Source: an uncultured bacterium (GTDB lineage: Bacteria > Patescibacteriota > Saccharimonadia > Saccharimonadales > Saccharimonadaceae). Taken from it: a stretch of 64,000 nucleotides of DNA. How positions within the stretch are numbered: the first letter of the stretch is position 1; each line of letters opens with the position of its first letter. Both the position numbers and the translations under genes were made by a program. The notes below the pieces were generated by a model, which was not told the origin of the DNA, did not search any database, and was given only the letters and a program-made list of their open reading frames with translations. Of the stretch, positions 1-64,000 are shown piece by piece. The stretch is taken from contig CBHTSZ010000002.1 in the NCBI GenBank assembly GCA_966095765.1, positions 32,247 to 96,246 on the forward strand, given 5' to 3'.

Positions 1-1
1 C

Positions 2-427
2 TTCTGGTGGTGGGATGACATGCTGCATACGCTGTCAGGTGTGATCCTGGGTGTCGTCGGTTTTCTTGCGGTGTATTTCCTGAACGCACGTTACCGTATG
101 ACGATCAGCCCGTTGTTCGTGGCGGTGTTTGCCTTTACATTTGCGATCACGATGGGTGTGGTGTGGGAGATTATCGAGTTTACGGCCGATGCACTGTTTC
201 GTACGCCGATGCAGCGCTGGAACTTGCCATCCGATGCGACGCTGATTGGCCGCGGTTATCAAGGGGTAGGGCTTCGTGACACGATGTCTGACCTCATCGT
301 CGCCGGCATCGGCTCGCTCGTCTCGTCAACCTTTGCGTATTTTGCTTTCAAGCACCGCAAAGCAACGGTGCTGAGCGCGATGCGACACACTGCTCGTCGG
401 CTCGGACATCGTCGGAAGAAACACTAA
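2..427 (+). CDS. integral membrane protein, 5' end cut by window edge (possibly YjdF/DUF2238-like)
   Basis: The frame is open from base 2 (FWWWDD precedes the first Met at 20). It has several hydrophobic helices and a basic tail RRLGHRRKKH. A hairpin follows at 440-475. Confidence 0.6.
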   Translation, partial: FWWWDDMLHTLSGVILGVVGFLAVYFLNARYRMTISPLFVAVFAFTFAITMGVVWEIIEFTADALFRTPMQRWNLPSDATLIGRGYQGVGLRDTMSDLIVAGIGSLVSSTFAYFAFKHRKATVLSAMRHTARRLGHRRKKH

Positions 428-430
428 GCC

Positions 431-480
431 AAAAGAAAACTCCCCGCTTGTCCACCGTGAGGTGGGGCGGGGAGAGTTCT
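431..480. terminator. bidirectional hairpin terminator
   Basis: ctccccgc (440-447) pairs with gcggggag (468-475), with an inner ccacc/ggtgg stem. T-rich runs flank it on both strands. It lies between convergent CDS ends. Confidence 0.6.
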
Positions 481-481
481 T

Positions 482-859
482 TCACGCGGTGCTGGGCTGC
501 TTCGAGAAGGTGAAGTAGGCCTGGTTGTCGCCGAAGTTGATCTGCTCGAGCATCTCGTCCTTGGGGCCGAAGCCGAACATCTCGAGGATCTCGGCGGCGG
601 CCATCGGCCCGCTACCGGTGTAGCCGCAGATCGGGGTGACGAAGTGCCACCCGCGCGGCTCCAGGCCGGTTCCCAGCTCGAAGTCGACCTCGTCCATCCA
701 GTAGAGGATGAGACCGTCGAAACGGTCGACCTCGGCTCGGTAGACCCGGCTGCCGTAGCGCTCGTGAACCTTGGCGGCGATCCGAAGGGCTTCGCCCGTG
801 TAGGTGTCTTCACCCTTGAGGACGCCGACGGTGGTCGCGCCCCGGAAACGTACTGCCAT
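482..859 (-). CDS. GC-rich hypothetical protein (cassette A, 125 aa)
   Basis: ATG at 859 is preceded by GGGAG (rc: gggagctgtcATGgca). GC is strongly enriched at third codon positions compared with neighbours. It has an AT-rich upstream region and a downstream terminator. I recognise no motif. Confidence 0.6.
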   Translation of the reverse strand: MAVRFRGATTVGVLKGEDTYTGEALRIAAKVHERYGSRVYRAEVDRFDGLILYWMDEVDFELGTGLEPRGWHFVTPICGYTGSGPMAAAEILEMFGFGPKDEMLEQINFGDNQAYFTFSKQPSTA

Positions 860-979
860 GACAGCTCCCAATCTGTAGAAGGTGCGGAAAGAACTTATAC
901 TATATTACCATAAAAACTATAAAAAGTAAATAGTTATGAAAATGCGACAAGATGCACGACGAACGTGTACAGTAGGAGT

Positions 980-1588
980 ATGAAACCACGACTATTTATC
1001 GAACAAAAGATCACAGCATTTGTGAACCAATACAAAGTCTTTGGCTCAGACGAAGCCGGTATGCAAGCTGGTCTTGTTGCTTTTGCCCAACAAAAACGCC
1101 TCGCTTTCAAAGAACAGGTGACGTTTTATACCGACGAGCAGAAAGCGACGACTGCGTTTACATTCCGGGCTGAAAAGGTCCTCGATGTCCATGGTCGGTA
1201 CTTGGTCGAAGATACGAGCGGAAACCTAGTCGGAATGTTCCGTAAAGACTTCAAACAGTCGCTCCTCAACAGCACCTGGATCGTGATGGATGCCCAGGGA
1301 AACGATCTGTTCAAGGTCAACGAGAGCAACTTTGCGCTCGCGTTCTTCCGCCGCTATGCAACGTGGATCCCGATCGTAGGCGACATCATCGAACTGGTGA
1401 CAGTGTTTTTGAAATACCACTTTGTCTTTACTGATATTGCCACCCAAGAAGCCATCGGTAAGTACCAGAAGACGACGCTGTTTCGTGACCACTACACGCT
1501 CCACATGACCGACGAAGCGTATGCAAAGTGCGACTGGCGAGTGCTCGCTGCGGTTGGTGTCGGACTTGACGCGCTCCAATCTCGATAA
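980..1588 (+). CDS. LURP-one-related / scramblase-like (tubby C-terminal-like, DUF567) protein
   Basis: Repeated beta-strand pattern (KITAF..YKVF..G...V.FAQQKRLAFKEQVTFYT..., RYLVEDTSGNLVGMFRK, WIVMDAQGNDLFKV) is typical of this family as I recall it. ATG at 980 follows TACAGT-aggagt. Confidence 0.45.
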   Translation: MKPRLFIEQKITAFVNQYKVFGSDEAGMQAGLVAFAQQKRLAFKEQVTFYTDEQKATTAFTFRAEKVLDVHGRYLVEDTSGNLVGMFRKDFKQSLLNSTWIVMDAQGNDLFKVNESNFALAFFRRYATWIPIVGDIIELVTVFLKYHFVFTDIATQEAIGKYQKTTLFRDHYTLHMTDEAYAKCDWRVLAAVGVGLDALQSR

Positions 1589-1630
1589 ACTCTTCTTTTC
1601 AAATCATAAAATAGTTGTACAGTAGTTCTT

Positions 1631-2200
1631 ATGGATACCGAAAAGGTACTGCCGAACGACATGCGCATCAACAGCTATGTCGAAGATTATCCCGAGGAGA
1701 TAAAGCTCGAGATCGATGAGGCACGCGAGAAGAACGTACTTTGCGACTTGCTAGATATTGACCTTGAGTTCGAAACGCTCGGTAATCTAAAGGTGCTTGC
1801 GTCGCTGGCAAATTCGCTCAATGAGCGATTCGTGAAGCAGGACGACGTTAAAGCGTACGAGTCGATGTATAGGGGCGTTGTCTTCGCCTACCAAATCACC
1901 CGCATCGTGCAAGGTGAGGAGGCGAACTTTGATGCCGGTGTTTACATCGGAAGTCTCCTCAAGCAGCCCGACAACTATGACCAGCTCATCCGCGACACGC
2001 AATTCTATCTCCAGGACAATGAACAGCTTTGTGATTTTTTGGGTGAGTACGTCGATGAACTCGATGGAGGTCGTGGCTATCCGCATCTGGCTGAACTCGC
2101 CAGTTCGGTTGTCTTTATGCTCTGTGAACGTTATCTCGCTGATAAATTCCTCGCCGAAACCTCAAAAAACGCAACCGTTGAAGCGTTCGAATCGCGCTAG
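1631..2200 (+). CDS. hypothetical acidic soluble protein (189 aa)
   Basis: Clean ORF with TACAGT 7 nt before the ATG. No recognisable motif. Confidence 0.6.
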   Translation: MDTEKVLPNDMRINSYVEDYPEEIKLEIDEAREKNVLCDLLDIDLEFETLGNLKVLASLANSLNERFVKQDDVKAYESMYRGVVFAYQITRIVQGEEANFDAGVYIGSLLKQPDNYDQLIRDTQFYLQDNEQLCDFLGEYVDELDGGRGYPHLAELASSVVFMLCERYLADKFLAETSKNATVEAFESR

Positions 2201-2252
2201 TCGCTAATTTTACAGCAGCATAATACTTACGCTCTTAGTACAATGAGAGACT

Positions 2253-3308
2253 ATGAGCGATGACACCCAAACCCTAGAGCGAACCAATCAAAACGAGCTT
2301 CCGGCAGACATCTTGCCGGAGCAGCAGGATGCCTATGAGCCAACTGACATCTTTCAGTGGGCTAACAACCTGGTTCAGTACAAGGGTGATCTAAACGTCG
2401 ATCTCTTTTTGTTTAACAAAAACGGCATCGTCTACCGTACAAGCCGCAGTAGCGACCTCGATAAGCAGATGGAACCGCTGTTTATCGATGAAATACTCGA
2501 GTATGTACTCGACGGCGCGGAGCGGGGGATGATCGTGCGCGGGTTTGAGGAGGCTGAAGCCGAAGCGGATGTACTGCAACGGACTCGCACCAAAAATGTC
2601 GAAAAGGCGGTGAATGTTCTGAACTGGATCAAGACCCAGGAACATGAGATGGAAATGTTCAGCGACGAGACCCATGACATCAAACGTATGAAAGGTGCGA
2701 TCGCCCGCGTTTCTCACGAGGGTATGGATACGTTCTACGTGATCAAACAGCTGCCGGCAGCACAGATGATGAGCGGCCGGGTCGGGTGGATGGTTCGTAA
2801 CGGCAAGTTTGTGCCGTTTGATGCTGAGGCTGCTATCCGTGTCCCCGAAGACAACCAGTTGCTCGTGGTCGGTGAAGACATGTTTGTCTTCTCGCAACCG
2901 AAGCTCAAGAGTTTGTTCGGTTACGATGCCAAGGAGTCATACATCGCCGACCAAAAGGTGAAAGAGATCGAAGCGCATTTCCGTCTTAGCTTTGCTGAGG
3001 GCCTCACGATCCAGAATCTCGTCAAGGGTCGCCGTTCAACCATCAAGAAGCTGCAAAAGATCGAGCCGACACTGATGACCCAGGAGCAGCTCCTCAACCA
3101 TGCCGAAGAAGTCGGGGTTGATCTCATGGAAGATGACTCGGGCGCGATCATTATCATGGACGAAAAAGACCTCGTCAAATTCGTCAACTTGCTCAACGAC
3201 GATTACATAGAGTCGCCAGTGACCGGTCTTCGGTACGAGATCAAGAGCAAGAAACCACTGCGCGAGCCAGAGAGCAAAGAAGACGATAGCTTACTGATCC
3301 AGCTTTAG
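2253..3308 (+). CDS. hypothetical protein (351 aa), tentatively DUF4868/KwaB-like
   Basis: Clean ORF with TACAAT 8 nt before the ATG. The family resemblance is a weak recollection of size and layout only, not a motif match. Confidence 0.6.
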   Translation: MSDDTQTLERTNQNELPADILPEQQDAYEPTDIFQWANNLVQYKGDLNVDLFLFNKNGIVYRTSRSSDLDKQMEPLFIDEILEYVLDGAERGMIVRGFEEAEAEADVLQRTRTKNVEKAVNVLNWIKTQEHEMEMFSDETHDIKRMKGAIARVSHEGMDTFYVIKQLPAAQMMSGRVGWMVRNGKFVPFDAEAAIRVPEDNQLLVVGEDMFVFSQPKLKSLFGYDAKESYIADQKVKEIEAHFRLSFAEGLTIQNLVKGRRSTIKKLQKIEPTLMTQEQLLNHAEEVGVDLMEDDSGAIIIMDEKDLVKFVNLLNDDYIESPVTGLRYEIKSKKPLREPESKEDDSLLIQL

Positions 3309-3320
3309 GGTTGAAGTGTA

Positions 3321-3369
3321 GGATAGTAGCTAAAAAGGCAGCATGTCGCTGCCTTTTTAGCTACTATCC
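3321..3369. terminator. 22-bp perfect-stem bidirectional terminator
   Basis: ggatagtagctaaaaaggcagc - atgtc - gctgcctttttagctactatcc. It lies between convergent CDS ends, with A/T runs inside the stem arms. Confidence 0.75.
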
Positions 3370-3375
3370 CAGGTA

Positions 3376-3615
3376 TTATTTGATGCCGAATTTATCTTTG
3401 GCAGCGTCAATGTCCTTGAGATCGGTTGAGCCGTCTTGGTTGACGTCGAGATCTTTTGCATCCAATTTGCCGTCGTCGTTACTGTCGATCTGTCCGAAGG
3501 CGATATTCTTCGCGTCATTCATGTCTAGTTTGCCGTCTTTGACGGCGTCGATGATATCGCCAGCATCTTTCTTCTTACCGCCTAACATGCCACCGAGTGA
3601 GTCAAATAATCCCAT
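3376..3615 (-). CDS. small EF-hand-type calcium-binding protein (79 aa)
   Basis: Two canonical 12-residue EF loops, DSNDDGKLDAKD and DVNQDGSTDLKD. SD AAGGAGG precedes the ATG. Confidence 0.7.
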   Translation of the reverse strand: MGLFDSLGGMLGGKKKDAGDIIDAVKDGKLDMNDAKNIAFGQIDSNDDGKLDAKDLDVNQDGSTDLKDIDAAKDKFGIK

Positions 3616-3692
3616 ATAACCTCCTTGTGTTTGTTCTATTATACTGCGGCGCTTTGCGTGGTATAGTAAAAATAATTTGATAAGGGGGAGTT

Positions 3693-4298
3693 ATGGCTAC
3701 TAAAGCACCGAAACCAGTTGAAGATGAGGCGAAGATCGAGAAAGAACGTGCAAGGAACGCAGAAGGCGGCTTCTTCCTCACTGCGGCTGTGTATATCCTG
3801 TCCCGTTTTCCGCTCACGAAAAACCGCTACCAGAACTGGACGAAAGGGCGCCGTATCCTCGTTGGTTGGCTGTTGTGGCTCATCGTTCTACCGATCATCC
3901 CGATCATTGCGATTATCGTCTGGTACTTGAATGACCCTGAAGGCTTCAAGAAGAGTCCATGGGCTAAGGCGCTGATCGCGGTAGCCATTGCTTGGGCGGG
4001 GTATGCTGGCCTGGTACTCACAGAGCCGTCGCAAGCCGATGTTAACGGCAAATATTCACCCGTTCAAACAGCTGCAGATGGCGAAACGAAGGTGGTAAAT
4101 ACAGACCCTGCTGCAATACCTAGCGAAGAAGCGAAACAGAAGGTGGCGGATAGAAAAGAGAGTGCCGCAAGTGGTGGTCGTCAGTTCGAAAACTGTACCG
4201 AAGCATTTGAAGTGGGCGTCTTTAATATCCGACGCAGTGACGATGCCTACCAAAACAAACTTGATCGTGACAATGACGGTATTGCCTGCGAACGCTAG
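3693..4298 (+). CDS. membrane protein with C-terminal Excalibur calcium-binding domain
   Basis: C-terminus is ...FENCTEAFEVGVFNIRRSDDAYQNKLDRDNDGIACE (Excalibur signature DRDNDGIACE). It has central TM helices. SD GGGGGAG. Confidence 0.75.
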   Translation: MATKAPKPVEDEAKIEKERARNAEGGFFLTAAVYILSRFPLTKNRYQNWTKGRRILVGWLLWLIVLPIIPIIAIIVWYLNDPEGFKKSPWAKALIAVAIAWAGYAGLVLTEPSQADVNGKYSPVQTAADGETKVVNTDPAAIPSEEAKQKVADRKESAASGGRQFENCTEAFEVGVFNIRRSDDAYQNKLDRDNDGIACER

Positions 4299-4310
4299 TA
4301 TAATAATCTG

Positions 4311-5426
4311 ATGAGTTCTCAAACAAAAACAGCTCAAATAAACCTAGACTTCTCACCGCTGACGCTCCCGGTAACCGAGGCGGATGTCGCTGCATACAAA
4401 CAGTATGTTGGTAAAGGTGGTTTCGCAAATGGCCTTGGGCTAGAGATCGCGATCGGTACGGTCTTTGGGCTGGTATTTGGTTTTAGTTTCATCATGCCGC
4501 TGGTTTTTGCTCTGCACGGTATTCTACGGCTAGGAGCAATCATCTTAATCATTCTCTGCATACCAGGAGCGATTTTCTTGATGCGCCTAGTCACTGCACA
4601 CTACAACAAAACACGAGCACGACTATTTAAGTTCGCTTCACGCAATAACATCAAATTCATCCAGAAACAGCAAGCAGACTACGCGGGTATGATCTTTAAC
4701 GAAGGTCATTCTCGTGAAGTAACTGAGGCATACGTTTTTGCTGATAGCACAGAGATAGGGAACTACAGGTATGTCACAGGTAGCGGTAAAAATCGCAGCG
4801 TGCATGACTGGGCATATGTCAAAGTCAAACTTCCGCGCAAGTTGCCGCACATGGTGCTTGATGCGAAAAGCAACAATATCTTCGGAAGGTTCTCTAACTT
4901 AACAGATATCTTTGATCGATCTCAGACGCTGAGTTTGGAGGGGAATTTTAACGATCACTTTACCCTCTATGCACCAAAGCAGTACGAGCAGGATGCGTTT
5001 TACGTCTTCACGCCTGACGTGATGGCTCGGCTCATCGACAGTGGAAGTGGGTTTGACATGGAGGTGGTTGACGACGAACTTTATATCTACCGTGGTAATC
5101 GTTTCGATATCGGTAGTGAAGCAGAACTACGCACGGTGCTTGGGATTGTTGACGCGATTAGCTCAGAGCTTAGAGAACAGACAGACTACTATGCTGACGA
5201 ACAGGTTGGTGATCGAGCCCAGAATATCATCGCCGCGCCCGGTGCTCGGCTCAAGCATGGCGTGAATTGGGTGGCAGTATGTATTGTTCTCGCGTTTTTG
5301 ATCTACTACACAAGCAACATGCTGTCTGCTGGATCGGTGTTCGCGGCAGTCCCAGGCTTTTTGCTGCTCGCGATACTGGTTGGGTCTGGCGTTGCGTCGA
5401 TAATCAAACGAATTGATAGGTCGTGA
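4311..5426 (+). CDS. hypothetical multi-pass membrane protein (371 aa)
   Basis: Two N-terminal and two C-terminal hydrophobic helices flank a soluble middle domain. TATAAT lies 6 nt before the ATG. Confidence 0.65.
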   Translation: MSSQTKTAQINLDFSPLTLPVTEADVAAYKQYVGKGGFANGLGLEIAIGTVFGLVFGFSFIMPLVFALHGILRLGAIILIILCIPGAIFLMRLVTAHYNKTRARLFKFASRNNIKFIQKQQADYAGMIFNEGHSREVTEAYVFADSTEIGNYRYVTGSGKNRSVHDWAYVKVKLPRKLPHMVLDAKSNNIFGRFSNLTDIFDRSQTLSLEGNFNDHFTLYAPKQYEQDAFYVFTPDVMARLIDSGSGFDMEVVDDELYIYRGNRFDIGSEAELRTVLGIVDAISSELREQTDYYADEQVGDRAQNIIAAPGARLKHGVNWVAVCIVLAFLIYYTSNMLSAGSVFAAVPGFLLLAILVGSGVASIIKRIDRS

Positions 5427-6247
5427 TGCTGAGGACTTTGTGGCATCGATACCTTCGTGTTCCATTTACGCTCCATGTGTATCGACAGTCGACCGTGCAA
5501 AATGCCCGTGCCACCCTCGTGTTTCTGCATGGGCTTGGCAACTCAGGACGAACCTGGGACGAGGTAGCAGCGAAGTTACCCGATGATCTCAATCTGGTGA
5601 TCGTTGATCTCCTCGGCTTCGGGGACTCACCGCAGCCAAACTGGGCAGTGTATGATGCTCGTACGCAGGCGAAATCCCTCGCAAAGACATTGCTTGCGAA
5701 CGGTGTGTTCGGTAAGGTCATTCTCGTTGGTCACTCGATGGGTGGACTGGTTGCGATCGAGTTTGCGAAACGTTTTCCGCTTCTCGTCGATTCGCTTGTT
5801 CTTTGTAGTCCGCCGCTCTATAACGTAGATCCGAGTGATGATAAAAAGCTGTTTGTGCAACGCGATGAACAGCTGAGGCGCCTCTACGAATTTGCTATCA
5901 AAAAGCCGGAGAATATCATCAAGGTTGCGAGCCTTGCAAAGCGTTATGGGCTTATGAACCCAGATTTTGACGTTCACGCTCTCAATATCGATGCGTACGT
6001 TGCGGCGCTTCGAGCAAACATCCTCGATCAAACCGCTATGGGTGACCTCGCCCGGCTTACGAAGCCGGTTAGCATCATCTACGGTACACTCGACCCGTTC
6101 GTGATCGGCTCGAATATCAAACGTGCTGATGAGGCGTCGCAGTATATACAGGTAACGAAATTTATCGGTGGCCACGAGATCGTCGGCTCCTATGTTGACC
6201 GCGTCGTCGAGTCGATTGATAAGCAGTTACGCTTTGATACCGTATAA
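5423..6247 (+). CDS. alpha/beta-fold hydrolase
   Basis: Nucleophile elbow VGHSMGG. HGLGNS oxyanion region. Start GTG/ATG overlaps the upstream stop. Confidence 0.8.
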   Translation: MMLRTLWHRYLRVPFTLHVYRQSTVQNARATLVFLHGLGNSGRTWDEVAAKLPDDLNLVIVDLLGFGDSPQPNWAVYDARTQAKSLAKTLLANGVFGKVILVGHSMGGLVAIEFAKRFPLLVDSLVLCSPPLYNVDPSDDKKLFVQRDEQLRRLYEFAIKKPENIIKVASLAKRYGLMNPDFDVHALNIDAYVAALRANILDQTAMGDLARLTKPVSIIYGTLDPFVIGSNIKRADEASQYIQVTKFIGGHEIVGSYVDRVVESIDKQLRFDTV

Positions 6248-6255
6248 TCGAACAA

Positions 6256-6681
6256 ATGACTATTTACTACACAGATGGTAGCGCGAGCCCAAACCCAGGA
6301 CCGGGCGGCTATGCCGTTATCAAAGACAAACAACCAGTAGCTCTCGGTACCGAACCAAGCGATGAAGTAACCACAAATATTCGCATGGAGGGGTTTGCGA
6401 TCATGGCAGCACTCAAACATGCAAATGGTGCAGAGTGTCAGATACATACCGACAGCGAGTTCTGGATCAACGTCATTACGAAATGGTCACTTGCATGGGA
6501 AGCGAACGGCTGGAAAAAGAAGGGTGGTGAGATCAAGAACCTGGATATTGTCCAGGAGGTCTGTCCACTGTTTCGAAAGAGCAAAGCGACGCTTGTATGG
6601 GTTCGCGGTCATAACGGCGACGAAGGTAACGAGCTTGCTGACGTTTGGGCGAATAAGGCCCGCGAAGGCGCCAGGGTTTAG
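6256..6681 (+). CDS. rnhA: ribonuclease HI
   Basis: YTDGSASPNPGPGGYA..., ...HTDSEF..., VWVRGHNGDEGNELAD are classic RNase H1 motifs. TATAAT lies 7 nt before the ATG. Confidence 0.85.
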   Translation: MTIYYTDGSASPNPGPGGYAVIKDKQPVALGTEPSDEVTTNIRMEGFAIMAALKHANGAECQIHTDSEFWINVITKWSLAWEANGWKKKGGEIKNLDIVQEVCPLFRKSKATLVWVRGHNGDEGNELADVWANKAREGARV

Positions 6682-6698
6682 GGCGATATAATAGAGTA

Positions 6699-8210
6699 AT
6701 GGATCAAGCGCTCGCACTCGAGATTCTTCATAACGGCCACAACGTTTTGCTTACGGGTCCTGCTGGTGCCGGTAAAACGTTTGTTTTGAACCAGTTTATT
6801 CGCCAGGCAAAAGCTGATGGCAAGCATGTATCCGTCACGGCGACGACTGGTCTTGCGGCAACGCATATCGGTGGCAATACGATCCATGCGTGGAGCGGTA
6901 TCGGTGTGAGTGATGAGTTGCAAGAGGATTTCGAAGACTACCTCCTCAAAAGCCGGCGCGATATCATCGAAACAACCGATGTTCTCGTGATCGATGAGAT
7001 TTCGATGCTGCATGACTACCGACTCGACATGGTGGATACGGTAGCGCGTACGGTTCGAGATGACCCACGGCCGTTTGGTGGTATTCAGGTGGTGCTTTGT
7101 GGTGACTTCTTTCAGCTGCCGCCGGTCAATCGTGATGACAGTCGTCAAGGTGGTTTCGTGACGAATTCAAGCGCATGGCAGGAGCTCGACCTCGTTATCT
7201 GCTATCTCAACGAACAGCACCGTCAAGATGATCCGGTGTTCCTCGAAATTCTTAACGCGCTTCGTAGCGGTGATATCCGTCGCCGACATGCCGAGGCTCT
7301 GATGGAGCGTATCGATACGCATCTCGAAGACGACAATATCACTGAGCTGCATACGACCAATATCGATGTTGAGTCGATCAATCATGGACGGCTCAATGAG
7401 CTGAAGGACAAGACGTACTACTACGACATGGTGACGACCGGCAGCGAAAATTACGTTGCCTCGCTCAAGCGTTCCTGCCTCGCGATGGAACGGTTAGCGC
7501 TCAAGCCTGGTGCGCTTGTTATGGCGATAAAAAACAGCTCCGAGCGCAAGTATGTGAACGGTAGTTTGGGTGTGGTTGTTGGTTTTGAAAAGGGAACGGA
7601 CTATCCGGTTGTTGAGTTTCGAAACGGCAAGACGGTGACCATGAAGCCGGATAGCTGGGAGCTTCGTGATGGTGATAAGAAGCGCGCCGGCCTCAGCCAG
7701 ATACCTCTCCGGCTCGCCTGGGCGATTACAGTACACAAATCCCAGGGTATGACGCTCGATGCGGCGCGTATCGATCTGAGAAAGGCATTTGTCGAAGGCA
7801 TGGGATATGTGGCGTTGTCTCGTGTGAAGCGGCTCGAGAGCCTTAGTCTACTTGGCATCAACCGTATGGCGCTCAAGGTAAGCTCAGAAGCACTTGCCAT
7901 CGACGGTGAGCTGCGAAAACGTTCAGCAAGTGCTGCGAAAAAGTATGAACCGCTTCGTGCAAAAGCTGGTGAACGTCTCAAGAAGCAGGAGAAGAAACAG
8001 GCAAGCGACTGGAGCGACCGGCTCGCTAAAATGCGCGAAAAACATCCGAATGCCTACAAGCCATGGCAGGCTGCAGATGATGCGCTGCTAAGCGAACGTT
8101 TCCAGAATGGCGATGATCTCAAGACTATGTCTGAGCTGCTCGGACGTCACGAAAAGTCCATCGTCATGCGCATCCAAAAACTCTTCGGTGAAGATGCCGT
8201 GAGCGTGTAG
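6699..8210 (+). CDS. PIF1/RecD-family ATP-dependent DNA helicase
   Basis: Walker A GPAGAGKT, Walker B VLVIDEISML, C-terminal AWAITVHKSQGMTLD motif. TATAAT lies 6 nt before the ATG. Confidence 0.85.
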   Translation: MDQALALEILHNGHNVLLTGPAGAGKTFVLNQFIRQAKADGKHVSVTATTGLAATHIGGNTIHAWSGIGVSDELQEDFEDYLLKSRRDIIETTDVLVIDEISMLHDYRLDMVDTVARTVRDDPRPFGGIQVVLCGDFFQLPPVNRDDSRQGGFVTNSSAWQELDLVICYLNEQHRQDDPVFLEILNALRSGDIRRRHAEALMERIDTHLEDDNITELHTTNIDVESINHGRLNELKDKTYYYDMVTTGSENYVASLKRSCLAMERLALKPGALVMAIKNSSERKYVNGSLGVVVGFEKGTDYPVVEFRNGKTVTMKPDSWELRDGDKKRAGLSQIPLRLAWAITVHKSQGMTLDAARIDLRKAFVEGMGYVALSRVKRLESLSLLGINRMALKVSSEALAIDGELRKRSASAAKKYEPLRAKAGERLKKQEKKQASDWSDRLAKMREKHPNAYKPWQAADDALLSERFQNGDDLKTMSELLGRHEKSIVMRIQKLFGEDAVSV

Positions 8211-8265
8211 TTCTTATGGTATGATTGAAATAACGAAATAAGTGTAGGAGTGAGGGAGATACTCG

Positions 8266-8754
8266 ATGGAAAGTACCCAGGGACAAGTTTCTAATGCTGC
8301 AAGCAAAAGTAAAGTAAAGAAAAACAAGCAGAAGCTGATCGCATTGGTTGTAGGTGTGATCGTAGCTGTAGCTGTTATTGTCCTCAGCGGCTGGTTTCTT
8401 TCTCGATCAAGCACTGCGGCAACGATCGACAGCAGCAAGTACCAGGCAGTCTTTTTTACAAATGGCCAGGTTTACTTCGGTAAGCTGCAACCGGTAAACG
8501 CAAGCTACTTCAAGCTGACTGATGTCTTTTACATCCAGGCTCAGGAAGCAGAGTCTGAGAAGGCCGAGTCAGAAAACCCGCAACAGACTTCCAACCAGTC
8601 AACCGATATCCGTCTCATCAAGCTCGGTAGCGAAGTTCATGGACCTGACGACGAGATGATTATCAGCAAAGACCAAGTCCTCTTCTTTGAAAACCTCAAG
8701 AAAGACGGCAAGGTCTCTGACTCGATCACCAAGTACAACGCGCAAAAGAAGTAA
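8266..8754 (+). CDS. membrane-anchored hypothetical protein
   Basis: SD GAGGGAG. Lys-rich N-terminus followed by a single TM (LIALVVGVIVAVAVIVLSGWF). Confidence 0.6.
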   Translation: MESTQGQVSNAASKSKVKKNKQKLIALVVGVIVAVAVIVLSGWFLSRSSTAATIDSSKYQAVFFTNGQVYFGKLQPVNASYFKLTDVFYIQAQEAESEKAESENPQQTSNQSTDIRLIKLGSEVHGPDDEMIISKDQVLFFENLKKDGKVSDSITKYNAQKK

Positions 8755-8772
8755 CCTAAGCTTCTGGCGTTT

Positions 8773-9267
8773 ATGAACCGTATCGTCAAAAAAACTCTCA
8801 AAGTTACCGCTGTAGCGGTAACTTTGTTATTTGTGCTCGTTGCTGCCGGGGTTGGCTACACCTGGTATATGAGCCAGTACGACGAGAATCCTCAGGCGAT
8901 CCAGCCGGCTGTAGCTCCGCGGGGCGGCATACAGAACACAACCCGTCCTAAAATACCTGACACTGCTTCGATAGGTGTTTCGGTCCAGAGCATTACTTCA
9001 CCTGTTGTTCCGGGATCGAACGCAAGTATTATGGTCAAAACAAACCCTGAAGCCAGCTGTACGGTCTCTGTGGTGTACGATAAGACGCCGAGCAAAGACT
9101 CAGGTCTCGTTGAGAAAAAGGCTGATGAATATGGTCTCGTTGAATGGACGTGGACGGTGGAAAGTACGGCGCCGCTCGGCAACTGGCCAGTGAAGGTCAC
9201 CTGCGCCAACAAGAAGAACAGCGCAGTTGTTCAGAACGACCTGCGGGTTGTAAAGACACTCGAGTAA
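8773..9267 (+). CDS. membrane-anchored Ig-like/beta-sandwich protein
   Basis: N-terminal TM, then a beta-rich domain with a Cys pair (ASCTVSV...VKVTCAN). Confidence 0.55.
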   Translation: MNRIVKKTLKVTAVAVTLLFVLVAAGVGYTWYMSQYDENPQAIQPAVAPRGGIQNTTRPKIPDTASIGVSVQSITSPVVPGSNASIMVKTNPEASCTVSVVYDKTPSKDSGLVEKKADEYGLVEWTWTVESTAPLGNWPVKVTCANKKNSAVVQNDLRVVKTLE

Positions 9268-9274
9268 TCAAATG

Positions 9275-9820
9275 CTAGTTTGATATCTTTTGGATATCGA
9301 ACTGATCACCCAGGCGCCGCCACTGCGCCTGGGTGAGTTCTTTTTCGGGGTTAAACATCACGACTAGGCCACGTTCGAGCATGATGCCGAGCTGCTTGTT
9401 GTTCTGCTTGACCTGGCGGCCGAGGTAGATGCTGCCGTTTGCGGTTTGAACGGTGGCATACTGCTGGATAGCATTGTCGAGAAAACGCTGTTTGAACTCA
9501 GGGATTTCTGTAAACTGTGGCGGCTGTGTGTATTCTGACACAGTTACGGACTTGCCCTCAAAGTGAACGATAAAGGAGAGGAGCTGTACGCCTTTTTCTA
9601 CTTCAGCGAGCCTGTAATCTGTGACCGTATAGTCCTTGTTATCAAGCGTTACGAGAAATGGCGAGAAGGTAAGCTCTTGGCGGATTGAAGTCGGGATGCG
9701 AGCGGCTTGGCGTTCGAGATACCGGTAATTCGCAACCGCCACCGTTGCGATGACGAGAAGGGCAACTGTCGCCAGCCCCGCAATTCGCAGTAACTGTATT
9801 CTTTGTTTACGTACAACCAT
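9275..9820 (-). CDS. membrane-anchored hypothetical protein, last gene of the surface locus
   Basis: N-terminal TM (IAGLATVALLVIATVAVA). Lies 22 nt downstream of the giant gene on the same strand. Confidence 0.6.
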   Translation of the reverse strand: MVVRKQRIQLLRIAGLATVALLVIATVAVANYRYLERQAARIPTSIRQELTFSPFLVTLDNKDYTVTDYRLAEVEKGVQLLSFIVHFEGKSVTVSEYTQPPQFTEIPEFKQRFLDNAIQQYATVQTANGSIYLGRQVKQNNKQLGIMLERGLVVMFNPEKELTQAQWRRLGDQFDIQKISN

Positions 9821-9842
9821 AGTTTTAGCGCGTCAATCCCAT

Positions 9843-12800
9843 CTATCGGACGATGAAGTTTACGTACATTGAGCCGTTACAGTTGTTGGCGGCGGTACAA
9901 GTTGTCGAGTAACTGGTACGTGCGTTTCCTGGCGAGAAGTAGAAGGCGTTGTTAGGAATAGTGGCGATCGTAGTAGCGTAGCCGTTTGTTGTACTACCTT
10001 TGGCGAACTGACCGGCGCTACCGCTAATCGCCTTAACGAAGCCAGGGCCAACGCTTGTCACGATCGTGTTCGGGTCGGTACCGCTCGTCGTACCGTTCGT
10101 GGCAACAACGAGACCATAGAGTTTACCGCTACAGGTAGTACCAGGGCAGGTTGCAGGGGTTACAGAAGAACCAGATGAGTCAGCGATCATGCCAAGCTCA
10201 ACGGCGGTTGAGGTAGTGACCGCCTCTTTCATCGCTGAGGTAAAGGTACGGACATCGTAGAGGTCGTCGATAACGCCGCCCGTCGTTGTTGAGCCTTTTA
10301 CGTCTGCGAGGCAGAGAACAGGTTGTGCTGCGCTGAAGTTTGGTAATCCTGAGGTAGCGCTCGTCTGGCCTGCGGTCGTCGTGAACTTTGGCTGGCCTGT
10401 TATCTCATCGAGGCAGATGTGTCCCCATGTGGCAGATGTCGACAGGTTAATGTTTGGCGCGGTACCTGAGTTGGTGCTGAGATCGGTAGCGCTTACGGTG
10501 ACACGGCGACCGTTTGAGTAGGCTGTACATGGTTCAACATGTAGTGTGCTCTGTCCTGACCAGGAGACACGGCATGGTCCTGTGTATCCTGGAGTAATCA
10601 GGGAAGGCAGGTCATATGGATGGCTACCGCTCGATGGTACAACCCCGAATGTTAGGAGGCCGAGCGTGTCTGGGTTCGAGATGTCGTTCCAGCTGCCATT
10701 GATACAGCCTCGGATGCTACCCATCGTGCTGTTGTAGTACAGGGCACCATTGTTCGTTGAAGAGCTGCAGGTACCGCTAGCATCGGTAGATCCGTTGTAG
10801 GTGTCGAGCTGGAAGATTGTTTGCGTGCCGTCTGCCGATGCCCCAGACCCAATACTTGTTGGGCCATTTAGGACGATCCGGCCGTTCGGCAGTACGCTCA
10901 GGAGGTCGGTCGTGCTGTTTTGGACAATAAATCGACCGTTTGTACCCGTACAGCCAGTCGTACACTCAAGCCGCATGACGATACTTGGGTCAGTAGTAGA
11001 GGTGTCGCTCGCAGTGATCTGGAAGTTTTTTCCGTCAGAAAGCGCCACATTTGCCGGGGTCGGGCTGTTGTTGTATGCGTCCTGGAGGTTGAAGTTTACA
11101 CCGACACCACAGCCCTGGTAGTACATTCCACCGGTTGCGTTGATCTTGAGACATTCCCCGTTTGCGCCGAGTGCGGATGGCAGGGTGAGGGTGTAGGATG
11201 AGCCAGATGAAGTAGGGCCAAGTAAGGTGACGGTATTTGTGCCCGCAGAGCTATGGAACAGTACAGATCCGGTGTTGGTTGCGCTTTGGCCAAGGGTGAG
11301 CGAGTTGCTGCCTTGGATTGCGAGAGTTCCACCCATGTTTACGGCTACATTGCCCGTACCGATGGTTATGTTACCGCGCGTACCGGTCGCGGTTCCGGTG
11401 TCGATAGTGAGATTGCCGGAGTTCCCAGCGCCAGCATTACCGGTCTTGATACTAAGGTTTTGAGTACTGCCGGCTGCATTGTCCTGCGTCTTGATGGCGG
11501 TAAGGATACCGGTGCCGGTGATATTGAAGTTACCGGTCTGGGCTGTACCTGGGGTAGTTCCTTGGAGAGCAACAGTCGCACCGGCGGAAGCAGAATAACC
11601 AGGGCAGGTGACGGCTGTCGTACAGATTTCGGCGACGGCACCACCAATAATGGCTTTGAGTGTACCAGAGTCGGAACGGTAGAAGATGCCACCGTTGAGG
11701 CCAGTTAGTGAGGTTGGGTCAGAGTTAGCGCTGTCAACGACGAGGATTGATGTGTCACTGTCGCTGCCAGTGTTGTCGCCGATGCGAACCGCATTATTCG
11801 CGGTATCAGCGGTAAATAGTGTATTGCCAGCACCGGCAGACTGGATACGGAATGCAGTTGTGCTGTTCGTGGCGTTACGGTACGTCATGTCGGCACTCTC
11901 AAGGTTGCGCTTCATGTAAAAGTCGTCAAAGTAGAAGGTGCCGGTAGTCGCGCTGTTGCGAACTGTGGCCGAGACCCTCGCATAGACAGTTCCGGCTGGA
12001 GCCATAGCGCCGACGCTGCGCTGGATGTAGCTGGTTCCTGGGGTGCTGCCGTATGCGGTGCTATTGCTGATGACGCCCTTGTCCTTGTTGTACCACGTGA
12101 TCTGGATGCCAGCGTTACCATTGGCACCGGCACTGTTCTTGACCCATCCGGAGAGATAGAGGCTTTCACCAGCGTTAATCTCGTAGTAACTACCCGCAAA
12201 CACATCGATGTTTGCCGTGCTTGCAGTAATGGCAAGGACGTTGTTCCCGGTACGGGCATTAGCATTGTTTTCGAGAATACTTGAGGTCGCTGGCCCGAAC
12301 CAACCCTCCTCGCCTCCGGTGATAAGTCCGCCTGATTCAAAACCTGGATTACCGATCTCATTGCCTGCTGAACGGATGGCGTTACTGATGACGTAGTTAT
12401 TGCTACTGTTGATGTTAAAGAGGTAATCGCCAGTCGAGTTAAGGACGCGGAAGGCGGAGTATTCATCGCTCGTACCCTGGATTGTCACACGACCAGTGTT
12501 GCTGACACCGAAGAGCACCGTACCAAGTCCAAGTGAGTTGCTGCCACGGATGTTGAGCAAGTCGGTGCCGATCGAGGTGTCGGCGTCCTGGATGTCGATA
12601 GTGCCACGGATGCTGTCGAGTTTTATCTCTGGGGTTGTTGCCGGGTTGCTACCGTTGTTGTAGGTTGCCTGGAGGGTGGTTGCGTTACTGGCTCCACCTG
12701 GCGTCCAGGCTGCACCGTTCCAAATCATGGTCGAGGTAGTGTTTTTGCGCATTGCAACATCGATGACATCAGCGCCACTGTTAGTCCGTAGAGTGAAGTC

Positions 12801-14555
12801 TTGGCTTGTCGTGTTGGTCGTAACAAAGACGGTACGTCCCTTAGTGGTCGCGTTGGTTGGTGCTGGCAAAGTTATGGTGATATCCGTGCCCGTGGCACTG
12901 ACGATGATAGTGCCGTAGTTGTCGACATTACTCTGCGAAATCGTACAGTCAGTGGCACAGCTTGCGTTCGTCACGGTCATGTGTGCGCTGGGCCCGAGAT
13001 TGACGATACCCTTTGTGCCGGTTCCGTTTGCAGTACCGCCCGTGATCGTGACATCGCCGCCGTTACCGTTGGTGCCACCGCCAGCGCCACCCTGGATGAC
13101 AAGGTTGCCGCCGGTCAACGGTGTGCCGCCGCTGCCAGCAGCACCCGCAGTCATGGTTAGTGAGCGCCCCGCAATACCTGCTCCGGCAGTAGCCATCGAG
13201 ATGGCGTGGTCAGAGGCGGCATTAAAGGTAACATCGTTGATAGTGAGGTTGCCCGTGAAGGTTTTATCACCCGCGAATGTTTGCGTGCCCGTTCCCACCA
13301 TACCAGGGGCGGTAGCGCTTGCATTTTGAAAGATGATCGAGTTTCCGGATATGGTTGCACCATCGACTGCGGTGTTGGTTGTGCTGTAAGCTCCAACGGC
13401 CGTCACGCCGGTACCAGTACAGTTTGCGAGAGTCTGGAGACAAAAGATGTCATTTGCCGTAGTCACCGGGATGTCGTAGTTGTAGTTTGCTGCGAGGTTG
13501 CCGACTCGGATAGTGGCGTTGTTTGAGGAGCCGTCTGAGATGACAACGTTACCAGCGACACTGCCGGTTCCGATGGTGAGGGTGCTTGCTTGGATGGTCG
13601 TGTTTTGACCGAGGTTTATGGCGCTTGTGTTACTGCTTCCGATCGTCACAACACCGTTGATGCCTGTACCGGTTTTGGCGCCAGCGTTGATGACGACATC
13701 GCCACCGTTAGCATTGGTGCCGCCAGCTGCGCCACCTTGCAGGAGGAGGCTGCCGCCATTGCTGCCGCTGCCACTGCCGCCAGCACCTGCTGAAACCGAA
13801 AGTTGGCGTCCGGCAACGCCAGCAGCGGCAGCGGTTACAGATAGAGAGTGGTTGGCGTTATTGCCCAAGGTGATGTCGCCGGCATTAGAGACCGTGAAGA
13901 CATCGGTCGCTGATGCCTGGAGCTGCAAGAAGTTGCCAGTACTAGTCTTGTTGATGAAGACGCTCGTTGTGTTCGTCGAAGCATCCGTCTGTACGCCTTG
14001 GGCGAGCTGGAGGAACTGTGCGCTCGACAGGCCGCCGAGCTGGCCGGCATTGAGGGCGTACGGAGTCGCTGAAAGCCGTTTCATCGGGAGCATTTCTCCG
14101 TCTGGGCTACAGTTTGCAAAAGGGGTACAGGTCGCGTTTGTACCGGCAACGTTCATGCTGATCCAGAGCGTGTCCTGGTTCCAGTCGATAGAGCTTCCGA
14201 ACGGTGTGACTGAGCCGAGTTGTACCGAGAGGAAGCCATTACGGACGAGTACACCCTTGCTGTTCGCGTTGAGCCAAGACTCGGTCCATTTGAGCGTACC
14301 AGCAGGGGAGCCGGTCGTATTGCCGGCTGTTTGACCATCGCCATCCTGGTAGATCTTGAACTGGATGTTGTAGTAGCCATCAGGGACGGTGGCGCCTTGG
14401 GCGTTGAGGAGACGACCCTGGAAATTGATCTCTTTGCTGATTCCTGTGGCCGCCTGAGCAGGAGAGATTGCAACAAAAATAGACATGAAAACCATGCCTA
14501 TAAGCAGACTAATCCCCGCACTTACGCGAAATACACGCTGAGTCCTCGCACTCAT
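9843..14555 (-). CDS. giant secreted/surface protein (1570 aa), Gly/Thr/Ser/Asn-rich with CBM-like jelly-roll module
   Basis: Signal-like N-terminus ...ISPAQA. Two ~75-aa Gly-rich repeats (AGRQLSVSAGAGGSGSGSNGGSLLLQGGAAGGTNANGGDVVINAG and AGRSLTMTAGAAGSGGTPLTGGNLVIQGGAGGGTNGNGGDVTITGG). Central segment GNPGFESG...ARTGNNVLAI...FYFDDFYMK resembles a CBM4/9-type sugar-binding fold. Own promoter TTGTCA-N17-TATGCT in 14556-14653. Confidence 0.8.
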   Translation of the reverse strand: MSARTQRVFRVSAGISLLIGMVFMSIFVAISPAQAATGISKEINFQGRLLNAQGATVPDGYYNIQFKIYQDGDGQTAGNTTGSPAGTLKWTESWLNANSKGVLVRNGFLSVQLGSVTPFGSSIDWNQDTLWISMNVAGTNATCTPFANCSPDGEMLPMKRLSATPYALNAGQLGGLSSAQFLQLAQGVQTDASTNTTSVFINKTSTGNFLQLQASATDVFTVSNAGDITLGNNANHSLSVTAAAAGVAGRQLSVSAGAGGSGSGSNGGSLLLQGGAAGGTNANGGDVVINAGAKTGTGINGVVTIGSSNTSAINLGQNTTIQASTLTIGTGSVAGNVVISDGSSNNATIRVGNLAANYNYDIPVTTANDIFCLQTLANCTGTGVTAVGAYSTTNTAVDGATISGNSIIFQNASATAPGMVGTGTQTFAGDKTFTGNLTINDVTFNAASDHAISMATAGAGIAGRSLTMTAGAAGSGGTPLTGGNLVIQGGAGGGTNGNGGDVTITGGTANGTGTKGIVNLGPSAHMTVTNASCATDCTISQSNVDNYGTIIVSATGTDITITLPAPTNATTKGRTVFVTTNTTSQDFTLRTNSGADVIDVAMRKNTTSTMIWNGAAWTPGGASNATTLQATYNNGSNPATTPEIKLDSIRGTIDIQDADTSIGTDLLNIRGSNSLGLGTVLFGVSNTGRVTIQGTSDEYSAFRVLNSTGDYLFNINSSNNYVISNAIRSAGNEIGNPGFESGGLITGGEEGWFGPATSSILENNANARTGNNVLAITASTANIDVFAGSYYEINAGESLYLSGWVKNSAGANGNAGIQITWYNKDKGVISNSTAYGSTPGTSYIQRSVGAMAPAGTVYARVSATVRNSATTGTFYFDDFYMKRNLESADMTYRNATNSTTAFRIQSAGAGNTLFTADTANNAVRIGDNTGSDSDTSILVVDSANSDPTSLTGLNGGIFYRSDSGTLKAIIGGAVAEICTTAVTCPGYSASAGATVALQGTTPGTAQTGNFNITGTGILTAIKTQDNAAGSTQNLSIKTGNAGAGNSGNLTIDTGTATGTRGNITIGTGNVAVNMGGTLAIQGSNSLTLGQSATNTGSVLFHSSAGTNTVTLLGPTSSGSSYTLTLPSALGANGECLKINATGGMYYQGCGVGVNFNLQDAYNNSPTPANVALSDGKNFQITASDTSTTDPSIVMRLECTTGCTGTNGRFIVQNSTTDLLSVLPNGRIVLNGPTSIGSGASADGTQTIFQLDTYNGSTDASGTCSSSTNNGALYYNSTMGSIRGCINGSWNDISNPDTLGLLTFGVVPSSGSHPYDLPSLITPGYTGPCRVSWSGQSTLHVEPCTAYSNGRRVTVSATDLSTNSGTAPNINLSTSATWGHICLDEITGQPKFTTTAGQTSATSGLPNFSAAQPVLCLADVKGSTTTGGVIDDLYDVRTFTSAMKEAVTTSTAVELGMIADSSGSSVTPATCPGTTCSGKLYGLVVATNGTTSGTDPNTIVTSVGPGFVKAISGSAGQFAKGSTTNGYATTIATIPNNAFYFSPGNARTSYSTTCTAANNCNGSMYVNFIVR

Positions 14556-14653
14556 TGTTTCTTTTCGTTCCTACCCCTCTTATTTACCTACCTTAAGCAT
14601 AATCCTTGTGACCGCTTTTGACAAGGCGGAAAACAGGGATGAGAGGGCTATTT

Positions 14654-15631
14654 TTAGCCGTGAATTGCAACGAGACGCTCTTGTTTTGAAAGAACGCGTT
14701 TTTCGCGTTGCTCACCGAGCCAGAAACTTGCAACAACCGCAACAGCGCCCGTGAAGATGGGCCAGAGGAGAAGCAGTTGGCCAGGTGTCGCGACCGGCTT
14801 CGTGCTTGCCACTGCAGGGTCGGGCTGGCCGTTGACGATAGCGGCTACCGTCAGGAAGGCAACGCGGCCACCCGTATCTGTCGCCTGGAAGGTCACCTGG
14901 TAGGTACCAGGTTTTTTGTAGACATGGTCGACGTTGAACGTTGCATTGTCGTTTCTCGGTACAACTTTGTTTGAGGCGTCGCCCCATTCGACGTTGACGG
15001 CATATGGTGGCGTACCTCCGAGTACGTCCAGTGGAACAGTCATGGTCTGTTCTGGGAAGACGCCACGAAATACCGCATCGCTATTGAGGAGGAGCTGATT
15101 GCCGCCGAAGTTAAATGGTGTGACTGAATCCGATTGGGGCGGTATGGCGTCGTAGTAAACGATGACTGTGTTTGAGTCTGGTCCGACCTGGTTGAGCGCA
15201 TCATAGACGCGGGCTATGAGTGTATTCTGACCGATCAAGAGGTCAACTTCGAGGCTATAACTACCTTTATCGGTACAGACAGTCGATCCGGCAAAGATAT
15301 CATTTTTAAACAGTTCAACCAAAGTATTTTCAGGACAGGTTCCAGATACGGTAACGGGGGAAGTGGTAAAGTGTTGACCGTTGCTTGGGGTGCGGATCGT
15401 AGCTGCTGTGGTTGGCGGTTTGCCGGGCATGATACCGGAGAGGCCAACAGAACCAGCTTCTGGGCCGTCGTATGGGGTAGCCGATTCGACAGTGGTTGAG
15501 AAAACAGACAGCGCAAAACCAACGATGACGAGCATGAAAGCGAGCGGCACGTATGAAGTATGCTCATGCGGTCGAAGCTTGAGCGTATGCTCGTGATGAC
15601 TAATCTTTAGTATCTTTTTTGTTTTCGACAT
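14654..15631 (-). CDS. bitopic membrane protein with Ig-like and PKD domains
   Basis: His-rich N-terminus, then a TM, then an Ig-like segment. PKD-like VEWGDASNKVVPRNDNATFNVDHVYKKPGTYQVTFQATDTGGR. C-terminal TM. Confidence 0.7.
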   Translation of the reverse strand: MSKTKKILKISHHEHTLKLRPHEHTSYVPLAFMLVIVGFALSVFSTTVESATPYDGPEAGSVGLSGIMPGKPPTTAATIRTPSNGQHFTTSPVTVSGTCPENTLVELFKNDIFAGSTVCTDKGSYSLEVDLLIGQNTLIARVYDALNQVGPDSNTVIVYYDAIPPQSDSVTPFNFGGNQLLLNSDAVFRGVFPEQTMTVPLDVLGGTPPYAVNVEWGDASNKVVPRNDNATFNVDHVYKKPGTYQVTFQATDTGGRVAFLTVAAIVNGQPDPAVASTKPVATPGQLLLLWPIFTGAVAVVASFWLGEQREKRVLSKQERLVAIHG

Positions 15632-15685
15632 GATTTTGTTTTATTGTATACGCTTTTGGCTATTTTCGTAAGTGGACCCCTGAAA

Positions 15686-16699
15686 CTATTTCTTGCGACG
15701 TGTCGGTTTCTTTTTTGGAGCTCCTGTTGCCTTGCGGATGATTGCTTGGTTGTAGCCGCGGATCATGCGACGGAGCAAGAGGAATCCAACGATGACGGCA
15801 AACGTACCGATGAGCATAAGCTTCCATGGAATAACCCAGAACGTTAGCTTTTGGGTGACAGATTGACCCTTTGCGTCGGTGATCGTGACCTTGGCATGGT
15901 AGAGGCCAAAGAGCATCTTGTTGCCGATGACAGTTTTGTCGAGATGCGTTTCGAATCGGCGGATAGTGCCAGGCAGAATGTTTCGAGGCGGTAGGTTGAC
16001 GTTGAGGCCGGCAATAGTCTTGCCAAACATATCGGTTATCATGATGCGGCCTGCAGGCTGTTCATGAACGTTACCTTCGTTCTTGATGCGAACTGCAAAG
16101 GTAATAGGTGTGCCTTCGAGGACAGTTTTGGGTACGTTCTGTTTCGTAACTGCGTTGAAGCTAGCGATACTGAGTTTCTCGTAAGCGTCGCCATTAACGC
16201 GAAGGAAGATGAGCGCCCCGACACTGGCCGACAGGGATACGCCGCTTGAGTCAACGCCAGGGGCGGTTGCGGAGAAACGTACAACCGAGTAGTAGCCGCC
16301 AGGTGCGGCGTCTTTTGGAATCGCAATCACAAATGGCAAGCCTTGGATCTCTCGAGGTTTCAAAGTGAGTTGGCCGATAGGACGAAACCATGCCTTCATC
16401 GAGTAAGGGCTTGTCTCACCTTCGTTAAGAAGTAGTCGTGGCATACCTTCTTCACCTTGAGCGGTAAAGTCATTGATCTGGTTGGTGACCACAAGGCTGG
16501 TTGGAGATACATCACGAAGGTTTATGGTGCCTTTTACGGTCTCGCCTGGGTTTCCCCGTAGGTTGATGACCGGAGGGGCTATCTCAAGTGCTTGGCCTGC
16601 CTGGGCAGGATTTGTTGCTGCGTAAGCCGTCAGAGGCCCCGCGATAGCCACAGTGACCGCTAGAAGGCTGAGTATGGTGGCACGTATCGTTTGTTTCAT
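15686..16699 (-). CDS. cell-surface protein with DUF916/DUF3324-like architecture (WxL-locus partner type)
   Basis: Signal peptide, two beta-sandwich-like halves (..VINLRGNPGETVKGTINLRDVS.., ..ITFAVRIKNEGNVHEQPAGRI..), then a C-terminal TM plus basic tail (WKLMLIGTFAVIVGFLLLRRMIRGY...KKKPTRRKK). Layout matches the family. No HMM search was run. Confidence 0.55.
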   Translation of the reverse strand: MKQTIRATILSLLAVTVAIAGPLTAYAATNPAQAGQALEIAPPVINLRGNPGETVKGTINLRDVSPTSLVVTNQINDFTAQGEEGMPRLLLNEGETSPYSMKAWFRPIGQLTLKPREIQGLPFVIAIPKDAAPGGYYSVVRFSATAPGVDSSGVSLSASVGALIFLRVNGDAYEKLSIASFNAVTKQNVPKTVLEGTPITFAVRIKNEGNVHEQPAGRIMITDMFGKTIAGLNVNLPPRNILPGTIRRFETHLDKTVIGNKMLFGLYHAKVTITDAKGQSVTQKLTFWVIPWKLMLIGTFAVIVGFLLLRRMIRGYNQAIIRKATGAPKKKPTRRKK

Positions 16700-16702
16700 A
16701 TC

Positions 16703-17848
16703 CTAGAAGGTCGGCGTACAGATGTAGGTAAGAGTAGTGGTGTAGGTACCTGCGTACTGGTTACCAGCAACGTTCACGATGTAAGAGGCCGTGTATACTT
16801 GTGAGTTGGTTGGACCAAGCGTGTTGTTTGAAGCACCATCGTAGGCACTGTTTGCGACAGAGTCACCCGAAGCATATTTATAGACATCAGCTGTGTTGTA
16901 ACCGGTGAGAGCTTGACCTTTGTAGTCGACTGCATCAGAAGCAACAGCGATCTCAGCACCGAAGTCGATGTCACCGTTGTCGCCATCGAGAGTGATGAGG
17001 TTGGCTTTGAGATTCATGCCAAACTGGCTCACACCGATCGTAGGAGCTGCTGCAGCTGCCATGGCCGGAATAGAGTTTGCACCTGATGTCAGCGTCGCAC
17101 CATTTACGGTGATGACATAGCCTTGTCCGGCGTTGGTACTGGCTGCCATCTGGGATGTTGCGTATGAAGTTGAAGTAGGGGAGAAGAGCTGGTTGAAGCT
17201 GACTGCGCCTGGTGTCGTCGTCGCACAGTTTGCAGACACGGTTGCACCAGTACAGAAGATCAAGGACTCAGGCATAGTACCGCTAAGTTCGATAGCCTGT
17301 GCAGTGCTTGCGGTGACGGTACCTGCGTCTACAGCGCCGGTCGTGGCGTCAGTAGAAGAATAAGTAGTAATGCGGACAAAGAACGTACCAAGCGTCGAGG
17401 GGTTGACGACACTGTCGAGGCGTACCGTAACGCTACCAGGAGTAACTGCAGCAGCTGTACGAGTTAAGATAGCACTGTTTGCAGTCTTGGTGCCCATAGC
17501 AAGTCCACTAATAGCACCAGTATTAGCTCCGAGCGTTGCTCCATTTACATCCAAGCCCGTCGGTGCCGTACAGGTACCACTAGCGATCGTACAGTATTCA
17601 AACTTTACAGATCCAACGTTCGTGCCGCTTGGGACAGAAAAGGTAAAGAGGTGGTCAACAAGTCCGCTCGGAAGGGTTGCACCGTCAAGCTCAGAGCCGA
17701 CATCGGCACCATCGTGAGCATTACCAACAAGGGTAAGGCTTCGTGGCTGGATTTCCGCAGCAGTTACCTGTGCTAGTGGTAGTATCGCCGTTGCTAGGAT
17801 CAGTAAGCATAGCGACACTATCCGTGTTTGTTTCCCCAACTCTGTCAT
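16703..17848 (-). CDS. secreted surface protein, paralog 3 (381 aa), possible divergent WxL-like
   Basis: Signal peptide ...AQVTAAE. Shares GTMPESLIFCTG, SQMAASTNA, YVITVNGATLTSG and QFGMNL with 17917..19233. Its last 16 aa, AGTYTTTLTYICTPTF, are identical to those of the neighbour. TAGTAT lies 6 nt before the ATG. Confidence 0.75.
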   Translation of the reverse strand: MTELGKQTRIVSLCLLILATAILPLAQVTAAEIQPRSLTLVGNAHDGADVGSELDGATLPSGLVDHLFTFSVPSGTNVGSVKFEYCTIASGTCTAPTGLDVNGATLGANTGAISGLAMGTKTANSAILTRTAAAVTPGSVTVRLDSVVNPSTLGTFFVRITTYSSTDATTGAVDAGTVTASTAQAIELSGTMPESLIFCTGATVSANCATTTPGAVSFNQLFSPTSTSYATSQMAASTNAGQGYVITVNGATLTSGANSIPAMAAAAAPTIGVSQFGMNLKANLITLDGDNGDIDFGAEIAVASDAVDYKGQALTGYNTADVYKYASGDSVANSAYDGASNNTLGPTNSQVYTASYIVNVAGNQYAGTYTTTLTYICTPTF

Positions 17849-17916
17849 GTAGCAATACTAGCATGAGCAGAATAGGGGACACAAGCGTTTTATGTGAGTT
17901 TTTTCACAGAAGGGTT

Positions 17917-19233
17917 TTAGAAGGTCGGCGTACAGATGTAGGTGAGGGTCGTGGTGTAGGTACCAGCTGGGAGGTTACCTGGAACGTTCGCGATATAGCT
18001 GACTGTGTAGATCTGACCGTCCGTGCCACCTTGTGCTGAGCTACCAACAGTACTTGGATCGGCGTCGTCTTCGAGACTGTTGGCGACTGCGTTACCGCTC
18101 TGGAAGCGGAATTGGTCGACAGTTCGGTATCCGAGGAGAGGCTGTCCGCGATAACCCGTACCGTTTGAAGCTGTCGTGATGTTAGCCGTGTCGGCGTAGT
18201 TGTCGGTAGCGAGCCATGCAGCACAACCAGCGTTGGTTGGTGTGGTCTGACAGTTGTTAGGGTCAGGGGTAACATCGAGAGCGTTTGCACCGAAGCCGCT
18301 TGCAACAGTAGTCGTGTTAGCGACGAGGTTCATGCCGAACTGTGCAGTACCGCGGGTGCTAGGGAGTGGTGCGCCTGCGCCACCGACCATACCAGCGATC
18401 GTGTTGCTACCTGAAGTAAGCGTAGAGCCGTTTACGGTGATGACGTACCCAAAGGTAGCGTTGGTGCTTGCAGCCATCTGTGAGGTCGCTGCTGCCGTGT
18501 CAGTTGGGGAGAAGAGCTTATCGAAACCGATAGTACCAGCGGTTGCGCCCGCACAGTCAGGGACGGTCGTAGAAGCGATAACAGGAACGGTGCGACCAGT
18601 ACAGAAGACGAGGGATTCGGGCATCGTTCCGGTGATTTCGATTGGAGTAGCGGTACTTGCAGCGACGACACCAGCATCAACAGGGTTCGTGGCACCATCA
18701 CTTCCTTGGTAGGTAGTAATACGTACGTAGAAGGTCGTGTTCGTTGCAGTTGGTGGAACGATACCACTGAAATCAGCAGTGATGATCGTGTTTGTGCCGT
18801 TCGGGTCGTTGTCGACGAGTGCGGCAGCCGGACGGCCAATCCAGAATTCGTTTGCAGCGGTGCTGGTTGTCGTGTTCCATCCGGTGGCACCTGAACTGTT
18901 GTATAGAGTAACGGCTGAGGTATCGAGTCCCGCAGGGGCTACACAAGTCGGATTAGCTACAGAGTTTGCTGCAGTCGTACAGTACTGGAAGCGCATGGAT
19001 CCGAGATTTGTACCAACGGCAGGGCTTGAGAACGTGAAGTTGTGTCGCACGAGGTCACCTGCACTTTGAAATGGCGCTGAACCACCAGTCGTGTCAGCCT
19101 GAAGGTTTAGGCTACGAGTGGTGAGCTGTGCAGCATTTGCCGTTTGGAACGGAAGCACGAGTGGAGTTGCCATGAGAAGTAACGCGGCAAATACACGCGT
19201 TGCTATAGCAAAAGATAGTTGTGGTGTTTTCAT
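17917..19233 (-). CDS. secreted surface protein, paralog 2 (438 aa), possible divergent WxL-like
   Basis: Signal peptide ...QTANAAQ. Same conserved blocks and identical C-terminal 16 aa as 16703..17848. Promoter TTGACA-N17-TATTCT upstream, with an A-rich leader. Confidence 0.75.
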   Translation of the reverse strand: MKTPQLSFAIATRVFAALLLMATPLVLPFQTANAAQLTTRSLNLQADTTGGSAPFQSAGDLVRHNFTFSSPAVGTNLGSMRFQYCTTAANSVANPTCVAPAGLDTSAVTLYNSSGATGWNTTTSTAANEFWIGRPAAALVDNDPNGTNTIITADFSGIVPPTATNTTFYVRITTYQGSDGATNPVDAGVVAASTATPIEITGTMPESLVFCTGRTVPVIASTTVPDCAGATAGTIGFDKLFSPTDTAAATSQMAASTNATFGYVITVNGSTLTSGSNTIAGMVGGAGAPLPSTRGTAQFGMNLVANTTTVASGFGANALDVTPDPNNCQTTPTNAGCAAWLATDNYADTANITTASNGTGYRGQPLLGYRTVDQFRFQSGNAVANSLEDDADPSTVGSSAQGGTDGQIYTVSYIANVPGNLPAGTYTTTLTYICTPTF

Positions 19234-19346
19234 CTCTTTGTTTTTCTTTTTTTCTTTTTTGGTTTTAAGGTATTACCCGAAGAATAGCATGAGCATTTTA
19301 GGGTGTCAACGGATTTTATAAGAAAAAATGCAACGTTGTGGAAAAC

Positions 19347-20075
19347 CTAGTACGTGCCGGTGACAATGATCGTCTGGTTGGTCTTGTAGACACCACCTTC
19401 TGTCAGGGGCGCGACGTTGACGAGATAACTGATCGTGAACGTCGTGACACCTGAGCTCTTTGGCGCGCTCGCGATCACATCGCCGTTCACATACCGGTAT
19501 TTGTTGGGCGTTGCGTAGTCAGGGTGAGCGACACCATAGCCGAACTGTCCCTGGTCAGGATTGGCACCTATCGATGTAGGGGAGGTGTTGGCGACGAGGT
19601 TCATGCCAAACTGCTCAGTGCCGGTCTGTGATGATGTGGCTGTGCTGAGGGCAGGAATGCTACGAGTACCTTTTGTTGGAGGTTTGCCCTCGATCTGCAC
19701 GACATACCCGAAAGATGTATAGTTAAGAACCGAGAAAGTTGCGGTTGCCATACTCGGTGCGGTAGGCGAGAAAGCTCCAAGACTCGCGTTGGTGGTATTG
19801 ATCTGAACTGAAAGTGCGGGGTCGGGGGTTGTCTTTGAACCTGCTTGTATCTGGTAGTTGGCGGAAGCCGCTTCACCAACGGCAACATCACCGAGTGCGT
19901 GAGTTGACTGGTAGTTTGCGGAGCTGGACTGCACCATGCTGCCTGAGCCGATCGTGCTTTCCTCGAACTTGTAGTTAGGAGACTCCAGCTCTGCGTGAGC
20001 GGTATGGGAATAGCCAAACACGACGCTAACGCCGACCAAAGACAGGCCTATCCATCCCCAAAACCTCTTCAACAT
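19347..20075 (-). CDS. secreted surface protein, paralog 1 (242 aa, short form)
   Basis: Signal peptide ...SHTAHAE. Shares FGYVVQIEG / EQFGMNLVAN blocks with the two larger paralogs. TACAAT lies 7 nt before the ATG. Confidence 0.7.
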   Translation of the reverse strand: MLKRFWGWIGLSLVGVSVVFGYSHTAHAELESPNYKFEESTIGSGSMVQSSSANYQSTHALGDVAVGEAASANYQIQAGSKTTPDPALSVQINTTNASLGAFSPTAPSMATATFSVLNYTSFGYVVQIEGKPPTKGTRSIPALSTATSSQTGTEQFGMNLVANTSPTSIGANPDQGQFGYGVAHPDYATPNKYRYVNGDVIASAPKSSGVTTFTISYLVNVAPLTEGGVYKTNQTIIVTGTY

Positions 20076-20183
20076 AAGCTCTATTGTATGGGCAATACCC
20101 CTGCGGCTGCAAGCGACTGCCCGTGTTGCGGTCCACAGGCGTAAGCGATATACTGAGCGTAAGTAATAAGAAGGGTAGAAAAG

Positions 20184-21209
20184 GTGGCGGATTCCCCGTC
20201 TTCAGGAAAAGACAAAACAACCGGTGCTCCTGCTCCTGAGGTGTTGAAGCCTCAGTCTGAAGAATCGACCCCGGCAGCCGAGTCCAAGGGCAGTCCACAG
20301 CGTACTGCTGTGCCTTCAAAGCGCTTGAGGCGCGGATCATACCGTCCTAGCCATAGGGCGACGTTTATCGGGCTTGCAGTTGTTATCGCCATCCTTGCTA
20401 TCAACGGCGGTGTTATCTTTTGGGTACTGCGCAGCAATGGCAGTGCTAGCGCTCAGGGTAATCGCGAAGAAGTAACGTTGAGTAGCGATACGCTCGATAA
20501 GCTCGGCGTGAGCCGTAATGCTGTCGGTGACTTAGGTACTGAGCTCGTTGTCGGACCAAACTCACGGTTTGGCGGCAACGTGACGATTGCCGGTGATACG
20601 AGCGTTGGCGGCTCACTCAGACTCAATAGTAAATTTACCGCTTCAGAAGCTAGCCTCGCCAAACTCCAGGCCGGCGATACTGCCGTTAACAAGCTCGATG
20701 TGAACGGTGACATTACTGCCCAGAGTGTGAATGTCGCGCGTGATCTCGCGGTTATGGGTACGACGAGGCTCCAGGGAGCAGTAACGATAAACCAAGTATT
20801 GACCGTTAACAACAGCGTGAACGTTGCTGGTAACTTGGCTATCGGTGGCGCGCTCAGCGTGCGTAACTTCCAGGTCAGCACCTTGACCGTTGCAGGGCAC
20901 CTCATTAGTACAGGTGCAGCACCAGGCGTTAGTCCTGGCGGGGCGCTTGGCAGTAGCGGCACGGTGTCTATCAGTGGAAATGACACGGCAGGGACGATCG
21001 GGGTTAATATCGGTGTCGGTGGTAGCGCTGGCTGCCTGGCCTCTGTAAGCTTCCGTCAGCCATTTACCGTAACGCCTCGAGTGGTTGTCACGGGGAGCAT
21101 GCCGGCAAATATCTATCTCTCAGGACGTACGGCAAGTGGCTTTACGGTTTGTACAGCAGCGGCTCTATCTCCTGGGGGCTACTTCATCGACTACATTGTA
21201 GTTCAATAG
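20184..21209 (+). CDS. membrane-anchored repeat (beta-helix-like) protein with lectin-like C-terminal domain
   Basis: Disordered N-terminus, TM (FIGLAVVIAILAINGGVIFWVL). Repeats of the type GNVTIAGDTSVGGSLRL / VNGDITAQSVNV / VNVAGNLAIGGALSV. The C-terminal ~90 aa loosely resemble an H-type lectin fold (weak). Confidence 0.6.
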   Translation: MADSPSSGKDKTTGAPAPEVLKPQSEESTPAAESKGSPQRTAVPSKRLRRGSYRPSHRATFIGLAVVIAILAINGGVIFWVLRSNGSASAQGNREEVTLSSDTLDKLGVSRNAVGDLGTELVVGPNSRFGGNVTIAGDTSVGGSLRLNSKFTASEASLAKLQAGDTAVNKLDVNGDITAQSVNVARDLAVMGTTRLQGAVTINQVLTVNNSVNVAGNLAIGGALSVRNFQVSTLTVAGHLISTGAAPGVSPGGALGSSGTVSISGNDTAGTIGVNIGVGGSAGCLASVSFRQPFTVTPRVVVTGSMPANIYLSGRTASGFTVCTAAALSPGGYFIDYIVVQ

Positions 21210-21317
21210 GTACGGTGCGCACTATTCACTCACTACAGGCGCGCTCGGCGCTAACTGATTATTTGTCTTGCCTCGCTGTGCGGGAAACGCACAGCCTTCG
21301 TTCGCGAAGGATCGCAC

Positions 21318-21584
21318 CTACATATTTAAGAACATCATGACTTCGTTGTCGCGGGCGGTAACAATGCCGTTGTTGATATCGAACTTTATTGGTTCCGCGG
21401 AACCGGTCTCGATGATAACTTCACCAGGCGACATGACCGAAAAGAAGTCAGCGTGGCCGGGCAGTATATCAAACGGACCAACTTTGTTTGCCGCAGAGAC
21501 AACCGTTGCCGCGCCCTCGTAGTAGATCTTGAAGGGTGCGCGAGCGATGACCTGTAATTTCTCGTCTGTATCAGGGTGTGCCAT
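21318..21584 (-). CDS. atpC: F1 ATP synthase epsilon subunit (short, N-terminal domain only)
   Basis: 88 aa. ...SAANKVGPFDILPGHADFFSVMSPGEVII... is typical of the epsilon beta-sandwich. Lies directly after atpD. Confidence 0.75.
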   Translation of the reverse strand: MAHPDTDEKLQVIARAPFKIYYEGAATVVSAANKVGPFDILPGHADFFSVMSPGEVIIETGSAEPIKFDINNGIVTARDNEVMMFLNM

Positions 21585-21586
21585 AG

Positions 21587-23872
<2,286 letters not shown>

Positions 23873-23886
<14 letters not shown>

Positions 23887-25354
23887 TTGCAGCCTCCGTA
23901 TTCGCCTCGGCCGTGGCTGGTTTCTCAGCAAGCTTCTTTGCGGCGTGTTTTTTCAGCAGTTCGGCTTCGATACGGTCGTAGTCGTCCTCTTTTTTGGCGT
24001 GCTTGGCAGCTTCTCGTACAGACTCTTTGAGCGCTGGAACGTCGATGTCCATCTCTCCGCCGCTTTGCAAGATCACCTCGAGCATCAACTGCTGCTCGAC
24101 GAGGTTGTGTCGCTCCTCCGGTGGCTGGTGAAGCGCTTCGTAGATGTACTTACCGAGCGTCAAATCACGCCTCGTTTCGGCGGAGAGCTGTGAACTAAAG
24201 TGCGAGAACTCTTCGGCTTGGCGGTATGCAGCAAGTGTCTTAAAGAGGGTGCTCGAAAGCCGCTTTTGACGAGTGGTTTGTGCCTGACCACCGACACGGG
24301 AGACTGATAGACCGGCGTTGACGGCTGGGCGGATACCTTGGCGAAAGAGGCCGAGGTCAAAGATGATCTGACCGTCAGTGATCGACATGATGCTCGTCGA
24401 GAGATAGGCAGTGATGTCGTCGTTTGGCGTGAGTACTACCGGCAGGGAGGTGAGTGTCTTGCCGTTCGTTTTGAGCTTGCCGGCGCGCTCGAGTAGGCTC
24501 GAGTGCGCGTAAAAGATGTCACCGGGGTAACTATCTCGTCCCGGGTCAACTTCCTGGAGAAGGGAGAGCTGTCGGTAGGCTTCTGCGTGTGAACTGAGGT
24601 CATCGTACATGATGATGACATCCCGACCATCTTTGCCAGTCCAGAGTGCCTCAGCCATGGCACAGGCGGCGTATGGGGCAAGGTAGGTCTGGGTCAGGGA
24701 GTCAAAGATGTCGGCAAGCACGACGATGGTGTGCTCCATTGCGCCGGAGTCGCGGAGCGCGGCGAGCAGACGCTCGACGTCAACCTTGCGCCGACCCATG
24801 AGTACATAGACGACGATACGATCAGTGCCTTCTTGGGATGCAGATAGCTGGCCGAGGAAGGCACTCTTACCGGACTTGCTGTCTCCGAGGATGGCGATAC
24901 GCTGACCAAGGACGATCGGAAAGAAGCTGTCTACGGCAGTCACACCAGAGGCCAGCTGTTCATTGAGCATCGAACGAGCCATGATGCCGGGAGCGGGATT
25001 AAAGATACCGGAAGTGGCGGTGGTGCGAATAGCGCCCTTGCCGTCGAGTGGCTCACCCATCGGAGTCACGACGCGGCCGACAAGACCTTTACCGACTGGA
25101 ACGCTAAGGATATCGTTTTCAACAACCGCGAGCGTGCCTGGGTCCATGTGCTCGGAGTCGATGTTAAAGAGGATGACTTTATCGCCATAGGCTTCACGAA
25201 CCATGCCGCGCTGACCGTCTTCAAAGAGGACCTGGGCGCCGAGCCGGACACCTTCAAGGCCTTTTACCTCGATAATAAAGCCGTTAACACCGACAACTTC
25301 GCCGGTCAGGTTGTCGGCCTCGACGAGTTTTTGGAATTTTTGGTTATCAAACAC
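23873..25354 (-). CDS. atpA: F1 ATP synthase alpha subunit
   Basis: P-loop GDSKSGKS, conserved alpha layout, GTG start. Confidence 0.85.
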
Positions 25355-25832
25355 TACGTAGTACCTCAGTGAATTTCATTCGGTTCGCAAGGATCTGACG
25401 ACGGAATGACCAGTCAAAGACATGGCTGCCATGGGTAACCACCATGCCTCCGCACAAGCCAGAGTTGAACTTGAACGTGACGAGTGCGTTATCGGCAATG
25501 TTCTTGCGGCAGGCTTCAACGAGCTGGCGTTTTACGTCGGCAGTAGCGGGTGCGGCCAGCGTGACGGTGATCGTTGGGGCGGTTTTTTTGGCATCTTCAA
25601 GGGCAGCGATCAGCTGCTCGAGATCGGAGCCGCTTAGTAGCTTTTTGCTGCCGATAGATCGAACCAGTTCAGTAGCGCCAGGCGAGAGAGCGGGTGGAGG
25701 AGTGACGTTTTTGGCATGAACACGCTCCTTGATAGCGTTATGCGCAAACCACTTTCCGTACTCACGAATCTCGAGTGTGAGCGCCGCAAGATCCTGTAAT
25801 GAGGAGACGGTATTAGGCAGCTGAACTTTCAT
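25347..25832 (-). CDS. atpH: F1 ATP synthase delta (OSCP) subunit
   Basis: Operon position. C-terminal ...LCGGMVVTHGSHVFDWSFRRQI matches the OSCP end motif (GG..V..G....D.S). Confidence 0.7.
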   Translation of the reverse strand: MKVQLPNTVSSLQDLAALTLEIREYGKWFAHNAIKERVHAKNVTPPPALSPGATELVRSIGSKKLLSGSDLEQLIAALEDAKKTAPTITVTLAAPATADVKRQLVEACRKNIADNALVTFKFNSGLCGGMVVTHGSHVFDWSFRRQILANRMKFTEVLRSV

Positions 25833-26469
25833 CTACCACCTCTTTCTTAAAGTCATCTTTGTGCTCCTCAAGCATCTTGGTTAGGTATGGAACCTGCGCC
25901 CCAAGATCAACGTCGTGCTGCATCGTCTCGATGAGGAAACTGGCAGCTGCATCAGCGAGCTTGTTGTCGATCTGAGAGAGGAGTCGTTCTTTTTCTGCTG
26001 CGATTTCTTTATTCATCTTGGCAAGCATCTGTTTCTGGTGCTCGGCCATTGCAGTTTTGAGGTCTTCTTGGTGTTGATTGAGAGCGTCTTGGGTACCGGT
26101 GATCGAAAGCTCAGTGTTCTTTTGCAGTTCTTCGAGACTCGCTTTGTATCGTTTCATTTCGTCTGTGACGATTTCCTGTCCAACCGTGTCGAGCTGCTTG
26201 TTGAGACTAGCGGCGGTCTTGCTGAGGTCGAGTTGGAGTTGAGCGGCTGAGGCCTCAAGGATCTTTTCATAGTTTGCTGTAGCTTTTGCGAGCAACTGCT
26301 CCTTGACGGCAGGTGGGAGTTTCACGGCATTTTCCTGCGCACGCTTCTTGTCGTTGTCATGTGTGTGCGGACGGAAGTGGGCGAGGCCGTGACGAACTGC
26401 TACGACAGTCGCTGCACCAATCAGGAACGCGTTGAGAATCAGGATAAATTGGAGAATGCCGCTGCTCAT
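25813..26469 (-). CDS. atpF: Fo ATP synthase b subunit (long, divergent)
   Basis: One N-terminal TM followed by a ~190-aa charged coiled coil. Operon position. Confidence 0.65.
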   Translation of the reverse strand: MSSGILQFILILNAFLIGAATVVAVRHGLAHFRPHTHDNDKKRAQENAVKLPPAVKEQLLAKATANYEKILEASAAQLQLDLSKTAASLNKQLDTVGQEIVTDEMKRYKASLEELQKNTELSITGTQDALNQHQEDLKTAMAEHQKQMLAKMNKEIAAEKERLLSQIDNKLADAAASFLIETMQHDVDLGAQVPYLTKMLEEHKDDFKKEVVDESSAA

Positions 26470-26472
26470 AAG

Positions 26473-27336
26473 CTATAACCTCGTCAGTATGAAATAGATT
26501 GATATTAGTCCAACCGCTAGGATTGCGATCACAAGGGAAGAAAGCTGGATAAGGTCGCGGTACACCGCCGCTTGCGACATCGGGTTGCGTCCGATTGAGA
26601 TAATACTGCTTCGGATCATCGAATAGATAATACTGCTAACGATGATGAGCATGATGAGAAAAACTGCGGCGCTCAGGACGATCGGCAAGGTACTAACAGT
26701 CTTGCCGGCGAGTGCATTGGCAACGTTTTGGAGAGCGGTCGGCACGATAGTCTTTTCCGGCTCCTTGAAGAAGTAAGCGACGTTGACGATGACCGGCACT
26801 TCGCCGAGGGTTACCGAGTGTTCCTTGCCGTCCTTGTCCTTGTAGGTCTGCTTGGTGGCGTTTTTCATCCCGCCCTGGGCGATGCCGACGATACGCACGT
26901 TTGCTGTCGCTTTCATGCCAACACCTTTGAGTGGCGACGCAGTAATGTGGTCGCCCTGGTGGATCTCGCCGTTGATATCTGAGACGAGAACAGGTACAGT
27001 GCCGCTCGTCGCAACCTGCACCTGTTCTTTCGTATCATTTGTCAGTGCAAGCAGGGAACTGTCGCTGTTGATAACGACGCCGAGGATGCTATCGGCGTTA
27101 CTCGTTACTGCGGCGGTGACACGATCAGACGTATTTCTCTCGAGGCTGACGATTGAGCCAAGTGGTAAATCTTCTTTAGTGCTGTACCCCTGAGAGAGAG
27201 TTGTGATAGCCGAAGCCAGTGTTGGCACGAGGGCTATAAGGAGTGCCATGCCAACCAAACCTGCTTTTATAGCAAAGCCGTAGTTTGACGCCGTCTGTCT
27301 ATTCTGATTGCCCACCGGCAGGCTGCGCGCTCTCAT
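26473..27336 (-). CDS. membrane protein heading the atp operon (288 aa): N-terminal TM, extracytoplasmic beta domain, C-terminal helical hairpin
   Basis: Promoter TTGCAA-N17-TAAAAT upstream. Lies 3 nt before atpF. The C-terminal hairpin with loop ISIGRNPMSQAAV is faintly c-subunit-like but lacks the GxGxGxG motif and the helix-2 carboxylate. Confidence 0.65.
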   Translation of the reverse strand: MRARSLPVGNQNRQTASNYGFAIKAGLVGMALLIALVPTLASAITTLSQGYSTKEDLPLGSIVSLERNTSDRVTAAVTSNADSILGVVINSDSSLLALTNDTKEQVQVATSGTVPVLVSDINGEIHQGDHITASPLKGVGMKATANVRIVGIAQGGMKNATKQTYKDKDGKEHSVTLGEVPVIVNVAYFFKEPEKTIVPTALQNVANALAGKTVSTLPIVLSAAVFLIMLIIVSSIIYSMIRSSIISIGRNPMSQAAVYRDLIQLSSLVIAILAVGLISIYFILTRL

Positions 27337-27471
27337 ATTATGTTTTCCCGTATTCCTCTTTAGGTTCAGTATAGCAAAAAGCGTAGCCATTTTAGGGTTT
27401 CGTCTGAATACTTGCAAAACCCCTTAAAAAAGGCGCATACTCTAGGGTACATATAACTGAGGAGGATCTTT

Positions 27472-27897
27472 ATGGACGTATCAGTTAACTATCTCGCGGT
27501 ACTGCTCGCCGCACTCTCGACGATGGTAGTGGGAAGCATCTGGTATGCGAAGGGTGCATTCGGCACTACCTGGGGCAAGCTCGCCAAAGTTGACATGAGC
27601 AAGCCGCCAAAAAGAGGGGAATTTGCCTGGCTGATGGGGTCAACGTTCGTCGCCTCGCTCGTGACGGCTTATGTTCTTGCGCACGTTGCCTTTCTCTCGA
27701 ACCAGTTCTTCCAAAATAGTTTCCTCCAAGACTCACTCGCGACAGGTTTTTGGCTCTGGCTCGGGTTCGTCGCAACGCGCATCTACGTACACGATGCGTT
27801 TGAGGGGCGACGCAAAAAGCTGACACTGCTCAACGCATCCCACGAGTTAGTGACGGTGCTCGTGATGGCGCTCATCATCGGCGCGATGGGGTACTAA
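27472..27897 (+). CDS. DUF1761-like membrane protein
   Basis: MDVSVNYLAVLLAALSTMVVGSIWYAKGAFGTTWGKL matches the typical DUF1761 N-terminus. SD GAGGAGG. Confidence 0.55.
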   Translation: MDVSVNYLAVLLAALSTMVVGSIWYAKGAFGTTWGKLAKVDMSKPPKRGEFAWLMGSTFVASLVTAYVLAHVAFLSNQFFQNSFLQDSLATGFWLWLGFVATRIYVHDAFEGRRKKLTLLNASHELVTVLVMALIIGAMGY

Positions 27898-27902
27898 CCG
27901 GT

Positions 27903-28439
27903 ATGGGTTTCTGGGACGTCACGAAGCGGATGCTCCAGGGCAAGCCAGCGTTTGAGGCACCAAAATCAGACGACAACGATAACTGGGATGACGATGCGCC
28001 AACAACCGATTTCGCAGAGGATCGTGAAGCGAAACGATCAGAAAAGGCTACGGAAAGCCTCTATGACGAAGCAGGCAACAAGCATATTCCAGTCGTTGGC
28101 GTGACCCATACAAAGTACACGCTGAGCGGGCCCAATACTGAGATATGGGCAACGGTCCATAACCACTCCGAGCGGTCTGTCATGCTCGATAAGATCATGG
28201 TGCTCGGACAGCGAACAGAGCTTGACTATGAGCTGCAGCCTGGTCGAGAACGCGAGTTTCGGGTCTACCACGGACCGCGCATGACCCACGATAACTACAA
28301 AAAAGCCGAACTGTACTACAAGGACGTGGCTTCGGGTGACTACTTCCGGGCCGATCATCTGATCGGTTATAAGTATGAGGCCGACAAGACCTACAGCGTC
28401 GACGAGCTAGAACTACTGACGCCGATTAATGACGTTTAG
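27903..28439 (+). CDS. hypothetical soluble protein (178 aa)
   Basis: Clean ORF coupled to the upstream gene. No motif recognised. Confidence 0.55.
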   Translation: MGFWDVTKRMLQGKPAFEAPKSDDNDNWDDDAPTTDFAEDREAKRSEKATESLYDEAGNKHIPVVGVTHTKYTLSGPNTEIWATVHNHSERSVMLDKIMVLGQRTELDYELQPGREREFRVYHGPRMTHDNYKKAELYYKDVASGDYFRADHLIGYKYEADKTYSVDELELLTPINDV

Positions 28440-28475
28440 CCGCGCGGCGGCTGATATCCGTTATAATAATTCCTA

Positions 28476-29738
28476 ATGCAGAAAACTGAAGGCAGTCTAA
28501 AATTCCCGAAACATTTCTACTGGGGAGCCGCAACAAGCGCCCATCAGGTCGAGGGAAACAATCATAACAACTGGTCCGTTTGGGAGCTTGAGAACGCGAA
28601 AAGCCTCGCAAAAAGTGCCGAGTACAAACTGAGTGACCTGGCGGTCTGGACCGAGATCAGGACGCAAGCGACTGATCCGGATAATTACGTCTCCGGTATC
28701 GCGATCGACCACTATCAGCGTTACAAGCTAGATCTTGCGATCGCTGAAAAACTGCACCTCAACGCCTTTCGTTTTAGTATCGAGTGGTCTCGGGTCGAGC
28801 CGGAAGAGGGTGTCTGGAACCGCGAGGCGATCGATCATTATCGTGATTACATCCGCGAGATCAAGGCGCGAGGCATGGAGCCGATGCCGACACTCTACCA
28901 CTGGACGGTTCCGGTTTGGTTCCAGGAAAAGGGTGGGTTTGAGCAGGCTCGCAACATCAAATACTTCGCGCGCTTTGCAGAGCGTGTCATCGACGAATAC
29001 CACCAAGATATCCGCTATATTACCTCGATCAATGAACCGGATACGGTTGCGAGCCATGGCTATATCACCCAAGACCACCCGCCGCAGTCGCATTCATACC
29101 TCAAGGCATTTCTGGTATACCGGAATCTGCTGAGGGCTCATAAGCTCGTCTATAACTATGCACATAAAAAGAGCCGTCGGCTCAAAGTCGGTTTTACGAA
29201 GTCATACGCATGGGTGCGACCGGGGGACGACAGGGCAGTGACGCGGTTTGCGGTCCGCGCTGATCTCTGGCTACGCGACAACCTGCCGCTGCGGTATGTG
29301 CGTCGAAAACTCGACTTTATCGGCGTGAACTACTACTTTTCAGATCGTCACGTTGGCCTTAAGATCGACAACACCAACGAGAAGTTAAATGATTTGGGTT
29401 GGGAGATGCGCCCGAGCGACCTCAAGCATGCTCTCATCCGTCTCAAGAGGTGGAATAAGCCAATCATTATCACCGAATCGGGCGTGGCTGACCATTCGGA
29501 CGAGTATCGCAAGTGGTGGATTGCGCAGTCACTGGCGGCCGTGCACGCGGCGCTTGCGGCCGGAGTGAATGTATTTGGCTATCTCCACTGGAGTTTATTC
29601 GACAATTTCGAGTGGGCCTATGGCCGATGGCCACGCTTTGGTCTCGTCGAGATAGAGTACGATAATGACCTAAAACGAACCGTGCGCCCAAGCGGGCTTT
29701 GGTACGGCAAGTTAGTAAAAAAGATGCGAGGACTTTAG
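28476..29738 (+). CDS. glycoside hydrolase family 1 (beta-glucosidase-like)
   Basis: FPKHFYWGAATSAHQVEG, acid/base SINEPD, nucleophile IITESG. TATAAT lies 8 nt before the ATG. Confidence 0.85.
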   Translation: MQKTEGSLKFPKHFYWGAATSAHQVEGNNHNNWSVWELENAKSLAKSAEYKLSDLAVWTEIRTQATDPDNYVSGIAIDHYQRYKLDLAIAEKLHLNAFRFSIEWSRVEPEEGVWNREAIDHYRDYIREIKARGMEPMPTLYHWTVPVWFQEKGGFEQARNIKYFARFAERVIDEYHQDIRYITSINEPDTVASHGYITQDHPPQSHSYLKAFLVYRNLLRAHKLVYNYAHKKSRRLKVGFTKSYAWVRPGDDRAVTRFAVRADLWLRDNLPLRYVRRKLDFIGVNYYFSDRHVGLKIDNTNEKLNDLGWEMRPSDLKHALIRLKRWNKPIIITESGVADHSDEYRKWWIAQSLAAVHAALAAGVNVFGYLHWSLFDNFEWAYGRWPRFGLVEIEYDNDLKRTVRPSGLWYGKLVKKMRGL

Positions 29739-30740
29739 ATGAATCAAAACCCAGTCAGTGGAGCCAAATTCGTCGTGATCGGCGGTGGCACGGGCAGTTT
29801 TACAGTGCTCAGCGGCCTCAAGACCTACGTCAGCGACATCACAGCCCTCGTCAACATGGCCGATGACGGCGGTTCTACTGGCCAGCTCCGCGATGAGCTC
29901 GGAGCATTGCCTCCTGGTGACGTCCGCCAGTGTCTCGTTGCACTGAGCGATACGCCAAAGGTGCGCGACCTCTTCAACTACCGTTTCGAAGAGGGAAGCC
30001 TCAAGGGGCATGCATTTGGCAATCTCTTTTTGACAGCGCTCGAGAAAATGACCGGTAACTTTGCTGAAGCGGTTGAGATGGCAAGCGTGGTACTCAATAT
30101 CACGGGTCGTGTTGAGCCGGTAACAATGACAGATGTAACGCTTTGCGCCGAAGGGGTGGACGGTCAGCCAATCAAAGGTGAATTTACGATCGGCCACGAA
30201 AAGCTAGCTGAGCGGCCAAAGATCTGGCTTGAGCCCGAGGCAGTGGCAAACCCGCGTGCGATCGAGGCTATCATGTCGGCTGATGTCGTCGTGGTTGCGC
30301 CCGGAAACCTCTACGGCAGCCTCGGTCCGGCGCTCGTCGTACCAGGTATCGGTAAGGCGCTTTGCGAGACGAAGGCAACACGTGTGTATGTGTCCAATCT
30401 GGTGACAAAACCTGGCTCAACTGACGGGTTTAAGGTTCACGATTTTGCCGACGAACTTGAACGTCTCGCTGGTGGCCGGTTCCTGGACTATGTTATCTAC
30501 AATACAAGCAAACCGAGCGACGAGCTGCTCGAGCGTTACGCACATGAAGGCGAGTATGGTGTCGATATTGACGTTGCAGCATTTGAGACACGTCCGTGGA
30601 GTGCAGTTGGGACGCGGCTCGTGGCAACCGATCTGTGGGACGGTGCACAGTCGAGCGACCCACTTGCGCACACCCGGAGTTTTATCCGCCACGATCCCGA
30701 TGCAGTAGCTCGCCAGCTGATGAGGATTTATTTCGCATGA
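29739..30740 (+). CDS. YvcK/CofD-family gluconeogenesis/cell-shape factor
   Basis: VVIGGGTGSFTVLSGLK, MADDGGSTGQLR, GNLYGSL motifs. Confidence 0.8.
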   Translation: MNQNPVSGAKFVVIGGGTGSFTVLSGLKTYVSDITALVNMADDGGSTGQLRDELGALPPGDVRQCLVALSDTPKVRDLFNYRFEEGSLKGHAFGNLFLTALEKMTGNFAEAVEMASVVLNITGRVEPVTMTDVTLCAEGVDGQPIKGEFTIGHEKLAERPKIWLEPEAVANPRAIEAIMSADVVVVAPGNLYGSLGPALVVPGIGKALCETKATRVYVSNLVTKPGSTDGFKVHDFADELERLAGGRFLDYVIYNTSKPSDELLERYAHEGEYGVDIDVAAFETRPWSAVGTRLVATDLWDGAQSSDPLAHTRSFIRHDPDAVARQLMRIYFA

Positions 30741-31327
30741 TTGTTTACTTGGATCTGGATCGCACGCTCTTCAAGACTGCAGATATGAGCCTGGTGTGGG
30801 AGTATATCGGCAGCCTGTACCCTGAGGCTGTCGACGCCTTTGATAGCGCCGAGACTTACTTCCACTACGTCGGGGATATGTACTACTACGATATGGGCGC
30901 ACATCTCACGTCGCTAGGGCTTGAACCGAGCGAAGTCTACGCAGCGGTGGCTAACTCAGAACTTGCTGACGGCCGTCTCGAGGCTGAGGGTTCAAAGGCG
31001 CTTATCGATGCGCTGACGCGCGACGGATACGAGGTCCAGGTACTGACTTTTGGGAGTGATGACTACCAGCGGTTCAAGGCCTCTCTCTGTCCATCGCTAC
31101 GCGAGGTTCCAGTTGTGACGGTACTTCGGTCAAAGGCCGATGTGCTCGAGGAGCTCGGCGAGGAATGTTGGCTTGTTGATGACCGGCCGCTCGGTGATGA
31201 GTTGCCGGGAAACGTTAGTTTTGTACAGGTAAGCCCTGATGGTAGGGCAGTGCCGCATGACGCCGACTGGACAGTCAAGCAGTCACTCTTAGAAGTAAAG
31301 GAGTTTTTCGATGCGATCAGCCACTAA
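30737..31327 (+). CDS. HAD-superfamily hydrolase-like protein
   Basis: Start at ATG 30737 (ATGA overlap with the upstream stop). Motif I is YLDLDRTLF. Confidence 0.55.
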   Translation: MIVYLDLDRTLFKTADMSLVWEYIGSLYPEAVDAFDSAETYFHYVGDMYYYDMGAHLTSLGLEPSEVYAAVANSELADGRLEAEGSKALIDALTRDGYEVQVLTFGSDDYQRFKASLCPSLREVPVVTVLRSKADVLEELGEECWLVDDRPLGDELPGNVSFVQVSPDGRAVPHDADWTVKQSLLEVKEFFDAISH

Positions 31328-32132
31328 AGCGATTATCCCGGTTGCAGGGTATGGATCACGACGGCTACCAATTACCAAGAGTATTGAGAAATGTATGCTT
31401 CCGCTCGGTAACCGGCCCGTGATCGACTATATCGTTTCTGATTGTGTCAAAGCGGGGATTACCGACATTTATTTCATCGTGAGCGGACAGGCGGCGCAGC
31501 TACGCTCATTTTATAGCCGCAACGTTGAGCTTGAAGACGTGCTGCGCGCCAACGGCAAGACCGAGCTTGCCGATATGATCGTCCCGCCGACCGGTGTCAC
31601 GTTCCATTTTATCGAGCAGGATCTGAGCGATGGACGCTACGGTACGACAATCCCCGTATGGCTTTGTCGTGACTACATCAGCGAGGACGAACTCGTGCTG
31701 GTGATGATGGGCGACGACGTTACCTACGTACCTGAGGGTGAAAGTGATATCGAGCATCTCATCAGTCTTGGCTCACCAGCGATACTCGGGCTGCCAGTGG
31801 AGGAGGGCGATCTCAGCTCTTATGGGGTTATCGCCCAGTCTGACGAAGGAATCTTTGCCTCGATCGTTGAAAAACCAGCTCCGGGTAGTGAACCGAGCCG
31901 TATGATCAATGTCAGTAAATATGTGCTACCGGGTACGTTTATGTCTTATGCTGATGCGTCGGTCCAGAGAGGTGCTAACGCAAGCGGTGAGTTTTTCATC
32001 ACCGACCCGATCAATGATATGGTTGCGGATGGCACGGCGCTTAAGGTCGTTCAGGCGAAGGGAAAATACCTCGATACGGGGACGGTTGAGTCATGGGTTC
32101 AAGCAAATCAGTGGCTTCTCGAAAACTCGTAA
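31311..32132 (+). CDS. sugar-1-phosphate nucleotidyltransferase (GalU/UTP-glucose-1-phosphate uridylyltransferase-like)
   Basis: AIIPVAGYGSRRLPITKSIEKCMLPL matches the signature G-x-G-(T/S)-R-x-LP-x-TK. Confidence 0.75.
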   Translation: MRSATKAIIPVAGYGSRRLPITKSIEKCMLPLGNRPVIDYIVSDCVKAGITDIYFIVSGQAAQLRSFYSRNVELEDVLRANGKTELADMIVPPTGVTFHFIEQDLSDGRYGTTIPVWLCRDYISEDELVLVMMGDDVTYVPEGESDIEHLISLGSPAILGLPVEEGDLSSYGVIAQSDEGIFASIVEKPAPGSEPSRMINVSKYVLPGTFMSYADASVQRGANASGEFFITDPINDMVADGTALKVVQAKGKYLDTGTVESWVQANQWLLENS

Positions 32133-32145
32133 CTATACCAAGACA

Positions 32146-32174
32146 TTGACAAAAAACAAAGCTTATGCTAATAT
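32146..32174 (+). promoter_or_regulatory. consensus-like promoter of a leaderless small gene
   Basis: TTGACA (32146-51) - 17 nt - TAATAT (32169-74), then 6 nt to the ATG at 32181. Confidence 0.6.
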
Positions 32175-32180
32175 AAAAGC

Positions 32181-32357
32181 ATGAGTACACAAACAAACAT
32201 CGAAACTACTGAACGAGTTGCATTGCTCCAGACAAGTGAAGATCTCAAGACAGCGTTGCTGTTCGTCTCGCTTGCTGCAAATGCCTTCATCTTTATCTCT
32301 TGGCTTGTTATCCAGGTAGATCCAGGTGTTGCACTTGTCTTGATGACAACATCATAG
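32181..32357 (+). CDS. small membrane protein (58 aa; below the ORF-track cutoff)
   Basis: MSTQTNIETTERVALLQTSEDLKTALLFVSLAANAFIFISWLVIQVDPGVALVLMTTS. Bracketed by a strong promoter and a terminator. Confidence 0.5.
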   Translation: MSTQTNIETTERVALLQTSEDLKTALLFVSLAANAFIFISWLVIQVDPGVALVLMTTS

Positions 32358-32391
32358 CCGTTGTAATTTCGTTACAAAAGGCTAGCGACAA

Positions 32392-32417
32392 ACAGGGGAT
32401 CTACCCCTGTTTTTTTG
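32392..32417 (+). terminator. intrinsic terminator
   Basis: acagggg-atcta-cccctgt followed by ttttttt. Confidence 0.7.
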
Positions 32418-32486
32418 TACAAAAGCCGAACATTCTGTGGATAACTGCGGCGCTTGCTAAAAAAATAAGCAAAAAAGGTATTGCGT

Positions 32487-32534
32487 GTGGGTAGAAGTGG
32501 GTACTATACTGTCGTCAGTGGGTAAGTGTGGGTA
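32487..32534 (+). promoter_or_regulatory. four phased GTGGGTA repeats (MraZ-box-like) overlapping the putative dcw promoter
   Basis: GTGGGTA at 32487, 32497, 32518 and 32528 (spacings 10, 21, 10 bp). TTGCGT (32481-86) and TATACT (32505-10) bracket the first pair. Confidence 0.6.
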
Positions 32535-32603
32535 ACACCACACCACACAAACAAAAACCACGGCACCAAAAAAACAATTAGCGGTCCTAGATAGAAAAAG
32601 GAA

Positions 32604-32963
32604 ATGAAGCCAGACTACTTTGAACGAAAGCTTGATGACAAGCGCCGGCTAACTATACCGGCGGAACTTCGAGCAGAGTTCGCAGGCGGAGTAGTGATTA
32701 CACGAGGCTTTTCCAGCTATCTACACATCTATCCCCAAACAGTCTGGGATGGAGACGTCGAACCGGCACTTTCAGGTGATATTCTCGATGAGAAGACCGC
32801 CGACCTTAACGTACAGTTTCGTATGGGCAAGGTAAGTGCAGAGCTTGACGCCAAACAGGGACGCATCACACTAGAACAGCATTTGCTGGACTACGCAGGC
32901 ATCGACCGTAATGTCACTTGCGTCAGAGCCGGCAAGTACTGGCGCTTGATGAAGGCTAATTAG
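32604..32963 (+). CDS. mraZ: transcriptional regulator MraZ (short form)
   Basis: KLDDKRRLTIPAELR and DAKQGRITLEQHLLDYAGI (two SpoVT/AbrB-type repeats). First gene of the dcw cluster. Confidence 0.75.
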   Translation: MKPDYFERKLDDKRRLTIPAELRAEFAGGVVITRGFSSYLHIYPQTVWDGDVEPALSGDILDEKTADLNVQFRMGKVSAELDAKQGRITLEQHLLDYAGIDRNVTCVRAGKYWRLMKAN

Positions 32964-33311
32964 TTTTAGAGGTAGCGCACGTTAACAATCCGGGACCAGG
33001 TAAGCAAACCGAGAAGTCTCGAGGTCAGCTACCTGGCAGTCAGACGTGGCAAGTGTAACCGCGCACTTTTACACTAGTACCTTCCTTAACACACACCTCC
33101 CAAAAAACTCCACCTCACACAGGGGTCCCCATGAAATCGTCAGATTTCGAGGGGTATCTCACACACATAAGTCTCTCACTCTCACGTCAGTGGGTAACAG
33201 CGAAGATCGGGCAATCCCAATCTTCACACCACAACAACTCCATTGGCGCTACACAAAAACAAAAACATCTGCGAAAATAAAAACTGACTGTCAGATAGGT
33301 GACCTCAAGAT

Positions 33312-34247
33312 ATGAGCAAACATACACCACAACAACTCCAATCAGGGGCCCCCGACGAACTTCGTTCGGTGGGGAAAGAGCTCCATGCACCGGTTTTACC
33401 GAACAAGGTTGTCGAGCTTTTGGCTCCACAGCCTGGTCAAACATACCTCGACCTCACAGCAGGCTATGGCGGACATGCCAGCCTCGTTGCGGAGCGTCTC
33501 GGTGGGTTTGACACGGTAACCTTAGTCGATCGTGACGAAAACGCCATCAAAGAGCTCGAAAGGTACGGGCACTTAGGGGCGACAGTCGTTCACGATGATT
33601 TTGCAGCTTTCGCTGAATCTGCCGTCGAGGCAGGTAAGGCTTTTGATATGGTTTTAGTTGATTTTGGTGTATCGTCACCGCAACTTGACAGGGCAGAACG
33701 AGGATTCTCGATACAGCACACCGGTCCTTTGGATATGAGAATGGACCAACGGCAGGATAAAAGCGCCTATACGTTGGTAAATAAGCTATCAGAAAAAGAC
33801 TTGATGCGTCTGATCGTTACCTACGGTGAAGAACGACCGTCGCGTGCCGCGCAGATTGCGCGAGCAATCGTACGAAGTCGTCCGCACCGTACAACGGAGG
33901 ACCTCGCGAATGCTATCCTGTCTACCCATCGTGGTCCGCGCCAAAAGGTGCATCCGGCCACGCGTACTTTTCAAGCCATACGGATTGCGCTCAACGATGA
34001 GCTCGGTCAGATTGAACGGCTCCTTGCAGTTCTACCACGGTTGCTAAACCCGGGTGGACGCGTTGCCTTCATCTCATTTCATAGCCTCGAAGACCGCCTG
34101 GTGAAGCAATTCATCAACGAGCAGGTAAGGGCTGGATTTGAAGCCGAGTTTGAGACCTTGGCCAAAAAGCCGATCCTAGGCAAAACTGACGATGTTCACA
34201 ATCCGCGTGCAAGAAGTGCAATACTTCGCGCCGCTGTGAAAAAATAA
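33312..34247 (+). CDS. rsmH: 16S rRNA (cytosine1402-N4)-methyltransferase
   Basis: HAPVLPNKVVELL, DLTAGYGGHA, FHSLEDRLVK motifs. Confidence 0.9.
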   Translation: MSKHTPQQLQSGAPDELRSVGKELHAPVLPNKVVELLAPQPGQTYLDLTAGYGGHASLVAERLGGFDTVTLVDRDENAIKELERYGHLGATVVHDDFAAFAESAVEAGKAFDMVLVDFGVSSPQLDRAERGFSIQHTGPLDMRMDQRQDKSAYTLVNKLSEKDLMRLIVTYGEERPSRAAQIARAIVRSRPHRTTEDLANAILSTHRGPRQKVHPATRTFQAIRIALNDELGQIERLLAVLPRLLNPGGRVAFISFHSLEDRLVKQFINEQVRAGFEAEFETLAKKPILGKTDDVHNPRARSAILRAAVKK

Positions 34248-34425
34248 AAAAACAAGAAAGGATAGGATCAAAAATATGCCTATCGTAGTCAAAGACGCTT
34301 CACGCGCAGTCAAGATCGACGTTCACGTCATCCACGCTGACGAGCAGTAAGCAACACCCGGGGTTAGCTATTCGTAACGAGTAGCTAACCCCACCATATA
34401 AAAAACGAAAACAAAAAATAAAATC

Positions 34426-34782
34426 ATGTCACGATATCGATCCACCACATCTTCGTTCAACACGCGATCTGATCGCATGTGGCGCCGCAACCAGAACACT
34501 GTTGCGTTTGTGCCTAGCGCGACTCTCGGTCCGGTTGCTCATACCGTTTTGGTTGCACTGATGATTGCCGTTCTTGGCCTCATCTACCTCACGCAGGTCA
34601 CCAAAACGAGCACGTATGGCTATCAGCTCGACAGTCTCGAAACCAAGCGGGCAACGCTACTCGCTGAACGACAAGATCTCGAAAACGAGAACGCACGCCT
34701 CCAGGCGCTGGAACGTGTCAAAAACAGCAGCGTTGCAGCCGCTATGACCGAGCCAGCATCGACCGAATACGCTACGAACTAG
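34426..34782 (+). CDS. ftsL: cell division protein FtsL-like
   Basis: Single TM plus a coiled coil (LETKRATLLAERQDLENENARLQALERV). Lies between rsmH and ftsI. Confidence 0.55.
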   Translation: MSRYRSTTSSFNTRSDRMWRRNQNTVAFVPSATLGPVAHTVLVALMIAVLGLIYLTQVTKTSTYGYQLDSLETKRATLLAERQDLENENARLQALERVKNSSVAAAMTEPASTEYATN

Positions 34783-34795
34783 TACACTTATACCT

Positions 34796-36556
34796 ATGCA
34801 GTTGCCTCGACTTTCACGTGCCTCATCGCGCACCACGTTTCTCCTCTATCTTCTGGTAGGGGTTTTGGTGCTGTTTGGCCTCAGGCTGTTCTACCTGCAA
34901 GTTATTCGGCACGGTCACTATGAAAAGCTTGCACGCGAAATGCAGGTAAGTAAGCTCACCATCGTCCCTGAGCGTGGCAAGATCTACGCGCTTGACGGCA
35001 AGACGCCGGTACCACTCGTGCTCAACGAAACCGTATTTACCGTATTTGCCGATCCTCAGGAAGTCGATAACGTTTCAGAAGTAAAAGAGGCGATGCGCGA
35101 AATCGCCGGTGGTAACTTAGTCGAAGGATATGAGAAACGCCTTGGCGACAAAGAGCTTCGCTACGTTCCCATGGCACGCCAGGTGACGCGTACCCAGGCG
35201 GAGAAGCTCCGTGCGAAGAAACTCGCTGGTGTTGGATTTCAGAAGGGTTCGCGCCGTGTCTATCCTGAGGGCCAGATGGGTTCTCAGATGCTTGGCTATG
35301 TCAATAATGACGGCTTGGGGCAGTATGGCGTCGAAGGAGCCTTGAACGGTGAGCTGGCCGGTCGTCCAGGCCTCCTTCAGACTGTGACTGACGTTCGTCA
35401 GATTCCGCTTACTATCGGCGAGAGCGACACGAGTCGACCTGCTGTGAATGGTAAGAACCTACTGCTGAGCATCGACCGCAACATCCAGCAGCAAGCAGAG
35501 CAGGTGCTCAAAGAGGGTCTCGCAAAAGCCAAAGCTACCAAGGGTAGTGTGCTCGTCATGGATCCAAATACAGGCCGGGTGATGGCAATGGCCAACTATC
35601 CTACCTATAACGCCAACAAGTACACCGATGTTGAGGATTATCGATTGTTCCTCAACAGTGTCGTCAATGAACCATATGAGGTTGGATCAGTTATGAAGGT
35701 CCTCAGTATGGGGGCGGGCCTCGATAGTGGGGCGGTCACAGTAAACTCGACCTTTGATAACACAGGTAGCGTCGATGTTGATGGTACGACGATCCGTAAC
35801 GTCGAAGAAGATCCGATCTACCCAAACACGAGCATGACTGACGTTTTGCAGTACTCACTCAACACCGGTGTCGTCTACGTGCTGGAGCGCATGGGTGGCG
35901 GCAGCGTCAACCAGGCTGCTCGACAAAAGCTTTACGACTACTACACCAATCATTACCGGTTCAACAAACTAACCGGAATCGAGCAGGCTTATGAAGCGAA
36001 CAGTATCCTCCGTGCGCCAAACGAAGGTGAGGGGAGGAATGTCCGTTACGCGAATATGACGTTTGGGCAAGGTATGAACCTCACGATGATTCAGACAGCT
36101 GCGGCATTTTCAGCGGCAATGAACGGAGGCACCTACTATAAGCCGACGGTTATCAAGGGTGCTGTTAATGATGACGGCTCGATCAGCGAAAAAGCACCTG
36201 AAGTTGTCTCGACCGGTGTTCTGAGTCCAGATGCGTCCGCAACGCTTCGCGAAATGACCTACCAAGGTCGTCACCGCGGCTTCTTTGGCAAGCAGGATCC
36301 TGACGGTTACATGGTCGGAGGAAAGACCGGAACGAGCCAGATCATCGATGCTAAAACGGGTAAATATAGCGACGATGACTCGATTGGTAGTTACCTCGGT
36401 TTTGGTGGTGCTGATAAGCCCGAATATGTCATAATGGTACGCGTAGAAGATTCCAAGCTGACCACTGGATATGCTGGTACCGTCGCAGCTGGTCCGATCT
36501 TTAATGAATTGTCCAACTGGATGCTCCGATATTTAGAAATACCACCCAAAAACTAA
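34796..36556 (+). CDS. ftsI: penicillin-binding protein (class B transpeptidase, FtsI/PBP2-like)
   Basis: N-terminal TM. SxxK (SVMK), SxN (SLN) and KTG (KTGTS) motifs. Confidence 0.85.
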   Translation: MQLPRLSRASSRTTFLLYLLVGVLVLFGLRLFYLQVIRHGHYEKLAREMQVSKLTIVPERGKIYALDGKTPVPLVLNETVFTVFADPQEVDNVSEVKEAMREIAGGNLVEGYEKRLGDKELRYVPMARQVTRTQAEKLRAKKLAGVGFQKGSRRVYPEGQMGSQMLGYVNNDGLGQYGVEGALNGELAGRPGLLQTVTDVRQIPLTIGESDTSRPAVNGKNLLLSIDRNIQQQAEQVLKEGLAKAKATKGSVLVMDPNTGRVMAMANYPTYNANKYTDVEDYRLFLNSVVNEPYEVGSVMKVLSMGAGLDSGAVTVNSTFDNTGSVDVDGTTIRNVEEDPIYPNTSMTDVLQYSLNTGVVYVLERMGGGSVNQAARQKLYDYYTNHYRFNKLTGIEQAYEANSILRAPNEGEGRNVRYANMTFGQGMNLTMIQTAAAFSAAMNGGTYYKPTVIKGAVNDDGSISEKAPEVVSTGVLSPDASATLREMTYQGRHRGFFGKQDPDGYMVGGKTGTSQIIDAKTGKYSDDDSIGSYLGFGGADKPEYVIMVRVEDSKLTTGYAGTVAAGPIFNELSNWMLRYLEIPPKN

Positions 36557-36572
36557 ACGAAAGAACCTAACC

Positions 36573-37622
36573 GTGTCACTACCTGAACTTTTTAGCCTCG
36601 TCGACCTCACCCAAGAGCTCGTAAAACTATTTGCACTGGCAGTTGGAGGCTTTTCTTTGGCGATGCTTCTCACGCCGATGTATACCTACGCCGCCTATCG
36701 CTACCGCTTCTGGAAAAAACAGCGCACTACCTCAACGACAGGCGAGATGCTCGAGGTGTTTACTAAGCTGCATGCCACTAAATTTACGCGTAATATCCCA
36801 ACGATGGCAGGCATTATCGCGCTCATCGCCGTTACGATCATCACGGTAGCGGTCAATCTCGATCGTGAGCAAACGTGGCTGCCGATCGCGGCTTTCGTGG
36901 GTGGGGCACTTGTGGGATTGGTTGACGACATCATCAACCTGCGCGGCAAGAGTCTCGGGGTTGCAGGTCTTCGTTCAAGTTTCAAGTTTGGCCTCATCAC
37001 GCTCATTGCAGCGGTCGGTGCATGGTTCTTTTACGCCAAACTAGGCTACACCGATATCCACGTTCCGTTCTATGGGCCGCTCGAAGTGGGCTGGTTGATC
37101 ATTCCGCTGTTTATCCTCGTCGTCGTCAGTACGAGCAATGCTGTCAATATCAGTGACGGCCTCGACGGATTAGCTGGCGGTTTGCTCGCGACATCATTCG
37201 GGGTGTTTGGCGTCATTGCGCTTTTGCAGGGCAACTTTGGTATCGCTGGCTTCTGTTTCACGATCATCGGCGTTCTCATGAGCTACATCTGGTTTAACAT
37301 ACACCCAGCACGTTTCTTTATGGGGGATGTCGGTAGCTTTGCCTACGGTACGGCGCTCGGTGTCGTGGCGATGCTCACTGACAGTCTCTTCCTGCTGCCT
37401 ATCATCGGGTTTGTCTTTGTGCTCGAGGGCGGTTCCAGTTTGGTGCAGATCGTCAGCAAGAAATTCTTCCACCGCAAGGTATTCATCTCAGCGCCTATCC
37501 ACCACCACCTAGAGGCAATGGGCTGGCCGGAGACAAAAGTTACGATGCGTTTCTGGATCATTGGCCAGGTTGTTGGATTCCTCGGGTTGCTTCTCGCCTT
37601 TGCTGGGGGTACGATCTCGTGA
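36573..37622 (+). CDS. mraY: phospho-N-acetylmuramoyl-pentapeptide transferase
   Basis: NAVNISDGLDGLAGG, multi-pass membrane protein, GTG start. Confidence 0.9.
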   Translation: MSLPELFSLVDLTQELVKLFALAVGGFSLAMLLTPMYTYAAYRYRFWKKQRTTSTTGEMLEVFTKLHATKFTRNIPTMAGIIALIAVTIITVAVNLDREQTWLPIAAFVGGALVGLVDDIINLRGKSLGVAGLRSSFKFGLITLIAAVGAWFFYAKLGYTDIHVPFYGPLEVGWLIIPLFILVVVSTSNAVNISDGLDGLAGGLLATSFGVFGVIALLQGNFGIAGFCFTIIGVLMSYIWFNIHPARFFMGDVGSFAYGTALGVVAMLTDSLFLLPIIGFVFVLEGGSSLVQIVSKKFFHRKVFISAPIHHHLEAMGWPETKVTMRFWIIGQVVGFLGLLLAFAGGTIS

Positions 37623-38908
37623 CGCCACGGACGCGTCGCCAGTCACCGAGCGCACCGGTTGCTGCCGGTGTAGCTCGTCGGCACCGTCCTGATTACCAAA
37701 TCGTCCTGTTTATGGGTATTTTGGTGCTTCTGGGTCTGATCGTGCTTTACGCAATCAGCCCAGCGCGTGTTGAGCTCATCAACCAAAATGGCAGCAGCCT
37801 CGACCAGGCCCACTTTATGCAAAAGCAACTTCTATATCTCGGTATCGGGCTGACTGGCTTTGCATTTGCAGCGACCATGACGCCTGAATGGTGGAAGCGG
37901 TATACGAGCAAGATCCTACTCACTGGGTTTGTCGCTTGTTTTGTACTGCTTATTCTCGGGTTAATTCCAGGCAATCCACTTGTCATCAATACTGGTGGTG
38001 CAACACGCTGGTTTAACTTTGGTGTCGGTTCGTTCCAACCCGCTGAACTACTCAAGTTCGGGTTATTACTCTATGTTGCGGCGTTTTTGGGCCGACGGAT
38101 GCAACAGGGCAAGGTGAATAGCGTCAACGATACGCTTATTCCGGTAGGGATCATGCTCGGGCTTGCAGCACTCTTTATCATCGTGTTTCAAAAAGACATG
38201 GGTACGGGTCTCACTATGGTCGGCATGATTCTCGCAATGCTCGTTGTAGCTGGTCTCAAGGCGCGTCTGTTTGCGCTCGTGGCAGCGGTCGGCCTGGGGG
38301 CTGGTACACTCCTTATCGTCACCTCGCCACACCGTATCGAACGCGTACTGACCTTCCTCAACCCATCAGGTGCGGATGTTGAATCGTACCATATCACACA
38401 GGCAACGATCGCGATGGGAAGCGGTGGACTCTTTGGCCGTGGACTCGGTCAGGGCGTGTCACCCTTTGGCTATCTGCCAGAAGCAGTCAATGACTCGATC
38501 TTTGCAGTGCTGGGCGAAACGTTCGGTTTCATCGGTCTTATCGTCATCTTGCTCTTGTTCTTCATGCTGCTGAGGCGACTGCTGTTCATCGTTGACCGAG
38601 TCGGTGATCCAACGATGCGCCTCGTCGTTGCTGGTGTATTTGGCCTCATCATGACGCACGTCGTCGTCAACGTTGGTGCTATGACCGGTGTGTTTCCACT
38701 CACTGGTGTGACGCTGCCGTTTTTGAGCTTCGGCGGCACAAGTTTGCTGTTCATGATGTTGGGCCTTGGGCTCGTGTTTCATATTTCGAGGTATACTTCA
38801 CACCGATTGATAGATGACGTAAAGGAGACTGGCGATGAAGGTTCTGTGCGCCGGCGGGGGGTCGGGCGGACACGTAACGCCAGTACTCGCCGTCATCAAC
38901 GAGCTTAG
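37619..38908 (+). CDS. ftsW: SEDS-family peptidoglycan glycosyltransferase FtsW
   Basis: 10-TM SEDS layout, FQPAELLKF motif, Arg-rich C-terminal tail. GTGA overlap with mraY. Confidence 0.85.
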   Translation: MTPRTRRQSPSAPVAAGVARRHRPDYQIVLFMGILVLLGLIVLYAISPARVELINQNGSSLDQAHFMQKQLLYLGIGLTGFAFAATMTPEWWKRYTSKILLTGFVACFVLLILGLIPGNPLVINTGGATRWFNFGVGSFQPAELLKFGLLLYVAAFLGRRMQQGKVNSVNDTLIPVGIMLGLAALFIIVFQKDMGTGLTMVGMILAMLVVAGLKARLFALVAAVGLGAGTLLIVTSPHRIERVLTFLNPSGADVESYHITQATIAMGSGGLFGRGLGQGVSPFGYLPEAVNDSIFAVLGETFGFIGLIVILLLFFMLLRRLLFIVDRVGDPTMRLVVAGVFGLIMTHVVVNVGAMTGVFPLTGVTLPFLSFGGTSLLFMMLGLGLVFHISRYTSHRLIDDVKETGDEGSVRRRGVGRTRNASTRRHQRA

Positions 38909-39995
38909 TAAGCTCGACCCGAAACTTGAGACAACCTTTGTCTGCGATAAAGCGTTCGAGTCACAGTCACGTGGCCTCATGCAGCATGCACTCGTCCCGG
39001 TACCTGTTCACGTGATTGCCGCTGGCAAGCTGCGTCGCTACCACGGCGTACCGCTATGGAAGCAGTTGCTTGATATCCCGACCGTTGCAAAAAACCTCCG
39101 TGATATCGCACTCATTGCGACGGGCTTTGTGCAGAGCGTTATGTTGCTGCACAGCTTTAAGCCAGACGTCGTATTTGCAAAAGGTGGTTACGTCTGTCTA
39201 CCGCTCGGTTACGCAGCTAAGATGCTTGGCGTACCGATCGTGATCCATGATTCCGACGCTCGTCCTGGCCTAACGAACAAGCTGCTTAGCCGCTATGCCC
39301 AGTCGATTGCTACCGGTTCACCTCTTGAAAACTACCCATATCCTAAAGCAAAGACGACATACACTGGTGTGCCGATCGACCCGGCTTTTCATCCGTTTAA
39401 TACTAAAGAACAGCGTATGGCTAAGCAGGAAATCGGTATCATCGATCTCGATAAGCCACTCGTTGTTATTACTGGCGGTGGACTCGGGGCGGAAAGCATC
39501 AACACGGGTATTGTGTCGATCGCCGAACAGCTCATGGCTGACGGGTACGCAATCTACCATGTCACAGGCAAGAAGCATTATCAGCGTGTAAAACACGCTG
39601 CGTTCGAACATCCTGACTACCATATCGTCGAGTTTGTATATAAAGATATGGCAACTGTCCTCGGTGCTGCTGATGTCGTTGTAAGCCGAGGAAGCGCGAC
39701 ATTCCTCCAAGAACTAGCGGCGCTTGCAAAGCCAACTATCATCGTGCCAGCCGCGCATCTCGGCGACCAGATGAAAAATGCCGTTTCTTATGAAGAGGCC
39801 AAGGCAGCCCATGTACTCAGCGATAAAGAGGTGAGGGGAGGGGATTCTCTCTACGCAGCGATAAAACACTGCGTCGACAACCCGAAAGAGACTGCAGCTA
39901 TGGCGGAGCGCTTCCATGCGTTTGCGCGCGAGGATGCAGCACTCGAGGTAGCAAAATTGCTCGTTGATGCACTACCAGCAGGGGAGAAGCTCTAG
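38835..39995 (+). CDS. murG: UDP-N-acetylglucosamine--N-acetylmuramyl-(pentapeptide) pyrophosphoryl-undecaprenol GlcNAc transferase
   Basis: GGGSGGHVTP N-terminal motif. SD AAGGAG. The start lies 74 nt inside the ftsW reading frame. Confidence 0.85.
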   Translation: MKVLCAGGGSGGHVTPVLAVINELSKLDPKLETTFVCDKAFESQSRGLMQHALVPVPVHVIAAGKLRRYHGVPLWKQLLDIPTVAKNLRDIALIATGFVQSVMLLHSFKPDVVFAKGGYVCLPLGYAAKMLGVPIVIHDSDARPGLTNKLLSRYAQSIATGSPLENYPYPKAKTTYTGVPIDPAFHPFNTKEQRMAKQEIGIIDLDKPLVVITGGGLGAESINTGIVSIAEQLMADGYAIYHVTGKKHYQRVKHAAFEHPDYHIVEFVYKDMATVLGAADVVVSRGSATFLQELAALAKPTIIVPAAHLGDQMKNAVSYEEAKAAHVLSDKEVRGGDSLYAAIKHCVDNPKETAAMAERFHAFAREDAALEVAKLLVDALPAGEKL

Positions 39996-40912
39996 TGCGC
40001 CGAGATAACCAACCCCCTGTTCGCCAACCTCGTAGCAGTGAGGTCGACCAGTCATATGCGTTTCGTCGAAGCCGAACGATAACGGGCAGTGCTGCAACCA
40101 GTGTTCGAGCGGCGGGCGAGGAGAGGGGACAGTTACGCTCCCCTCGTCTCCATGAGCATTCTCTGCGTAAGCATCGCCGGAAGCTCTCACTCTATCTCGT
40201 GGCAACCATGGCTATTGCGGGTGCACTTTGGTACATGCTGGCGAGCTACATCGGAAATACTATTACGGTTAGTACCTACGCGGCGCAACCGGTGACACGC
40301 CCGCTTGATGAGGTAAGGTACCGCGCCTTGGTTCAGCAGTATCTGGCTGAACGCCCTTTCGAACGTTTTGAGTTTGCAACCAACCAAGACACCTTTTCTC
40401 AGTTTATGAGTACGCACGCTTCAGAGGTTTCTGCAGCGTCTCTCGCAACTGGTGACGGGCTTGGTACAGGCCAGCTGCAGCTGCGCCTGCGCGAGCCGGT
40501 TGCCTCATGGACTATCAAAGGTCGGCAGTACTTCGTTGATACTGATGGACTGGCCTTTACGGCCAACTATTTCGCAGTACCTACTGTCGTCGTTAGCGAC
40601 AAAAGTGGCATCAATGCAGATGCGGGTGTCATCGCCTCTACCAAACTGCTTCGCTTTATCGGACGTGTCGTCACTCTTGTCGGTAAGGCCGGTATTAGCC
40701 CGGTCGAGGCTGTGACGTTACCTGCCGGATCTACCCGTGAAGTTGACTTCAAGCTGAAGGACAGAGACTATCTCATCAAAGCTCATCTCGATCGTGACCC
40801 TGCAGGGCAGGCCACCGATATCATCAATGCTGTGAAGTATGTTGAGGCCAAGGGCATCGCTCCTAAGTACTTGGACGTACGCGTTAGTTCCAAAGCATAC
40901 TACAGAGATTAG
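39995..40912 (+). CDS. ftsQ: cell division protein FtsQ/DivIB-like
   Basis: Arg-rich N-terminus, single TM, POTRA-like extracytoplasmic domain. dcw position. Confidence 0.55.
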   Translation: MRRDNQPPVRQPRSSEVDQSYAFRRSRTITGSAATSVRAAGEERGQLRSPRLHEHSLRKHRRKLSLYLVATMAIAGALWYMLASYIGNTITVSTYAAQPVTRPLDEVRYRALVQQYLAERPFERFEFATNQDTFSQFMSTHASEVSAASLATGDGLGTGQLQLRLREPVASWTIKGRQYFVDTDGLAFTANYFAVPTVVVSDKSGINADAGVIASTKLLRFIGRVVTLVGKAGISPVEAVTLPAGSTREVDFKLKDRDYLIKAHLDRDPAGQATDIINAVKYVEAKGIAPKYLDVRVSSKAYYRD

Positions 40913-41550
40913 GGTAGGAGGGCCACTCCCCACTGCTTCGATCTTGTTCTAATTTTGTTCTATATTTACGACTTTAAAAAAACTATATAAAAACATAGGG
41001 AAGTAACAAAGTCAAACAAATGTCAAAAAGTAGAGTAGTGGGGTGGTGTGAAAACAAACTGTGAAAAAGTCAAATAATGACATCGAGATGTGTGGATAAG
41101 TCTACAGGACGGTTCATGCGGCGACGTGTCAGAACGTAGGTAGTACTAGTACGAACAAAAGTGGTAATACATTTTGTATAGAACTACTTTTACAGGGCAT
41201 CTTTTACGAATAACGATAAAACTCCCCCGTTAGGGATGGATACGTAATCAACTATTTGCTACTCTATAAGTGTCGTAAAAGATATATTGTGCGACATAAA
41301 CTATATATCTCCGCTCATGGATACTAAGTCGACTTCTCCAAGTATCTGTTGCCTTGTTTTTGTGCATTTTTATCAAACTGCTCGCCAGTCATCGCCCTTT
41401 ACTTTTGTTGTCTCGTCCTTAACTATTTTTGCTACATTTTGATATACATAACTACTGACGCCAGAAAAACTATCAAGTCTATCGGTCATAAGTACGTTCT
41501 ACTTTTGTTCCATACTGCACTAACCGAAAATGTTATTACCAGTGAAGGTC

Positions 41551-41583
41551 GAGAAAAGAATAAGCCTCGGTATTTCGAGGCTT
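41551..41583 (-). terminator. intrinsic terminator of the ATPase gene
   Basis: aagcctcg-gtattt-cgaggctt. On the minus strand it is followed by attcttttctc. Confidence 0.6.
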
Positions 41584-41612
41584 ACGAGAATCATGCGGTG
41601 TAGTGAATGTGT

Positions 41613-44366
41613 TTAGCGAAGACGGATCTCTTCTTCACGAGGCTGAGCCTTTGGCGCAGCGGGTGGGTTGGGGGCCTCACTACCCTTTTTTTGTGGCGTA
41701 GACGCACTAGAGGTTTCAACGCCCGTAGATGACTTCTTTTTGCGTGAACGGCTGCGAGTACGCTTCTTCGGTGCGGTTGTCTCAGGAGCGTCTCCAGAAG
41801 GAGTAACGGCAGGGATTGCTCCCCCGCTCTGCTTAGGCGCGGCTACTGCGGGCTTAGGGCTAGCGTTGATAGCTGGTTTTGCGCTGGCATCGACTGGCCA
41901 CTTCTTTGCGAGCGTCTGGGACTGCGGTGCTGCAGGTTTAGGTGCTGATGCGCTAGAACTCGAGATAAGGCCTTGGATCTCGCGCTCCACGCTTTCACGA
42001 TCGCGTGCGTACTTGCGACGGCTACTATCAACGATGTGTTGCATGAAGTTGGTTTGACTCGGTGGGATGGTGAGTGTCGTGGCGCTAAAGGCCGGCGACT
42101 TTTCGCCCTTGATCACCATGTTGATGATGAAGTTACGGTTGTGCATCTGGAGGAGGTCGTTCGGTTCGAATTGTGGCTCAAACTGCTTGCCGAGCAGTGG
42201 TGCGTCATCGGCAGAGACACGGAAGCTGATCATCGTACCAACGTTACCAAAGACGGCGTCACGCACCGTGTCCTGCATCTGGGAAACGTACTGGTTCGCA
42301 ACGGTGAGGTTCAAGCCGTATTTACGCGCCTCTGAGAGGATGGTCGCAAAACTGTCTGTTGCAAAGTTCTGGAACTCGTCAACGTAGAGATAGAACGGAC
42401 GGCGGTCTTCTATCTTGGCGATATCAGATCGACTCATGGCTGCGAGCTGGATCTTCGTGACGAGGAATGAACCGAGAATGCCAGCGTTGTCCTCGCCGAT
42501 GAGACCCTTTGAGAGGTTAACGATGAGGATCTTGCCCTCGTCCATGATCTGACGGATATTGAACGTGCTTTTAGGCTGGCCGATGATATTACGGATGATC
42601 GGGTTGGCGGTGAATGCCCCTACCTTGTTAAGCACTGGCGCGACAGCTTCTGCCTGGAACTTATCGTTCCAGCTCGCGAACTCGATGTTCCAGAAATTCA
42701 GTACAACCGAGTCGTTACAATACTCGAGCGTTTCTTTGCGGAACTTCTTGTCAGTCAACATACGGGTGATGTCGAGCATGGTTGTGTCTGGGCGATCAAG
42801 CAGTGCGAGGATCGTGTAGCGGAGGATGTACTCGAGTCGCGGTCCCCAGCTATCACCGAACATACGCTTCAGTACGCCGATGATCTCAGAGCTGATGTTG
42901 TTCTTCTGGTTTGGGTCATAGACTTCCATCGGGTTGAATCCGAGCGGATACGCCGTGTCGGCTGGGTTAAAGTACACGACATCGTCGATACGATCAGCTG
43001 GGATAAAGTGCATGTTATTGACGGCAAAGTCACCATGCGGGTCAATGATAGCGTAGCCCTGCTTGTGGTAGACATCGGATAGTGCGAAAAGCTCGAGCAG
43101 GCCTGACTTACCTGCACCGGTCTGACCGATGATGTAGACGTGGCGTGAGCGGTCGTAACGGTAGAGGCCAAACTGTTGGTTGATACCGCGGAAGTTGGTG
43201 AGACCGAAGGCACTGATCTGTTCGTCATGCGCAGGATCACCGGTGATAACCGGTAGCTTGGCTGGCGGCTCGGCAGTCTTGTTGCTCGCCCAGACGATGT
43301 TAGGCGTCTCGACGTTGGTGTGCGGCAAGTGAAAGACAGACGCAAGTTCTTCGATATTGAGAATGTACCCGCGGTCTATAAAGAAACGGGCACGGTATTT
43401 CTCGATCTCTTCGCGGTTAAAGCTCGCCCCGCTCATACGGAAACCGTTGAGATTTGTTGAGTTGAACTGCTTGAAGGTTCCGACGAGTGCCTGCATGCTC
43501 TGCTTAGCGATCGCCTGGTTGTCGCCGAGATACGCGATGCGGATTTTGACCTGGTAGCCAAGTTTTACCGACTTTTTCTCGATCTCAGAGATACGTGTCT
43601 TGTCTCGTTCGGAAAGTTCAGGTGCTGATCCCCCCGCCCCCTGCTCTGGCGGCTTCCAAAGCGCCTCAAGTGCTTGCAGGAGGTATTTGCCACCTCCGCT
43701 CATGAGGTCGAAGTTGCCCTGCCCATTTCGGATACGGCTCGCAAATGAATTCGCACGTTTGTGCCAATCGTCGGCGATCGGACGAACCAGTACTTGGATC
43801 CAGACCTCTTCAGCGCTGTCCTCGAGCTTTGCGAGGGTTGCAGTGATACCTGCGAGCGGGTCGACCTCGAAGCTTTGGAAGGTTTTGATCGGCAGCATCT
43901 CGTTGTCGGTGAGCGTGAGCTCGGAGGTGTAGACAACGTTATGCTCGACTTCACGCCTTGTGTAGTCTTCATCGAGAGTATGTATCTGAACAGTTGGGTA
44001 TTGGGCGTAGATCTGTCCTTCGACGAAGTTCTGCAAGTGTTTTGGAACCCAGACGTAAAAGCGGATCAACTTATCGATCGCTGCAATCTCGAAGCTGATG
44101 TGCTCCTGAAGGCCGCCTGTCATGCGCAGCTCGCGCTTGTCGCGGAGAATACCGTGCAAGGACGCAAAGAGTTGTTCGGCAGCCATCTCGCTTTTGTCGT
44201 TTGCGCGCGGAATCTCAAGGGTGATGAGCACATGCTCGGTTGTGTCGATCGTTTCAGCCCGGCGATTGTTGCGCCATGCAAGATAAAGGAGCAAGAGAGC
44301 AAGTGGTACCCATATATACCACTTGAGAAGTAAGCCAAACAGCCATGCTATGAGATCACCCATCAC
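41613..44366 (-). CDS. membrane-anchored FtsK/HerA-superfamily ATPase, VirD4/TraG (type IV coupling protein)-like
   Basis: Two N-terminal TMs. Walker A GQTGAGKSG, Walker B FYLYVDEFQNF. Disordered Pro/Ala/Lys-rich C-terminal 120 aa. Confidence 0.7.
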   Translation of the reverse strand: MMGDLIAWLFGLLLKWYIWVPLALLLLYLAWRNNRRAETIDTTEHVLITLEIPRANDKSEMAAEQLFASLHGILRDKRELRMTGGLQEHISFEIAAIDKLIRFYVWVPKHLQNFVEGQIYAQYPTVQIHTLDEDYTRREVEHNVVYTSELTLTDNEMLPIKTFQSFEVDPLAGITATLAKLEDSAEEVWIQVLVRPIADDWHKRANSFASRIRNGQGNFDLMSGGGKYLLQALEALWKPPEQGAGGSAPELSERDKTRISEIEKKSVKLGYQVKIRIAYLGDNQAIAKQSMQALVGTFKQFNSTNLNGFRMSGASFNREEIEKYRARFFIDRGYILNIEELASVFHLPHTNVETPNIVWASNKTAEPPAKLPVITGDPAHDEQISAFGLTNFRGINQQFGLYRYDRSRHVYIIGQTGAGKSGLLELFALSDVYHKQGYAIIDPHGDFAVNNMHFIPADRIDDVVYFNPADTAYPLGFNPMEVYDPNQKNNISSEIIGVLKRMFGDSWGPRLEYILRYTILALLDRPDTTMLDITRMLTDKKFRKETLEYCNDSVVLNFWNIEFASWNDKFQAEAVAPVLNKVGAFTANPIIRNIIGQPKSTFNIRQIMDEGKILIVNLSKGLIGEDNAGILGSFLVTKIQLAAMSRSDIAKIEDRRPFYLYVDEFQNFATDSFATILSEARKYGLNLTVANQYVSQMQDTVRDAVFGNVGTMISFRVSADDAPLLGKQFEPQFEPNDLLQMHNRNFIINMVIKGEKSPAFSATTLTIPPSQTNFMQHIVDSSRRKYARDRESVEREIQGLISSSSASAPKPAAPQSQTLAKKWPVDASAKPAINASPKPAVAAPKQSGGAIPAVTPSGDAPETTAPKKRTRSRSRKKKSSTGVETSSASTPQKKGSEAPNPPAAPKAQPREEEIRLR

Positions 44367-44418
44367 TATTCCTTATTGTCTCGCAAACGGAGGCTTAGCG
44401 CAAACGTTATGACAACGT

Positions 44419-45459
44419 TTATTTTTCCGCCAATGCGTAGGTCGCCTTTGCGACGCGTTTGAATTCAGGTTTGCTCTGGAGATTGAGCAAAATAGTCGTT
44501 TCTTTTACCTGTCGGTCTTTGAGGACACGTTTGACGATTTCGTCACGGTGAAGCGGCTCGTTTGCCTTCTTGAGGACATCGGTGATGATGTCAGCAACGG
44601 TTCCCTTCTTGTAGCCCCATTCGCCAAGTGCGTAGACACCGCGACCGATGAGTACGAAGCGCTTGTCTTTGATCAGCTCGTTGTGAATAGCCTGTGTGGT
44701 GACGTCCTTGCGCTTGAAGTCACTGTCTTTGATCGCTTTGGCAATCTCAGAGAAGTGCATCGGCTTGCCGTTCTCCTGGAGGATAACGTAGATCTTGTCA
44801 CGAATGTTCTTTGGGTTGACGGTTGGCCACTTGGTAAGACCCCAGACGTCCTTGAGGTTGGCGAGGTTTTTGCTCAGTGATGCGAGCGCACGAACGTGGT
44901 CTGGGTGTTCGTAAGACAGTTTGCCGTGCAGTTCCTGTGCGGTTAACGTCTGGCCATGTTCTTTAACGGTCTTGACGACTTCATCAACTCGTTTTTTGAG
45001 TTGTTTCTCGTCGTGGTGTTCAGCGAGTGCGATGCCGGGGTGGTAGTGGTCGTTTTCGTTGAGTACAGCAAGCTTTGGCGCGAGCTCGGCGATAAAGGCA
45101 ACGTGTGCTTTGTCGCGGTCATTGGCGCTTGGGTTGATGCGCTCGGTGAGTTCAGAAAGACGTGCAGCACGACCCATCTCGTGGAGTTGCTCTACGAGGA
45201 AACGCTCGATGGCTTCGAGGTCGAGGCGGCCTTCTTCGGCTGCGATCTTAAGACGTATGAGGATGGCTTTCTCGAGCTGGCGAACACGCTCACGGGTGAT
45301 ACCGAGAAGTTCACCGATCTGCTCGAGGGTTTCTTTGCGGTCGAACAAGCCAAAACGACGTGAGATGATTTCTCGCTCACGTTCACGCTCAATACCATCA
45401 AGGATGGTACTTACCACTGATTTGATGTCAGGTGTTGTGGTTTCGGCGTTTGGACTCAT
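44419..45459 (-). CDS. sigma-70 region-4 domain protein with C-terminal HARE-HTH-like domain
   Basis: ETLEQIGELLGITRERVRQLEKAILIRLK (region 4.2 HTH). C-terminal KPMHFSEIAKAIK...FVLIGRGVYALGEWGY. Extended -10 TGcTATAAT upstream. Confidence 0.65.
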   Translation of the reverse strand: MSPNAETTTPDIKSVVSTILDGIEREREREIISRRFGLFDRKETLEQIGELLGITRERVRQLEKAILIRLKIAAEEGRLDLEAIERFLVEQLHEMGRAARLSELTERINPSANDRDKAHVAFIAELAPKLAVLNENDHYHPGIALAEHHDEKQLKKRVDEVVKTVKEHGQTLTAQELHGKLSYEHPDHVRALASLSKNLANLKDVWGLTKWPTVNPKNIRDKIYVILQENGKPMHFSEIAKAIKDSDFKRKDVTTQAIHNELIKDKRFVLIGRGVYALGEWGYKKGTVADIITDVLKKANEPLHRDEIVKRVLKDRQVKETTILLNLQSKPEFKRVAKATYALAEK

Positions 45460-45641
45460 GTTCTTCCTTCGTTAGTGCTATTTGTAGATGTTCATACATC
45501 AGATTTAATGACTATTATAGAACTTGTTTTTGGAAATGTCAAATATAATCTGTGATGTGTTTATTATAGCACATACTAGACGCTTATGGTAAATAGTATT
45601 TTGAGACTTTTATCCTGTGGATAATGTTGCATAGATAACGT

Positions 45642-45676
45642 AAAACCGCCCTACTCTACTCAGTACGGGCGGTTTT
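45642..45676 (-). terminator. topA terminator
   Basis: aaaaccgccc ... gggcggtttt 10-bp stem abutting the topA stop codon. Confidence 0.6.
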
Positions 45677-47984
45677 ACTTACGCTTGGTAGTGCGTCGGA
45701 ACGACTTCTTGGCTGGCGCTTCGTCGAGGAGTTTTTTAGCTTCCTCATGGGTGATTTTCTTGGGGTCAGTGTCTTTTGGGATCTTGGCGTTTTTCTTGCC
45801 GTCGGTGATATAGGGACCGTAGCGGCCGTTCAGCACCTTGATGCCGTCACCGAAGTCAGCGATATTCTTCTCTGCTTCGGCCTTGAGCTTGGCCTCAAAG
45901 AGTTCCAGTGCCTTCTCTAGGGTGACCGTGTGCGGGTCTTCGGGTTTGATGCTGACAAACAGCTTGTCTACTTGGATGTAAGGGCCAAAGCGACCGATGT
46001 TCGCCTTGATGTCTTTGCCGTCCTTTGTCTGACCGACGACACGAGGCAGCTTGAACATCTCAAGTGCTTGTTCGAGGGTTACGGTTTCGATACGAGTGCC
46101 AGCTGGCATCGGGGCAAACTGTGGTTTGTTTTCTTTGTCGTCGGTGTCACCGAGCTGGAGCATCGGGCCGAAGCGACCAAAACGGGCAATGATCGGTTTG
46201 CCGGTCTTCGGATCGGTGCCGACTTCCCGGCTGTTGCCGACAGTTGAGCGGTCGATGCCTCCAGATTGGACGATCAACTCGTGGAATGGCGTGTAGAAAT
46301 CAGCAAGCATCTTGTTGCGGTCCAGTTTGCTCTCGGCTATATCATCAAAGTGCTCCTCAACACTCGCCGTAAAACCATAGTCAACGACCTGCTCAAAGTG
46401 ATCGGTTAAGAAATCAGCGATGAGTTCTCCGCTCGGAGTCGGAACGAGCTTGCCTCGGTCGGCACCGGTTTTTTCAGTAACTATCTCACGCTCGACAGAG
46501 GTGCTCGGAGTGTAGGAAAGGACAATAACCTCACGCTCCTTGCCCTCGCCTTCACCTTTCTCGACGTAACCGCGGCTCTGGACGGTGTCGATGATCGTGG
46601 CGTAGGTGCTTGGGCGGCCGATACCGAGTTCCTCGAGCTTCTTGACGAGGCTACCTTCCGTGTAACGGGCTGGCGGACGGGCGAACACCTGTCGGGCGCT
46701 CGCGTTCTCGAGACCGAGGATGTCGCCACTGCTCATGGCCGGCAGTAGCTCTGCCTCTTTCTTGCTACCGCCATAAACACGGAGGAATCCGTCAAAGATG
46801 ACAACTTCACCCTTTACCTCAAACTTTTCAGAGCGAGATGAGATCGTGATGGTGACGGTTGTCTTCTCGAGCTTGGCTGGTGCCATCTGGCTTGCGAGCG
46901 TGCGGCGGCGGATCAGGTCGTAGAGCTTTTGGTCGTACTCGTTTGCTGAACCTTTTTCAAGCGCCATGTTGGTCGGGCGGATCGCTTCGTGAGCTTCCTG
47001 GGCACTCGCGTTCTTAGTCTTGAACTTACGCACCTGAACGTACTCTGGTCCGAAAGCCTCCTTTATATAGGTAGCGGCACTCGCGACAGCCTGGTCGCTG
47101 AGGTTCACAGAGTCAGTACGCATATAGGTGATCTTACCGTCTTGGTAAAGCTTCTGGGCACTCGACATCGTTGCCTTTGAACCAAAGCCAAGCTTGGCGT
47201 TTGCATCCTGTTGGAGCGTACTAGTCGTAAACGGTGCGGCTGGGTTACGAGTACTTGGACTTGTCGTAACGTCAGAGACGGTAAAGGTTGAGCCGTTTAG
47301 GCTTTCGAGAAATGCACGGGCTTCTTCTTCGGTGTCGAAGCGTTGTGGAAGTTCGGCTTTGACTTCGTCACTGCCATGCATAAAGATAGCCGTAATCTTG
47401 AAGGTAGAGCTGCCTTCGAAGGCGCGGATCTCACGCTCTCGTTCAACGAGTAGACGCACAGCTGGACTTTGGACTCGGCCAGCTGATTTGCCGCCAGGAA
47501 CCTTCTGCCAGACGACTGGGCTGAGTTCGAAACCTACGATACGGTCGAGGATTTGGCGGGCTTGCTGCGCTTGGACGAGATTCATGTCAACCGTGCGTGG
47601 GGTTTTGATAGCGGCGGTAATCGCGTCTTTGGTGATTTCGTGGAACACGATACGCTTGGTTGTCTTCGGGTCCAATCCGAGGACCTCACAGAGGTGCCAG
47701 GCGATTGCCTCCCCTTCGCGGTCTTCATCGGTTGCGAGCCAGACGGTTTCACTGGCTTTTACGGCCTTTTTGAGTTCCGTGATGACCTTTTTCTTTTCAG
47801 GGTCTACTTCATAGATAGTTTTAAAGCCGTTTTTGACGTCGATCGGCGGTGTGCCGTCTTTGGTCTTCTTGACGATAGAGCGGATGTGCCCGATCGATGA
47901 GAGCACTGTAAAATCACTACCGAGGTACTTCTCGATGGTTTTGGCTTTTGCCGGGGACTCTACGATAACGAGGTTTTTGCTCAT
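45675..47984 (-). CDS. topA: DNA topoisomerase I
   Basis: TOPRIM start MSKNLVIVESPAKAKTIEKYLG, catalytic Tyr region ITYMRTDS. Three C-terminal GRFGPY/GRYGPY repeats. Start reassigned to the ATG at 47984. Confidence 0.9.
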   Translation of the reverse strand: MSKNLVIVESPAKAKTIEKYLGSDFTVLSSIGHIRSIVKKTKDGTPPIDVKNGFKTIYEVDPEKKKVITELKKAVKASETVWLATDEDREGEAIAWHLCEVLGLDPKTTKRIVFHEITKDAITAAIKTPRTVDMNLVQAQQARQILDRIVGFELSPVVWQKVPGGKSAGRVQSPAVRLLVEREREIRAFEGSSTFKITAIFMHGSDEVKAELPQRFDTEEEARAFLESLNGSTFTVSDVTTSPSTRNPAAPFTTSTLQQDANAKLGFGSKATMSSAQKLYQDGKITYMRTDSVNLSDQAVASAATYIKEAFGPEYVQVRKFKTKNASAQEAHEAIRPTNMALEKGSANEYDQKLYDLIRRRTLASQMAPAKLEKTTVTITISSRSEKFEVKGEVVIFDGFLRVYGGSKKEAELLPAMSSGDILGLENASARQVFARPPARYTEGSLVKKLEELGIGRPSTYATIIDTVQSRGYVEKGEGEGKEREVIVLSYTPSTSVEREIVTEKTGADRGKLVPTPSGELIADFLTDHFEQVVDYGFTASVEEHFDDIAESKLDRNKMLADFYTPFHELIVQSGGIDRSTVGNSREVGTDPKTGKPIIARFGRFGPMLQLGDTDDKENKPQFAPMPAGTRIETVTLEQALEMFKLPRVVGQTKDGKDIKANIGRFGPYIQVDKLFVSIKPEDPHTVTLEKALELFEAKLKAEAEKNIADFGDGIKVLNGRYGPYITDGKKNAKIPKDTDPKKITHEEAKKLLDEAPAKKSFRRTTKRK

Positions 47985-48187
47985 ACGTCTAATGCTTATA
48001 ACTATACAGTCAATTGCCCATACTACGTGAAATGCTCGAAAATGCAAACGACAATGGTAATTTTATGTAGCGTTTCATGAGTAAGCATAAAAAGTATGTG
48101 ATATTTTTCACAATCCTGTTGACATGGGTATTTGACGGGAGCACACTGGAAATAAGTTCCCTGACAAAGAGACACAGAGCATTACTA

Positions 48188-48216
48188 TTGACAAAAACAC
48201 CGAAATATGGTAATTT
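48188..48216 (+). promoter_or_regulatory. promoter of cassette B
   Basis: TTGACA - 17 nt - TAATTT. Confidence 0.55.
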
Positions 48217-48294
48217 GCCATATGGTTCCGCTTTGTGCTTTAAAAAAGGCGAACAAGCACTTTCTCATCCGACCACTACGTAAGGAGTAGAATC

Positions 48295-48615
48295 ATGACC
48301 ATCGCTTCCGAAGCCCGGGTCGCGAACGCTTTCGAGCTGTCGCTCAACCTCGGTTTCAGTCTCAACGGCGACGAGGTCGAACGCGTGGCCGAGGTCATGC
48401 GTCACATCTCCGTGTACAACCACATGGAGGTGCAGATCCCCGCGCGCATGAGTGCGACCGAGCGTGCGCAGATGGTTGAGGATTTCCTCGGCCAGTTCCT
48501 GCCCCACAAGACGGCCAGCCTGCTGGCCAGCCGTCTCCGGAGTAACGTCGAAGGCCTGGTGGTTCTCCACTGCCCACGCGACCGTTACTTCACCCTGCTC
48601 GTCGAGCACAGCTGA
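48295..48615 (+). CDS. GC-rich hypothetical protein (cassette B, 106 aa)
   Basis: SD TAAGGAG 7 nt before the ATG. High third-position GC. Terminator at 48648-48685. No motif recognised. Confidence 0.65.
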   Translation: MTIASEARVANAFELSLNLGFSLNGDEVERVAEVMRHISVYNHMEVQIPARMSATERAQMVEDFLGQFLPHKTASLLASRLRSNVEGLVVLHCPRDRYFTLLVEHS

Positions 48616-48647
48616 CGCGCACTACTCCGACAATTCGGATGAGATAT

Positions 48648-48685
48648 CCGGCCACCCTAAGCGGTGGCCGGTTCTCATTTTCTGA
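48648..48685 (+). terminator. terminator of cassette B
   Basis: ccggccacc-ctaagc-ggtggccgg followed by ttctcattttctg. Confidence 0.7.
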
Positions 48686-48784
48686 GACTCGCTTGCTCGC
48701 TTATAAGACAAAACTACGTTTTTTTCTCATCGCGCCAGGCGCGGAGTAAATCCGCTGCTTGGGCTGCTCTTTTTCCTTAGCTTA

Positions 48785-49633
48785 CTAGAGGCACCAGCGA
48801 TTTGCGCCGAGCGGGCGTATGGCCCCGCGTATTTCGAGCATTGTCATCGTCTGCGAGTAGGCGTTGGGGTCGAGCTTGCTCGTTGCCTGTAGTTCATCGC
48901 CATCTGTTATGCCTCTGGCTAGCAAATCCAGGATTGCTTGCTCTTCTCTGCTTTGTGCAAGAACCGTAAGCTGCCCGCCTTGTGTTGTTGGTAGGAGCTG
49001 TTCTACAAACTGTTCGACATTGACGATCGGCGTGGCACCTTGGGCGATGAGCGCGTTACAGCCGGCGCTCATCGCACTGGTTATTGGCCCCGGTACGGCG
49101 TAGACGTCTCTACCCTGTTCGAGTGCGTGCATGGTGGTATTCATCGTGCCGCTGCGGATACTTGCCTCGGTGACGATAACGATATCGGCGAGGCCACTTA
49201 CTAGCCTATTGCGTTCGAGGAAGCGGTATTGGAGTGGTGGTGTGCCTGGTTCGTACTCGCTGATAAGTGCCCCGTTCTGCTCTACGATCTTATGTGCCAG
49301 GGCTCGGTGTGTGCTCGGGTAGATACGGTCCACTCCTGATGGAAGTACGGCGATTGTGCGGCCACCAGCTCCCAGTGTCGCTTCATGGGCGATGCTATCA
49401 ACGCCGTGAGCAAGCCCACTGACGATAATCGCCCCACGCTCTGCGAGTCGTGAGGCGATATCAGCGGTGACCTGGCGGCCATAGGTGGTTGGTTTGCGTG
49501 TACCGACGATGGCAATACCGAGCGTGTACTCTGGTAATGCGCCGATGCTATAGAGGTGCTTTGGGCGTTGCGGTATCTCCTGGAGTCGGGATGGAAACGT
49601 CGGATCTGTACCGCTTATGCTATTGATTTTCAT
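48785..49633 (-). CDS. dprA: DNA processing protein DprA (Smf)
   Basis: GLAHGVDSIAHEATL, Rossmann-like core, C-terminal winged-helix-like tail. Confidence 0.85.
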   Translation of the reverse strand: MKINSISGTDPTFPSRLQEIPQRPKHLYSIGALPEYTLGIAIVGTRKPTTYGRQVTADIASRLAERGAIIVSGLAHGVDSIAHEATLGAGGRTIAVLPSGVDRIYPSTHRALAHKIVEQNGALISEYEPGTPPLQYRFLERNRLVSGLADIVIVTEASIRSGTMNTTMHALEQGRDVYAVPGPITSAMSAGCNALIAQGATPIVNVEQFVEQLLPTTQGGQLTVLAQSREEQAILDLLARGITDGDELQATSKLDPNAYSQTMTMLEIRGAIRPLGANRWCL

Positions 49634-49653
49634 AAAAAAGGTGTTAAATAGTA

Positions 49654-49682
49654 TTGACTTTATGTCTAAACAGTGCTAATAT
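49654..49682 (+). promoter_or_regulatory. promoter of the orphan RNA locus
   Basis: TTGACT (49654-59) - 17 nt - TAATAT (49677-82). Confidence 0.55.
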
Positions 49683-49688
49683 ACTGTA

Positions 49689-50073
49689 TGGTTGATCGCG
49701 AAAGCGTTCAAACGCACCTTATACCCCCAATTCTAACGTAAGTTAGAGTGCGCGTGTACTAGCATTGAAGTTTTCTACCCTCCACTTCAACGCATCAAAT
49801 AGTCACGTGCATACTAACCCCTTTAACCCCTTATTATCTCTGCGAGGTGGTAAGGACCCCGATTTTTCAGGCGGACCACGTTATGGCAAGTATGAAGAAC
49901 TGGTTTATCCCAGGCGCACGATGCGTACCTAAATACATCAGTAGCGCTTTGCCGTGAGTAGCCCGGGTGGGTTGAAGGGTCGAATGGTGCCAGGTGATGC
50001 CCACCCTTACCTGGTACCTTTCGAAGAATACGGTATAAGAAAATAACCCCGATATATGTCGGGGTTATTTTTA
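49689..50073 (+). ncRNA. candidate structured non-coding RNA (~385 nt), class unknown
   Basis: No credible ORF. Bracketed by a promoter and a terminator. GNRA-capped hairpins at 49697-49706 and 49733-49746. 7-bp hairpin 49765-71/49784-90. Long-range 8-bp complement 49718-25/50032-39. Interleaved (pseudoknot-type) pairings 49965-71/50000-06 and 49986-94/50010-18. Confidence 0.45.
50042..50073. terminator. bidirectional terminator
   Basis: aataaccccga-tatatg-tcggggttatt with T/A runs on both sides. Confidence 0.7.
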
Positions 50074-50099
50074 TGGTGAGTAATATGGCAAATGCAAAC

Positions 50100-50138
50100 G
50101 CCCCCGACCGTTTATGGGTCGGGGGCTTTGTTTGACAG
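50100..50138. repeat. palindromic terminator element, variant copy, with TTTGTTTGACAG tail
   Basis: gcccccgac-cgtttatgg-gtcgggggc followed by tttgtttgacag. Lies directly after the cassette C stop. Confidence 0.6.
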
Positions 50139-50148
50139 TATGGACTGC

Positions 50149-50388
50149 TTATCGGTAGTGGGGGTACTTGCCGGACTCGACGCCGTGGACGAGTCGCTCC
50201 AAGCTCGTCTTGTCGTGATGCTTGGCGGCTCGCCAGAGACGCATAAAGAGCCGTGTGCGCTCTCGTCGGGTGCCCATCTCGGGCCTGTAGGTGATCTCTT
50301 CTGAGCCGTCTTCCATGATCGTTACGTCGAGCAGCATGAACGCTCGCAGCAGCGGCATCATGACGAGCAGGCGCAGGTAGCTGAACAT
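50149..50388 (-). CDS. GC-rich hypothetical protein (cassette C, 79 aa)
   Basis: ATG at 50388 follows the shared leader. High GC3. Sequence MFSYLRLLVMMPLLRAF... Confidence 0.55.
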   Translation of the reverse strand: MFSYLRLLVMMPLLRAFMLLDVTIMEDGSEEITYRPEMGTRRERTRLFMRLWRAAKHHDKTSLERLVHGVESGKYPHYR

Positions 50389-50403
50389 GATCGTTCTCTT
50401 TTC

Positions 50404-50470
50404 TGTCAAAACTCCATTTCGGAGCGGTGGTGGGCTGGAGAATCTCGCGGCTTTCGCCGCTCGACGAAAT
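50404..50470 (-). promoter_or_regulatory. conserved 5' leader stem, copy 1 (cassette C)
   Basis: Minus strand: TTTCGTCGAGCGG...CCGCTCCGAAAtggagttttgacag. Starts ~8 nt after the -10. Confidence 0.55.
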
Positions 50471-50478
50471 TAAATGCA

Positions 50479-50507
50479 ATCTTAGTATTGGATCGATAGT
50501 TTGTCAA
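50479..50507 (-). promoter_or_regulatory. promoter of cassette C
   Basis: Minus strand: TTGACA - 17 nt - TAAGAT. Confidence 0.55.
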
Positions 50508-50564
50508 CGTTTCAGAAATGAACTAAGCCCTGACAAAACGTCAGGGCTTAGAGCTTGGGTTGGA

Positions 50565-50735
50565 TCAGACGAGGCGCAACTGGCGCCAGATGAACTGGTT
50601 CTTCCGCTGCTTGCCAAAGTGGGGCTGCAGTTCGGCGTGTACGTTACAAAACGGGACCAGACCGCGTGTCTCGGAGTTGTGCTCCCAGGTTGCGATGTCG
50701 CCGCAGTCACTGCAGACTTCGAGCTCCAGGCTCAT
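50565..50735 (-). CDS. GC-rich hypothetical small protein (cassette D, 56 aa), Cys/His-containing
   Basis: MSLELEVCSDCGDIATWEHNSETRGLVPFCNVH... has a CxxC...CxxH zinc-ribbon-like pattern. Follows the shared leader. Confidence 0.5.
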   Translation of the reverse strand: MSLELEVCSDCGDIATWEHNSETRGLVPFCNVHAELQPHFGKQRKNQFIWRQLRLV

Positions 50736-50763
50736 GATACATCGTCCTTCTTTCAAGCTCCTT

Positions 50764-50809
50764 GTCTCGGAGCGGCCGACAAAAAAATACGCTCCGCCGC
50801 TCGACGAAA
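50764..50809 (-). promoter_or_regulatory. conserved 5' leader stem, copy 2 (cassette D)
   Basis: Minus strand: TTTCGTCGAGCGGC...GCCGCTCCGAGAcaaggagcttgaaag. Confidence 0.55.
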
Positions 50810-50817
50810 CTCATATA

Positions 50818-50846
50818 ACGATAAGCTAGATGGTTGTCGTGGTCAA
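50818..50846 (-). promoter_or_regulatory. promoter of cassette D
   Basis: Minus strand: TTGACC - 17 nt - TATCGT. Confidence 0.45.
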
Positions 50847-50852
50847 TAAATG

Positions 50853-50890
50853 AACAACCCCCGGCATGAAAACCGGGGGTTGTTTGACAG
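50853..50890. repeat. palindromic terminator element, copy with loop CATGAAAA
   Basis: aacaacccccgg-catgaaaa-ccgggggttgtt followed by tgacag. Confidence 0.7.
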
Positions 50891-50891
50891 G

Positions 50892-51302
50892 CTAGCGGCC
50901 GAGCTTCTTGAGGTTCTCGATTGCCTCGCAGAGACGCGCGGAGGTCATGGTGTCTCGAAGATTTCGTGATCGGGGAAAGATATCAATTTTGCCGTTCGAG
51001 AGAACGAACACCTGGCTGTGTTGGTAGCCTGGTGCGTCCATGTAGGGCTCCTTGAAAATTTCCCAAGCCGCTGTTTGATTAACAGTAACCTCCTTGCCCG
51101 ACCACCAAGAGCGCTTGGTCTGGCCCAGCAATACTCCGCCCGGCCATCCCTTCGCTTCGAGGCGTCGGAGCGCCGACTTCGCTTCCTGCTGAAGTTCCGA
51201 CCAGAGATGCTCAAGTCTGACTTGATCTTCACGCTCACGCTGTCGACTTGCTGCCTGCCTGCCCGCTTCTCGCTGCCTAAGGATTTCCTCGGGGGTGGGC
51301 AT
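50892..51302 (-). CDS. GC-rich hypothetical protein (cassette E, 136 aa)
   Basis: ATG at 51302 after GAAGGTG. Charged N-terminal helix (REAGRQAASRQREREDQVRLEHLWSEL). The C-terminal half aligns loosely with cassette F. Confidence 0.55.
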   Translation of the reverse strand: MPTPEEILRQREAGRQAASRQREREDQVRLEHLWSELQQEAKSALRRLEAKGWPGGVLLGQTKRSWWSGKEVTVNQTAAWEIFKEPYMDAPGYQHSQVFVLSNGKIDIFPRSRNLRDTMTSARLCEAIENLKKLGR

Positions 51303-51327
51303 GGGTTCACCTTCTCTCTTCTCTTGC

Positions 51328-51385
51328 CTGTCAAACTTCCTTTCGGAGAGACAGGATGTGTGGACATCGAGTCTCTCGACGAAAC
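51328..51385 (-). promoter_or_regulatory. conserved 5' leader stem, copy 3 (cassette E)
   Basis: Minus strand: TTTCGTCGAGAGAC...GTCTCTCCGAAAggaagtttgacag. Inner stem changed on both arms. Confidence 0.55.
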
Positions 51386-51392
51386 TGATGTA

Positions 51393-51421
51393 AAAATAAA
51401 ACAAAATCTATATATTGTCAA
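51393..51421 (-). promoter_or_regulatory. promoter of cassette E
   Basis: Minus strand: TTGACA - 17 nt - TATTTT. Confidence 0.45.
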
Positions 51422-51425
51422 TATG

Positions 51426-51464
51426 AAACAACCCCCGGTTTTCATGCCGGGGGTTGTTTGACAG
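51426..51464. repeat. palindromic terminator element, copy with inverted loop TTTTCATG
   Basis: aaacaacccccgg-ttttcatg-ccgggggttgttt followed by gacag. The 32-nt core is the exact reverse complement of 50853-50884. Confidence 0.7.
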
Positions 51465-51469
51465 GTGAC

Positions 51470-51868
51470 TCAGCAGTATTCGAGCGCCTGGATGGACCGG
51501 AATAGCAGATCCAGTCGGTCCAGGTCGTACTTGCCGAGCTGGGCTCGAATGTACTGTCCGCCGCCAGCCGCCGCGTAGACGATGCCGTCGGAGCCGAGAT
51601 AGAGCGTTCCCATCTCGTCACGCCATACCTCGTGGAGGTGCAGCGTGCTGCCGCTCCAGCCACGCAGCGGGCCCAAGAGGCGGTGGGCCTTACCCTGCCG
51701 GCGGACTGAAGCAACGAAGCCGCACCGCGTGGTGCTGCGGAGGGACCGGGCGACACGCATGCCCTCGTGATGGATGGCGCCGAGAAGCTCTTCTTTCCTG
51801 ATGTCGTTTCGCATGCTTCCCGGCAGCGAAACGGCGTGGAAGGTGCTAAGCAACTGCAGTGGTGACAT
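51470..51868 (-). CDS. GC-rich hypothetical protein (cassette F, 132 aa), Arg-rich
   Basis: SD GAAAGG before the ATG. Very high GC3. Own promoter directly after the pth stop. Confidence 0.6.
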   Translation of the reverse strand: MSPLQLLSTFHAVSLPGSMRNDIRKEELLGAIHHEGMRVARSLRSTTRCGFVASVRRQGKAHRLLGPLRGWSGSTLHLHEVWRDEMGTLYLGSDGIVYAAAGGGQYIRAQLGKYDLDRLDLLFRSIQALEYC

Positions 51869-51956
51869 AGCGATGCCTTTCGATGTCTCGTGCGTGACCT
51901 GCCAAACTACATTTGGATACGCGAAAGTTGCCCTTCACGCTTAACAAACTGTGCTC

Positions 51957-51985
51957 ACAATAGAGGACACAGATGGAACTGTCAA
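51957..51985 (-). promoter_or_regulatory. promoter of cassette F
   Basis: Minus strand: TTGACA - 17 nt - TATTGT. Confidence 0.5.
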
Positions 51986-51991
51986 CGCGTT

Positions 51992-52546
51992 TTAGGCGTG
52001 CGTCGTGGATTCGAAAGAGCCGGAGATAAAGCGATCGATGATCGTGGAGACTTTGCTTACGAGTTGGTCAAGCGCTTCGTCCTCGGTGCGAGTGAAGTTA
52101 CTGAGTACAAAGTCGGCGTCATCGATGCGGTCACGGAGCTCGTTATAGACACCGATGCGGATACGGGCGGTACCCTGTCCGAGATGCTGGTTCATCGACT
52201 TGATGCCGTTGTTGCCAGCGTCAGAACCGCCGATACGTGTACGGATCGTGCCGAACGGTAAAGCAAGCTCGTCATGAACGATAAGTACGTCTTCGGGTGC
52301 GATCTTGTAAAAGTCACTGATGAGGCGTGCGGCTTCACCGGTGAGGTTGTAGTACGTTGTCGGTTTGGCGAGAATGATCTTTTCGCCGCCTACAGCGAAC
52401 TCGGCGACACAGGCGCGGAACTTCTCTTTTATAGAGAACTCGATACCTTTCTCTTTGGCGTATTCGCTCAGCATGCGAAACCCGACATTGTGGCGGGTAT
52501 TCTTAAACTTTTCTTCTGGGTTGCCGAGGGCGATGATCAGCTTCAT
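51992..52546 (-). CDS. pth: peptidyl-tRNA hydrolase
   Basis: MKLIIALGNPEEKFKNTRHNVGF. Start reassigned to the ATG at 52546. Confidence 0.9.
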   Translation of the reverse strand: MKLIIALGNPEEKFKNTRHNVGFRMLSEYAKEKGIEFSIKEKFRACVAEFAVGGEKIILAKPTTYYNLTGEAARLISDFYKIAPEDVLIVHDELALPFGTIRTRIGGSDAGNNGIKSMNQHLGQGTARIRIGVYNELRDRIDDADFVLSNFTRTEDEALDQLVSKVSTIIDRFISGSFESTTHA

Positions 52547-52568
52547 ATCTGTCGTTAAGTATAGAGTA

Positions 52569-52597
52569 TTGCATAAATAGTAAACATATGCTATAAT
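52569..52597 (+). promoter_or_regulatory. promoter of cassette G
   Basis: TTGCAT - 17 nt - TATAAT. Overlaps the divergent pth upstream region. Confidence 0.6.
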
Positions 52598-52658
52598 ATA
52601 TAAGTTCGTAGTCCTTCGCCTCCGGATCGTCCGGAGGCTCCTTCCCCAAGGAGAGAAC

Positions 52659-53030
52659 ATGAACAAGTACCAGAAGATCGCGTTCGCCGCGCCTGCTGCA
52701 CTGGCAGTCGCCTTCCTGATCGCTTGGGTCTACGGCTTCGACGGCCTCGGTCTGGCGATCATCGTGACGCTCATCATCGCGCTGCTCACGCTGCCGATCG
52801 TCTGGAGGGCCATCTACGGGCTCGTCCAGCTGATCGCCAGTACCATCGCCTTCATCGGACACGGTGTCGGCAAGATCGGCGACACCGTCGCAGACTTCGC
52901 CTTCACCCGCCGTCAGCGCCTGGCCTCTGCGGCCAACAAGGTTCCCGACTGGGACACCCTGCGCAAGGCGGATGTCGACGAGTCACGTGCGAGTATCGAC
53001 GATCTGCTGCAGCCCCACCCCGTATCCTGA
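52659..53030 (+). CDS. GC-rich hypothetical membrane protein (cassette G, 123 aa)
   Basis: SD AAGGAGAG. About three TM helices followed by a charged tail. High GC3. Leader contains hairpin cctccgga-tcg-tccggagg. Confidence 0.65.
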   Translation: MNKYQKIAFAAPAALAVAFLIAWVYGFDGLGLAIIVTLIIALLTLPIVWRAIYGLVQLIASTIAFIGHGVGKIGDTVADFAFTRRQRLASAANKVPDWDTLRKADVDESRASIDDLLQPHPVS

Positions 53031-53040
53031 AAAGGTTGAG

Positions 53041-53076
53041 CCCTGCTCCCTTCTCGGGTGCGGGGTTCTTCCTTTT
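53041..53076 (+). terminator. terminator of cassette G
   Basis: ccctgc(t)ccc-ttctc-ggg(t)gcgggg followed by ttcttccttttt. Confidence 0.55.
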
Positions 53077-53124
53077 TCATCGCTTATGATTTTATGAATC
53101 ACTCGCCTGCGCTACACTGAGAAA

Positions 53125-53955
53125 ATGCAACCATCACGACGGCAACGAAATGAGCTCGCACGCACGCTCAAGCAGTTCGCTTTTGAGCAGAGCCCGCTCT
53201 TTGGCGAGAACAAAGTACAAGCTATGGAGGTGACACAGTCTTTCGAGATTATCGAAAAAGTCCCCGAAGACTGTCTCATACCCGGTACGCTCCAATTTGA
53301 TCAGCTGAAAATAAAGCTCGGTTTTACGGCAACGCGCTTTAGTGAAAGTGTGAAAGCAAAGCCTGTGTACTCATACCTTGCATCGGTCGAAGGTACTCAG
53401 CTCATCCACCCTCGGCAGCTCAACTTGAGCGATGATGCATGGGTGGCGCTCTGGAAGAAGTATCTCGAAGACGAAGAAGAGATTGATCCCGAAGAGCTTG
53501 CTGCAGGTAATGTATTGCACGCGGAAACCGTTCCGGCAGACATGAAGGACGAGATCATCGATGTGTTGATCGACGCGGGTGCGGAGTGCGAACTCTATCA
53601 GAAAAGCATGCTGAGCTTCTCGTCATGTGAGCCAGGCATCGAGTCAAGTTACGAGCGTGGTATCAGTATCGAAAACGCCCTGTTTGATTCGGTCAGTACG
53701 CACGATCATTTTGACGATGATTGGGATTCGTTCAATACGCCAGATGGTGTCCTCTATGTGCCGCCACCGTACGCACCCGATGAGCTGCCTATCGGTGACG
53801 AAATCGAGGTGCGGACCCAGTTTATCGATGTGGTACGAGGCTTGGGTATGGATAAAGAGGCGTCAGAAAACGACCTCTTGCCTCACGAACACAAGCTGCG
53901 TGAGATGATGCACGTTGTCGAGTGTCTCCGTAGGCGACGAATCGACCTAGGCTAG
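53125..53955 (+). CDS. hypothetical acidic protein (276 aa)
   Basis: Clean ORF. TACACT lies 6 nt before the ATG. No motif recognised. Confidence 0.6.
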   Translation: MQPSRRQRNELARTLKQFAFEQSPLFGENKVQAMEVTQSFEIIEKVPEDCLIPGTLQFDQLKIKLGFTATRFSESVKAKPVYSYLASVEGTQLIHPRQLNLSDDAWVALWKKYLEDEEEIDPEELAAGNVLHAETVPADMKDEIIDVLIDAGAECELYQKSMLSFSSCEPGIESSYERGISIENALFDSVSTHDHFDDDWDSFNTPDGVLYVPPPYAPDELPIGDEIEVRTQFIDVVRGLGMDKEASENDLLPHEHKLREMMHVVECLRRRRIDLG

Positions 53956-55359
53956 GTCTTGCTCAGCTTTTTCAGCTTCTTTGCGGGCTTTGTATGCCTT
54001 GGTGACTGGCTCGAGGCCCTTGGCAACGCGTTCTTTGTTTGACTTGATCTGCTTTTCGTCACGGAAGCTAAACATGATCGGCGTCCCGGCATATGGGTAA
54101 TGTTCGCGGATGCTACGCTCGAGGTAACGCTTGTATGACCAGTGAAGGAACTTGAGATTGGCGCCAAAGATGACGAACCATGGTGGGCTCTGGTCGGTTT
54201 GGACCATATAGCGGAGCTTTGGCATGGTGTTCTTGAGGCCGGCTGGTGGGTGCTTGCGAACACAGGCCTGGAGGATCTTGTTGAGTTCGGTAGTCTTGAG
54301 CTGGTGCTGGCGAGTCTTGTCAATCTCGAGCGCGAGGTCGAAGAGTTTGGTGACGTTCTGCCCTGTAACGGAACTGGTAAAGATGAGCGATGCCCATGGA
54401 ACGAACGCAAAATTACGTGAGATCTGCGGCGCGAGCGCATCGCGGGTGTAAGCATCACGTCCTTCCACGCTATCCCATTTGCTGACGACGAGCACGAGCC
54501 CCTTGCCGGCTTCTTTGATCATGCCGGCGAGCTTTTGGTCGAGCTGGGTGCTGAGCTCGTTCACGTCCATGAGCAGCAGACAGATGTCAGCTTCCTCGAT
54601 AGCCTGAAGGGTCCGGAGTACTGAGAACTTTTCTATGCCGACTTCCTGCTTGCCTGAGCGGCGCACGCCTGCAGTGTCGAGAAGCTCAATGTCCTTGCCA
54701 TGGTAACGGACGCCAACACGGTTTACGTCACGCGTTGTACCGGCGATGTTGGCGACGAGCGCCTGTTGTTTGCCGGCCAAAGTGTTAAAGAGATTGCTCT
54801 TGCCGACGTTCGGACGGCCGATGAGAGCAATACGGAGCACATCATCAGGCTCTGCCTCGTAGACCGTCGGCAGTTCAGCTGAGAGTGTTTCGAGGAGCTT
54901 GCGAGTTCCTTGGTTGTGCTCTGCGCTGGTACGGATGATGGTCTTGATACCGAGGCGGCGGAACTCGTCGGTGTCGAGTGAACCCTTGAGATCAGTCTTG
55001 TTAAGGACGAGAATGACCGGTTTTTTGCTCTTTAGCGCGGTCTTGGCGATACGACGATCCTCGTCGCTTGGGTAGATGGTGCTGTCGACGACAACCATGA
55101 TGACATCGGCGAGCTCGGTCGCCTCACTGATCTGTTCTTGGATGCTCGCCTCGAATTCATCTTCGGCTGGTTTGAGACCAGCAGTATCGACCAGCCAGAA
55201 ATGTTTGTCGTTCTCGGTGATGCGACGAACAACGTTGTCACGGGTTGTACCTGCTTCACGCGCAACAATCGCCTCTTGGGATCCATAGAGGCGGTTAAAA
55301 AGGCTGCTCTTGCCGACGTTGGTTTGCCCAACGATCGCGACGGTCGGAAGCTTACTCAT
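53947..55359 (-). CDS. der: ribosome-associated GTPase Der (EngA)
   Basis: Tandem G domains (GQTNVGKSSLFN, GRPNVGKSNLFN) plus a KH-like C-terminus. Start reassigned to the ATG at 55359 after GGAG. Confidence 0.9.
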   Translation of the reverse strand: MSKLPTVAIVGQTNVGKSSLFNRLYGSQEAIVAREAGTTRDNVVRRITENDKHFWLVDTAGLKPAEDEFEASIQEQISEATELADVIMVVVDSTIYPSDEDRRIAKTALKSKKPVILVLNKTDLKGSLDTDEFRRLGIKTIIRTSAEHNQGTRKLLETLSAELPTVYEAEPDDVLRIALIGRPNVGKSNLFNTLAGKQQALVANIAGTTRDVNRVGVRYHGKDIELLDTAGVRRSGKQEVGIEKFSVLRTLQAIEEADICLLLMDVNELSTQLDQKLAGMIKEAGKGLVLVVSKWDSVEGRDAYTRDALAPQISRNFAFVPWASLIFTSSVTGQNVTKLFDLALEIDKTRQHQLKTTELNKILQACVRKHPPAGLKNTMPKLRYMVQTDQSPPWFVIFGANLKFLHWSYKRYLERSIREHYPYAGTPIMFSFRDEKQIKSNKERVAKGLEPVTKAYKARKEAEKAEQDLA

Positions 55360-55445
55360 TGGCTCCATTATAACAGAGGTCAAAAATATTGACAAGGCAA
55401 AAATATTATTGCTAGATATTCATACTCAAGCGTACAATTGGATGT

Positions 55446-55691
55446 ATGGAAGATTTTACTGATCTGAGAGAGCTTGCGGATAGGTGTGATGAGGCGATCC
55501 GCCACCGTTTGCTCCGGTATATCGAGTTAAAGCAAGTGTTTGCTGAGCTCACCGGCGATGGAACGATCAGTGAAGCAACACCCCTACTCGGCGCTCTATA
55601 CGAGCAACATCCTAAGAAACGCGAGATAGTAGCAACAGCCGGGCAGTTACGGAAGCTTGGGCGGATAACCTTCTCCAAGATCGAAACGTAG
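55446..55691 (+). CDS. hypothetical protein (81 aa)
   Basis: TTGCTA-N18-TACAAT, then 7 nt to the ATG. Its stop codon abuts the rluB stop. Confidence 0.5.
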   Translation: MEDFTDLRELADRCDEAIRHRLLRYIELKQVFAELTGDGTISEATPLLGALYEQHPKKREIVATAGQLRKLGRITFSKIET

Positions 55692-56390
55692 TTACCTCGC
55701 GGTGGTCTCTAGGGTTGTGCCCTCTGCGAGACCGTCTAAGGCGTAGGGACCGAAATGGGTGCGGTGTAGTCTAACGACGGTGTAACCAAGTGCGGCAAAC
55801 GTACGACGGATCTGACGGTTACGGCCCTCAGACATTATGACGCGCCACTCGGTCCGGTTGTCGTCGGACATGCGCTCGAGCGTGAGTTTGCTCTGCCCGT
55901 CTTCGAGCGTGACGCCATAGTCATTGATCATCTGCTGGTGAAGCGGCTCGAGCTCATGATCGACCTCGACCTCATAGACTTTTCGCTTTTGAAACTTCGG
56001 ATGCGTCATTCGGTGTGCGAGGTCGCCGTCGTCTGTGAGGAGCAAGAGGCCCGAGCTGTCTCGGTCAAGGCGGCCGACTGCTTTGAGCTTCTGCTGGTCG
56101 TCGCTCAGCAGTTCGTAGATCGTTGGGTAATCACCCTGGCGTCGACGCGAGCAGACATAGCCGACTGGCTTGTTGAGCATGAGGTAGGTGTATGCGTGTG
56201 ACTGGCCACCGCCGATTGCCTTGCCGTCGAGCTGAACATTATCTCCGCTACCTACTTGCGATCCCATAGCGGCTTTTTCTCCGTTGATCGTTACTCGACC
56301 AGCAGAGATTGCATTATCAACCTCGCGGCGGCTGAGGCCGGTAGCGTGCGCAATGTATTTGTTGACACGTGTCGTGCCTTCGTTATCCAT
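55692..56390 (-). CDS. rluB: pseudouridine synthase, RsuA/RluB family
   Basis: N-terminal S4 domain (KYIAHATGLSRREVDNAI). Catalytic GRLDRDSSGLLLLT. Confidence 0.85.
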   Translation of the reverse strand: MDNEGTTRVNKYIAHATGLSRREVDNAISAGRVTINGEKAAMGSQVGSGDNVQLDGKAIGGGQSHAYTYLMLNKPVGYVCSRRRQGDYPTIYELLSDDQQKLKAVGRLDRDSSGLLLLTDDGDLAHRMTHPKFQKRKVYEVEVDHELEPLHQQMINDYGVTLEDGQSKLTLERMSDDNRTEWRVIMSEGRNRQIRRTFAALGYTVVRLHRTHFGPYALDGLAEGTTLETTAR

Positions 56391-56444
56391 GAGGGGTATT
56401 ATACCGCACGAAAAAAGTACAGGCGGTTTGCCTGTACTTTTTGG

Positions 56445-57353
56445 TTACACAGTTGGTGCGCCCGGAGGCGGTGGTGGTGGAGGTGGTACGTCACCACTTT
56501 GTACCGGCTGCTCATCTGGCGGCGGGCTGAGCGTTGGGTCGGCATCAATGCCCCCTGGAGTGTTCGGATCAAAGTTAGCGAGCTCTTGCTCGAGCGTCTG
56601 ACGTTCCTGGTCTGCAGTCTGGATGGTTGGTATCTGATCGGCGTCGAGACCGGCCTCTTTGGCCAGCTCTTTGTCGAGCAGCTGGTTGATATCAACTGGC
56701 TGAGTGGACGGATCGTTGAGTGGCTGGATGACGCGCGTCTTTATCGAAGCGGGCTTTGGCGTTGCGGTCGGAGGAGCCGGGGCAACAGCAGGCGCGGCTG
56801 GAGCTGGCGTTGGTACGGGAGCGGGTGCCGCTGGCGCAGGAGTAGGAGCGGTCACAGGTCGAGGTGGTACAGCAACGCTCGGTGCTGCTGCAGGAACAGT
56901 AGGTGCCGTGACTGGTGCAGCTGGCGCTGCGGGCGCAGGAGTAGGAGCAGGAGCAGGAGCTGGGGCTGCAGGTGCAGCTGCTTGGTTGTCCGCGAGTACC
57001 TCATGAACGACGCGGACGACGTCTTCGATACCGACCTGGGATTTGACCAGATAACGGTCTGCACCGAGTGATTCGCCGCGTTGGCGCTGCTCTTCTGAGC
57101 TCAGCGCGGTCATCATAATTACTTTGATATCTCGTGTTTCTGTCGTGGAGCGCAGGATGTCGAGCATGTCGAAACCGCTGATTTTTGGCATCATGACGTC
57201 ACTTACTATTAGCTGTGGACGTTCTTTGATGGCCATAGCCAAGGCTTCTTCGCCATCACCGGCCGAGACGATGTCATATCCTTCGGCAAGGAGGCGTACG
57301 CCATAGATCTCACGGAGGCTTTTGTCGTCTTCGACAAGCATAATCTTTGTCAT
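56445..57353 (-). CDS. response regulator: receiver domain + ~85-aa Pro/Ala repeat + unassigned C-terminal domain
   Basis: REC motifs (LVEDD, VSDVMMPKISG). AAPAAPAPAPAPTPAPAAPAAP... linker. No recognisable DNA-binding output domain. Confidence 0.8.
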   Translation of the reverse strand: MTKIMLVEDDKSLREIYGVRLLAEGYDIVSAGDGEEALAMAIKERPQLIVSDVMMPKISGFDMLDILRSTTETRDIKVIMMTALSSEEQRQRGESLGADRYLVKSQVGIEDVVRVVHEVLADNQAAAPAAPAPAPAPTPAPAAPAAPVTAPTVPAAAPSVAVPPRPVTAPTPAPAAPAPVPTPAPAAPAVAPAPPTATPKPASIKTRVIQPLNDPSTQPVDINQLLDKELAKEAGLDADQIPTIQTADQERQTLEQELANFDPNTPGGIDADPTLSPPPDEQPVQSGDVPPPPPPPPGAPTV

Positions 57354-57413
57354 ATTAAGCTCTATTGTAAAAACATATGCGTAAAAAAGCTATAGTTTTG
57401 TTTATCTATGTCA

Positions 57414-59228
57414 CTACTGGGCGCTTGACGGCTGCGTCGGGGTGCTTGGCGGTGCCGCCTGAGCAGGCGTTTGTGCCGCTGCCGGGGGCTGAGTCGGAGC
57501 CGCTTGAGCGGCTGGAGCTGGTGCTGGCTGTGGGCTCGGCGAAGCCGGAGTCTCAGGGGTTTCAACATGGGTTGGCGTTGCAGCGACCGTCGCAGGTTGT
57601 GTCGTTTGTTCAGCCTGAGCAGCCTGCTCGGCAGCCTCTTTCGAGATGCGCGGGAGGTCGATCGTAAAGGTGCTTCCCTCTCCGTAGACGCTTTCGACGT
57701 TTAGATGGCCGCCAAGGGCTTCTGAGAGGTGGCGTGCGAGGTAAAGACCGAGACCGGTGCCACCGATCTCGCGGGTGTCCGAGTTGTCGACGCGGTAAAA
57801 CTTTTGGAAGAGGTGTGGGAGATCTTCTGCCGGGATACCAATACCGGTGTCTTTGACAGAGACATATACGTGATCATTATCACCTGTCACATCCACTGTC
57901 ACAGTACCTTCTTTGGTGTATTTGATGGCGTTAGTGATGAGATTTGAGATGATCTCGTGCAGGTGGTCAACGTCAACGTTCGCATAAAAGATAGGTGTCA
58001 CCATTTGCCCGCCTTGTGAACTGGTATTTGGTCCGTAGACGATACTGAGACCCTTTTCGGCGAATTGCCCAGAAAAATCATCGAGCAAGCCGCGGACAAA
58101 GGTTGGGACATCTATAATCTTTGGGTTGTTAGCCATGCGGCCATCTTCGAGTTTTGAGATGTCGAGCAGATCCTGAAACAGGCGACCGAGGTGTTTGGCG
58201 GCTTCCTGAGCTTTGATGAGGTAGGTTCTCGCCTTTTCGTCGATCGTTGCCGTCGAAGGGTTGAGGGCAAGGCCTAGGTATCCCTCGATAGCAGCAACTG
58301 GCGTGCGCATCTCGTGGCTCGCGGTGCTGATGAACTCTGCCTGTTCGCGTTCCTCAGCGCGTTGTGCGGTAATGTCACGGAAGACTACGACAGATCCGGC
58401 GCCTGATTCGCTGAGCGGAGACGCCAGGATAGAAGCGAGCAGTTGCTTGCCGGAGGCGGTTCGGACCCCAAGCTTGTCGGTGATAACGCTCTGACGGGTA
58501 GAGAGGCACTGCTGGATCGGATCGAGGTTGCCTTCGACGATCTTGTTTGCGCTGTCGATGATCTTGAGTACTGAACGATAGTCGAGGCCGATAGCATCCT
58601 CGTTGCCCCATCCGATGATACGGAGGGCTGCAGGGTTGATGAGCTGGATGACGCCCTTTGTGTCGATCATGATGACTCCATCGGCGATAGCGTTCGTGAT
58701 GATCTCGGACTTGTTGGACTCCTGGTTGAGTTCCTGGGCAAGCTCAGAAACAGCCGCCGTTGATCGGTCCTGTGCTTGGAATCGTCGGCTCCAGATGAAG
58801 TAGCCGATGATGAGCGGAAGTATGATAACAATGCTAAAGGTCGTCCACTGTGACAAGGTAGTGGCATGCCCTAGCCATAGGTGGAGGCCGTAGCCAATCG
58901 CGGCGATACACATCGGGATAAATGAAGCAAAGCTCACGATTGCACCCAGAAGCGCAGCGACCACCCAGAGCGAGAGGTATGGTGACGAGAGTTCACCGGT
59001 GCTTTCGATACTGAGTAGCAGAGCGGCGCTCTGCAGAGCGATGACAACCGCAGTAACCCACGCGGTTGAACGCTGCCGCTCGGCGATAAGCGCCGCAGTT
59101 GATACGAGCGCTGTGATAACGAGGAGGACAAGCGCCTCAGGCGAGACGGTGAGTGCTTTGAGAGAGCCGTCATCAACGATATAGGTCGATGCAGTCCAGA
59201 TGCTCACGAGAAGAACACTCAAAAGCAA
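57414..59228 (-). CDS. sensor histidine kinase (multi-TM, PAS, HisKA, HATPase_c) with Pro/Ala/Gln-rich tail
   Basis: H-box STASHEMRTPV, N-box NLITNAIKYT, G-boxes DTGIGI and GGTGLGL. The TTG start at 59228 is uncertain because the frame stays open upstream without an ATG/GTG/TTG. Confidence 0.8.
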   Translation of the reverse strand: MLLSVLLVSIWTASTYIVDDGSLKALTVSPEALVLLVITALVSTAALIAERQRSTAWVTAVVIALQSAALLLSIESTGELSSPYLSLWVVAALLGAIVSFASFIPMCIAAIGYGLHLWLGHATTLSQWTTFSIVIILPLIIGYFIWSRRFQAQDRSTAAVSELAQELNQESNKSEIITNAIADGVIMIDTKGVIQLINPAALRIIGWGNEDAIGLDYRSVLKIIDSANKIVEGNLDPIQQCLSTRQSVITDKLGVRTASGKQLLASILASPLSESGAGSVVVFRDITAQRAEEREQAEFISTASHEMRTPVAAIEGYLGLALNPSTATIDEKARTYLIKAQEAAKHLGRLFQDLLDISKLEDGRMANNPKIIDVPTFVRGLLDDFSGQFAEKGLSIVYGPNTSSQGGQMVTPIFYANVDVDHLHEIISNLITNAIKYTKEGTVTVDVTGDNDHVYVSVKDTGIGIPAEDLPHLFQKFYRVDNSDTREIGGTGLGLYLARHLSEALGGHLNVESVYGEGSTFTIDLPRISKEAAEQAAQAEQTTQPATVAATPTHVETPETPASPSPQPAPAPAAQAAPTQPPAAAQTPAQAAPPSTPTQPSSAQ

Positions 59229-59394
59229 AGCGATCTCGGTGGTCCGCCGATACCAAAATGTCGTCAGTGAGAGGTTTGTTTCTATGATGCCCTTTCCTTT
59301 TCTGCTTACAGTATAGCAACAATAAGCGTCTTCCGTCCCAGTAAAAAAGGACCCCTCGCAGATGGTCCTTTTTTACTTCTTTTTTGTGCTTACG

Positions 59395-59646
59395 TTAGCG
59401 TGAGATGCTCAGTAGGTTCCAGGTAGAGCCAACACCTTCTTGCCTGAGGCGGAAGAGTGATTCGCCGTCTGATAGATCGAACAGGCGGATGATGTCACTG
59501 CCCTGCTTGATGCAAAAGCGTAGCCCCTCGTCGACAAAGTTGATGGTTCGTCCTTCGAACTCGATACGCTGAGGCACAGGTTCGAAGTTTCGCCCGAAGC
59601 GGATTGCGGTTACCGATACCGGCTTCTCGATAGTAGTTTTTGTCAT
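59395..59646 (-). CDS. hypothetical protein (83 aa)
   Basis: SD AAGGAG 6 nt before the ATG at 59646. No motif recognised. Confidence 0.55.
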   Translation of the reverse strand: MTKTTIEKPVSVTAIRFGRNFEPVPQRIEFEGRTINFVDEGLRFCIKQGSDIIRLFDLSDGESLFRLRQEGVGSTWNLLSISR

Positions 59647-59679
59647 AGCACGTCTCCTTGTGAGTAGGTAAAAAGATAT

Positions 59680-59869
59680 AAAAAAGACTGACATACCGTT
59701 TGAACTGTTAAACGTGTCAGTGAACGATTGGTGGAGATGGTACTACATGGATAAGGCGGGCTAGTCGTTCAAGTAGCTGCTAGTAACCGAGGTAGTAAGT
59801 GTGTAGCGCCTCAGCGCCGTGCGTAAAAGCTTGAGAGTGGAAAGGTGTTACCCAGTACTCACATAGCTA
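59680..59869 (-). ncRNA. candidate small RNA or terminator-containing 5' leader (~190 nt)
   Basis: Minus strand: TTACAG-N16-TATACT (plus coordinates 59876-59903). The transcript ends in hairpin ctgaca-cgttt/aaacg-tgtcag (59688-59720) followed by a T6 run, 34 nt before the next ATG. Confidence 0.4.
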
Positions 59870-59943
59870 ACCTTAAGTATAGCGGGGCGCGAGGCTCCTG
59901 TAAGTCTTGTTTTTCAAATATTTGAGTGTGAAAACGTTGTTAT

Positions 59944-61287
59944 TTATGGCAATCTGATGTAAACCGTCGTCCCCTTGCCCTCTTCGGACGTGAGCCATAG
60001 TTTACCACCATGCTGCTCGATGGTGTTTCGTGACATATAGAGGCCCATGCCGGTACCGTTTGCTTCTTGGGCGACAGCATTGCTGGCGCGGTAAAAGCCG
60101 GCAAAAACCTTCCCTTGCTCGGCCTTTGGTATGCCAATGCCGTGGTCGCGGATCGTGATGACATGAGCACCGTCTACGCGTTCGTGTCCGATCACGACGG
60201 CGGTGCCGTTCTTCGAGTACTTAATCGCGTTACTGATGAGGTTGTTGAGGACACGCTTCATGCGCTGAGCATCGCAGTCAATGAGGAGTTTTTTGGGCCA
60301 CTTGCGATCAAACTCGAGCGTTACGTCCTTTTGGGCGGCGGGAAGTTTTTGTGTGGCAAAGATACCTTCAAATACCTGACTGATATCTGTCGAGGTTTTG
60401 AGTAGCTCCTGCTTTCGCCCGGCTTGCCAGTTGGCGAGCTGGAGGATGTCCTCGATGGATTCTTGGAGGCGCAGCGTGCTGTCGTACATTGACTGGAGGG
60501 TATCGCGGCTCGCCTTTTCTAGCTTGGATCGCAGTAGCGATTCTTCGCCCCAGCGAATGCCGGTGAGCGGCGTCCGAAGTTCGTGCGAAGCGATAGATAC
60601 TAGCTCAGAGCGCATCCGGACACTTTCCTGGCGGCGCTTGCGCATCGTATCGAGGATGATAAAGATCGCCGCAAGGAGCAAGGCTGCTATGGCAGGTACG
60701 AGTGCAGCGGCGGTGATGACTGAATAGTATGCGGACGGAAGGATGCGCATCCCGATGACTGCTATCTGTTGGCCGGTGTTGTCAAAGACAGGGTTGATAA
60801 CGGAAAGTCGCGTATCGCTCTCTGTGATCGCAGGACCCTCGATAAATGGCTGACCACTGTAAAATGATGCCCTGAGCGCCTCATTCGTATCCTCGTACGG
60901 GTCACCGCTTTTTGCGCCCGGTGTGCCGGAATCGGCTAGATAGTACACGACATTTGTCTTGGTGGTTGCAAGTATATAGAGATCCTGGGCGTCATCGTTC
61001 ACGCTCTTTGTGATGAGGAGCTTGTTTCGTAGGTAGGCTTCGTTCTCTTTTGCCTGCCCGTCGCCGCTCCTAATCGACTCAACCCGGGCAGGATCGAGCA
61101 TCGTCGACATTGTCTCGACACGGTTCAGAAGCAGTTCGAGGTACTGGTGCCGGGCCAAAAAGATGGTCAGGATCATAAAAACCAATCCTGCAAGCAGCGT
61201 TAAGAGCACTTTTACTCGTGTTGTCACGAGCAAGGTACTCTGCTGGGTAAAAAGCTGTTTTGGTTTTTGTTTTTCAGTCTGTGTCAC
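59944..61287 (-). CDS. sensor histidine kinase (two TM, periplasmic-type sensor, HisKA, HATPase_c)
   Basis: H-box IASHELRTPL, NLISNAIKYS, DHGIGI, NGTGMGLY. Confidence 0.85.
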   Translation of the reverse strand: MTQTEKQKPKQLFTQQSTLLVTTRVKVLLTLLAGLVFMILTIFLARHQYLELLLNRVETMSTMLDPARVESIRSGDGQAKENEAYLRNKLLITKSVNDDAQDLYILATTKTNVVYYLADSGTPGAKSGDPYEDTNEALRASFYSGQPFIEGPAITESDTRLSVINPVFDNTGQQIAVIGMRILPSAYYSVITAAALVPAIAALLLAAIFIILDTMRKRRQESVRMRSELVSIASHELRTPLTGIRWGEESLLRSKLEKASRDTLQSMYDSTLRLQESIEDILQLANWQAGRKQELLKTSTDISQVFEGIFATQKLPAAQKDVTLEFDRKWPKKLLIDCDAQRMKRVLNNLISNAIKYSKNGTAVVIGHERVDGAHVITIRDHGIGIPKAEQGKVFAGFYRASNAVAQEANGTGMGLYMSRNTIEQHGGKLWLTSEEGKGTTVYIRLP

Positions 61288-61300
61288 GGTTGTTTAGGGG

Positions 61301-61681
61301 TTATGTTTCGAGTGGAACGTACTTCCTTGCGAGTTCAGCGATCAGGTCCAGTGAGATGTCGGCTTTCAGGATGTAGTCGTGGACGCCGAGACTGAGAGCT
61401 TCGTTGATAACGACGGTGTCGTAGGTGTTGGTGGCAAACGCTACTTCGAGCTTCTGGCCGCGCTCATCGGCGCGGAGTGCTTTGAGTACTGAAAGCCCAT
61501 CCATATCTGGCATTTTGTAATCCAGAAAGGTGAGCTGTGGCTGAAGTTCGAGTGCGAGCGCGAGGCCTTCCTGGCCGCCTGACGCTGTCTTTACGTCGTA
61601 ACCTTCTTCGGTGAGACGTTCACTGAGGGCGCGTCCGAGCAATGGTTCGTCGTCGATAACAAGTATTGTTGGTTTGTTCAT
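61301..61681 (-). CDS. single-domain (CheY-like) response regulator
   Basis: 127 aa, REC only (VIDDEP, DYKMPDMDG). Start reassigned to the ATG at 61681 after AGGAAAG. Confidence 0.8.
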   Translation of the reverse strand: MNKPTILVIDDEPLLGRALSERLTEEGYDVKTASGGQEGLALALELQPQLTFLDYKMPDMDGLSVLKALRADERGQKLEVAFATNTYDTVVINEALSLGVHDYILKADISLDLIAELARKYVPLET

Positions 61682-61794
61682 GATTTCTTTCCTGTACCTA
61701 TCATAGTCTCTTCGGTAGTGGCTTGGCAATGAAAATTGTCCAGAAACAGAAACACTGCGACTGAAATGTCGCAGTGTTTCTATGTGGCTGCACC

Positions 61795-63525
61795 TTATCG
61801 AGTGACCGTAAGGGTTGTGAGCGTGATAGTTTTGTCTACGAAAAGCCCTGTTGCGCCGCTCGTGTAAAGAACTGCGAGGCGGACCTTCCCTGGTTTTAGG
61901 TTTGAGACAGTGATGCTGTTGTAGGTGCTGCCTGGACAGACGGTAACTGCTTTGCTGCCGATGATGCTACCGGTTGCGAGATTCTTGACTCGTACCGTTC
62001 CCTGGACACAGACGCTACTCGGAGTTGCACCTGAGCGCAGCTTGATCGTTGCACTTGCGCGGTGCGTGCGGTTGTTGGCGTCAACTGGGTTTTTCGCGTA
62101 AGAGGCAGTGAGAGGCGTCGCAACTTTGGTGATCGTGAGATCGGGCATGCGCAGCTCCTGAACGACCTGGCGCTTTGAGGTTGTTTCGGCGTACACCTTG
62201 ACGATCGGCTTTACTACTCCGGTTTCCCAGTTTGTTGGACAGTAGGCTGACACGACAAAGGTAGGGTCGGTATTCGCAGGAATCGATGTGCTTCCACAGA
62301 GGTAGTTATTGCGGTTTGCGTTGTATACGTCGACGCGCCACAGTTTTACTTGGCCGACCATGTTCTGGGTGATCGAGATGTTTGCCTTTTTTGCGTGGTT
62401 CTCTACCCATGTTAGTTTTGCCGGGCTGCCTGTTGGCCAGAAGTACTTTGCCGAAACCATGTTGTCGCTCGTCTGTGCGGCTGTCGTAACGGCAACTGGA
62501 GTGCTGATGGTTGCTACCCTAGTCGTTACACCGACAGCAAGTTTCACGAGGGTGTAGTAGTAGGTTGTGCCTTCTGGCTGAGGGACGGTGACTTCGCCGC
62601 CCTTGAGTAGCTCGCCGCCGCTATTTTCGATAGGTGTGAGATATGAATGTGGCAGAACGTTGATTCGCTGGAAGTATGTTGGGTCAAAGCCGGATGACAT
62701 ACCTTCTGCTGCGGTCTTTGTTGCCAGGATAGCGTACGTGCCATAGGTTTCACTCCGAAGACCTTGGTCGCTTGGGTTTGAGTCTGTCCAGGCAATCGTG
62801 ACGTGGTTGCTGTCGCCGGCGATCGGTGCGGCCTTTACGACCTTTGGATACGCGAGTGTTGATACCTTGATCTCCGGACCTTGTGGCTGCCAGCTCGAGG
62901 CGCCAGTCTCGTCCGTGATGTTCTTTGCGGCACGGTAGTAGTAACTGGTCTCAGGTTGCAGGTTGTTGAGGTTTGGACCATTGTCACGATCTATGCGGCC
63001 GTAAATGCTTGCGTCGGCGCAGTACTCACACTGGGGCTGCGTAGGGTCGAGAACAACTGATTTTCTGTCGTATGCACCCGCTGGTTGGTTTGTTGTGTTG
63101 CTCTCTGCTGTAAAGGCGTTGACGCTACTGTCGAGGGCAACTTCCCAGCTTGCTGCATCAGTTGGGTTAGTGCTGCGCTCGATACGCCACCCTTCTGCGA
63201 GTAGAGGGGTTGGCGTTGTGTCATTGAGGCGTGCTGCCTCACCCTGTGCTGCTAACTTTACGTTCTGCTGGTCATAGGCCGTAATTTTAAAGTACGGTGA
63301 CTCAGGAGGTATGGCGATCGCAGCATCATTGCCGAGCGTTGCTTCGTCAGCAGCGTTGGACGTAAGCCCCTGCCAGATGCTTAATCCACCAAAGCCGATA
63401 CCGACAAGCGCGATAAATGCCGCGAGGCCTCCGAATACCTTTTGTTTCCGTGAAAAACCTTTTTTATTAGTACTACCAATCACGACAGGCTGAGTGTCGT
63501 TGGTCGTTTGTTGACTAGGGTCCAT
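61795..63525 (-). CDS. membrane-anchored surface protein with fibronectin-III-like repeats
   Basis: Start at ATG 63525 after GGGGAGAGGG. N-terminal TM (GGLAAFIALVGIGFGGLSIW). FN3-like strands (PETSYYYRAAK, GTTYYYTLVK). Confidence 0.65.
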   Translation of the reverse strand: MDPSQQTTNDTQPVVIGSTNKKGFSRKQKVFGGLAAFIALVGIGFGGLSIWQGLTSNAADEATLGNDAAIAIPPESPYFKITAYDQQNVKLAAQGEAARLNDTTPTPLLAEGWRIERSTNPTDAASWEVALDSSVNAFTAESNTTNQPAGAYDRKSVVLDPTQPQCEYCADASIYGRIDRDNGPNLNNLQPETSYYYRAAKNITDETGASSWQPQGPEIKVSTLAYPKVVKAAPIAGDSNHVTIAWTDSNPSDQGLRSETYGTYAILATKTAAEGMSSGFDPTYFQRINVLPHSYLTPIENSGGELLKGGEVTVPQPEGTTYYYTLVKLAVGVTTRVATISTPVAVTTAAQTSDNMVSAKYFWPTGSPAKLTWVENHAKKANISITQNMVGQVKLWRVDVYNANRNNYLCGSTSIPANTDPTFVVSAYCPTNWETGVVKPIVKVYAETTSKRQVVQELRMPDLTITKVATPLTASYAKNPVDANNRTHRASATIKLRSGATPSSVCVQGTVRVKNLATGSIIGSKAVTVCPGSTYNSITVSNLKPGKVRLAVLYTSGATGLFVDKTITLTTLTVTR

Positions 63526-63620
63526 AACCCTCTCCCCTCTACGTATTATTGACACAAGCATAATAGCCTGGCGTGTAAAGCGCAAGCAGACAGTTTGCGG
63601 AATGGCCTCCAGCGCACAGT

Positions 63621-63656
63621 AAAAATACGCCGGGTTATAGTATCCGGCGTATTTTC
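63621..63656 (-). terminator. intrinsic terminator
   Basis: aaaatacgccgg ... ccggcgtatttt 12-bp stem. A T-run follows on the minus strand. Confidence 0.7.
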
Positions 63657-63677
63657 TCGTCGCTGATAGTGACCTGT

Positions 63678-64000
63678 TTAGTACTTAACGTGGATACCAG
63701 TGGAGTAGTTTACCCCGTTGTAGTACATAAAGGCGTTTGTAAACGTGTAGCTGATATTGTTCGAGTAGATGGGACCAGCATAGTAGCGGTATTCGCCTGT
63801 ATCAGTGTCGATGAGGCGTGGTGCAGTAGGATTGGTCTTGTCGTAGACATCGACACGCATGCGCTTGACGACGCCGTATGCGCTACCGGTTGCGATGAGG
63901 AGGTAACATCGTTTCCTCGTCGAAGAGTTGTGCTTATAGACGACGAGCTTTGCAGGTCCTGTCGCACCGTTGAAGGCACCATTTACGCGTACAGGAGCCG
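63678..64000 (-). CDS. secreted/surface protein, C-terminal fragment (gene continues past the window end)
   Basis: The frame is open from base 64000 down to the stop at 63678 (...APVRVNGAFNGATGPAKLVVYKHN...NGVNYSTGIHVKY). The first Met in the ORF track is internal. Confidence 0.55.
   Translation of the reverse strand, partial: APVRVNGAFNGATGPAKLVVYKHNSSTRKRCYLLIATGSAYGVVKRMRVDVYDKTNPTAPRLIDTDTGEYRYYAGPIYSNNISYTFTNAFMYYNGVNYSTGIHVKY

Follow-up and report, generated by a model that had tools for sequence, protein, structure and literature searches.

Seven co-directional open reading frames occupy positions 9275–20075 on the minus strand of the window (the whole stretch of DNA that was analysed, 64,000 nt). 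The intergenic gaps, taken in gene order from the 242-aa protein, measure 113, 68, 3, 54, 98, and 22 nt; all ORFs and gaps agree with the seven minus-strand genes, spaced by 3–113 nt, that an earlier note on this DNA had described at the same coordinates. The following features were assigned, with NCBIfam scores given next to the curated cutoffs of the models:

9275–9820, minus strand: 181-aa N-terminally anchored protein (TM 7–33), last gene of the run
9843–14555, minus strand: 1570-aa secreted giant without TM, carrying a signal peptide and 11 closely spaced Cys pairs
14654–15631, minus strand: pamR, 325-aa RbmA-like terminator/anchor (NF058578 CPR_pilus_PamR equivalog, 353 bits, cutoff 300)
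15413–15454, minus strand: PamR strand following the signal peptide, GSVGLSGIMPGKPP, with the core [LI]-x-[ST]-G-[TIV]-M-P as in the pilin linkers (translation checked)
15686–16699, minus strand: 337-aa two-Ig-domain pilus chaperone at the PamD position (AF2, Foldseek, hhalign)
16703–17848, minus strand: 381-aa Pam shaft pilin at the PamE position (NF058581, 130 bits, cutoff 55)
16706–16753, minus strand: C-terminal strand AGTYTTTLTYICTPTF of the 381-aa pilin, with an identical copy at 17920–17967 in the 438-aa pilin
17246–17299, minus strand: linker and candidate donor strand of the 381-aa pilin, QAIELSGTMPESLIFCTG (alignment, AF2, translation checked)
17917–19233, minus strand: 438-aa Pam shaft pilin at the PamA position (NF058581 CPR_Pam_pilin_C, 107 bits, cutoff 55; synteny)
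18595–18648, minus strand: linker and candidate donor strand of the 438-aa pilin, TPIEITGTMPESLVFCTG (translation checked)
19347–20075, minus strand: pamT, 242-aa tip pilin (NF058579 CPR_pilus_PamT equivalog, 282 bits, cutoff 240)
20184–21209, plus strand: 341-aa membrane-anchored fibre-like protein, divergent (synteny)

The order ATP synthase, divergent 341-aa gene, PamT, two or three pilins, chaperone, PamR, and giant was found in 10 full-length Saccharimonadales loci, and three further short contigs in the synteny set carried parts of it. PamT was the first operon gene in all related loci. The window locus likewise adjoins an ATP synthase, and all named homologs came from Saccharibacteria/Saccharimonadales. 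In a close relative (L027) the gene order was identical, and the operon proteins shared 85–95 % identity with those of the window, except for PamT (77 %), which diverges fastest; to judge from the sequences, this would be consistent with an exposed tip position. Promoter and terminator scans of the locus gave signals at chance level.

The ORF and signal peptide of the 1570-aa protein, which the earlier note had called a giant secreted protein, were confirmed, and the protein is 87 % identical in L027. Of the 11 Saccharimonadales loci with a contig extending past pamR, 10 have it after this gene, mostly as the immediate neighbour (49–63 % identity over approximately the first 170–350 aa), and it was not detected in the other one (L003); between genera, conservation is limited to the N-terminal ~330 aa. 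The giant may have a role in the pilus. The 181-aa protein, described earlier as small and anchored, does carry an N-terminal TM; it is conserved in close relatives only (85 % in L027), was absent from L001–L011, and is probably specific to the lineage and not part of the core set. Pfam, NCBIfam, and PHROG gave no family match for either protein. The 341-aa protein was syntenic in all 10 loci with a contig reaching upstream of pamT (44–55 % identity), had a weak match to a PHROG structural protein (4.6e-5), and shares its C-terminal domain with the C-terminus of the giant of one locus (L001); it is probably the “tail fibre-like protein” of the preprint on the Pam pilus discussed below.

Tip pilin, shaft pilins, and PamR

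The NF058579 match on PamT spans residues 13–242; the protein is free of cysteines and has no GTMPES linker block. In the two longer proteins the NF058581 domain lies behind an N-terminal beta-sandwich and a linker, the 438-aa pilin consisting of signal peptide, beta-sandwich N-terminal domain, linker (candidate donor strand), and C-terminal acceptor domain. They were placed at PamA (438 aa) and PamE (381 aa) by operon position. NF058581 was matched by 46 of 46 pilin homologs. A total of 2748 homologs was retrieved for the 381-aa pilin, the named ones being from Saccharibacteria, and no further pilin paralogs were found in the 64-kb window.

The paralogy of the three secreted proteins, as claimed in the earlier note, was borne out by phmmer far beyond chance (2e-77 for the 381- versus the 438-aa protein, which are 50 % identical; 1e-8 to 1e-11 for each of them versus the 242-aa protein). 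The shared blocks were also recovered as described: GTMPESL, FCTG, SQMAASTNA, YVITVNG, and TLTSG in the 438- and 381-aa proteins only, and QFGMNL in all three. Both long forms end identically in AGTYTTTLTYICTPTF, and VYKTNQTIIVTGTY ends the 242-aa protein. The DNA beneath the 16-aa end is nearly identical, as had been reported (44 of 48 nt, with an exact run of 26 nt), and codon identity there amounts to 12/16, versus 44 % elsewhere (Fisher p=0.02). This 16-mer also represents the consensus across 46 pilin family members, so the identity of the two ends is attributed mostly to family-wide purifying selection; for gene conversion between them it constitutes at most weak evidence.

In the AF2 model of the 381-aa pilin, pLDDT was ~90 for the N-terminal domain (63–181), below 50 for the linker (184–224), and 55–86 for the C-terminal domain (225–381). 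Such a moderate confidence of the C-terminal domain next to a disordered linker is expected of a subunit that lacks its complementing strand, and a strand that acquires its fold only within the adjacent subunit would be expected to be disordered in the monomer, as the linker is. A Foldseek search with the pilin monomer returned just generic Ig-like adhesins and, with low probability, chaperone–usher tip adhesins. Nowhere is the pilin family more invariant than in the linker block (G190, M192, P193, E194, S195, F198, C199, and G201 in 381-aa numbering), and in the published structures of PamA and PamB the inter-domain linker is the donated strand (bioRxiv 10.64898/2026.03.03.709456).

PamR consists of a signal peptide, an N-terminal donor-like strand, two Ig/PKD domains, and a C-terminal TM (283–306). 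The protein had been noted before as a PKD/Ig membrane protein, and it passes the Pfam PKD model (24.8 bits, cutoff 23.5) besides the PamR equivalog. The core of its donor-like strand was present in eight of 11 Saccharimonadales PamR orthologs; in L003, L008, and L011 M-P is replaced by V/L or V-A, and in the distant L012 the core was not found. Insertion of the PamR N-terminus into the last pilin has been predicted in the preprint (bioRxiv 10.64898/2026.03.03.709456). Donor-strand exchange of the linker as the way in which the filament would be built has indirect indications in the invariance of the linker block, its lack of order in the AF2 monomer, and the recurrence of the motif in PamR.

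As another reading, the locus might encode unrelated secreted adhesins and S-layer-like proteins that share a transcript without any assembly relationship. The 1570- and 181-aa proteins, lacking a family match, and the chance-level promoter and terminator scans would suit such a set; the strictly kept gene order across genera, the linker motif common to pilins and PamR, and the matches to curated equivalog models speak against it and make it extremely unlikely.

The 337-aa chaperone and the WxL/Csc reading

The architecture that the earlier note had assigned to the 337-aa protein was confirmed by AF2 and hydropathy: a signal peptide, two beta-sandwiches (38–168 and 176–289), a C-terminal TM, and the tail KKKPTRRKK. 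The AF2 model had a pLDDT of 78, and its C-terminal helix (292–325) contains the TM (hydropathy segment 285–314). Both the fold and the anchor of a membrane-anchored PapD/FimC-like two-domain chaperone are thus present. Foldseek of the model listed the chaperone–usher chaperones CfaA (TMt 0.47–0.52) and CsuC among the top matches and, level with these, the WxLIP of E. faecium (9i1y, 9i25_C; E 1.5e-9, TM 0.39/0.46–0.49). NCBIfam holds no model for this family; the protein sits where PamD does and may be called PamD-like on position and modelled fold only.

The CfaA and CsuC matches would fit a classical chaperone–usher or sortase-type pilus acquired from another phylum, as would the Pap/Fim-like truncated Ig domain and the donor-strand exchange pointed out for Pam (bioRxiv 10.64898/2026.03.03.709456). 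Neither an usher nor a sortase was found among the eight proteins scanned, the locus proteins giving no sortase family match in Pfam or NCBIfam and containing no LPXTG, and PapD_N and PapD_C matched neither the locus proteins nor any of 39 chaperone orthologs. Furthermore, the chaperone is membrane-anchored, the candidate donor strand is an internal linker and not an N-terminal extension, and the named homologs all belong to Saccharibacteria. Such an acquisition is given next to no probability.

The earlier note had read the locus as a WxL/Csc cell-surface complex, with a clear match to another named system as the outcome against it; such matches were found in NCBIfam for PamT, PamR, and the pilin C-terminal domain. 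Pfam WxL, DUF916, and DUF3324 matched none of the seven locus proteins at E≤1, PF13731 (WxL) matched 0 of 46 pilin homologs, and the three mature paralogs contain no W-x-L motif, neither of the two expected of WxL domains being present. A small LPXTG protein of the CscD type was not found among the locus proteins either, and the relatives are Saccharimonadales and not Bacillota. Membership of the WxL/Csc family was therefore rejected on the missing Pfam matches, the missing W-x-L and LPXTG motifs, and the Pam models above cutoff.

The assignment of the 337-aa protein to the DUF916/DUF3324 type stood in part. The window protein gave no match to PF06030/DUF916 at E≤1, yet at family level hhalign aligned the profile of its orthologs with that of DUF916/DUF3324 proteins (WxLIP) over 114 columns, covering the whole DUF916 domain, at 96 % (E 3.4e-9), the reversed-profile, cross-family, and cross-domain controls all remaining at ≤6 %. 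Sub-threshold matches to PF06030 (WxLIP_PGBD) occurred in 15 of 39 chaperone orthologs (best E 1.8e-4). The N-domain of the family is thus supported by sequence profiles as a remote homolog of DUF916/WxLIP, apparently a distant relative and not a member. For the second domain the claim did not hold: C-domain versus C-domain, hhalign gave 0.7 % with DUF3324 (PF11797), and just the overall two-domain fold superposes with WxLIP. The earlier note had also seen the pilin C-terminal strand in the place of the terminal WxL motif. AGTYTTTLTYICTPTF is the sole pilin segment that aligns with the motif A..Y..TLTW.L and gave the single best local profile–profile alignment, which at 20–21 columns and 6–14 % is not significant and is confined to this strand.

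A WxL/Csc-type complex would imply that the paralogs are held non-covalently at the wall and stabilised by the 337-aa protein as WxLIP, forming a surface patch and not a filament. The remote DUF916 homology, the WxLIP structures matched by Foldseek, and the similar helper architecture favour it, as do the parallel gene content of real clusters (domain-only small paralog, larger paralogs, WxLIP, giant beta-helix/lectin protein, small anchored protein) and the AF2 prediction of a WxLIP strand that fills in the WxL beta-sandwich (PMC10599100). In view of the family, profile, and motif searches above, of the Pam models above cutoff, and of the filaments seen by cryo-EM for homologous proteins (bioRxiv 10.64898/2026.03.03.709456), it is considered very unlikely.

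Identity of the locus and proposed assembly

The Pam pilus is a thin, CPR-specific attachment filament of ultra-small parasites with donor-strand exchange between its subunits, described in Ca. Mycosynbacter amalyticus by Troman et al., with the same parts and a neighbourhood of ATP synthase and fibre-like protein (bioRxiv 10.64898/2026.03.03.709456). With a probability of about 0.9, the present locus is read as the pam operon encoding this pilus in an uncultured Saccharimonadales bacterium. Family membership was observed directly for PamT, PamR, and the pilin C-domains, as were the chaperone fold and anchor, the synteny, and the common linker motif; the locus adds one more member to an already described system. 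The host-attachment role guessed at in the earlier note is in line with the Pam literature.

Assembly order, strand insertion, and host binding are adopted from the cryo-EM/AlphaFold work on M. amalyticus or inferred, as follows. All operon products would be exported by Sec. The 337-aa chaperone would stay membrane-tethered through its C-terminal helix and cap the incomplete C-terminal Ig-like domain of each pilin as it is exported. PamT would nucleate the distal tip because it has an acceptor domain only. The 438- and 381-aa pilins would then join at the base by donor-strand exchange, the inter-domain linker (...[ST]GTMPESL[IV]FCTG) entering the groove of the previous subunit beside the conserved C-terminal strand. 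PamR would stop growth through its own N-terminal ...LSGIMPG... strand and, with its C-terminal TM helix, anchor the fibre in the membrane. The process would need neither usher nor sortase nor ATPase, and the filament would mediate first contact with the host bacterium.

Comparison with known systems

With the Pam system of M. amalyticus the locus shares the PamT and PamR equivalogs (NF058579, NF058578), two-domain pilins combining the Pam C-terminal domain (NF058581) with a conserved linker, a two-Ig chaperone anchored in the membrane, the absence of an usher, the site beside ATP synthase and a fibre-like protein, and a Saccharimonadia host lineage. The gene order implied for M. amalyticus by the supplement is T-A-E-D-R-B-C (bioRxiv 10.64898/2026.03.03.709456). 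The window operon has one chaperone instead of PamC and PamD, two mutually 50 % identical shaft pilins instead of three divergent ones (PamA, 55 kDa; PamB, 38.7 kDa; PamE), and, after pamR, the 1570-aa secreted and 181-aa anchored proteins instead of a PamB–PamC module. The shorter layout, with the giant after pamR and no PamB–PamC, is that of the other Saccharimonadales loci examined.

PamR resembles RbmA of Vibrio cholerae, the naming basis of NF058578, in its tandem FnIII/Ig-like domains; unlike this secreted matrix protein, it has a donor-like strand at the N-terminus and is anchored by a C-terminal TM. Chaperone–usher pili (Pap/Fim, CFA/I with CfaA, Csu with CsuC) have in common with Pam the two-Ig chaperone fold and truncated Ig-like subunit domains that undergo donor-strand complementation and exchange. 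Pam differs from them in having no usher and no outer membrane, a tethered chaperone without PapD_N/PapD_C signal, a linker as donor strand, pilins with an extra N-terminal beta-sandwich, and an extended, not coiled, fibre.

The WxL/Csc systems of Bacillota (PF06030, PF11797; 9i1y, 9i25) possess a helper with signal peptide, two Ig-like domains, TM, and basic tail, as does the window locus, and sequence profiles support remote homology of the two helper N-domains; the second domains are not detectably related by sequence. Each type of cluster comprises a domain-only small paralog and N-extended larger paralogs, together with a giant surface protein and a small anchored one. The incomplete beta-sandwich of the partner is predicted in either case to be filled by a strand from the helper, and the motif A..Y..TLT[WY].[LC] is common to the C-termini of Pam pilins and WxL proteins. 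The window locus differs in its lack of W-x-L, of Pfam-level matches, and of an LPXTG protein or sortase, and in its CPR origin; the assemblies differ as well, being long filaments for Pam and, as described, wall-bound complexes for WxL proteins. Tentatively, and with considerable doubt, Pam (CPR) and WxL/Csc (Bacillota) may be regarded as two branches of an ancient monoderm “tethered chaperone–subunit” system. PamC/PamD-type chaperones may then correspond to WxLIP, PamT to the “short WxL”, the shaft pilins to the “long WxL”, and the Pam pilin C-terminal domain to the WxL domain, with GYVITV equivalent to the first GW.L and AGTYTTTLTYIC to the terminal A..Y..TLTW.L. WxL is unmentioned in the Pam preprint (bioRxiv 10.64898/2026.03.03.709456), and none of the papers searched links the two; this kinship is possibly unreported. 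If it is true, donor-strand exchange may also be how WxL proteins are passed on or polymerised, and the Pam filament seen by cryo-EM would serve as their structural paradigm.

Family assignment and layout of the locus

The locus is, at a probability that we put at about 0.9, a pam operon. Its 242-aa product was identified as PamT (NCBIfam NF058579, 282 bits, cutoff 240) and its 325-aa product as PamR (NF058578, 353 bits, cutoff 300), and the Pam pilin C-terminal domain (NF058581, cutoff 55) was found in both long paralogs, those of 438 aa (107 bits) and 381 aa (130 bits). All three models go back to the Pam pilus of Candidatus Mycosynbacter amalyticus (bioRxiv 10.64898/2026.03.03.709456); no NCBIfam model exists for the family of the 337-aa protein, hereafter the chaperone. 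As the Pam system was published in 2026 and is already represented in NCBIfam, the locus is a further instance of a known system, in a simpler operon form. The earlier note had likened it to the WxL/Csc cell-surface complexes. A Pfam check for WxL, DUF916 and DUF3324 found no such domain in any locus protein, the sole Pfam domain being PKD in the 325-aa protein, and, taken as a family assignment, the label is wrong: its defining features (WxL motifs, Pfam domains, LPXTG protein/sortase, Bacillota host) all fail.

The seven minus-strand ORFs, their lengths and their gaps of 3–113 nt were exactly as first described, all the shared peptide blocks listed were at their places, and the 438- and 381-aa proteins do end in the identical AGTYTTTLTYICTPTF, the underlying DNA being identical at 44 of 48 positions. 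Paralogy is far above chance (2e-77 for 438 vs 381 aa; 1e-8 to 1e-11 for each of these vs the 242-aa protein), and no further copies of the three paralogs were found in the window. The near-identical 3' ends are explained by purifying selection. Gene conversion was considered as their cause, codon identity within the shared C-terminal 16-mer being 12/16 vs 44% elsewhere (p=0.02); because this is only mildly raised, and because the 16-mer is in any case the consensus among 46 family members, conversion was rejected as the cause and is at most a minor contributor.

Promoter and terminator scans gave results at chance level. A good sigma-70-like site, with TTGACA and a TG-extended TATTCT separated by a 17-nt spacer, is located just 5' of the 438-aa pilin gene (19281-19309, minus strand) and could serve the major pilin as an internal promoter.

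Operon context, pilins and surface proteins

In M. amalyticus, cryo-EM has shown filaments of PamA and PamB assembled by donor-strand exchange, in which the groove of the neighbouring subunit is filled by the linker that joins the N-terminal beta-sandwich to the truncated Ig-like C-terminal domain; AlphaFold suggested PamT as tip, PamR as membrane-anchored terminator and, for PamC/PamD, a role as PapD/FimC-like chaperones carrying a C-terminal TM helix, no usher was found, and the supplement implies the gene order T-A-E-D-R-B-C (bioRxiv 10.64898/2026.03.03.709456). By position, the 438-aa gene corresponds to PamA, the 381-aa gene to PamE and the 337-aa gene to PamD, whereas the PamB-PamC module is absent here and the 1570-aa gene follows pamR instead. 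The ATP synthase operon lies directly upstream and a divergent gene for a 341-aa fibre-like protein is present, and the order ATP synthase / 341 aa / PamT / 2–3 pilins / chaperone / PamR / giant was found in 10 full-length Saccharimonadales loci, with parts of it on three more short contigs and an identical order in a close relative (L027). PamR identity across the related loci is 53–65%; M. amalyticus was not among the genomes that the single scan of a genome collection returned. The common form of the operon thus appears simpler than that of the type organism, having a single chaperone, two shaft pilins and, as secreted partner, a giant protein. Sequence searches of the PDB with the pilins, the chaperone and their profiles returned nothing relevant from a set without the PamA/PamB entries 25PZ and 25QA.

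The AF2 model of the 381-aa pilin consists of a confident N-terminal domain (63–181), a disordered linker (184–224) and a moderately confident C-terminal domain; this predicted pattern is the one expected for a subunit requiring a foreign strand. No part of the pilin family varies less than the linker block GTMPESL[IV]FCTG. Its core, [LI]-x-[ST]-G-[TIV]-M-P, also stands right after the PamR signal peptide in 8 of 11 Saccharimonadales orthologs (in the remaining three the M-P residues are substituted), which fits the proposal that PamR would end the fibre by means of its own donor strand. A 'TGSMP' motif in the 341-aa protein, considered as a third donor strand, was rejected as chance, since it is not conserved among orthologs. 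Within the N-terminal beta-sandwich (residues ~131–171 of the 381-aa pilin, encoded at 16703-17848, minus strand), 16 of the 46 homologs of the pilins gave weak Pfam matches to DUF2808, the best at E 0.0018.

The cysteine count of the mature pilins is odd, and the near-invariant cysteine of the C-terminal strand (C377 of the 381-aa pilin, 16715-16717; C434 of the 438-aa pilin, 17929-17931) has no obvious intramolecular partner. It could be joined across subunits, by a disulfide, to the linker cysteine of the next pilin (C199 in the 381-aa, C211 in the 438-aa protein). An equivalent cysteine is absent from PamT, the PamR N-terminal strand and the chaperone.

The locus probably encodes the first-contact, host-attachment filament of this uncultured Saccharibacterium. 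Ahead of the Ig-like domain of PamT there are three S-x-N-Y-(K/Q) repeats (residues 30–75; 19851-19988, minus strand), and PamT is the fastest-diverging operon protein vs L027 (77% identity; others 85–95%), features that fit an exposed, host-contacting tip. The giant (9843-14555, minus strand), which has 11 closely spaced Cys pairs, is conserved between genera only over its first ~330 residues (49–63% identity); the remainder is replaced or resized elsewhere (e.g., 1061 aa in the related locus L001). Such a layout, an attachment module that is kept and a distal part that varies, is reminiscent of receptor-binding fibres. The 181-aa gene is limited to close relatives. Scanning the giant, the chaperone and the 181-aa protein against PHROG gave nothing informative.

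The 341-aa protein, probably the 'tail fibre-like protein' of the preprint, is anchored by an N-terminal TM segment and contains beta-helix-like repeats; its C-terminal domain, of ~100 aa, has the pattern ISGNDxAGT...GF...FDYIVxQ. Synteny of its gene with the pam operon holds in all loci with a contig that extends upstream of pamT. The domain also stands at the end of the L001 giant and of two ORFs of another related locus, L012. The regions in question are:

20184-21209, plus strand: gene of the 341-aa protein, with the C-terminal domain
13684-14211 of L001: same domain
573-1109 of L012: same domain
3544-4422 of L012: same domain

The chaperone, the pilins and the WxL profiles

The AF2 model of the chaperone (39 homologs, pLDDT 78) comprises a signal peptide, two beta-sandwiches, a C-terminal helix (292–325) within which the TM segment lies, and a basic tail. 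Foldseek against the PDB returned the E. faecium WxLIP (DUF916-DUF3324 protein) entries 9i1y and 9i25_C (E 1.5e-9, TM 0.39/0.46–0.49), the CU chaperones CfaA (TMt 0.47–0.52) and CsuC, and also RbmA with poor TM scores. WxLIP and WxL profiles were built from real WxL clusters of plasmids and genomes and were validated by their recovery of the PDB chains EfmWxLIP1 and 9i25_A. With hhalign, the chaperone family matched WxLIP at a probability of 96% (E 3.4e-9) over 114 columns, i.e., the whole DUF916 domain; controls (reversed profiles, cross-family pairs, PamR as Ig-plus-TM control, N- vs C-domain pairs) gave ≤6%. Sub-threshold matches to PF06030 were found in 15 of 39 orthologs, and PapD domains in none of the 39. 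The DUF916/DUF3324 relationship suggested for this protein finds support in the N-domain, as remote homology; the second domain shows no sequence relation to DUF3324 (0.7%).

A loop of low AF2 confidence, EGETSPYSMKAWF (residues 88–110; 16370-16438, minus strand), in which P98, S100 and W104 are invariant in 39 orthologs, is paired by hhalign with a loop conserved in WxLIP (D.SLKYN). This chaperone loop is a candidate complementing strand for the C-terminal domain of the pilins.

The only alignment of pilin and WxL profiles (probability 6–14%) was confined to the C-terminal strand, VNVAGN..AGTYTTTLTYIC vs LNVPG..A..Y..TLTW.L. Three attempts to raise this signal (profiles of the C-terminal domain only; added PamT orthologs; a diverse 117-sequence C-terminal-domain profile from a 1.84-billion-protein search, compared with 23 WxL domains) raised the probability only from 5–6% to 14%. 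A greedy alignment was collinear, with GYVITV opposite the first GW.L motif, and was not significant. When the monomer model of the 381-aa pilin was searched with Foldseek, only generic Ig-like adhesins came back, WxL chain 9i25_A lying outside the top 50, a weak negative as the C-terminal domain is only moderately confident.

Comparison of Pam with WxL/Csc systems

The WxL surface system is spread across enterococci, listeriae, lactobacilli and the Bacillus cereus group, and to our knowledge its mechanism has long been unclear. The WxL/Csc idea, set aside as a family assignment, is correct as an analogy of mechanism, and partly so as remote homology. The Pam chaperone has the architecture of WxLIP, and the N-domains of the two are homologous. 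In Bacillota WxL clusters (L014–L026), a large surface protein of the beta-helix (Pectate_lyase_5) or lectin kind recurs, as does a small LPXTG protein, together with 1–3 WxL proteins, a WxLIP and often a class A sortase. This gene content parallels the giant, the small anchored protein, the three Pam paralogs and the chaperone here.

In an AF2 prediction, a WxLIP strand completes the WxL beta-sandwich (PMC10599100), which amounts to donor-strand complementation. WxL is not mentioned in the Pam preprint (bioRxiv 10.64898/2026.03.03.709456), and a literature search found no paper linking the two systems. The homology of the Pam chaperone to WxLIP/DUF916 ties a CPR-only pilus to the WxL surface system and suggests donor-strand complementation as the principle common to both. 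What is added here is a quantified relationship between the Pam chaperone and WxLIP, and a hypothesis open to test, namely that Pam pili have their origin and mechanism in common with WxL clusters.

What the first reader, a model, noticed from the sequence alone, without database searches (positions are those of the whole stretch)
48050..53100. Islet of GC-rich, individually promoted micro-cassettes filling the gaps between housekeeping genes
There are six short ORFs:
- B: 48295-48615 (+)
- C: 50149-50388 (-)
- D: 50565-50735 (-)
- E: 50892-51302 (-)
- F: 51470-51868 (-)
- G: 52659-53030 (+)

They are 56-136 aa long. They are visibly more GC-rich than topA, dprA, pth and der around them, above all at third codon positions. 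By eye this is roughly 60-65% against about 50%; I did not compute it.

Each ORF sits in its own AT-rich frame with three parts:
- a sigma70-like promoter with exact 17-nt spacing (48188-48216, 50479-50507, 50818-50846, 51393-51421, 51957-51985, 52569-52597);
- a 60-90 nt leader;
- a GC hairpin terminator (cassettes B-E and G; F is followed directly by the palindromic element, which could terminate it).

This contrasts with the many leaderless genes elsewhere in the window. Together the cassettes occupy the intergenic gaps topA|dprA, dprA|pth and pth|next gene, apart from the dprA-proximal 450 bp that carry the orphan RNA locus. I recognise no catalytic or domain motif in any of the six products.

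The composition suggests acquisition from a high-GC donor. If the genome is a Saccharibacteria-type episymbiont (inference), its Actinomycetota hosts or their phages are obvious candidates. The products could then be small effectors, immunity proteins or moron-like proteins.
Basis: partly seen in the sequence, partly recalled or inferred. Interest (0 to 1): 0.8.

Follow-up and report, generated by a model that had tools for sequence, protein, structure and literature searches.

The report
Self-closing small-gene cassettes in Saccharibacteria
The GC-rich mini-genes are real, but they look like native, long-kept Saccharibacteria genes rather than DNA borrowed from a host, and most carry a previously undescribed conserved leader whose sequence pairs with the tail of the same messenger RNA.

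Summary
B, C, D, F and G have GC3 of 0.78-0.84 against 0.59±0.05 for 47 neighbouring genes; E does not differ (0.635). dN/dS of 0.10-0.48 for these five against a relative shows real genes.

The interpretation, recent import from Actinomycetota or their phages, is not supported. Relatives turned up only on contigs with Saccharibacteria gene order (big-database searches covered only B, F and G). B and G sit at the same sites (topA|B|dprA, pth|G) in distant relatives. They keep the same GC3 excess there, so the excess is maintained, not a scar of transfer.

C, D, E and F belong to a variable array between pth and dprA. Its content differs between close relatives. Each unit has a σ70 promoter and a conserved leader with no Rfam match. 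The leader has a hairpin that by inference lies at the 5' end of the transcript, supported by covariation. It also has a GGAG box complementary to the unit's own 3' UTR: 17 of 24 cassettes, with co-varying variants. B shows the same 5'-3' complementarity.

The likeliest mechanism is a closed-loop mRNA that controls stability or translation, as in hbs, icaR and aapA1. The protein functions remain unknown.

The parts
48188..48216 (+). Promoter of B: TTGACA, 17-nt spacer counted to the TAATTT hexamer, extended -10 TGgTAATTT
   Evidence: Exact positions. The -35 and -10 are conserved in L001, L027, L029 and L030 (alignment A15). The site is below the threshold of the consensus scan.
48264..48290 (+). 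B leader segments CTCATCCGA (48264-48272) and the Shine-Dalgarno GGAGTAG (48284-48290), both complementary to B's 3' UTR
   Evidence: CTCATCC and GGAGTAG are conserved across B-family loci.
48295..48615 (+). ORF B, 106 aa: clade-specific α/β protein with conserved C-terminus ...HCPxDxxFTLxVEH
   Evidence: GC3 0.83. dN/dS 0.20. 18 family representatives. Syntenic topA|B|dprA in L029, L030 and L032. AlphaFold2 pLDDT 89.8 with no PDB fold match.
48622..48671 (+). B 3' UTR: CTACTCC (48622-48628) and TCGGATGAG (48635-48643), complementary to the leader, then terminator hairpin 48648-48671
   Evidence: The true 3' UTR window ranks in the best 0-2% of control windows in 6 of 7 B loci. Variants co-vary: CUCAUCCA/UGGAUGAG, CUCAUCGG/CCGAUGAG.
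50100..50138 (-). C terminator hairpin (50100-50126) preceded by CTGTCAAA (50131-50138), the complement of C's leader box
   Evidence: The hairpin is scored as a terminator on both strands and also closes the neighbouring RNA locus on the + strand.
50149..50388 (-). ORF C, 79 aa, with a hydrophobic N-terminus shared with a 155-aa array protein of L035
   Evidence: GC3 0.81. dN/dS 0.30. jackhmmer hit to L035_6718 at 4.7e-11.
50398..50507 (-). C promoter (-35 50502-50507, -10 50479-50484) and conserved leader (50398-50470): P1 strands 50457-50469 and 50417-50427, box 50403-50415
   Evidence: Covariance-model hit of 60.7 bits.
50519..50557 (-). D terminator hairpin (50523-50551) overlapped by CAAGCTC (50551-50557), the complement of D's leader box GAGCTTG
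   Evidence: This is the best of 314 control windows for D.
50565..50735 (-). ORF D, 56 aa, with a CxxC...CxxH pattern; found only in the window and L001
   Evidence: GC3 0.81. dN/dS 0.10. jackhmmer finds only the L001 orthologue.
50745..50846 (-). D promoter (-35 50841-50846) and leader (50745-50810): P1 strands 50796-50809 and 50765-50776, box 50750-50761
   Evidence: (60.9 bits).
50853..50892 (-). E terminator palindrome (50853-50884) with GCCTGTCAAAC (50882-50892), the complement of E's leader box; also the left border of the slot that is swapped in L001
50892..51302 (-). ORF E, 136 aa (helix, GWPGG, β-strands, C-terminal helix); GC3 is not elevated
   Evidence: GC3 0.635. Homologue in the L036 array at 8.6e-15. 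Absent from L001, where 2.5 kb of other genes lie between the same hairpins.
51323..51421 (-). E promoter (-35 51416-51421) and leader (51323-51385): P1 strands 51371-51384 and 51341-51352, box 51326-51340
   Evidence: (60.8 bits). The P1 inner stem GAGAGAC/GTCTCTC is compensatory relative to GAGCGGC/GCCGCTC of C and D.
51427..51469 (-). F terminator palindrome (second copy, loop inverted) with GTCACCTGTCAAAC (51456-51469), complementary to F's leader box; right border of the E slot
51470..51868 (-). ORF F, 132 aa, member of a small family with the motif W...LWLGxDGxxY...C-terminal helix
   Evidence: GC3 0.78. dN/dS 0.21. A profile search finds 10 clusters in 5.8 billion proteins. AlphaFold2 model is poor, pLDDT 59.8. 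Synonymous-shuffle z = -3.8.
51880..51985 (-). F promoter (51957-51985) and a diverged leader with box GTAGTTTGGCAGGTCAC (51894-51910)
   Evidence: The L001 copy scores 17.2 bits with the model; the window copy scores below E = 1.
52569..52653 (+). G promoter (TTGCAT, 17-nt spacer counted to the TATAAT hexamer, extended -10 TGcTATAAT) and leader: hairpin 52618-52638, then CTCCTT/AAGGAG hairpin 52638-52653 that would hide the Shine-Dalgarno
   Evidence: The leader shows 89% mean column identity across window, L001 and L044, although pth of L044 is only 51% identical in protein.
52659..53030 (+). ORF G, 123 aa, hydrophobic N-terminal half suggesting a membrane protein
   Evidence: GC3 0.84. dN/dS 0.48. 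5 clusters only. Syntenic pth|G in L044 with GC3 0.84 against 0.45-0.57 for neighbours.

Best explanation
These are Saccharibacteria-restricted small genes, each built as its own, heavily engineered transcription unit. They are not recently imported foreign DNA.

There are two kinds:
- B and G are old, clade-specific genes fixed at one site each: topA|B|dprA and pth|G.
- C, D, E and F are units of a variable array between pth and the RNA locus next to dprA. The units are added, lost and swapped between close relatives.

Each array unit consists of, in order:
1. a σ70-type promoter;
2. a conserved leader that starts about 8-9 nt after the -10 element, so that a 12-15 bp hairpin (P1) sits at the very 5' end of the mRNA;
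3. an invariant GGAG-containing box;
4. the unit's own Shine-Dalgarno sequence and a 56-170 codon ORF;
5. a 3' UTR segment complementary to that unit's own box;
6. an intrinsic terminator.

The full-length mRNA can therefore close on itself, with P1 and the terminator capping the two ends. A local alternative hairpin (CUCCGAAAUCGGAG) competes with this closure. B uses the same principle, and there the 3' UTR also covers the Shine-Dalgarno.

I infer that closure sets mRNA lifetime and/or gates translation of the finished transcript. The high GC3 is a maintained, gene-specific property, possibly linked to selection on mRNA folding.

Shown here: coding status, family distribution, synteny, persistence of the GC3 excess, covariation in P1, and 5'-3' complementarity with co-varying variants.

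Inferred: the transcription start sites, that the pairing happens in RNA, its effect, and the cause of the GC3 excess.

Unknown: what the proteins do.
For: Coding status and composition:
- GC3 is as given in the observation check.
- dN/dS is 0.10-0.48 for B, C, D, F and G. Their dS is 0.30-0.68 against 0.82-2.0 for neighbouring genes.

Native and long-kept:
- B-family genes lie between topA and dprA in L029 and L032, and next to dprA in L030.
- Their GC3 against neighbours is 0.80 vs 0.57-0.62, 0.71 vs 0.43-0.50 and 0.89 vs 0.60-0.65.
- L032's topA is only 58% identical to the window's.
- The G homologue in L044 has GC3 0.84 against 0.45-0.57.

Variable array:
- Window: C-D-E-F.
- L001: C, a 169-aa gene, D, a 141-aa gene, Fur, CbiA-like, a second 141-aa gene, F.
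- L027: two F-family genes only.
- L024: a 160-aa F-family gene preceded by a weak (23.9-bit) leader match, plus an unrelated 160-aa ORF on the opposite strand.

Leader:
- The exact word TTTCGTCGAG occurs three times in the window, only in the C, D and E leaders.
- A pattern scan of metagenomes gave 10 further loci. Seven of them show pth, dprA, topA or the neighbouring RNA block, and in five the motif lies between pth and dprA. The same scan of viral contigs gave none.
- The covariance model finds 26 copies in 442 kb, and none in the more distant genomes.
- For P1, 94.1% of cells are paired against 80.6% in shuffles (0 of 500 shuffles reach this). The covariation score is 0.338 against 0.113 (0 of 500). 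Slid controls give 31-55% paired. Four inner pairs show several pair types.
- There is no Rfam match.

5'-3' complementarity:
- The true 3' UTR window is in the best 5% of 220-400 control windows in 17 of 24 cassettes. In 14 of them no control window does as well.
- Variants co-vary. Two include G·U pairs.
- Unconstrained minimum-free-energy folds of whole transcripts pair the box with the 3' UTR in 6 of 8 cases.
- In the B family the true window is in the best 0-2% in 6 of 7 loci, with compensatory variants.

mRNA folding:
- Synonymous-codon shuffles give z = -3.7 for B and -3.8 for F.

Precedents for 5'/3'-UTR pairing:
- hbs has a 14-bp interaction that modulates RNase Y cleavage (PMC5737220).
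- icaR has 5'-3' UTR base pairing that controls its translation (PMC3868564, title).
- aapA1's full-length fold blocks translation until the 3' end is processed (PMC5416894).
Against: - No expression data are available. Transcription start sites, transcript ends and RNA pairing are all predictions.
- Seven of 24 array cassettes show no significant 5'-3' complementarity. G and ORF482 do not either.
- Synonymous-shuffle z-scores are near zero for C, D, E and G. Selection on mRNA folding therefore cannot by itself explain the GC3 excess.
- The cassettes' codon bias raises both C- and G-ending codons: NNR-G is 0.85 against 0.57 for host genes. This looks compositional and is what a foreign origin would also give.
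- C, D and E were not searched against the large protein databases.
- Counts across cassettes are not phylogenetically independent.
- The unity of the array proteins as one superfamily is weak: hhalign probability 49% on a short motif, and E against the F family only 0.9%.
Confidence: 0.6

Rival explanations
1. The cassettes are recent horizontal acquisitions from a high-GC donor, either an Actinomycetota host or its phages, and the GC3 excess is the donor's signature that has not yet been erased.
For: - The GC3 excess is large and affects both C- and G-ending codons. Arg/(Arg+Lys) is 0.74 against 0.50 for host genes, as in high-GC genomes.
- The cassettes are missing from some close relatives.
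- One unrelated gene in the L001 array has a weak match to the SCO5389 / NucS-shadow family: E = 0.004 and 0.0005, both below the curated cut-offs.
Against: - No homologue was found in phage, plasmid or IMG/VR collections for any of the six.
- The B, F and G families are tiny. No member carries a source name, and every member whose contig was examined sits in Saccharibacteria-type gene order.
- B and G occupy the same site in genomes whose housekeeping proteins are only 48-58% identical, and they keep the same GC3 excess there. At that divergence a donor signature should have decayed (established amelioration argument; my inference).
- G (GC3 0.84) and the adjacent co-inserted H276 (GC3 0.58) differ, so the signal is per gene, not per island.
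- There is no tRNA gene in the window, and no integrase or phage gene was noticed (the ORFs were inspected only by eye).
Confidence: 0.1
2. A DNA-level cassette system. The inverted repeats flanking each ORF (box upstream, complement downstream) are recombination sites. The conserved junction of terminator, promoter, hairpin and box would act like an integron attC or another exchange site, and this would explain the cassette turnover.
For: - Each ORF is bracketed by its own co-varying inverted repeat.
- All array units point the same way, and the junctions are conserved while the ORFs vary.
- The extra cassette in L001 equals one junction-to-junction unit. The E slot is swapped between identical hairpins.
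- One repeat type, GTTTGAC/GTCAAAC, matches the integron core GTTRRRY/RYYYAAC at 6 of 7 positions (my reading of the sequence; the consensus is from memory).
Against: - Every cassette has its own promoter and leader, unlike typical integron cassettes.
- The second repeat type, GGAGCTTGA/TCAAGCTCC, does not fit the core consensus.
- Two pairings need G·U, which works in RNA but is a mismatch in duplex DNA.
- Both arms lie inside one predicted transcript, directly next to the 5' hairpin and the terminator.
- B, which is not in an array and is positionally stable, has the same kind of complementarity.
- No integrase was noticed, although this was not searched systematically.
- Ordinary homologous recombination between repeated junctions in a naturally competent organism would explain the turnover without a dedicated recombinase (inference).
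Confidence: 0.15
3. Type I toxin-antitoxin-like loci. The ORFs are toxins whose full-length mRNA is kept inert by fold-back pairing, as in hok or aapA1, with an antisense RNA antitoxin.
For: - There is 5'-3' fold-back complementarity plus a competing local hairpin. This resembles the aapA1 design (PMC5416894, PMC6733600).
- The units occur as multiple tandem copies in intergenic space.
- C has a hydrophobic N-terminus and G a largely hydrophobic N-terminal half.
Against: - Most products are 100-170 aa and hydrophilic, not peptides under 60 aa that target membranes.
- The consensus scan finds no promoter on the opposite strand of C, D, E or F.
- There are no PADLOC or Pfam toxin hits.
- dN/dS and long-term synteny of B and G fit ordinary cellular proteins.
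Confidence: 0.07
4. For the GC3 excess only. It reflects very high expression (translational selection for preferred codons), or GC-biased gene conversion at a recombination hotspot, rather than selection on mRNA structure.
For: - Promoters are near consensus, Shine-Dalgarno sequences are strong, and both mRNA ends are protected, which suggests abundant messages.
- dS is 2-3 times lower than in neighbouring genes, as expected when synonymous sites are constrained.
- The array is visibly recombinogenic.
- The excess recurs in 20 of 27 leader-associated ORFs across genomes (excess of +0.10 or more).
Against: - ATP synthase genes, the only likely well-expressed genes in the window, shift towards C-ending codons only and away from NNG (0.53 against 0.57). 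The cassettes raise both.
- B and G are positionally stable, not obviously hotspots.
- Ribosomal protein genes of this genome could not be fetched, so the decisive comparison is missing.
Confidence: 0.3

Closest known systems
Bacillus subtilis hbs mRNA (5'/3'-UTR interaction; PMC5737220)
   Same: Both are small, separately transcribed genes with a highly structured 5' UTR. In both, a long-range pairing of about 8-14 bp links the 5' and 3' UTRs next to the terminator. In hbs this pairing modulates RNase Y cleavage in the leader.
   Different: Here the design is repeated over a whole array and over at least two unrelated gene families. The conserved leader motif is shared between paralogous units. 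The organism is a CPR episymbiont. Nothing has been tested experimentally.
Staphylococcus aureus icaR mRNA (3' UTR pairs with the Shine-Dalgarno region; PMC3868564)
   Same: B's 3' UTR contains CUACUCC, complementary to its Shine-Dalgarno GGAGUAG. In several array units the predicted duplex reaches the Shine-Dalgarno region.
   Different: icaR has a long 3' UTR with a UCCCCUG motif (my recollection of the paper). Here the complement lies 2-15 nt after the stop codon and abuts the terminator. In the array the main target is a separate conserved box, not the Shine-Dalgarno itself.
hok/sok and aapA1/IsoA1 type I toxin mRNAs (fold-back inhibition and metastable hairpins; PMC5416894, PMC6733600)
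   Same: In both, the full-length transcript can be closed by its two ends, and a competing local hairpin exists. Both occur as several copies in intergenic regions.
   Different: The products here are mostly 100-170 aa soluble proteins. No antisense promoter is found and there is no evidence of toxicity.
Integron or CALIN cassette arrays
   Same: Both are co-oriented arrays of unrelated or highly diverged small ORFs separated by conserved structured junctions. In both, each ORF is flanked by its own inverted repeat, and content varies between strains.
   Different: Here every unit has its own promoter and leader. No integrase is seen. The junctions fold as two separate hairpins rather than one attC hairpin. 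The repeats fit RNA pairing, including G·U.
Flexible genomic islets at hotspots between core genes
   Same: Variable accessory genes fill the gaps in a conserved block: rluB-der-pth-dprA-topA-sigma factor.
   Different: Their composition is GC-richer than the host's, not AT-richer, and it stays so over deep divergence. Some members (B, G) are as positionally stable as core genes.

Membership tests
Recently acquired foreign islet (horizontal transfer from a high-GC donor) | Composition atypical for the host genome | tested here: met
   GC3 is 0.78-0.84 against 0.59±0.05 for five of the six ORFs.
Recently acquired foreign islet (horizontal transfer from a high-GC donor) | Homologues in the proposed donor group (Actinomycetota or their phages) | tested here: not met
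   There were no hits in phage, plasmid or IMG/VR collections for any ORF. The B, F and G families have few members, none with a source name; every member whose contig was examined sits in Saccharibacteria-type gene order. C, D and E were not searched in the large protein databases.
Recently acquired foreign islet (horizontal transfer from a high-GC donor) | Absent from the same locus in distant relatives | tested here: not met
   B is syntenic in L029, L030 and L032. G is syntenic in L044. The feature is met only for C, D and E, which are confined to close relatives or have diverged homologues in arrays.
Recently acquired foreign islet (horizontal transfer from a high-GC donor) | Compositional signal decays with time in the recipient | tested here: not met
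   The GC3 excess of B and G homologues is as large in lineages whose topA or pth proteins are 51-58% identical.
Integron-type cassette array | Integron integrase adjacent to the array | not tested
   None was noticed among the window ORFs read by eye. No systematic domain scan of all window ORFs was run.
Integron-type cassette array | Promoterless cassettes expressed from a common promoter | tested here: not met
   Each unit has its own promoter at a fixed 8-9 nt before the leader.
Integron-type cassette array | attC sites with R''/R' cores (RYYYAAC/GTTRRRY) forming one imperfect hairpin | tested here: inconclusive
   One repeat type fits 6 of 7 positions and the other does not. The junctions contain two independent hairpins. 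The consensus was recalled from memory, and no attC model was available.
Type I toxin-antitoxin | Small hydrophobic toxin peptide, usually under 60 aa | tested here: not met
   The products are 56-170 aa and mostly hydrophilic.
Type I toxin-antitoxin | Antisense RNA gene overlapping or next to the toxin mRNA | tested here: not met
   The consensus scan reports no + strand promoter inside the C-F array. This is weak evidence, because the scan uses a consensus only.
Type I toxin-antitoxin | Fold-back pairing of the mRNA 5' and 3' ends | tested here: met
mRNAs regulated by 5'/3'-UTR pairing (hbs, icaR type) | Complementarity between the 5' UTR and 3' UTR of the same transcript, beyond chance | tested here: met
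   17 of 24 array units and 6 of 7 B loci rank in the best 5% or 2% of control windows.
mRNAs regulated by 5'/3'-UTR pairing (hbs, icaR type) | Pairing preserved by compensatory change | tested here: met
   At least six co-varying variants occur in the array and three in the B family.
mRNAs regulated by 5'/3'-UTR pairing (hbs, icaR type) | Pairing alters stability or translation | not testable with these tools
   This needs half-life and reporter assays with compensatory mutants.
Known RNA families (Rfam 15) | Match to a curated covariance model | tested here: not met
   There was no match at gathering score in the window. Nothing credible appeared at E ≤ 1 in 49600-52000.
Known protein families (Pfam, PHROGs, NCBIfam, PADLOC, PDB) | Significant profile or fold match | tested here: not met
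   The A12 profile's hits to designer 'Pizza' propellers arise from summed weak matches of one short blade-like motif.

The most novel reading that the evidence does not exclude
Saccharibacteria of this clade carry a modular 'expression socket' system. Conserved junctions, made of terminator, promoter, 5'-terminal hairpin and box, separate hypervariable ORFs that are exchanged between strains by recombination at the junctions. Each ORF's flanks co-evolve so that its mRNA closes into a nuclease-resistant, translationally gated loop, to be activated by processing or by a trans-acting factor. One candidate factor is the conserved C-rich RNA next door. The array would then be a diversity-generating locus for host-interaction or immunity proteins in an episymbiont with few transcription factors. 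The maintained GC3 excess would be a signature of selection for long-lived, compact mRNAs.
Probability: 0.2. Interest if true: 0.8.

Novelty: new variant of a known kind. Interest (0 to 1): 0.62.

Why it matters
Post-transcriptional control in CPR/Patescibacteria is poorly explored, to my knowledge, and these organisms are thought to have few regulators. This finding offers three things.

1. A conserved, covariation-supported leader motif shared by a whole array of genes, with 5'-3' mRNA closure that recurs in two unrelated gene families. This gives a concrete, testable regulatory device in Saccharibacteria. It also extends a mechanism known from a handful of single genes (hbs, icaR, type I toxins) to a family-wide design.

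2. A caution for genome scans. A strong GC3 excess here is a stable property of particular native genes, not evidence of horizontal transfer.

3. A set of clade-specific, rapidly diversifying small proteins at a fixed locus. These are candidates for host interaction in an episymbiont in which, as I recall, genetic tools exist for at least one cultivated member of the phylum.

Tried and rejected
- **Concatenated query.** Joining all seven small proteins into one query for the search for homologous proteins found nothing, not even the proteins themselves, and wasted one of three searches.
- **Family libraries.** Pfam, PHROGs, PADLOC and NCBIfam gave nothing above noise.
- **Collection searches.** tblastn against phages and plasmids and seven IMG/VR protein scans gave no relatives.
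- **Fold search.** The confident B model has no PDB match. The F model is too poor to use.
- **SUKH-type immunity proteins.** The LGxDGxxY motif suggested this, but there is no profile support, so I rejected membership.
- **β-propeller blade.** Only a short-motif resemblance exists.
- **E as an F-family member.** hhalign probability is 0.9%. A single superfamily for all array proteins is only weakly supported, at 49% on one motif.
- **Recent exchange of cassettes between the window and L001.** I rejected this because cassette nucleotide identity (78-88%) equals that of housekeeping genes.
- **A second promoter at the TTGACA inside the box.** There is no -10 element at the right distance (read from the sequence).
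- **A leader peptide (MEFDR).** The ATG and its reading frame are not conserved.
- **Ribosomal protein genes of this genome.** I could not fetch them for a codon-usage test, because the genome is not in the gene-position index.
- **Literature.** Two searches on Saccharibacteria (GC content/horizontal transfer; hypervariable small proteins) returned nothing relevant by title or abstract.

Full report
**1. What is in the sequence**

All six ORFs exist at the stated coordinates. The window has 52.7% GC. Its 47 larger ORFs have a mean GC3 of 0.588, sd 0.048, maximum 0.69.

| ORF | GC3 |
|---|---|
| B | 0.83 |
| C | 0.81 |
| D | 0.81 |
| E | 0.635 |
| F | 0.78 |
| G | 0.84 |

I compared each ORF with every same-length in-frame window of the host genes. 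B, C, F and G exceed all of about 11,000-13,500 windows. D is in the top 0.3%. E is unremarkable, with 35% of windows as high. A seventh ORF of the same kind lies outside the finding at 482-859(-), with GC3 0.88.

The scan's threshold misses them, but their core hexamers are conserved in most relatives aligned. Transcription itself was not tested.

**2. They are real genes**

A related contig, L001 (Logan SRR22424159), is 78-88% identical in nucleotides over this region. It carries orthologues of B, C, D, F and G.

- dN/dS for these five is 0.10-0.48, which indicates purifying selection on the proteins.
- Their dS (0.30-0.68) is two to three times lower than that of dprA, pth, der, rluB and H276 (0.82-2.0).
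- Cassette nucleotide identity is the same as that of the housekeeping genes. The low dS therefore reflects constraint on synonymous sites rather than a more recent common origin.

**3. The organism and the neighbourhood**

A scan of one genome per species shows that the window is from Saccharibacteria. The block rluB-der-pth-dprA-topA-sigma factor is conserved across the phylum. The gaps in this block vary. They are almost closed in L008 and L011, and filled with different ORFans elsewhere. Several of those ORFans also have raised GC3: L018 9065-9619 at 0.84 against 0.63, L005 10993-11445 at 0.70 against 0.46, and L007 7075-7641 at 0.73 against 0.51. None has a Pfam match.

**4. The foreign-origin idea does not hold**

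- None of the six proteins, nor ORF482, matches Pfam, PHROGs, PADLOC or NCBIfam.
- tblastn of all of them against 50,697 phage records and 72,556 plasmids found nothing.
- IMG/VR scans were negative for B, C, D, E, the F family, G and ORF482.
- An exhaustive phmmer search of 1.84 billion representatives with B found 18 small proteins of 83-181 aa, plus one weak hit (E = 2.6e-4) in a 2,919-aa protein. Four were located on contigs. In L029 and L032 the B homologue lies between topA and dprA, convergent with dprA as in the window. In L030 it lies next to dprA with one small ORF between. L031 is too short to tell.
- Identity to the window's B falls to 37-45%. L032's topA and dprA are 58% and 48% identical to the window's.
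- In every one of these lineages the B homologue keeps a GC3 excess of 0.2-0.3 over its neighbours.
- G behaves the same way. It has five clusters in 5.8 billion proteins. L044, whose pth is 51% identical, has pth|G with GC3 0.84 against 0.45-0.57, and an almost unchanged leader.

At that depth synonymous sites are saturated, so a donor's signature should have decayed. The excess must be maintained gene by gene (inference from the standard amelioration argument).

G and H276 are adjacent and are present or absent together, yet they have GC3 of 0.84 and 0.58. The signal is therefore not island-wide.

One limit remains. C, D and E could not be searched in the big protein databases, because one of the three searches was lost to a failed concatenated query.

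**5. C, D, E and F are units of a variable array**

Between pth and the RNA locus next to dprA, the content differs between relatives:

| Genome | Content of the gap |
|---|---|
| Window | C-D-E-F |
| L001 | C, a 169-aa gene, D, a 141-aa gene, Fur, a CbiA/ParA-like gene, another 141-aa gene, F |
| L027 (topA 91.5% identical) | two F-family genes only |
| L024 (UBA6572, topA 87%) | a 160-aa F-family gene (weak leader match) and an unrelated 160-aa ORF on the opposite strand |

- The E slot is bounded by two copies of a 33-nt palindrome, at 50853-50885 and 51426-51458. The arms are perfect and the loop is inverted. In L001, 2.5 kb of other genes lie between the same palindromes.
- F belongs to a family of ten clusters in 5.8 billion proteins, with invariant L91, G92, G95 and Y98 inside an LWLGxDGxxY motif (W71 and D94 are invariant only among the first five members).
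- E has a homologue in the L036 array. C shares its N-terminus with a 155-aa array protein of L035. D is found only in the window and L001.
- By eye most array proteins share a pattern: helix, GWP, β-strands with a hhhxSDGxhY motif, then a C-terminal helix. Profile-profile support for one superfamily is weak, at 49% probability on that motif alone.

**6. A conserved leader RNA**

The upstream regions of C, D and E share a module. The exact word TTTCGTCGAG occurs three times in the window, only there. It occurs three times in L001, in the leaders of C, the 169-aa gene and D.

The motif reads: 5'-(A/G)UUUCGUNGAG, then a variable stem-loop, then CUCCGARA, then 1-5 nt, then GGAGYUUGA.

It begins 8-9 nt after the -10 hexamer in every copy. 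The hairpin P1 should therefore sit at the extreme 5' end of the transcript (inference).

- A pattern scan of JGI metagenomes returned ten loci. Seven of them show pth, dprA, topA or the neighbouring RNA block, and in five the motif lies between pth and dprA. The same scan of IMG/VR returned none.
- The pattern fixed only the flanks, so the inner stem is an unbiased test. On 17 distinct leaders, 94.1% of cells pair against 80.6% in shuffles (0 of 500). The covariation score is 0.338 against 0.113 (0 of 500). Slid controls give 31-55%. The four inner pairs each show several pair types.
- A covariance model built from 20 copies finds 26 copies in 442 kb of held sequence. There are up to three per genome in L035 and L042, and five or six in L001. 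There are none in the more distant genomes L005-L019 and L026.
- Rfam 15 has no match.
- A local alternative hairpin, CUCCGAAAUCGGAG, competes with the 3' strand of P1. It wins in the minimum-free-energy folds of several copies.

**7. The leader box pairs with the unit's own 3' UTR**

The 2-15 nt after each stop codon, directly before the terminator, carry the reverse complement of that unit's box. I used RNAduplex to compare the 18-nt box with the 32 nt after the stop, against 220-400 control windows from the same strand.

- The true window is in the best 5% in 17 of 24 cassettes. In 14 of them no control window does as well. The binomial p is about 2e-17, but the cassettes are not independent.
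- The pairing partners co-vary:

| Box | 3' UTR complement | Where |
|---|---|---|
| CGGAGCUUGA(A/G) | (U/C)UCAAGCUCCG | several loci |
| GGAGCCU | AGGCUCC | L035 |
| GUUUGACAGGC | GCCUGUCAAAC | E, L042 |
| ...AGGU(CU) | (AG)ACCU... | L001, L027 |
| GUUUGACACU | AGUGUCGAAC (one U·G) | L039 |

- F needs one G·U pair.
- Unconstrained folds of whole transcripts of 290-580 nt pair the box with the 3' UTR in six of eight cases. The other two choose the local hairpin.
- B is not in the array and has a different leader, yet it has the same design. CUCAUCCGA and the Shine-Dalgarno GGAGUAG in the leader match UCGGAUGAG and CUACUCC in the 3' UTR. Compensatory variants occur in L029 (CUCAUCCA/UGGAUGAG) and in L032 and L031 (CUCAUCGG/CCGAUGAG). 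The true window ranks in the best 0-2% in six of seven loci.
- G and ORF482 do not pass this test. G instead has a local CUCCUU/AAGGAG hairpin over its Shine-Dalgarno.

**8. How it most likely works**

- Shown: each unit is bracketed by structures at both ends, and by a co-varying complementarity between its two UTRs.
- Inferred: the full-length mRNA closes on itself, with P1 and the terminator capping the ends.

The known precedents are:
- the 14-bp 5'/3'-UTR interaction of B. subtilis hbs, which modulates RNase Y cleavage (PMC5737220);
- the full-length fold of H. pylori aapA1 mRNA, which blocks translation until the 3' end is processed (PMC5416894).

The likeliest effect is therefore long mRNA life and/or gating of translation, with the local hairpin as the alternative state.

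The cause of the GC3 excess is unresolved.
- Cassette mRNAs fold more stably than host genes: -0.36 to -0.45 against -0.25 to -0.33 kcal/mol per nt.
- Synonymous-codon shuffles give z = -3.7 for B and -3.8 for F, but about 0 for C, D, E and G.
- Codon usage shifts to both C- and G-ending codons. This differs from the trend in the ATP synthase genes.
- Selection on mRNA folding, expression-linked codon selection and biased gene conversion all remain open.
- Ribosomal protein genes of this genome could not be fetched.

**9. Rivals**

- Recent transfer from a high-GC donor is unlikely, for the reasons in section 4.
- A DNA-level cassette system (integron-like) would also explain the ORF-flanking inverted repeats and the turnover. 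Against it: every unit has its own promoter, one repeat type does not fit the attC core, two pairings need G·U, and the positionally stable B has the same feature.
- Type I toxin-antitoxin loci share the fold-back design. The products, however, are mostly 100-170 aa soluble proteins, and no antisense promoter is found.

**10. Protein function**

B folds confidently into a small α/β domain (pLDDT 89.8) with no PDB neighbour. The F model is unreliable. No function can be assigned. Roles as effectors, immunity proteins or regulators are all open.

**11. Verdict**

The composition anomaly and the cassette-like anatomy are real. The transfer story is not supported.

What is there is more interesting. 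It is a clade-wide, variable array of autonomous small genes that share an undescribed structured leader. It also shows 5'-3' mRNA closure recurring in unrelated gene families, with a GC3 excess that is maintained rather than inherited from a donor. I place it as a new variant of a known kind of regulation, namely 5'/3'-UTR pairing. All mechanistic steps still await transcript and structure data.

Noticed in passing
window 49634-50075 (+), between dprA and cassette C: This is a structured RNA gene of about 385 nt, with promoter 49654-49682 and terminator near 50045-50072. It is 97-100% identical to L001 while flanking genes are about 80% identical. Conserved blocks occur in nearly every Saccharibacteria locus that spans this gap, including the distant L005, L007 and L018. 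RNAalifold on nine loci gives 60 pairs, 23 of them with compensatory changes. One hairpin loop reads UUCUACCCUCCAC, which resembles an anti-Shine-Dalgarno sequence. There is no Rfam match.
   Followed up: partly
window 482-859 (-): This is a seventh GC3-rich small ORF (125 aa, GC3 0.88) with its own AT-rich promoter region. It has an orthologue in L002-L004. Its 5' end AGTTCTTTC is complementary to GAAAGAACT at the stop codon, but that did not pass the control-window test.
   Followed up: partly
window 2253-3308 (+) and neighbours: The 351-aa protein's orthologue in L002 carries the KwaB domain (PF16162) of the Kiwa anti-phage system, next to a 189-aa ORF and a LOR-family protein. This may be a defence locus.
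   Followed up: no
L001 3655-6215: In place of cassette E, and between the same palindromic hairpins, L001 carries four genes: a 141-aa F-family gene, a Fur-family regulator, a CbiA/ParA-like ATPase, and a 141-aa protein with weak matches to the SCO5389 / NucS-shadow family (E = 0.004 and 0.0005, below the curated cut-offs).
   Followed up: partly
L024 9998-10441 (UBA6572): dprA appears disrupted. Only residues 1-126 and 252-282 align, in separate pieces. A 405-aa repeat protein with a GxDGxxWF repeat, which I take to be propeller-like, lies between dprA and topA where B sits in the window.
   Followed up: no
window 53125-53955 (+): H276 is an acidic 276-aa clade-specific protein with normal GC3 (0.58) and very low dN/dS (0.044). 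It is present together with G in the window and L001, and lies next to pth in L035 and L040. It has no family match.
   Followed up: partly
window 570-599, 31134-31163, 32423-32452: A three-copy direct-repeat family of 30 nt at 73-77% identity links ORF482 to two other regions of the window. It could be chance, or it could mark diverged paralogues.
   Followed up: no
window 50853-50885 and 51426-51458: The two terminator palindromes have identical stems but loops that are reverse complements of each other (CATGAAAA and TTTTCATG). The pair is therefore at once an 85% direct repeat and a 100% inverted repeat. Loop inversion or recombination within the stem could produce this.
   Followed up: partly

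What the first reader, a model, noticed from the sequence alone, without database searches (positions are those of the whole stretch)
49654..50073. Orphan promoter-to-terminator locus encoding a highly structured ~385-nt RNA
The 450 bp between the dprA start and the cassette C terminator contain no credible ORF. They do contain a near-consensus promoter, TTGACT-N17-TAATAT (49654-49682), and a strong terminator (50042-50073).

The intervening sequence has features typical of a large functional RNA:
- two GNRA-capped hairpins: cgc-GAAA-gcg at 49697-49706 and ctaac-GUAA-guuag at 49733-49746;
- a 7-bp hairpin, 49765-71/49784-90;
- a long-range 8-bp complement that would close the molecule: cttatacc 49718-25 with ggtataag 50032-39;
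- two interleaved helices giving an H-type pseudoknot topology: gggtggg 49965-71 with cccaccc 50000-06, and ggtgccagg 49986-94 with cctggtacc 50010-18.

A 17-codon leaderless ORF (ATG at 49688, MVDRESVQTHLIPPILT) is also possible at the 5' end.

The RNA sits inside the GC-rich cassette islet. I could not assign it to RNase P, tmRNA, 6S, SRP or a riboswitch class.
Basis: seen in the sequence. Interest (0 to 1): 0.6.

Follow-up and report, generated by a model that had tools for sequence, protein, structure and literature searches.

The report
New structured RNA gene of Saccharibacteria
The stretch between dprA and the small-gene islet is a real gene for a highly structured, roughly 335-base non-coding RNA that is conserved across soil and gut Saccharibacteria, matches no catalogued RNA family, and has no known function.

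Summary
Window 49654-50021 (+) is a stand-alone RNA gene with a near-consensus extended -10 promoter.

- **Conservation:** the window is Saccharibacteria DNA. The RNA was found in more than 135 related loci, almost always diverging from dprA. A divergent subfamily occurs in gut/rumen lineages.
- **Structure:** covariation is very strong. In the 5' domain, 27 of 32 pairs show compensatory changes across 83 distinct sequences. In the 3' hairpin, 7 of 8 pairs do.
- **Rfam:** Rfam 15 gives no hit. Signature motifs of RNase P, tmRNA and SRP are absent, and a 6S-type end-to-end pairing is not seen.
- **Closing helix:** the proposed cttatacc/ggtataag helix is not conserved.
- **Location:** the RNA is not part of the islet. 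The islet is a variable insertion that starts right after the RNA's 3' end.
- **3' end:** the family's 3' end is the 49986-50018 hairpin, not the 50042-50073 terminator.
- **ORF:** the 17-codon ORF is not conserved.
- **Pseudoknot:** the GGGUGGG:CCCACCC helix is plausible but unproven.

Function is inferred only. The RNA looks like a folded scaffold that displays invariant C-rich loops resembling the anti-Shine-Dalgarno sequence, and it probably acts in trans.

The parts
49650..49682 (+). Promoter: AGTA-TTGACT (-35), 17-nt spacer ending in TGc (extended -10), TAATAT (-10). The start site is inferred at about 49688-49690.
   Evidence: The scan finds it. AGTATTGACA...TGCTAAAAT is conserved in both subfamilies.
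49688..50021 (+). Conserved RNA body, about 334 nt. Family members range from roughly 245 to more than 450 nt.
   Evidence: nhmmer/blastn; alignments A1-A8; covariance model R1 gives a single hit in the window, 49687-49827, 119.7 bits.
49692..49711 (+). P1, the 5' hairpin (UUGA-u-CGC GAAA GCG-u-UCAA). The sequence varies between relatives; the GAAA loop is not conserved.
   Evidence: All 7 pairs of the outer helix show compensatory changes.
49714..49729 (+). A-block, GCACCUUAUACCCCCA: a conserved linker with no partner identified. Only GCACCU is shared with the gut subfamily.
   Evidence: Nearly invariant in A1, A4 and A5; the gut form is GCACCUAAAUAAAU.
49732..49747 (+). P2 hairpin, UCUAAC-GUAA-GUUAGA. 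It is a site of large insertions in relatives, and its 3' strand is shared with P3ext, so the two pairings exclude each other.
   Evidence: One search shows extension stems in the loop. L030 and L056 lack the 5' strand, and L067 has two GUUAGA copies.
49742..49756 (+). 5' strands of P3ext (GUUAG, 49742-46) and P3 (49749-56).
   Evidence: 16 pairs, 13 with compensatory changes, 95-99% of cells paired. P3ext is supported by L001 GUUGG:CCAAU, L004 AUUAG:CUAAU, and the gut forms GUUGC:GCAAY, AUUGC:GCAAU and GUUAC:GUAAC.
49765..49790 (+). P4 hairpin (UUGAAGU/ACUUCAA) with the 12-nt B-loop UUUCUACCCUCC. The conserved core UACC(C)UCCAC resembles the anti-Shine-Dalgarno sequence.
   Evidence: The inner 4 pairs are 99% paired; the outer pairs covary. 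The B-block is conserved in the gut subfamily as UUACCUCCACUU.
49804..49818 (+). 3' strands of P3 (49804-11) and P3ext (CUAAC, 49814-18).
49819..49829 (+). 5' strand of P6 (C-block, CCCUUUAACCC).
   Evidence: It pairs with 49969-79 in the minimum-free-energy fold. Covariation is shown; the L022 indel is.
49830..49964 (+). Variable domain enclosed by P6. It spans roughly 45-160 nt across relatives.
   Evidence: Length spread.
49965..49985 (+). D-block, GGGUGGGUUGAAGGGUCGAAU. GGGUUGAAGGG (49969-79) is the 3' strand of P6. GGGUGGG (49965-71) is the candidate partner of the E-loop.
49986..50018 (+). P7 terminal hairpin (GGUGCCAGGUG/UACCUGGUACC) with the invariant loop AUGCCCACCCU (E-loop, 49997-50007). 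In most relatives a U-run follows, making it an intrinsic terminator. In the window only UUU follows (50019-21), and the stem can extend by UCGAA (49980-84) with UUCGA (50020-24).
   Evidence: 7 of 8 stem pairs show compensatory changes; the extension appears in the fold.
50042..50073 (.). Second hairpin that could terminate in either direction, AAAAUAACCCCGA-UAUAUG-UCGGGGUUAUUUU. It is specific to this clade and is the probable actual stop for the window's transcript and for the converging islet genes.
   Evidence: Fold. It is present in the close relative L020 but absent in most homologues. Joints in relatives fall at 50014, 50021 and 50071.

Best explanation
Window 49654-50021 (+) is a single-copy, stand-alone gene for a new family of large structured non-coding RNA specific to Saccharibacteria.

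**Shown**
- The gene has its own strong sigma-70-type promoter and ends in a hairpin that is an intrinsic terminator in most relatives.
- The RNA folds into a conserved chain of domains: P1, P2, the P3ext/P3 helix enclosing the P4 loop hairpin, P6 closing a variable domain, and P7.
- Relatives carry expansion segments at fixed peripheral sites.
- No gene lies downstream on the same strand in most genomes.

**Inferred mechanism**
The fold is a scaffold that displays invariant, unpaired C-rich elements: UACC(C)UCCAC in the P4 loop, GCCCACCC in the terminator loop, and the GCACCU... linker. The P4 loop copies the anti-Shine-Dalgarno core CCUCC of 16S rRNA. I propose that the RNA acts in trans by capturing G-rich or Shine-Dalgarno-like single strands of mRNAs, or a factor that normally reads the 16S 3' tail, and so modulates translation. 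This would resemble the way the C-rich loops of S. aureus RNAIII, RsaE/RoxS or 6C RNA work.

The competing P2 and P3ext pairings, and the E-loop:GGUGGG pairing, may gate this display.
For: **Gene status**
- Promoter.
- Single covariance-model hit in the window.
- 91 hits in 100 sources plus 44 strong main-family hits in a further 51, with none in the loci from other phyla.
- Where neighbours are on the locus, the usual order is topA<dprA< >RNA <pth<der, with the RNA on the opposite strand to all four. In the gut subfamily the RNA-dprA pair is inverted as a unit.

**Structure**
- Fold z-score -8.3.
- 5' domain: 83 distinct sequences, 91.5% of cells paired against 27-44% when partners are slid, 27 of 32 pairs compensatory, covariation score 0.57 against at most 0.07.
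- P7: 7 of 8 pairs compensatory.
- P6: the central pair occurs as U-A, A-U and C-G, and L022 has a matched insertion on both strands.
- G-U pairs fit only the + strand.

**Display of C-rich loops**
- The B-loop and E-loop sit in hairpin loops of helices proven by covariation, and both are conserved in both subfamilies.

**Expression**
- Metatranscriptome contigs from soil, rhizosphere, peat and gut match the RNA's conserved blocks, and largely not the flanking genes.
Against: - No target or partner has been identified.
- A 64-kb search for complements to the loops gave only chance-level matches.
- Only about 13 of 40 genes in the window have a Shine-Dalgarno-like motif. Many look leaderless, so a Shine-Dalgarno-directed role would touch a minority of genes.
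- Deep conservation of several blocks, long-range helices and expansion segments is more typical of ribonucleoprotein or catalytic RNAs than of antisense regulators.
- The RNA evidence comes from assembled contigs without strand or end information. Some of those contigs include promoter DNA, so DNA carry-over cannot be excluded.
Confidence: 0.3

Rival explanations
1. It is the RNA subunit or scaffold of a lineage-specific ribonucleoprotein, or a protein-sequestering RNA. This would place it with the 6S/Ms1, CsrB, OLE or raiA type of RNA. Under this reading the repeated UACCC-type elements are protein-binding sites rather than pairing seeds.
For: - Four conserved blocks share an (U)ACCC core.
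- Conservation spans lineages whose DprA is only about 45% identical.
- The core is fixed, with expansion segments at P2, P5, the variable domain and the D-P7 linker.
- The promoter is of the strong housekeeping type.
Against: - No linked protein gene co-occurs with the RNA; the neighbours are ordinary housekeeping genes.
- No 6S-like rod is present, because the 5' and 3' ends do not pair better than shuffled controls.
Confidence: 0.3
2. It is a ligand-sensing or catalytic RNA whose conserved core, formed by P3, P6, the D-block and the E-loop pseudoknot, makes a pocket. The alternative P2/P3ext pairing would be a conformational switch.
For: - Mutually exclusive P2 and P3ext pairings both appear to be maintained.
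- Every member keeps a complement to the E-loop: 118 of 137 have GGUGGG in the D-block, the 11 that lack it there have it in the variable domain, and the rest keep a 5- to 6-nt complement.
Against: - Nothing is under its control downstream. pth converges on it in the main family, and topA has its own promoter in the gut family.
- It matches no riboswitch or ribozyme model.
Confidence: 0.1
3. Its main role is local. The RNA promoter overlaps the presumptive dprA promoter back to back, so the unit would control dprA by promoter competition or by antisense pairing with the dprA 5' end.
For: - The dprA ATG lies 10-20 nt from the RNA's -35 box in nearly all loci.
- The RNA-dprA divergent pair survives an inversion in the gut subfamily.
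- The conserved AGTATT and TGCTAA read AATACT and TTAGCA on the dprA strand.
Against: - About 8 loci keep the RNA with at least 2.8 kb of upstream sequence that holds no dprA (L026, L034, L036, L082, L111, L114, L115, L127).
- Promoter competition needs no 300-nt covarying structure.
- The dprA-strand promoter matches only 8 of 12 positions and the scan did not flag it.
Confidence: 0.1
4. It is a very diverged copy of a universal RNA. Candidates are RNase P RNA, which is known to be diverged in candidate-phyla-radiation bacteria, tmRNA, SRP RNA or 6S RNA.
For: - Its size is similar to RNase P RNA.
- Candidate-phyla-radiation RNase P RNAs can fall below Rfam thresholds (PMC8172020).
- There is weak local likeness between GGGUUGAAGGGUG or CCUCCAC and RNase P specificity-domain strings. 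This comparison rests on my own recollection of the E. coli sequence.
Against: - RNase P: the CR-I/CR-V motifs occur in the right order in 0 of 112 sequences, and no P1 closes the ends.
- tmRNA: ARAGORN is negative.
- No Rfam model reaches E<=10 on the RNA body.
- The helix order proven by covariation does not map onto any of these RNAs.
Confidence: 0.03
5. It is a protein-coding or non-functional intergenic sequence. Candidates are the 17-codon leaderless ORF, the 55-aa + strand ORF, or the 218-aa - strand ORF.
For: - ORFs exist mechanically.
- An ATG sits at the predicted start site, and leaderless genes appear common in this genome.
Against: - The start codon is not conserved; ACG or GCG is found in most relatives.
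- The peptides are unrelated, and ORF lengths range from 27 to 106 aa.
- Substitutions follow base-pairing rather than codon logic.
Confidence: 0.02

Closest known systems
Staphylococcus aureus RNAIII, and the smaller C-rich-loop sRNAs RsaE/RoxS and actinobacterial 6C RNA
   Same: These are stand-alone, terminator-ended regulatory RNAs whose conserved C-rich apical loops, including the terminator loop in RNAIII, pair with G-rich or Shine-Dalgarno regions of mRNAs. RNAIII is also long and has many hairpins. This comparison rests on established knowledge.
   Different: No sequence or structural homology was detected, and no Rfam hit was found. The RNA has long-range helices (P3, P6) and expansion segments, which those RNAs lack. 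It has no embedded ORF and no quorum-sensing context. No targets are known.
Large orphan structured bacterial RNAs (OLE, raiA motif, ROOL, GOLLD, HEARO)
   Same: They share the 250-500 nt size range, very strong covariation, restriction to one lineage, and recognition by comparative genomics before any function was known.
   Different: None of their covariance models matches. The host phylum, the gene neighbourhood (dprA/pth) and the conserved motifs all differ.
Bacterial RNase P RNA, including the diverged forms in candidate-phyla-radiation bacteria (PMC8172020)
   Same: Similar length, a single copy, a promoter of the housekeeping type, and occurrence in genomes where the standard models are known to under-detect.
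   Different: It lacks GGAAAGUCC (CR-I), ACAGAA...GGCUUA (CR-V), the P4 pseudoknot and the P1 end pairing. Its helix order is different.
6S RNA and mycobacterial Ms1
   Same: These are abundant, constitutively promoted, lineage-wide RNAs that bind a core machine.
   Different: There is no rod with a central bubble, and the 5' and 3' ends do not pair. There is no Rfam hit.

Membership tests
Stand-alone bacterial sRNA gene (own promoter, own terminator, not a leader) | A sigma-70-type promoter directly upstream. | tested here: met
   TTGACT-17-TAATAT with a TG extension, conserved in both subfamilies.
Stand-alone bacterial sRNA gene (own promoter, own terminator, not a leader) | An intrinsic terminator at the 3' end and no co-oriented downstream gene. 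| tested here: met
   P7 followed by a U-run in most relatives. In the window, P7 is followed by the second hairpin at 50042-73. pth converges on the RNA wherever it is on the locus.
Stand-alone bacterial sRNA gene (own promoter, own terminator, not a leader) | A stable transcript of the predicted size and strand. | tested here: inconclusive
   Metatranscriptome contigs cover the conserved blocks, but they give no strand or end information and DNA carry-over is possible.
Conserved structured RNA (evolutionary test) | Compensatory base changes beyond the shuffled and slid controls. | tested here: met
RNase P RNA (bacterial type A or B) | CR-I GGAAAGUCC and CR-V ACAGAA..GGCUUA forming P4, with P1 pairing the two ends. 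| tested here: not met
   0 of 112 sequences have the core motifs in order. End pairing is no better than shuffled. No RF00010 or RF00011 match at E<=10.
tmRNA | A tRNA-like domain with T-arm and CCA end, plus a tag reading frame. | tested here: not met
   ARAGORN finds none in the window. T-loop or CCACCA strings occur in 2 of 112 sequences.
SRP RNA | The helix 8 GGAA/AGCA motif. | tested here: not met
   0-1 of 112 sequences; no Rfam match.
6S RNA | An extended rod closed by the 5' and 3' ends, with a central bubble. | tested here: not met
   The covariation-supported fold is a chain of local domains, and the ends do not pair.
Riboswitch or cis-regulatory leader | A regulated gene downstream on the same strand. 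| tested here: not met
   Where neighbours are present, they lie on the opposite strand. In the gut subfamily topA follows on the same strand, but a terminator and a separate promoter-like TTGACC intervene.
C-rich-loop antisense sRNAs (RNAIII/RsaE/6C type) | Conserved unpaired C-rich motifs in apical loops. | tested here: met
   The B-loop UACC(C)UCC and the E-loop GCCCACCC sit in loops of helices supported by covariation.
C-rich-loop antisense sRNAs (RNAIII/RsaE/6C type) | Demonstrated pairing to G-rich or Shine-Dalgarno sites of target mRNAs. | not testable with these tools
   Only 64 kb of the genome is available, and complement matches there are at chance level.
Any Rfam 15 family | A score at or above the family's gathering threshold. 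| tested here: not met
   0 hits in the window and in 14 homologous loci. Only inconsistent sub-threshold noise appears.

The most novel reading that the evidence does not exclude
The RNA is a previously unrecognised housekeeping RNA of the whole Saccharibacteria lineage. It would be a ribonucleoprotein or catalytic RNA whose loop mimics the 16S 3' tail and engages the translation apparatus, or a ribosome-assembly or initiation factor. This could tune translation in these ultra-small episymbionts, whose mRNAs appear to be largely leaderless. It would then be a new functional class rather than another antisense sRNA.
Probability: 0.2. Interest if true: 0.9.

Novelty: new member of a known kind. 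Interest (0 to 1): 0.72.

Why it matters
Saccharibacteria are widespread, ultra-small episymbionts with reduced genomes. A 2022 preprint on the cultivated strain TM7x says it has no validated small RNAs (10.1101/2022.03.25.485537).

This RNA is 245 to more than 450 nt long, single-copy, strongly promoted and heavily covarying. It is shared by soil, groundwater, rhizosphere and animal-gut lineages. That makes it one of the few large bacterial RNA families still uncatalogued in Rfam.

It gives these organisms a concrete, testable RNA-based function. The data here are enough to seed an Rfam family: more than 135 sequences, two subfamilies and a consensus fold. The gene also marks an insertion hot spot that is useful for comparing strains.

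Tried and rejected
- **Rfam:** searched at gathering and E-value thresholds on the window and 20 homologous loci. Only terminator look-alikes and noise were found.
- **tmRNA:** ARAGORN was negative.
- **Universal-RNA motifs:** screens for RNase P, tmRNA and SRP motifs were negative.
rejected. Its 3' strand is not conserved and lies in variable DNA.
- **A-block paired with the D-block (CACCUU:AAGGGUG):** rejected. By inspection, the D-block positions vary freely without compensation.
- **B-loop paired with the D-block:** one compensatory and one non-compensatory change in L007; left unresolved.
- **dprA -10 box inside the A-block (TATAAG):** rejected. The last base is G, and the motif varies in the loci.
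- **Target search:** looking for loop complements in the window gave chance-level counts.
- **Consensus fold of the variable domain:** only 12 comparable sequences were available, so it was uninformative.
- **Exact-protein look-up of the window's DprA:** not on record.
- **RNA-run evidence:** only assembled contigs were available, so no strand, 5' end or 3' end could be read.
- **Literature:** five full-text searches found no description of this RNA.
Full report
**1. The observation**

The promoter TTGACT-N17-TAATAT at 49654-49682 is picked up by the consensus scan and carries a TG extension. The + strand of 49688-50075 folds to -152.9 kcal/mol, against -104.7 +/- 5.8 for dinucleotide shuffles (z = -8.3). 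The - strand gives z = -6.0. No tRNA or tmRNA was found, and no Rfam family reaches its threshold anywhere in the 64-kb window.

**2. Organism and conservation**

The flanking ORF 48785-49633 (-) is DprA, and 51992-52666 (-) is peptidyl-tRNA hydrolase. A DprA-guided scan of species-representative genomes returned 22 loci. Fifteen are titled Candidatus Saccharibacteria or Saccharimonadales.

nhmmer and blastn with the candidate RNA hit the region just upstream of dprA, on the opposite strand, in 12 of these 15 at E<=1e-3. Short conserved-block matches in the other three bring the count to all 15, even though DprA identity is only 40-60%. The alignment shows a conserved promoter followed by invariant blocks separated by variable stretches.

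Public DNA runs from groundwater, soil, sediment, root, rhizosphere and leaf hold the sequence. In these runs the RNA segment is better conserved than dprA.

**3. Genomic context**

Where the neighbours are present on the locus, the main-family order is almost always topA<dprA< >RNA <pth<der. About 130 loci carry the RNA motif, and two place dprA downstream. The RNA is on the opposite strand to all four neighbours and converges on pth. It is therefore an independent transcription unit, not a leader.

The distance from the RNA to pth varies from 0.45 to 3.9 kb. Metagenomic relatives of the window lack parts of the 50.1-51.9 kb islet, with junctions at 50014, 50021 and 50071. So the RNA is a core gene, and the islet is an insertion that begins immediately after it.

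**4. Secondary structure and covariation**

- **5' domain, seed alignment.** On a 29-sequence alignment, a hand-drawn structure (P1, P3ext, P3, P4) had 89% of cells paired, against 30-42% when partners were slid. Compensatory changes occurred in 25 of 33 pairs.
- **5' domain, model-based alignment.** A covariance model built from that alignment (R1) finds exactly one copy in the window, 49687-49827 at 119.7 bits. It gives 91 hits in 100 sources and 44 strong main-family hits in a further 51, plus three weak ones. None of the hits is in a locus from another phylum. On the model-based alignment of 83 distinct sequences, 91.5% of cells pair, against 27-44% when slid. Compensatory changes occur in 27 of 32 pairs, and the covariation score is 0.57 against at most 0.07.
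Compensatory changes occur in 7 of 8 pairs across 69 sequences. In most relatives a U-run follows directly, so this hairpin is the family's intrinsic terminator. In the window only UUU follows, and the stem can be extended by UCGAA/UUCGA. The clade-specific hairpin at 50042-73 probably does the terminating.
- **P6.** The C-block CCCUUUAAC (49819-27) pairs with GUUGAAGGG (49971-79). It is a nested helix that closes the variable domain. Its central pair is U-A in the main family, A-U or C-G in gut relatives, and C.C in one sequence. The neighbouring pair alternates between U-G and U-A. L022 carries a matched one-base insertion on both strands.
- **P3ext against P2.** P3ext pairs GUUAG (49742-46) with CUAAC (49814-18). 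It is supported by GUUGG:CCAAU in L001, AUUAG:CUAAU in L004, and GUUGC:GCAAY, AUUGC:GCAAU and GUUAC:GUAAC in the gut subfamily. Both pairings look maintained. L030 and L056 lack the P2 5' strand, L067 has two GUUAGA copies, and in the gut subfamily P2 is a separate hairpin. A conformational alternative is therefore possible.
- **Strand.** G-U pairs occur at many positions and fit only the + strand.

**5. Claims that fail**

- **Closing helix.** The cttatacc/ggtataag helix has its 3' strand (50032-39) downstream of the conserved 3' end. It has no counterpart in most relatives.
- **Leaderless ORF.** The 17-codon ORF is not conserved. The commonest 5' sequence is nACGAUUGG. Only 20 of 112 sequences have an ATG there, and the peptides differ.
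- **GNRA loops.** The GAAA and GUAA loops are not conserved as GNRA loops.
- **Pseudoknot helix.** The gggtggg/cccaccc helix never covaries. GGGUGGG is altered without compensation in L023-type sequences, L052, L128, L089 and all gut members. Even so, every member keeps a complement to the invariant loop: 118 of 137 have GGUGGG in the D-block, the 11 lacking it there have GGUGGG in the variable domain, and the rest keep a 5- to 6-nt complement. A loop pseudoknot remains plausible, but its partner is ambiguous.

**6. A second subfamily**

One DprA relative (L007) carried a divergent version of the RNA. A protein search from it, followed by contig look-ups, retrieved relatives. In three of the five (L146, L147, L149) dprA is inverted, giving the order topA(-) RNA(-) | dprA(+) pth(-). 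L145 shows dprA(+) pth(-), and all that have upstream sequence carry a homologous RNA there.

- P1, a self-contained P2, P3ext, P3, the B hairpin (UUACCUCCACUU), P6, a compact variable domain and P7 with the same GAUGCCCACCCUU loop are all present. R1 scores them only 15-19 bits.
- The ACCCCC part of the A-block and the GGGUGGG of the D-block are not shared.
- Runs holding this form come from bovine, sheep and other gut samples.
- The family therefore spans both environmental and host-associated Saccharibacteria.

**7. Identity**

Nothing in Rfam 15 matches, either at curated thresholds or consistently at E<=5-10. RNase P RNAs of candidate-phyla-radiation bacteria are known to be diverged (PMC8172020), so I tested the defining motifs directly.

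- CR-I and CR-V occur in the right order in 0 of 112 sequences.
- T-loop/CCA and SRP motifs are essentially absent.
- The 5' and 3' ends pair no better than shuffled controls.

Five full-text literature searches found no description of the RNA. A 2022 preprint states that TM7x has no validated small RNAs.

**8. Expression**

Only assembled contigs were available.

- **Soil, rhizosphere and peat:** contigs match the conserved blocks of the RNA gene, largely without matching the flanking genes. One homologue's contig has about ten-fold higher depth than the others.
- **Gut subfamily:** the same pattern holds.

This is consistent with an abundant transcript. It gives no strand or end information, and some contigs include promoter DNA.

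**9. Mechanism (inferred)**

The proven fold places UACC(C)UCCAC in the P4 loop and GCCCACCC in the terminator loop. Both are invariant across subfamilies. The P4 loop contains CCUCC, the anti-Shine-Dalgarno core of 16S rRNA (established knowledge).

The best-fitting model is a trans-acting scaffold that displays C-rich loops to G-rich or Shine-Dalgarno-like strands, or to a factor that reads the 16S 3' tail. RNAIII, RsaE and 6C work in a comparable way. I give this 0.3.

Against it, only about 13 of 40 window genes have a Shine-Dalgarno-like motif, and many have a -10 box abutting the start codon. No targets could be found in 64 kb. The expansion-segment architecture fits a ribonucleoprotein or catalytic RNA equally well (0.3 and 0.1). 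A local role through overlap with the dprA promoter gets 0.1. A diverged universal RNA gets 0.03, and a coding sequence 0.02.

**10. Verdict**

This is a genuine, deeply conserved, structured RNA gene that defines a family absent from Rfam; I put the confidence at about 0.95. Several structural and contextual details needed correction. The function is unknown but directly testable.

Noticed in passing
window 50080-51950: The islet between the RNA and pth holds three small (-)-strand units. Each has its own promoter-like site (51421, 50846, 50507) and its own terminator-like hairpin (50884-50853, 50551-50523, 50126-50100). The ORFs have no Pfam match. Relatives lack parts of it, with joints at 50014>50842, 50021>50513 and 50071>50853. 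The RNA-to-pth distance varies from 0.45 to 3.9 kb across loci, so this is an insertion hot spot directly after the RNA gene.
   Followed up: partly
window 49634-49690: The dprA ATG (49633) lies 20 nt from the RNA's -35 box. The conserved AGTATT and TGCTAA of the RNA promoter read AATACT (like a -10 box) and TTAGCA (like a -35 box, with an 18-nt spacer) on the dprA strand. The two promoters may overlap and diverge, and the dprA leader would be very short. The match is 8 of 12 positions, and the scan did not flag it.
   Followed up: partly
window, upstream of about 40 long ORFs (for example 4311, 6699, 28476, 55692-56390): Only about 13 of 40 genes have a Shine-Dalgarno-like motif. Several have a TATAAT-like box 5-10 nt before the start codon, which suggests that many mRNAs are leaderless in this Saccharibacterium. 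Start codons were taken from the longest ORFs, so the count is rough.
   Followed up: no
L144-L149 and L007 (gut/rumen Saccharibacteria): In this lineage dprA is inverted relative to the window's arrangement, giving topA(-) RNA(-) | dprA(+) pth(-). The RNA-dprA divergent pair moved as a unit.
   Followed up: yes
L143 (IMGVR_UViG_3300049064_000004, 7975-8173): A contig filed as viral in IMG/VR carries a full main-family copy of the RNA (R1 score 65 bits). It is probably misbinned Saccharibacteria DNA rather than phage carriage.
   Followed up: no
L001 3505-2636, L006 3469-2876, L009 3514-2789, L010 3514-2951 (locus coordinates): In some genomes the variable region after the RNA holds one 190-290 aa gene on the same strand as the RNA. 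In the window the islet genes are on the opposite strand. The content of the hot spot is therefore not conserved.
   Followed up: no
L089 2730-3050: One homologue appears to carry an insertion of about 120 nt inside the P2 region, which splits the R1 match into two pieces.
   Followed up: no
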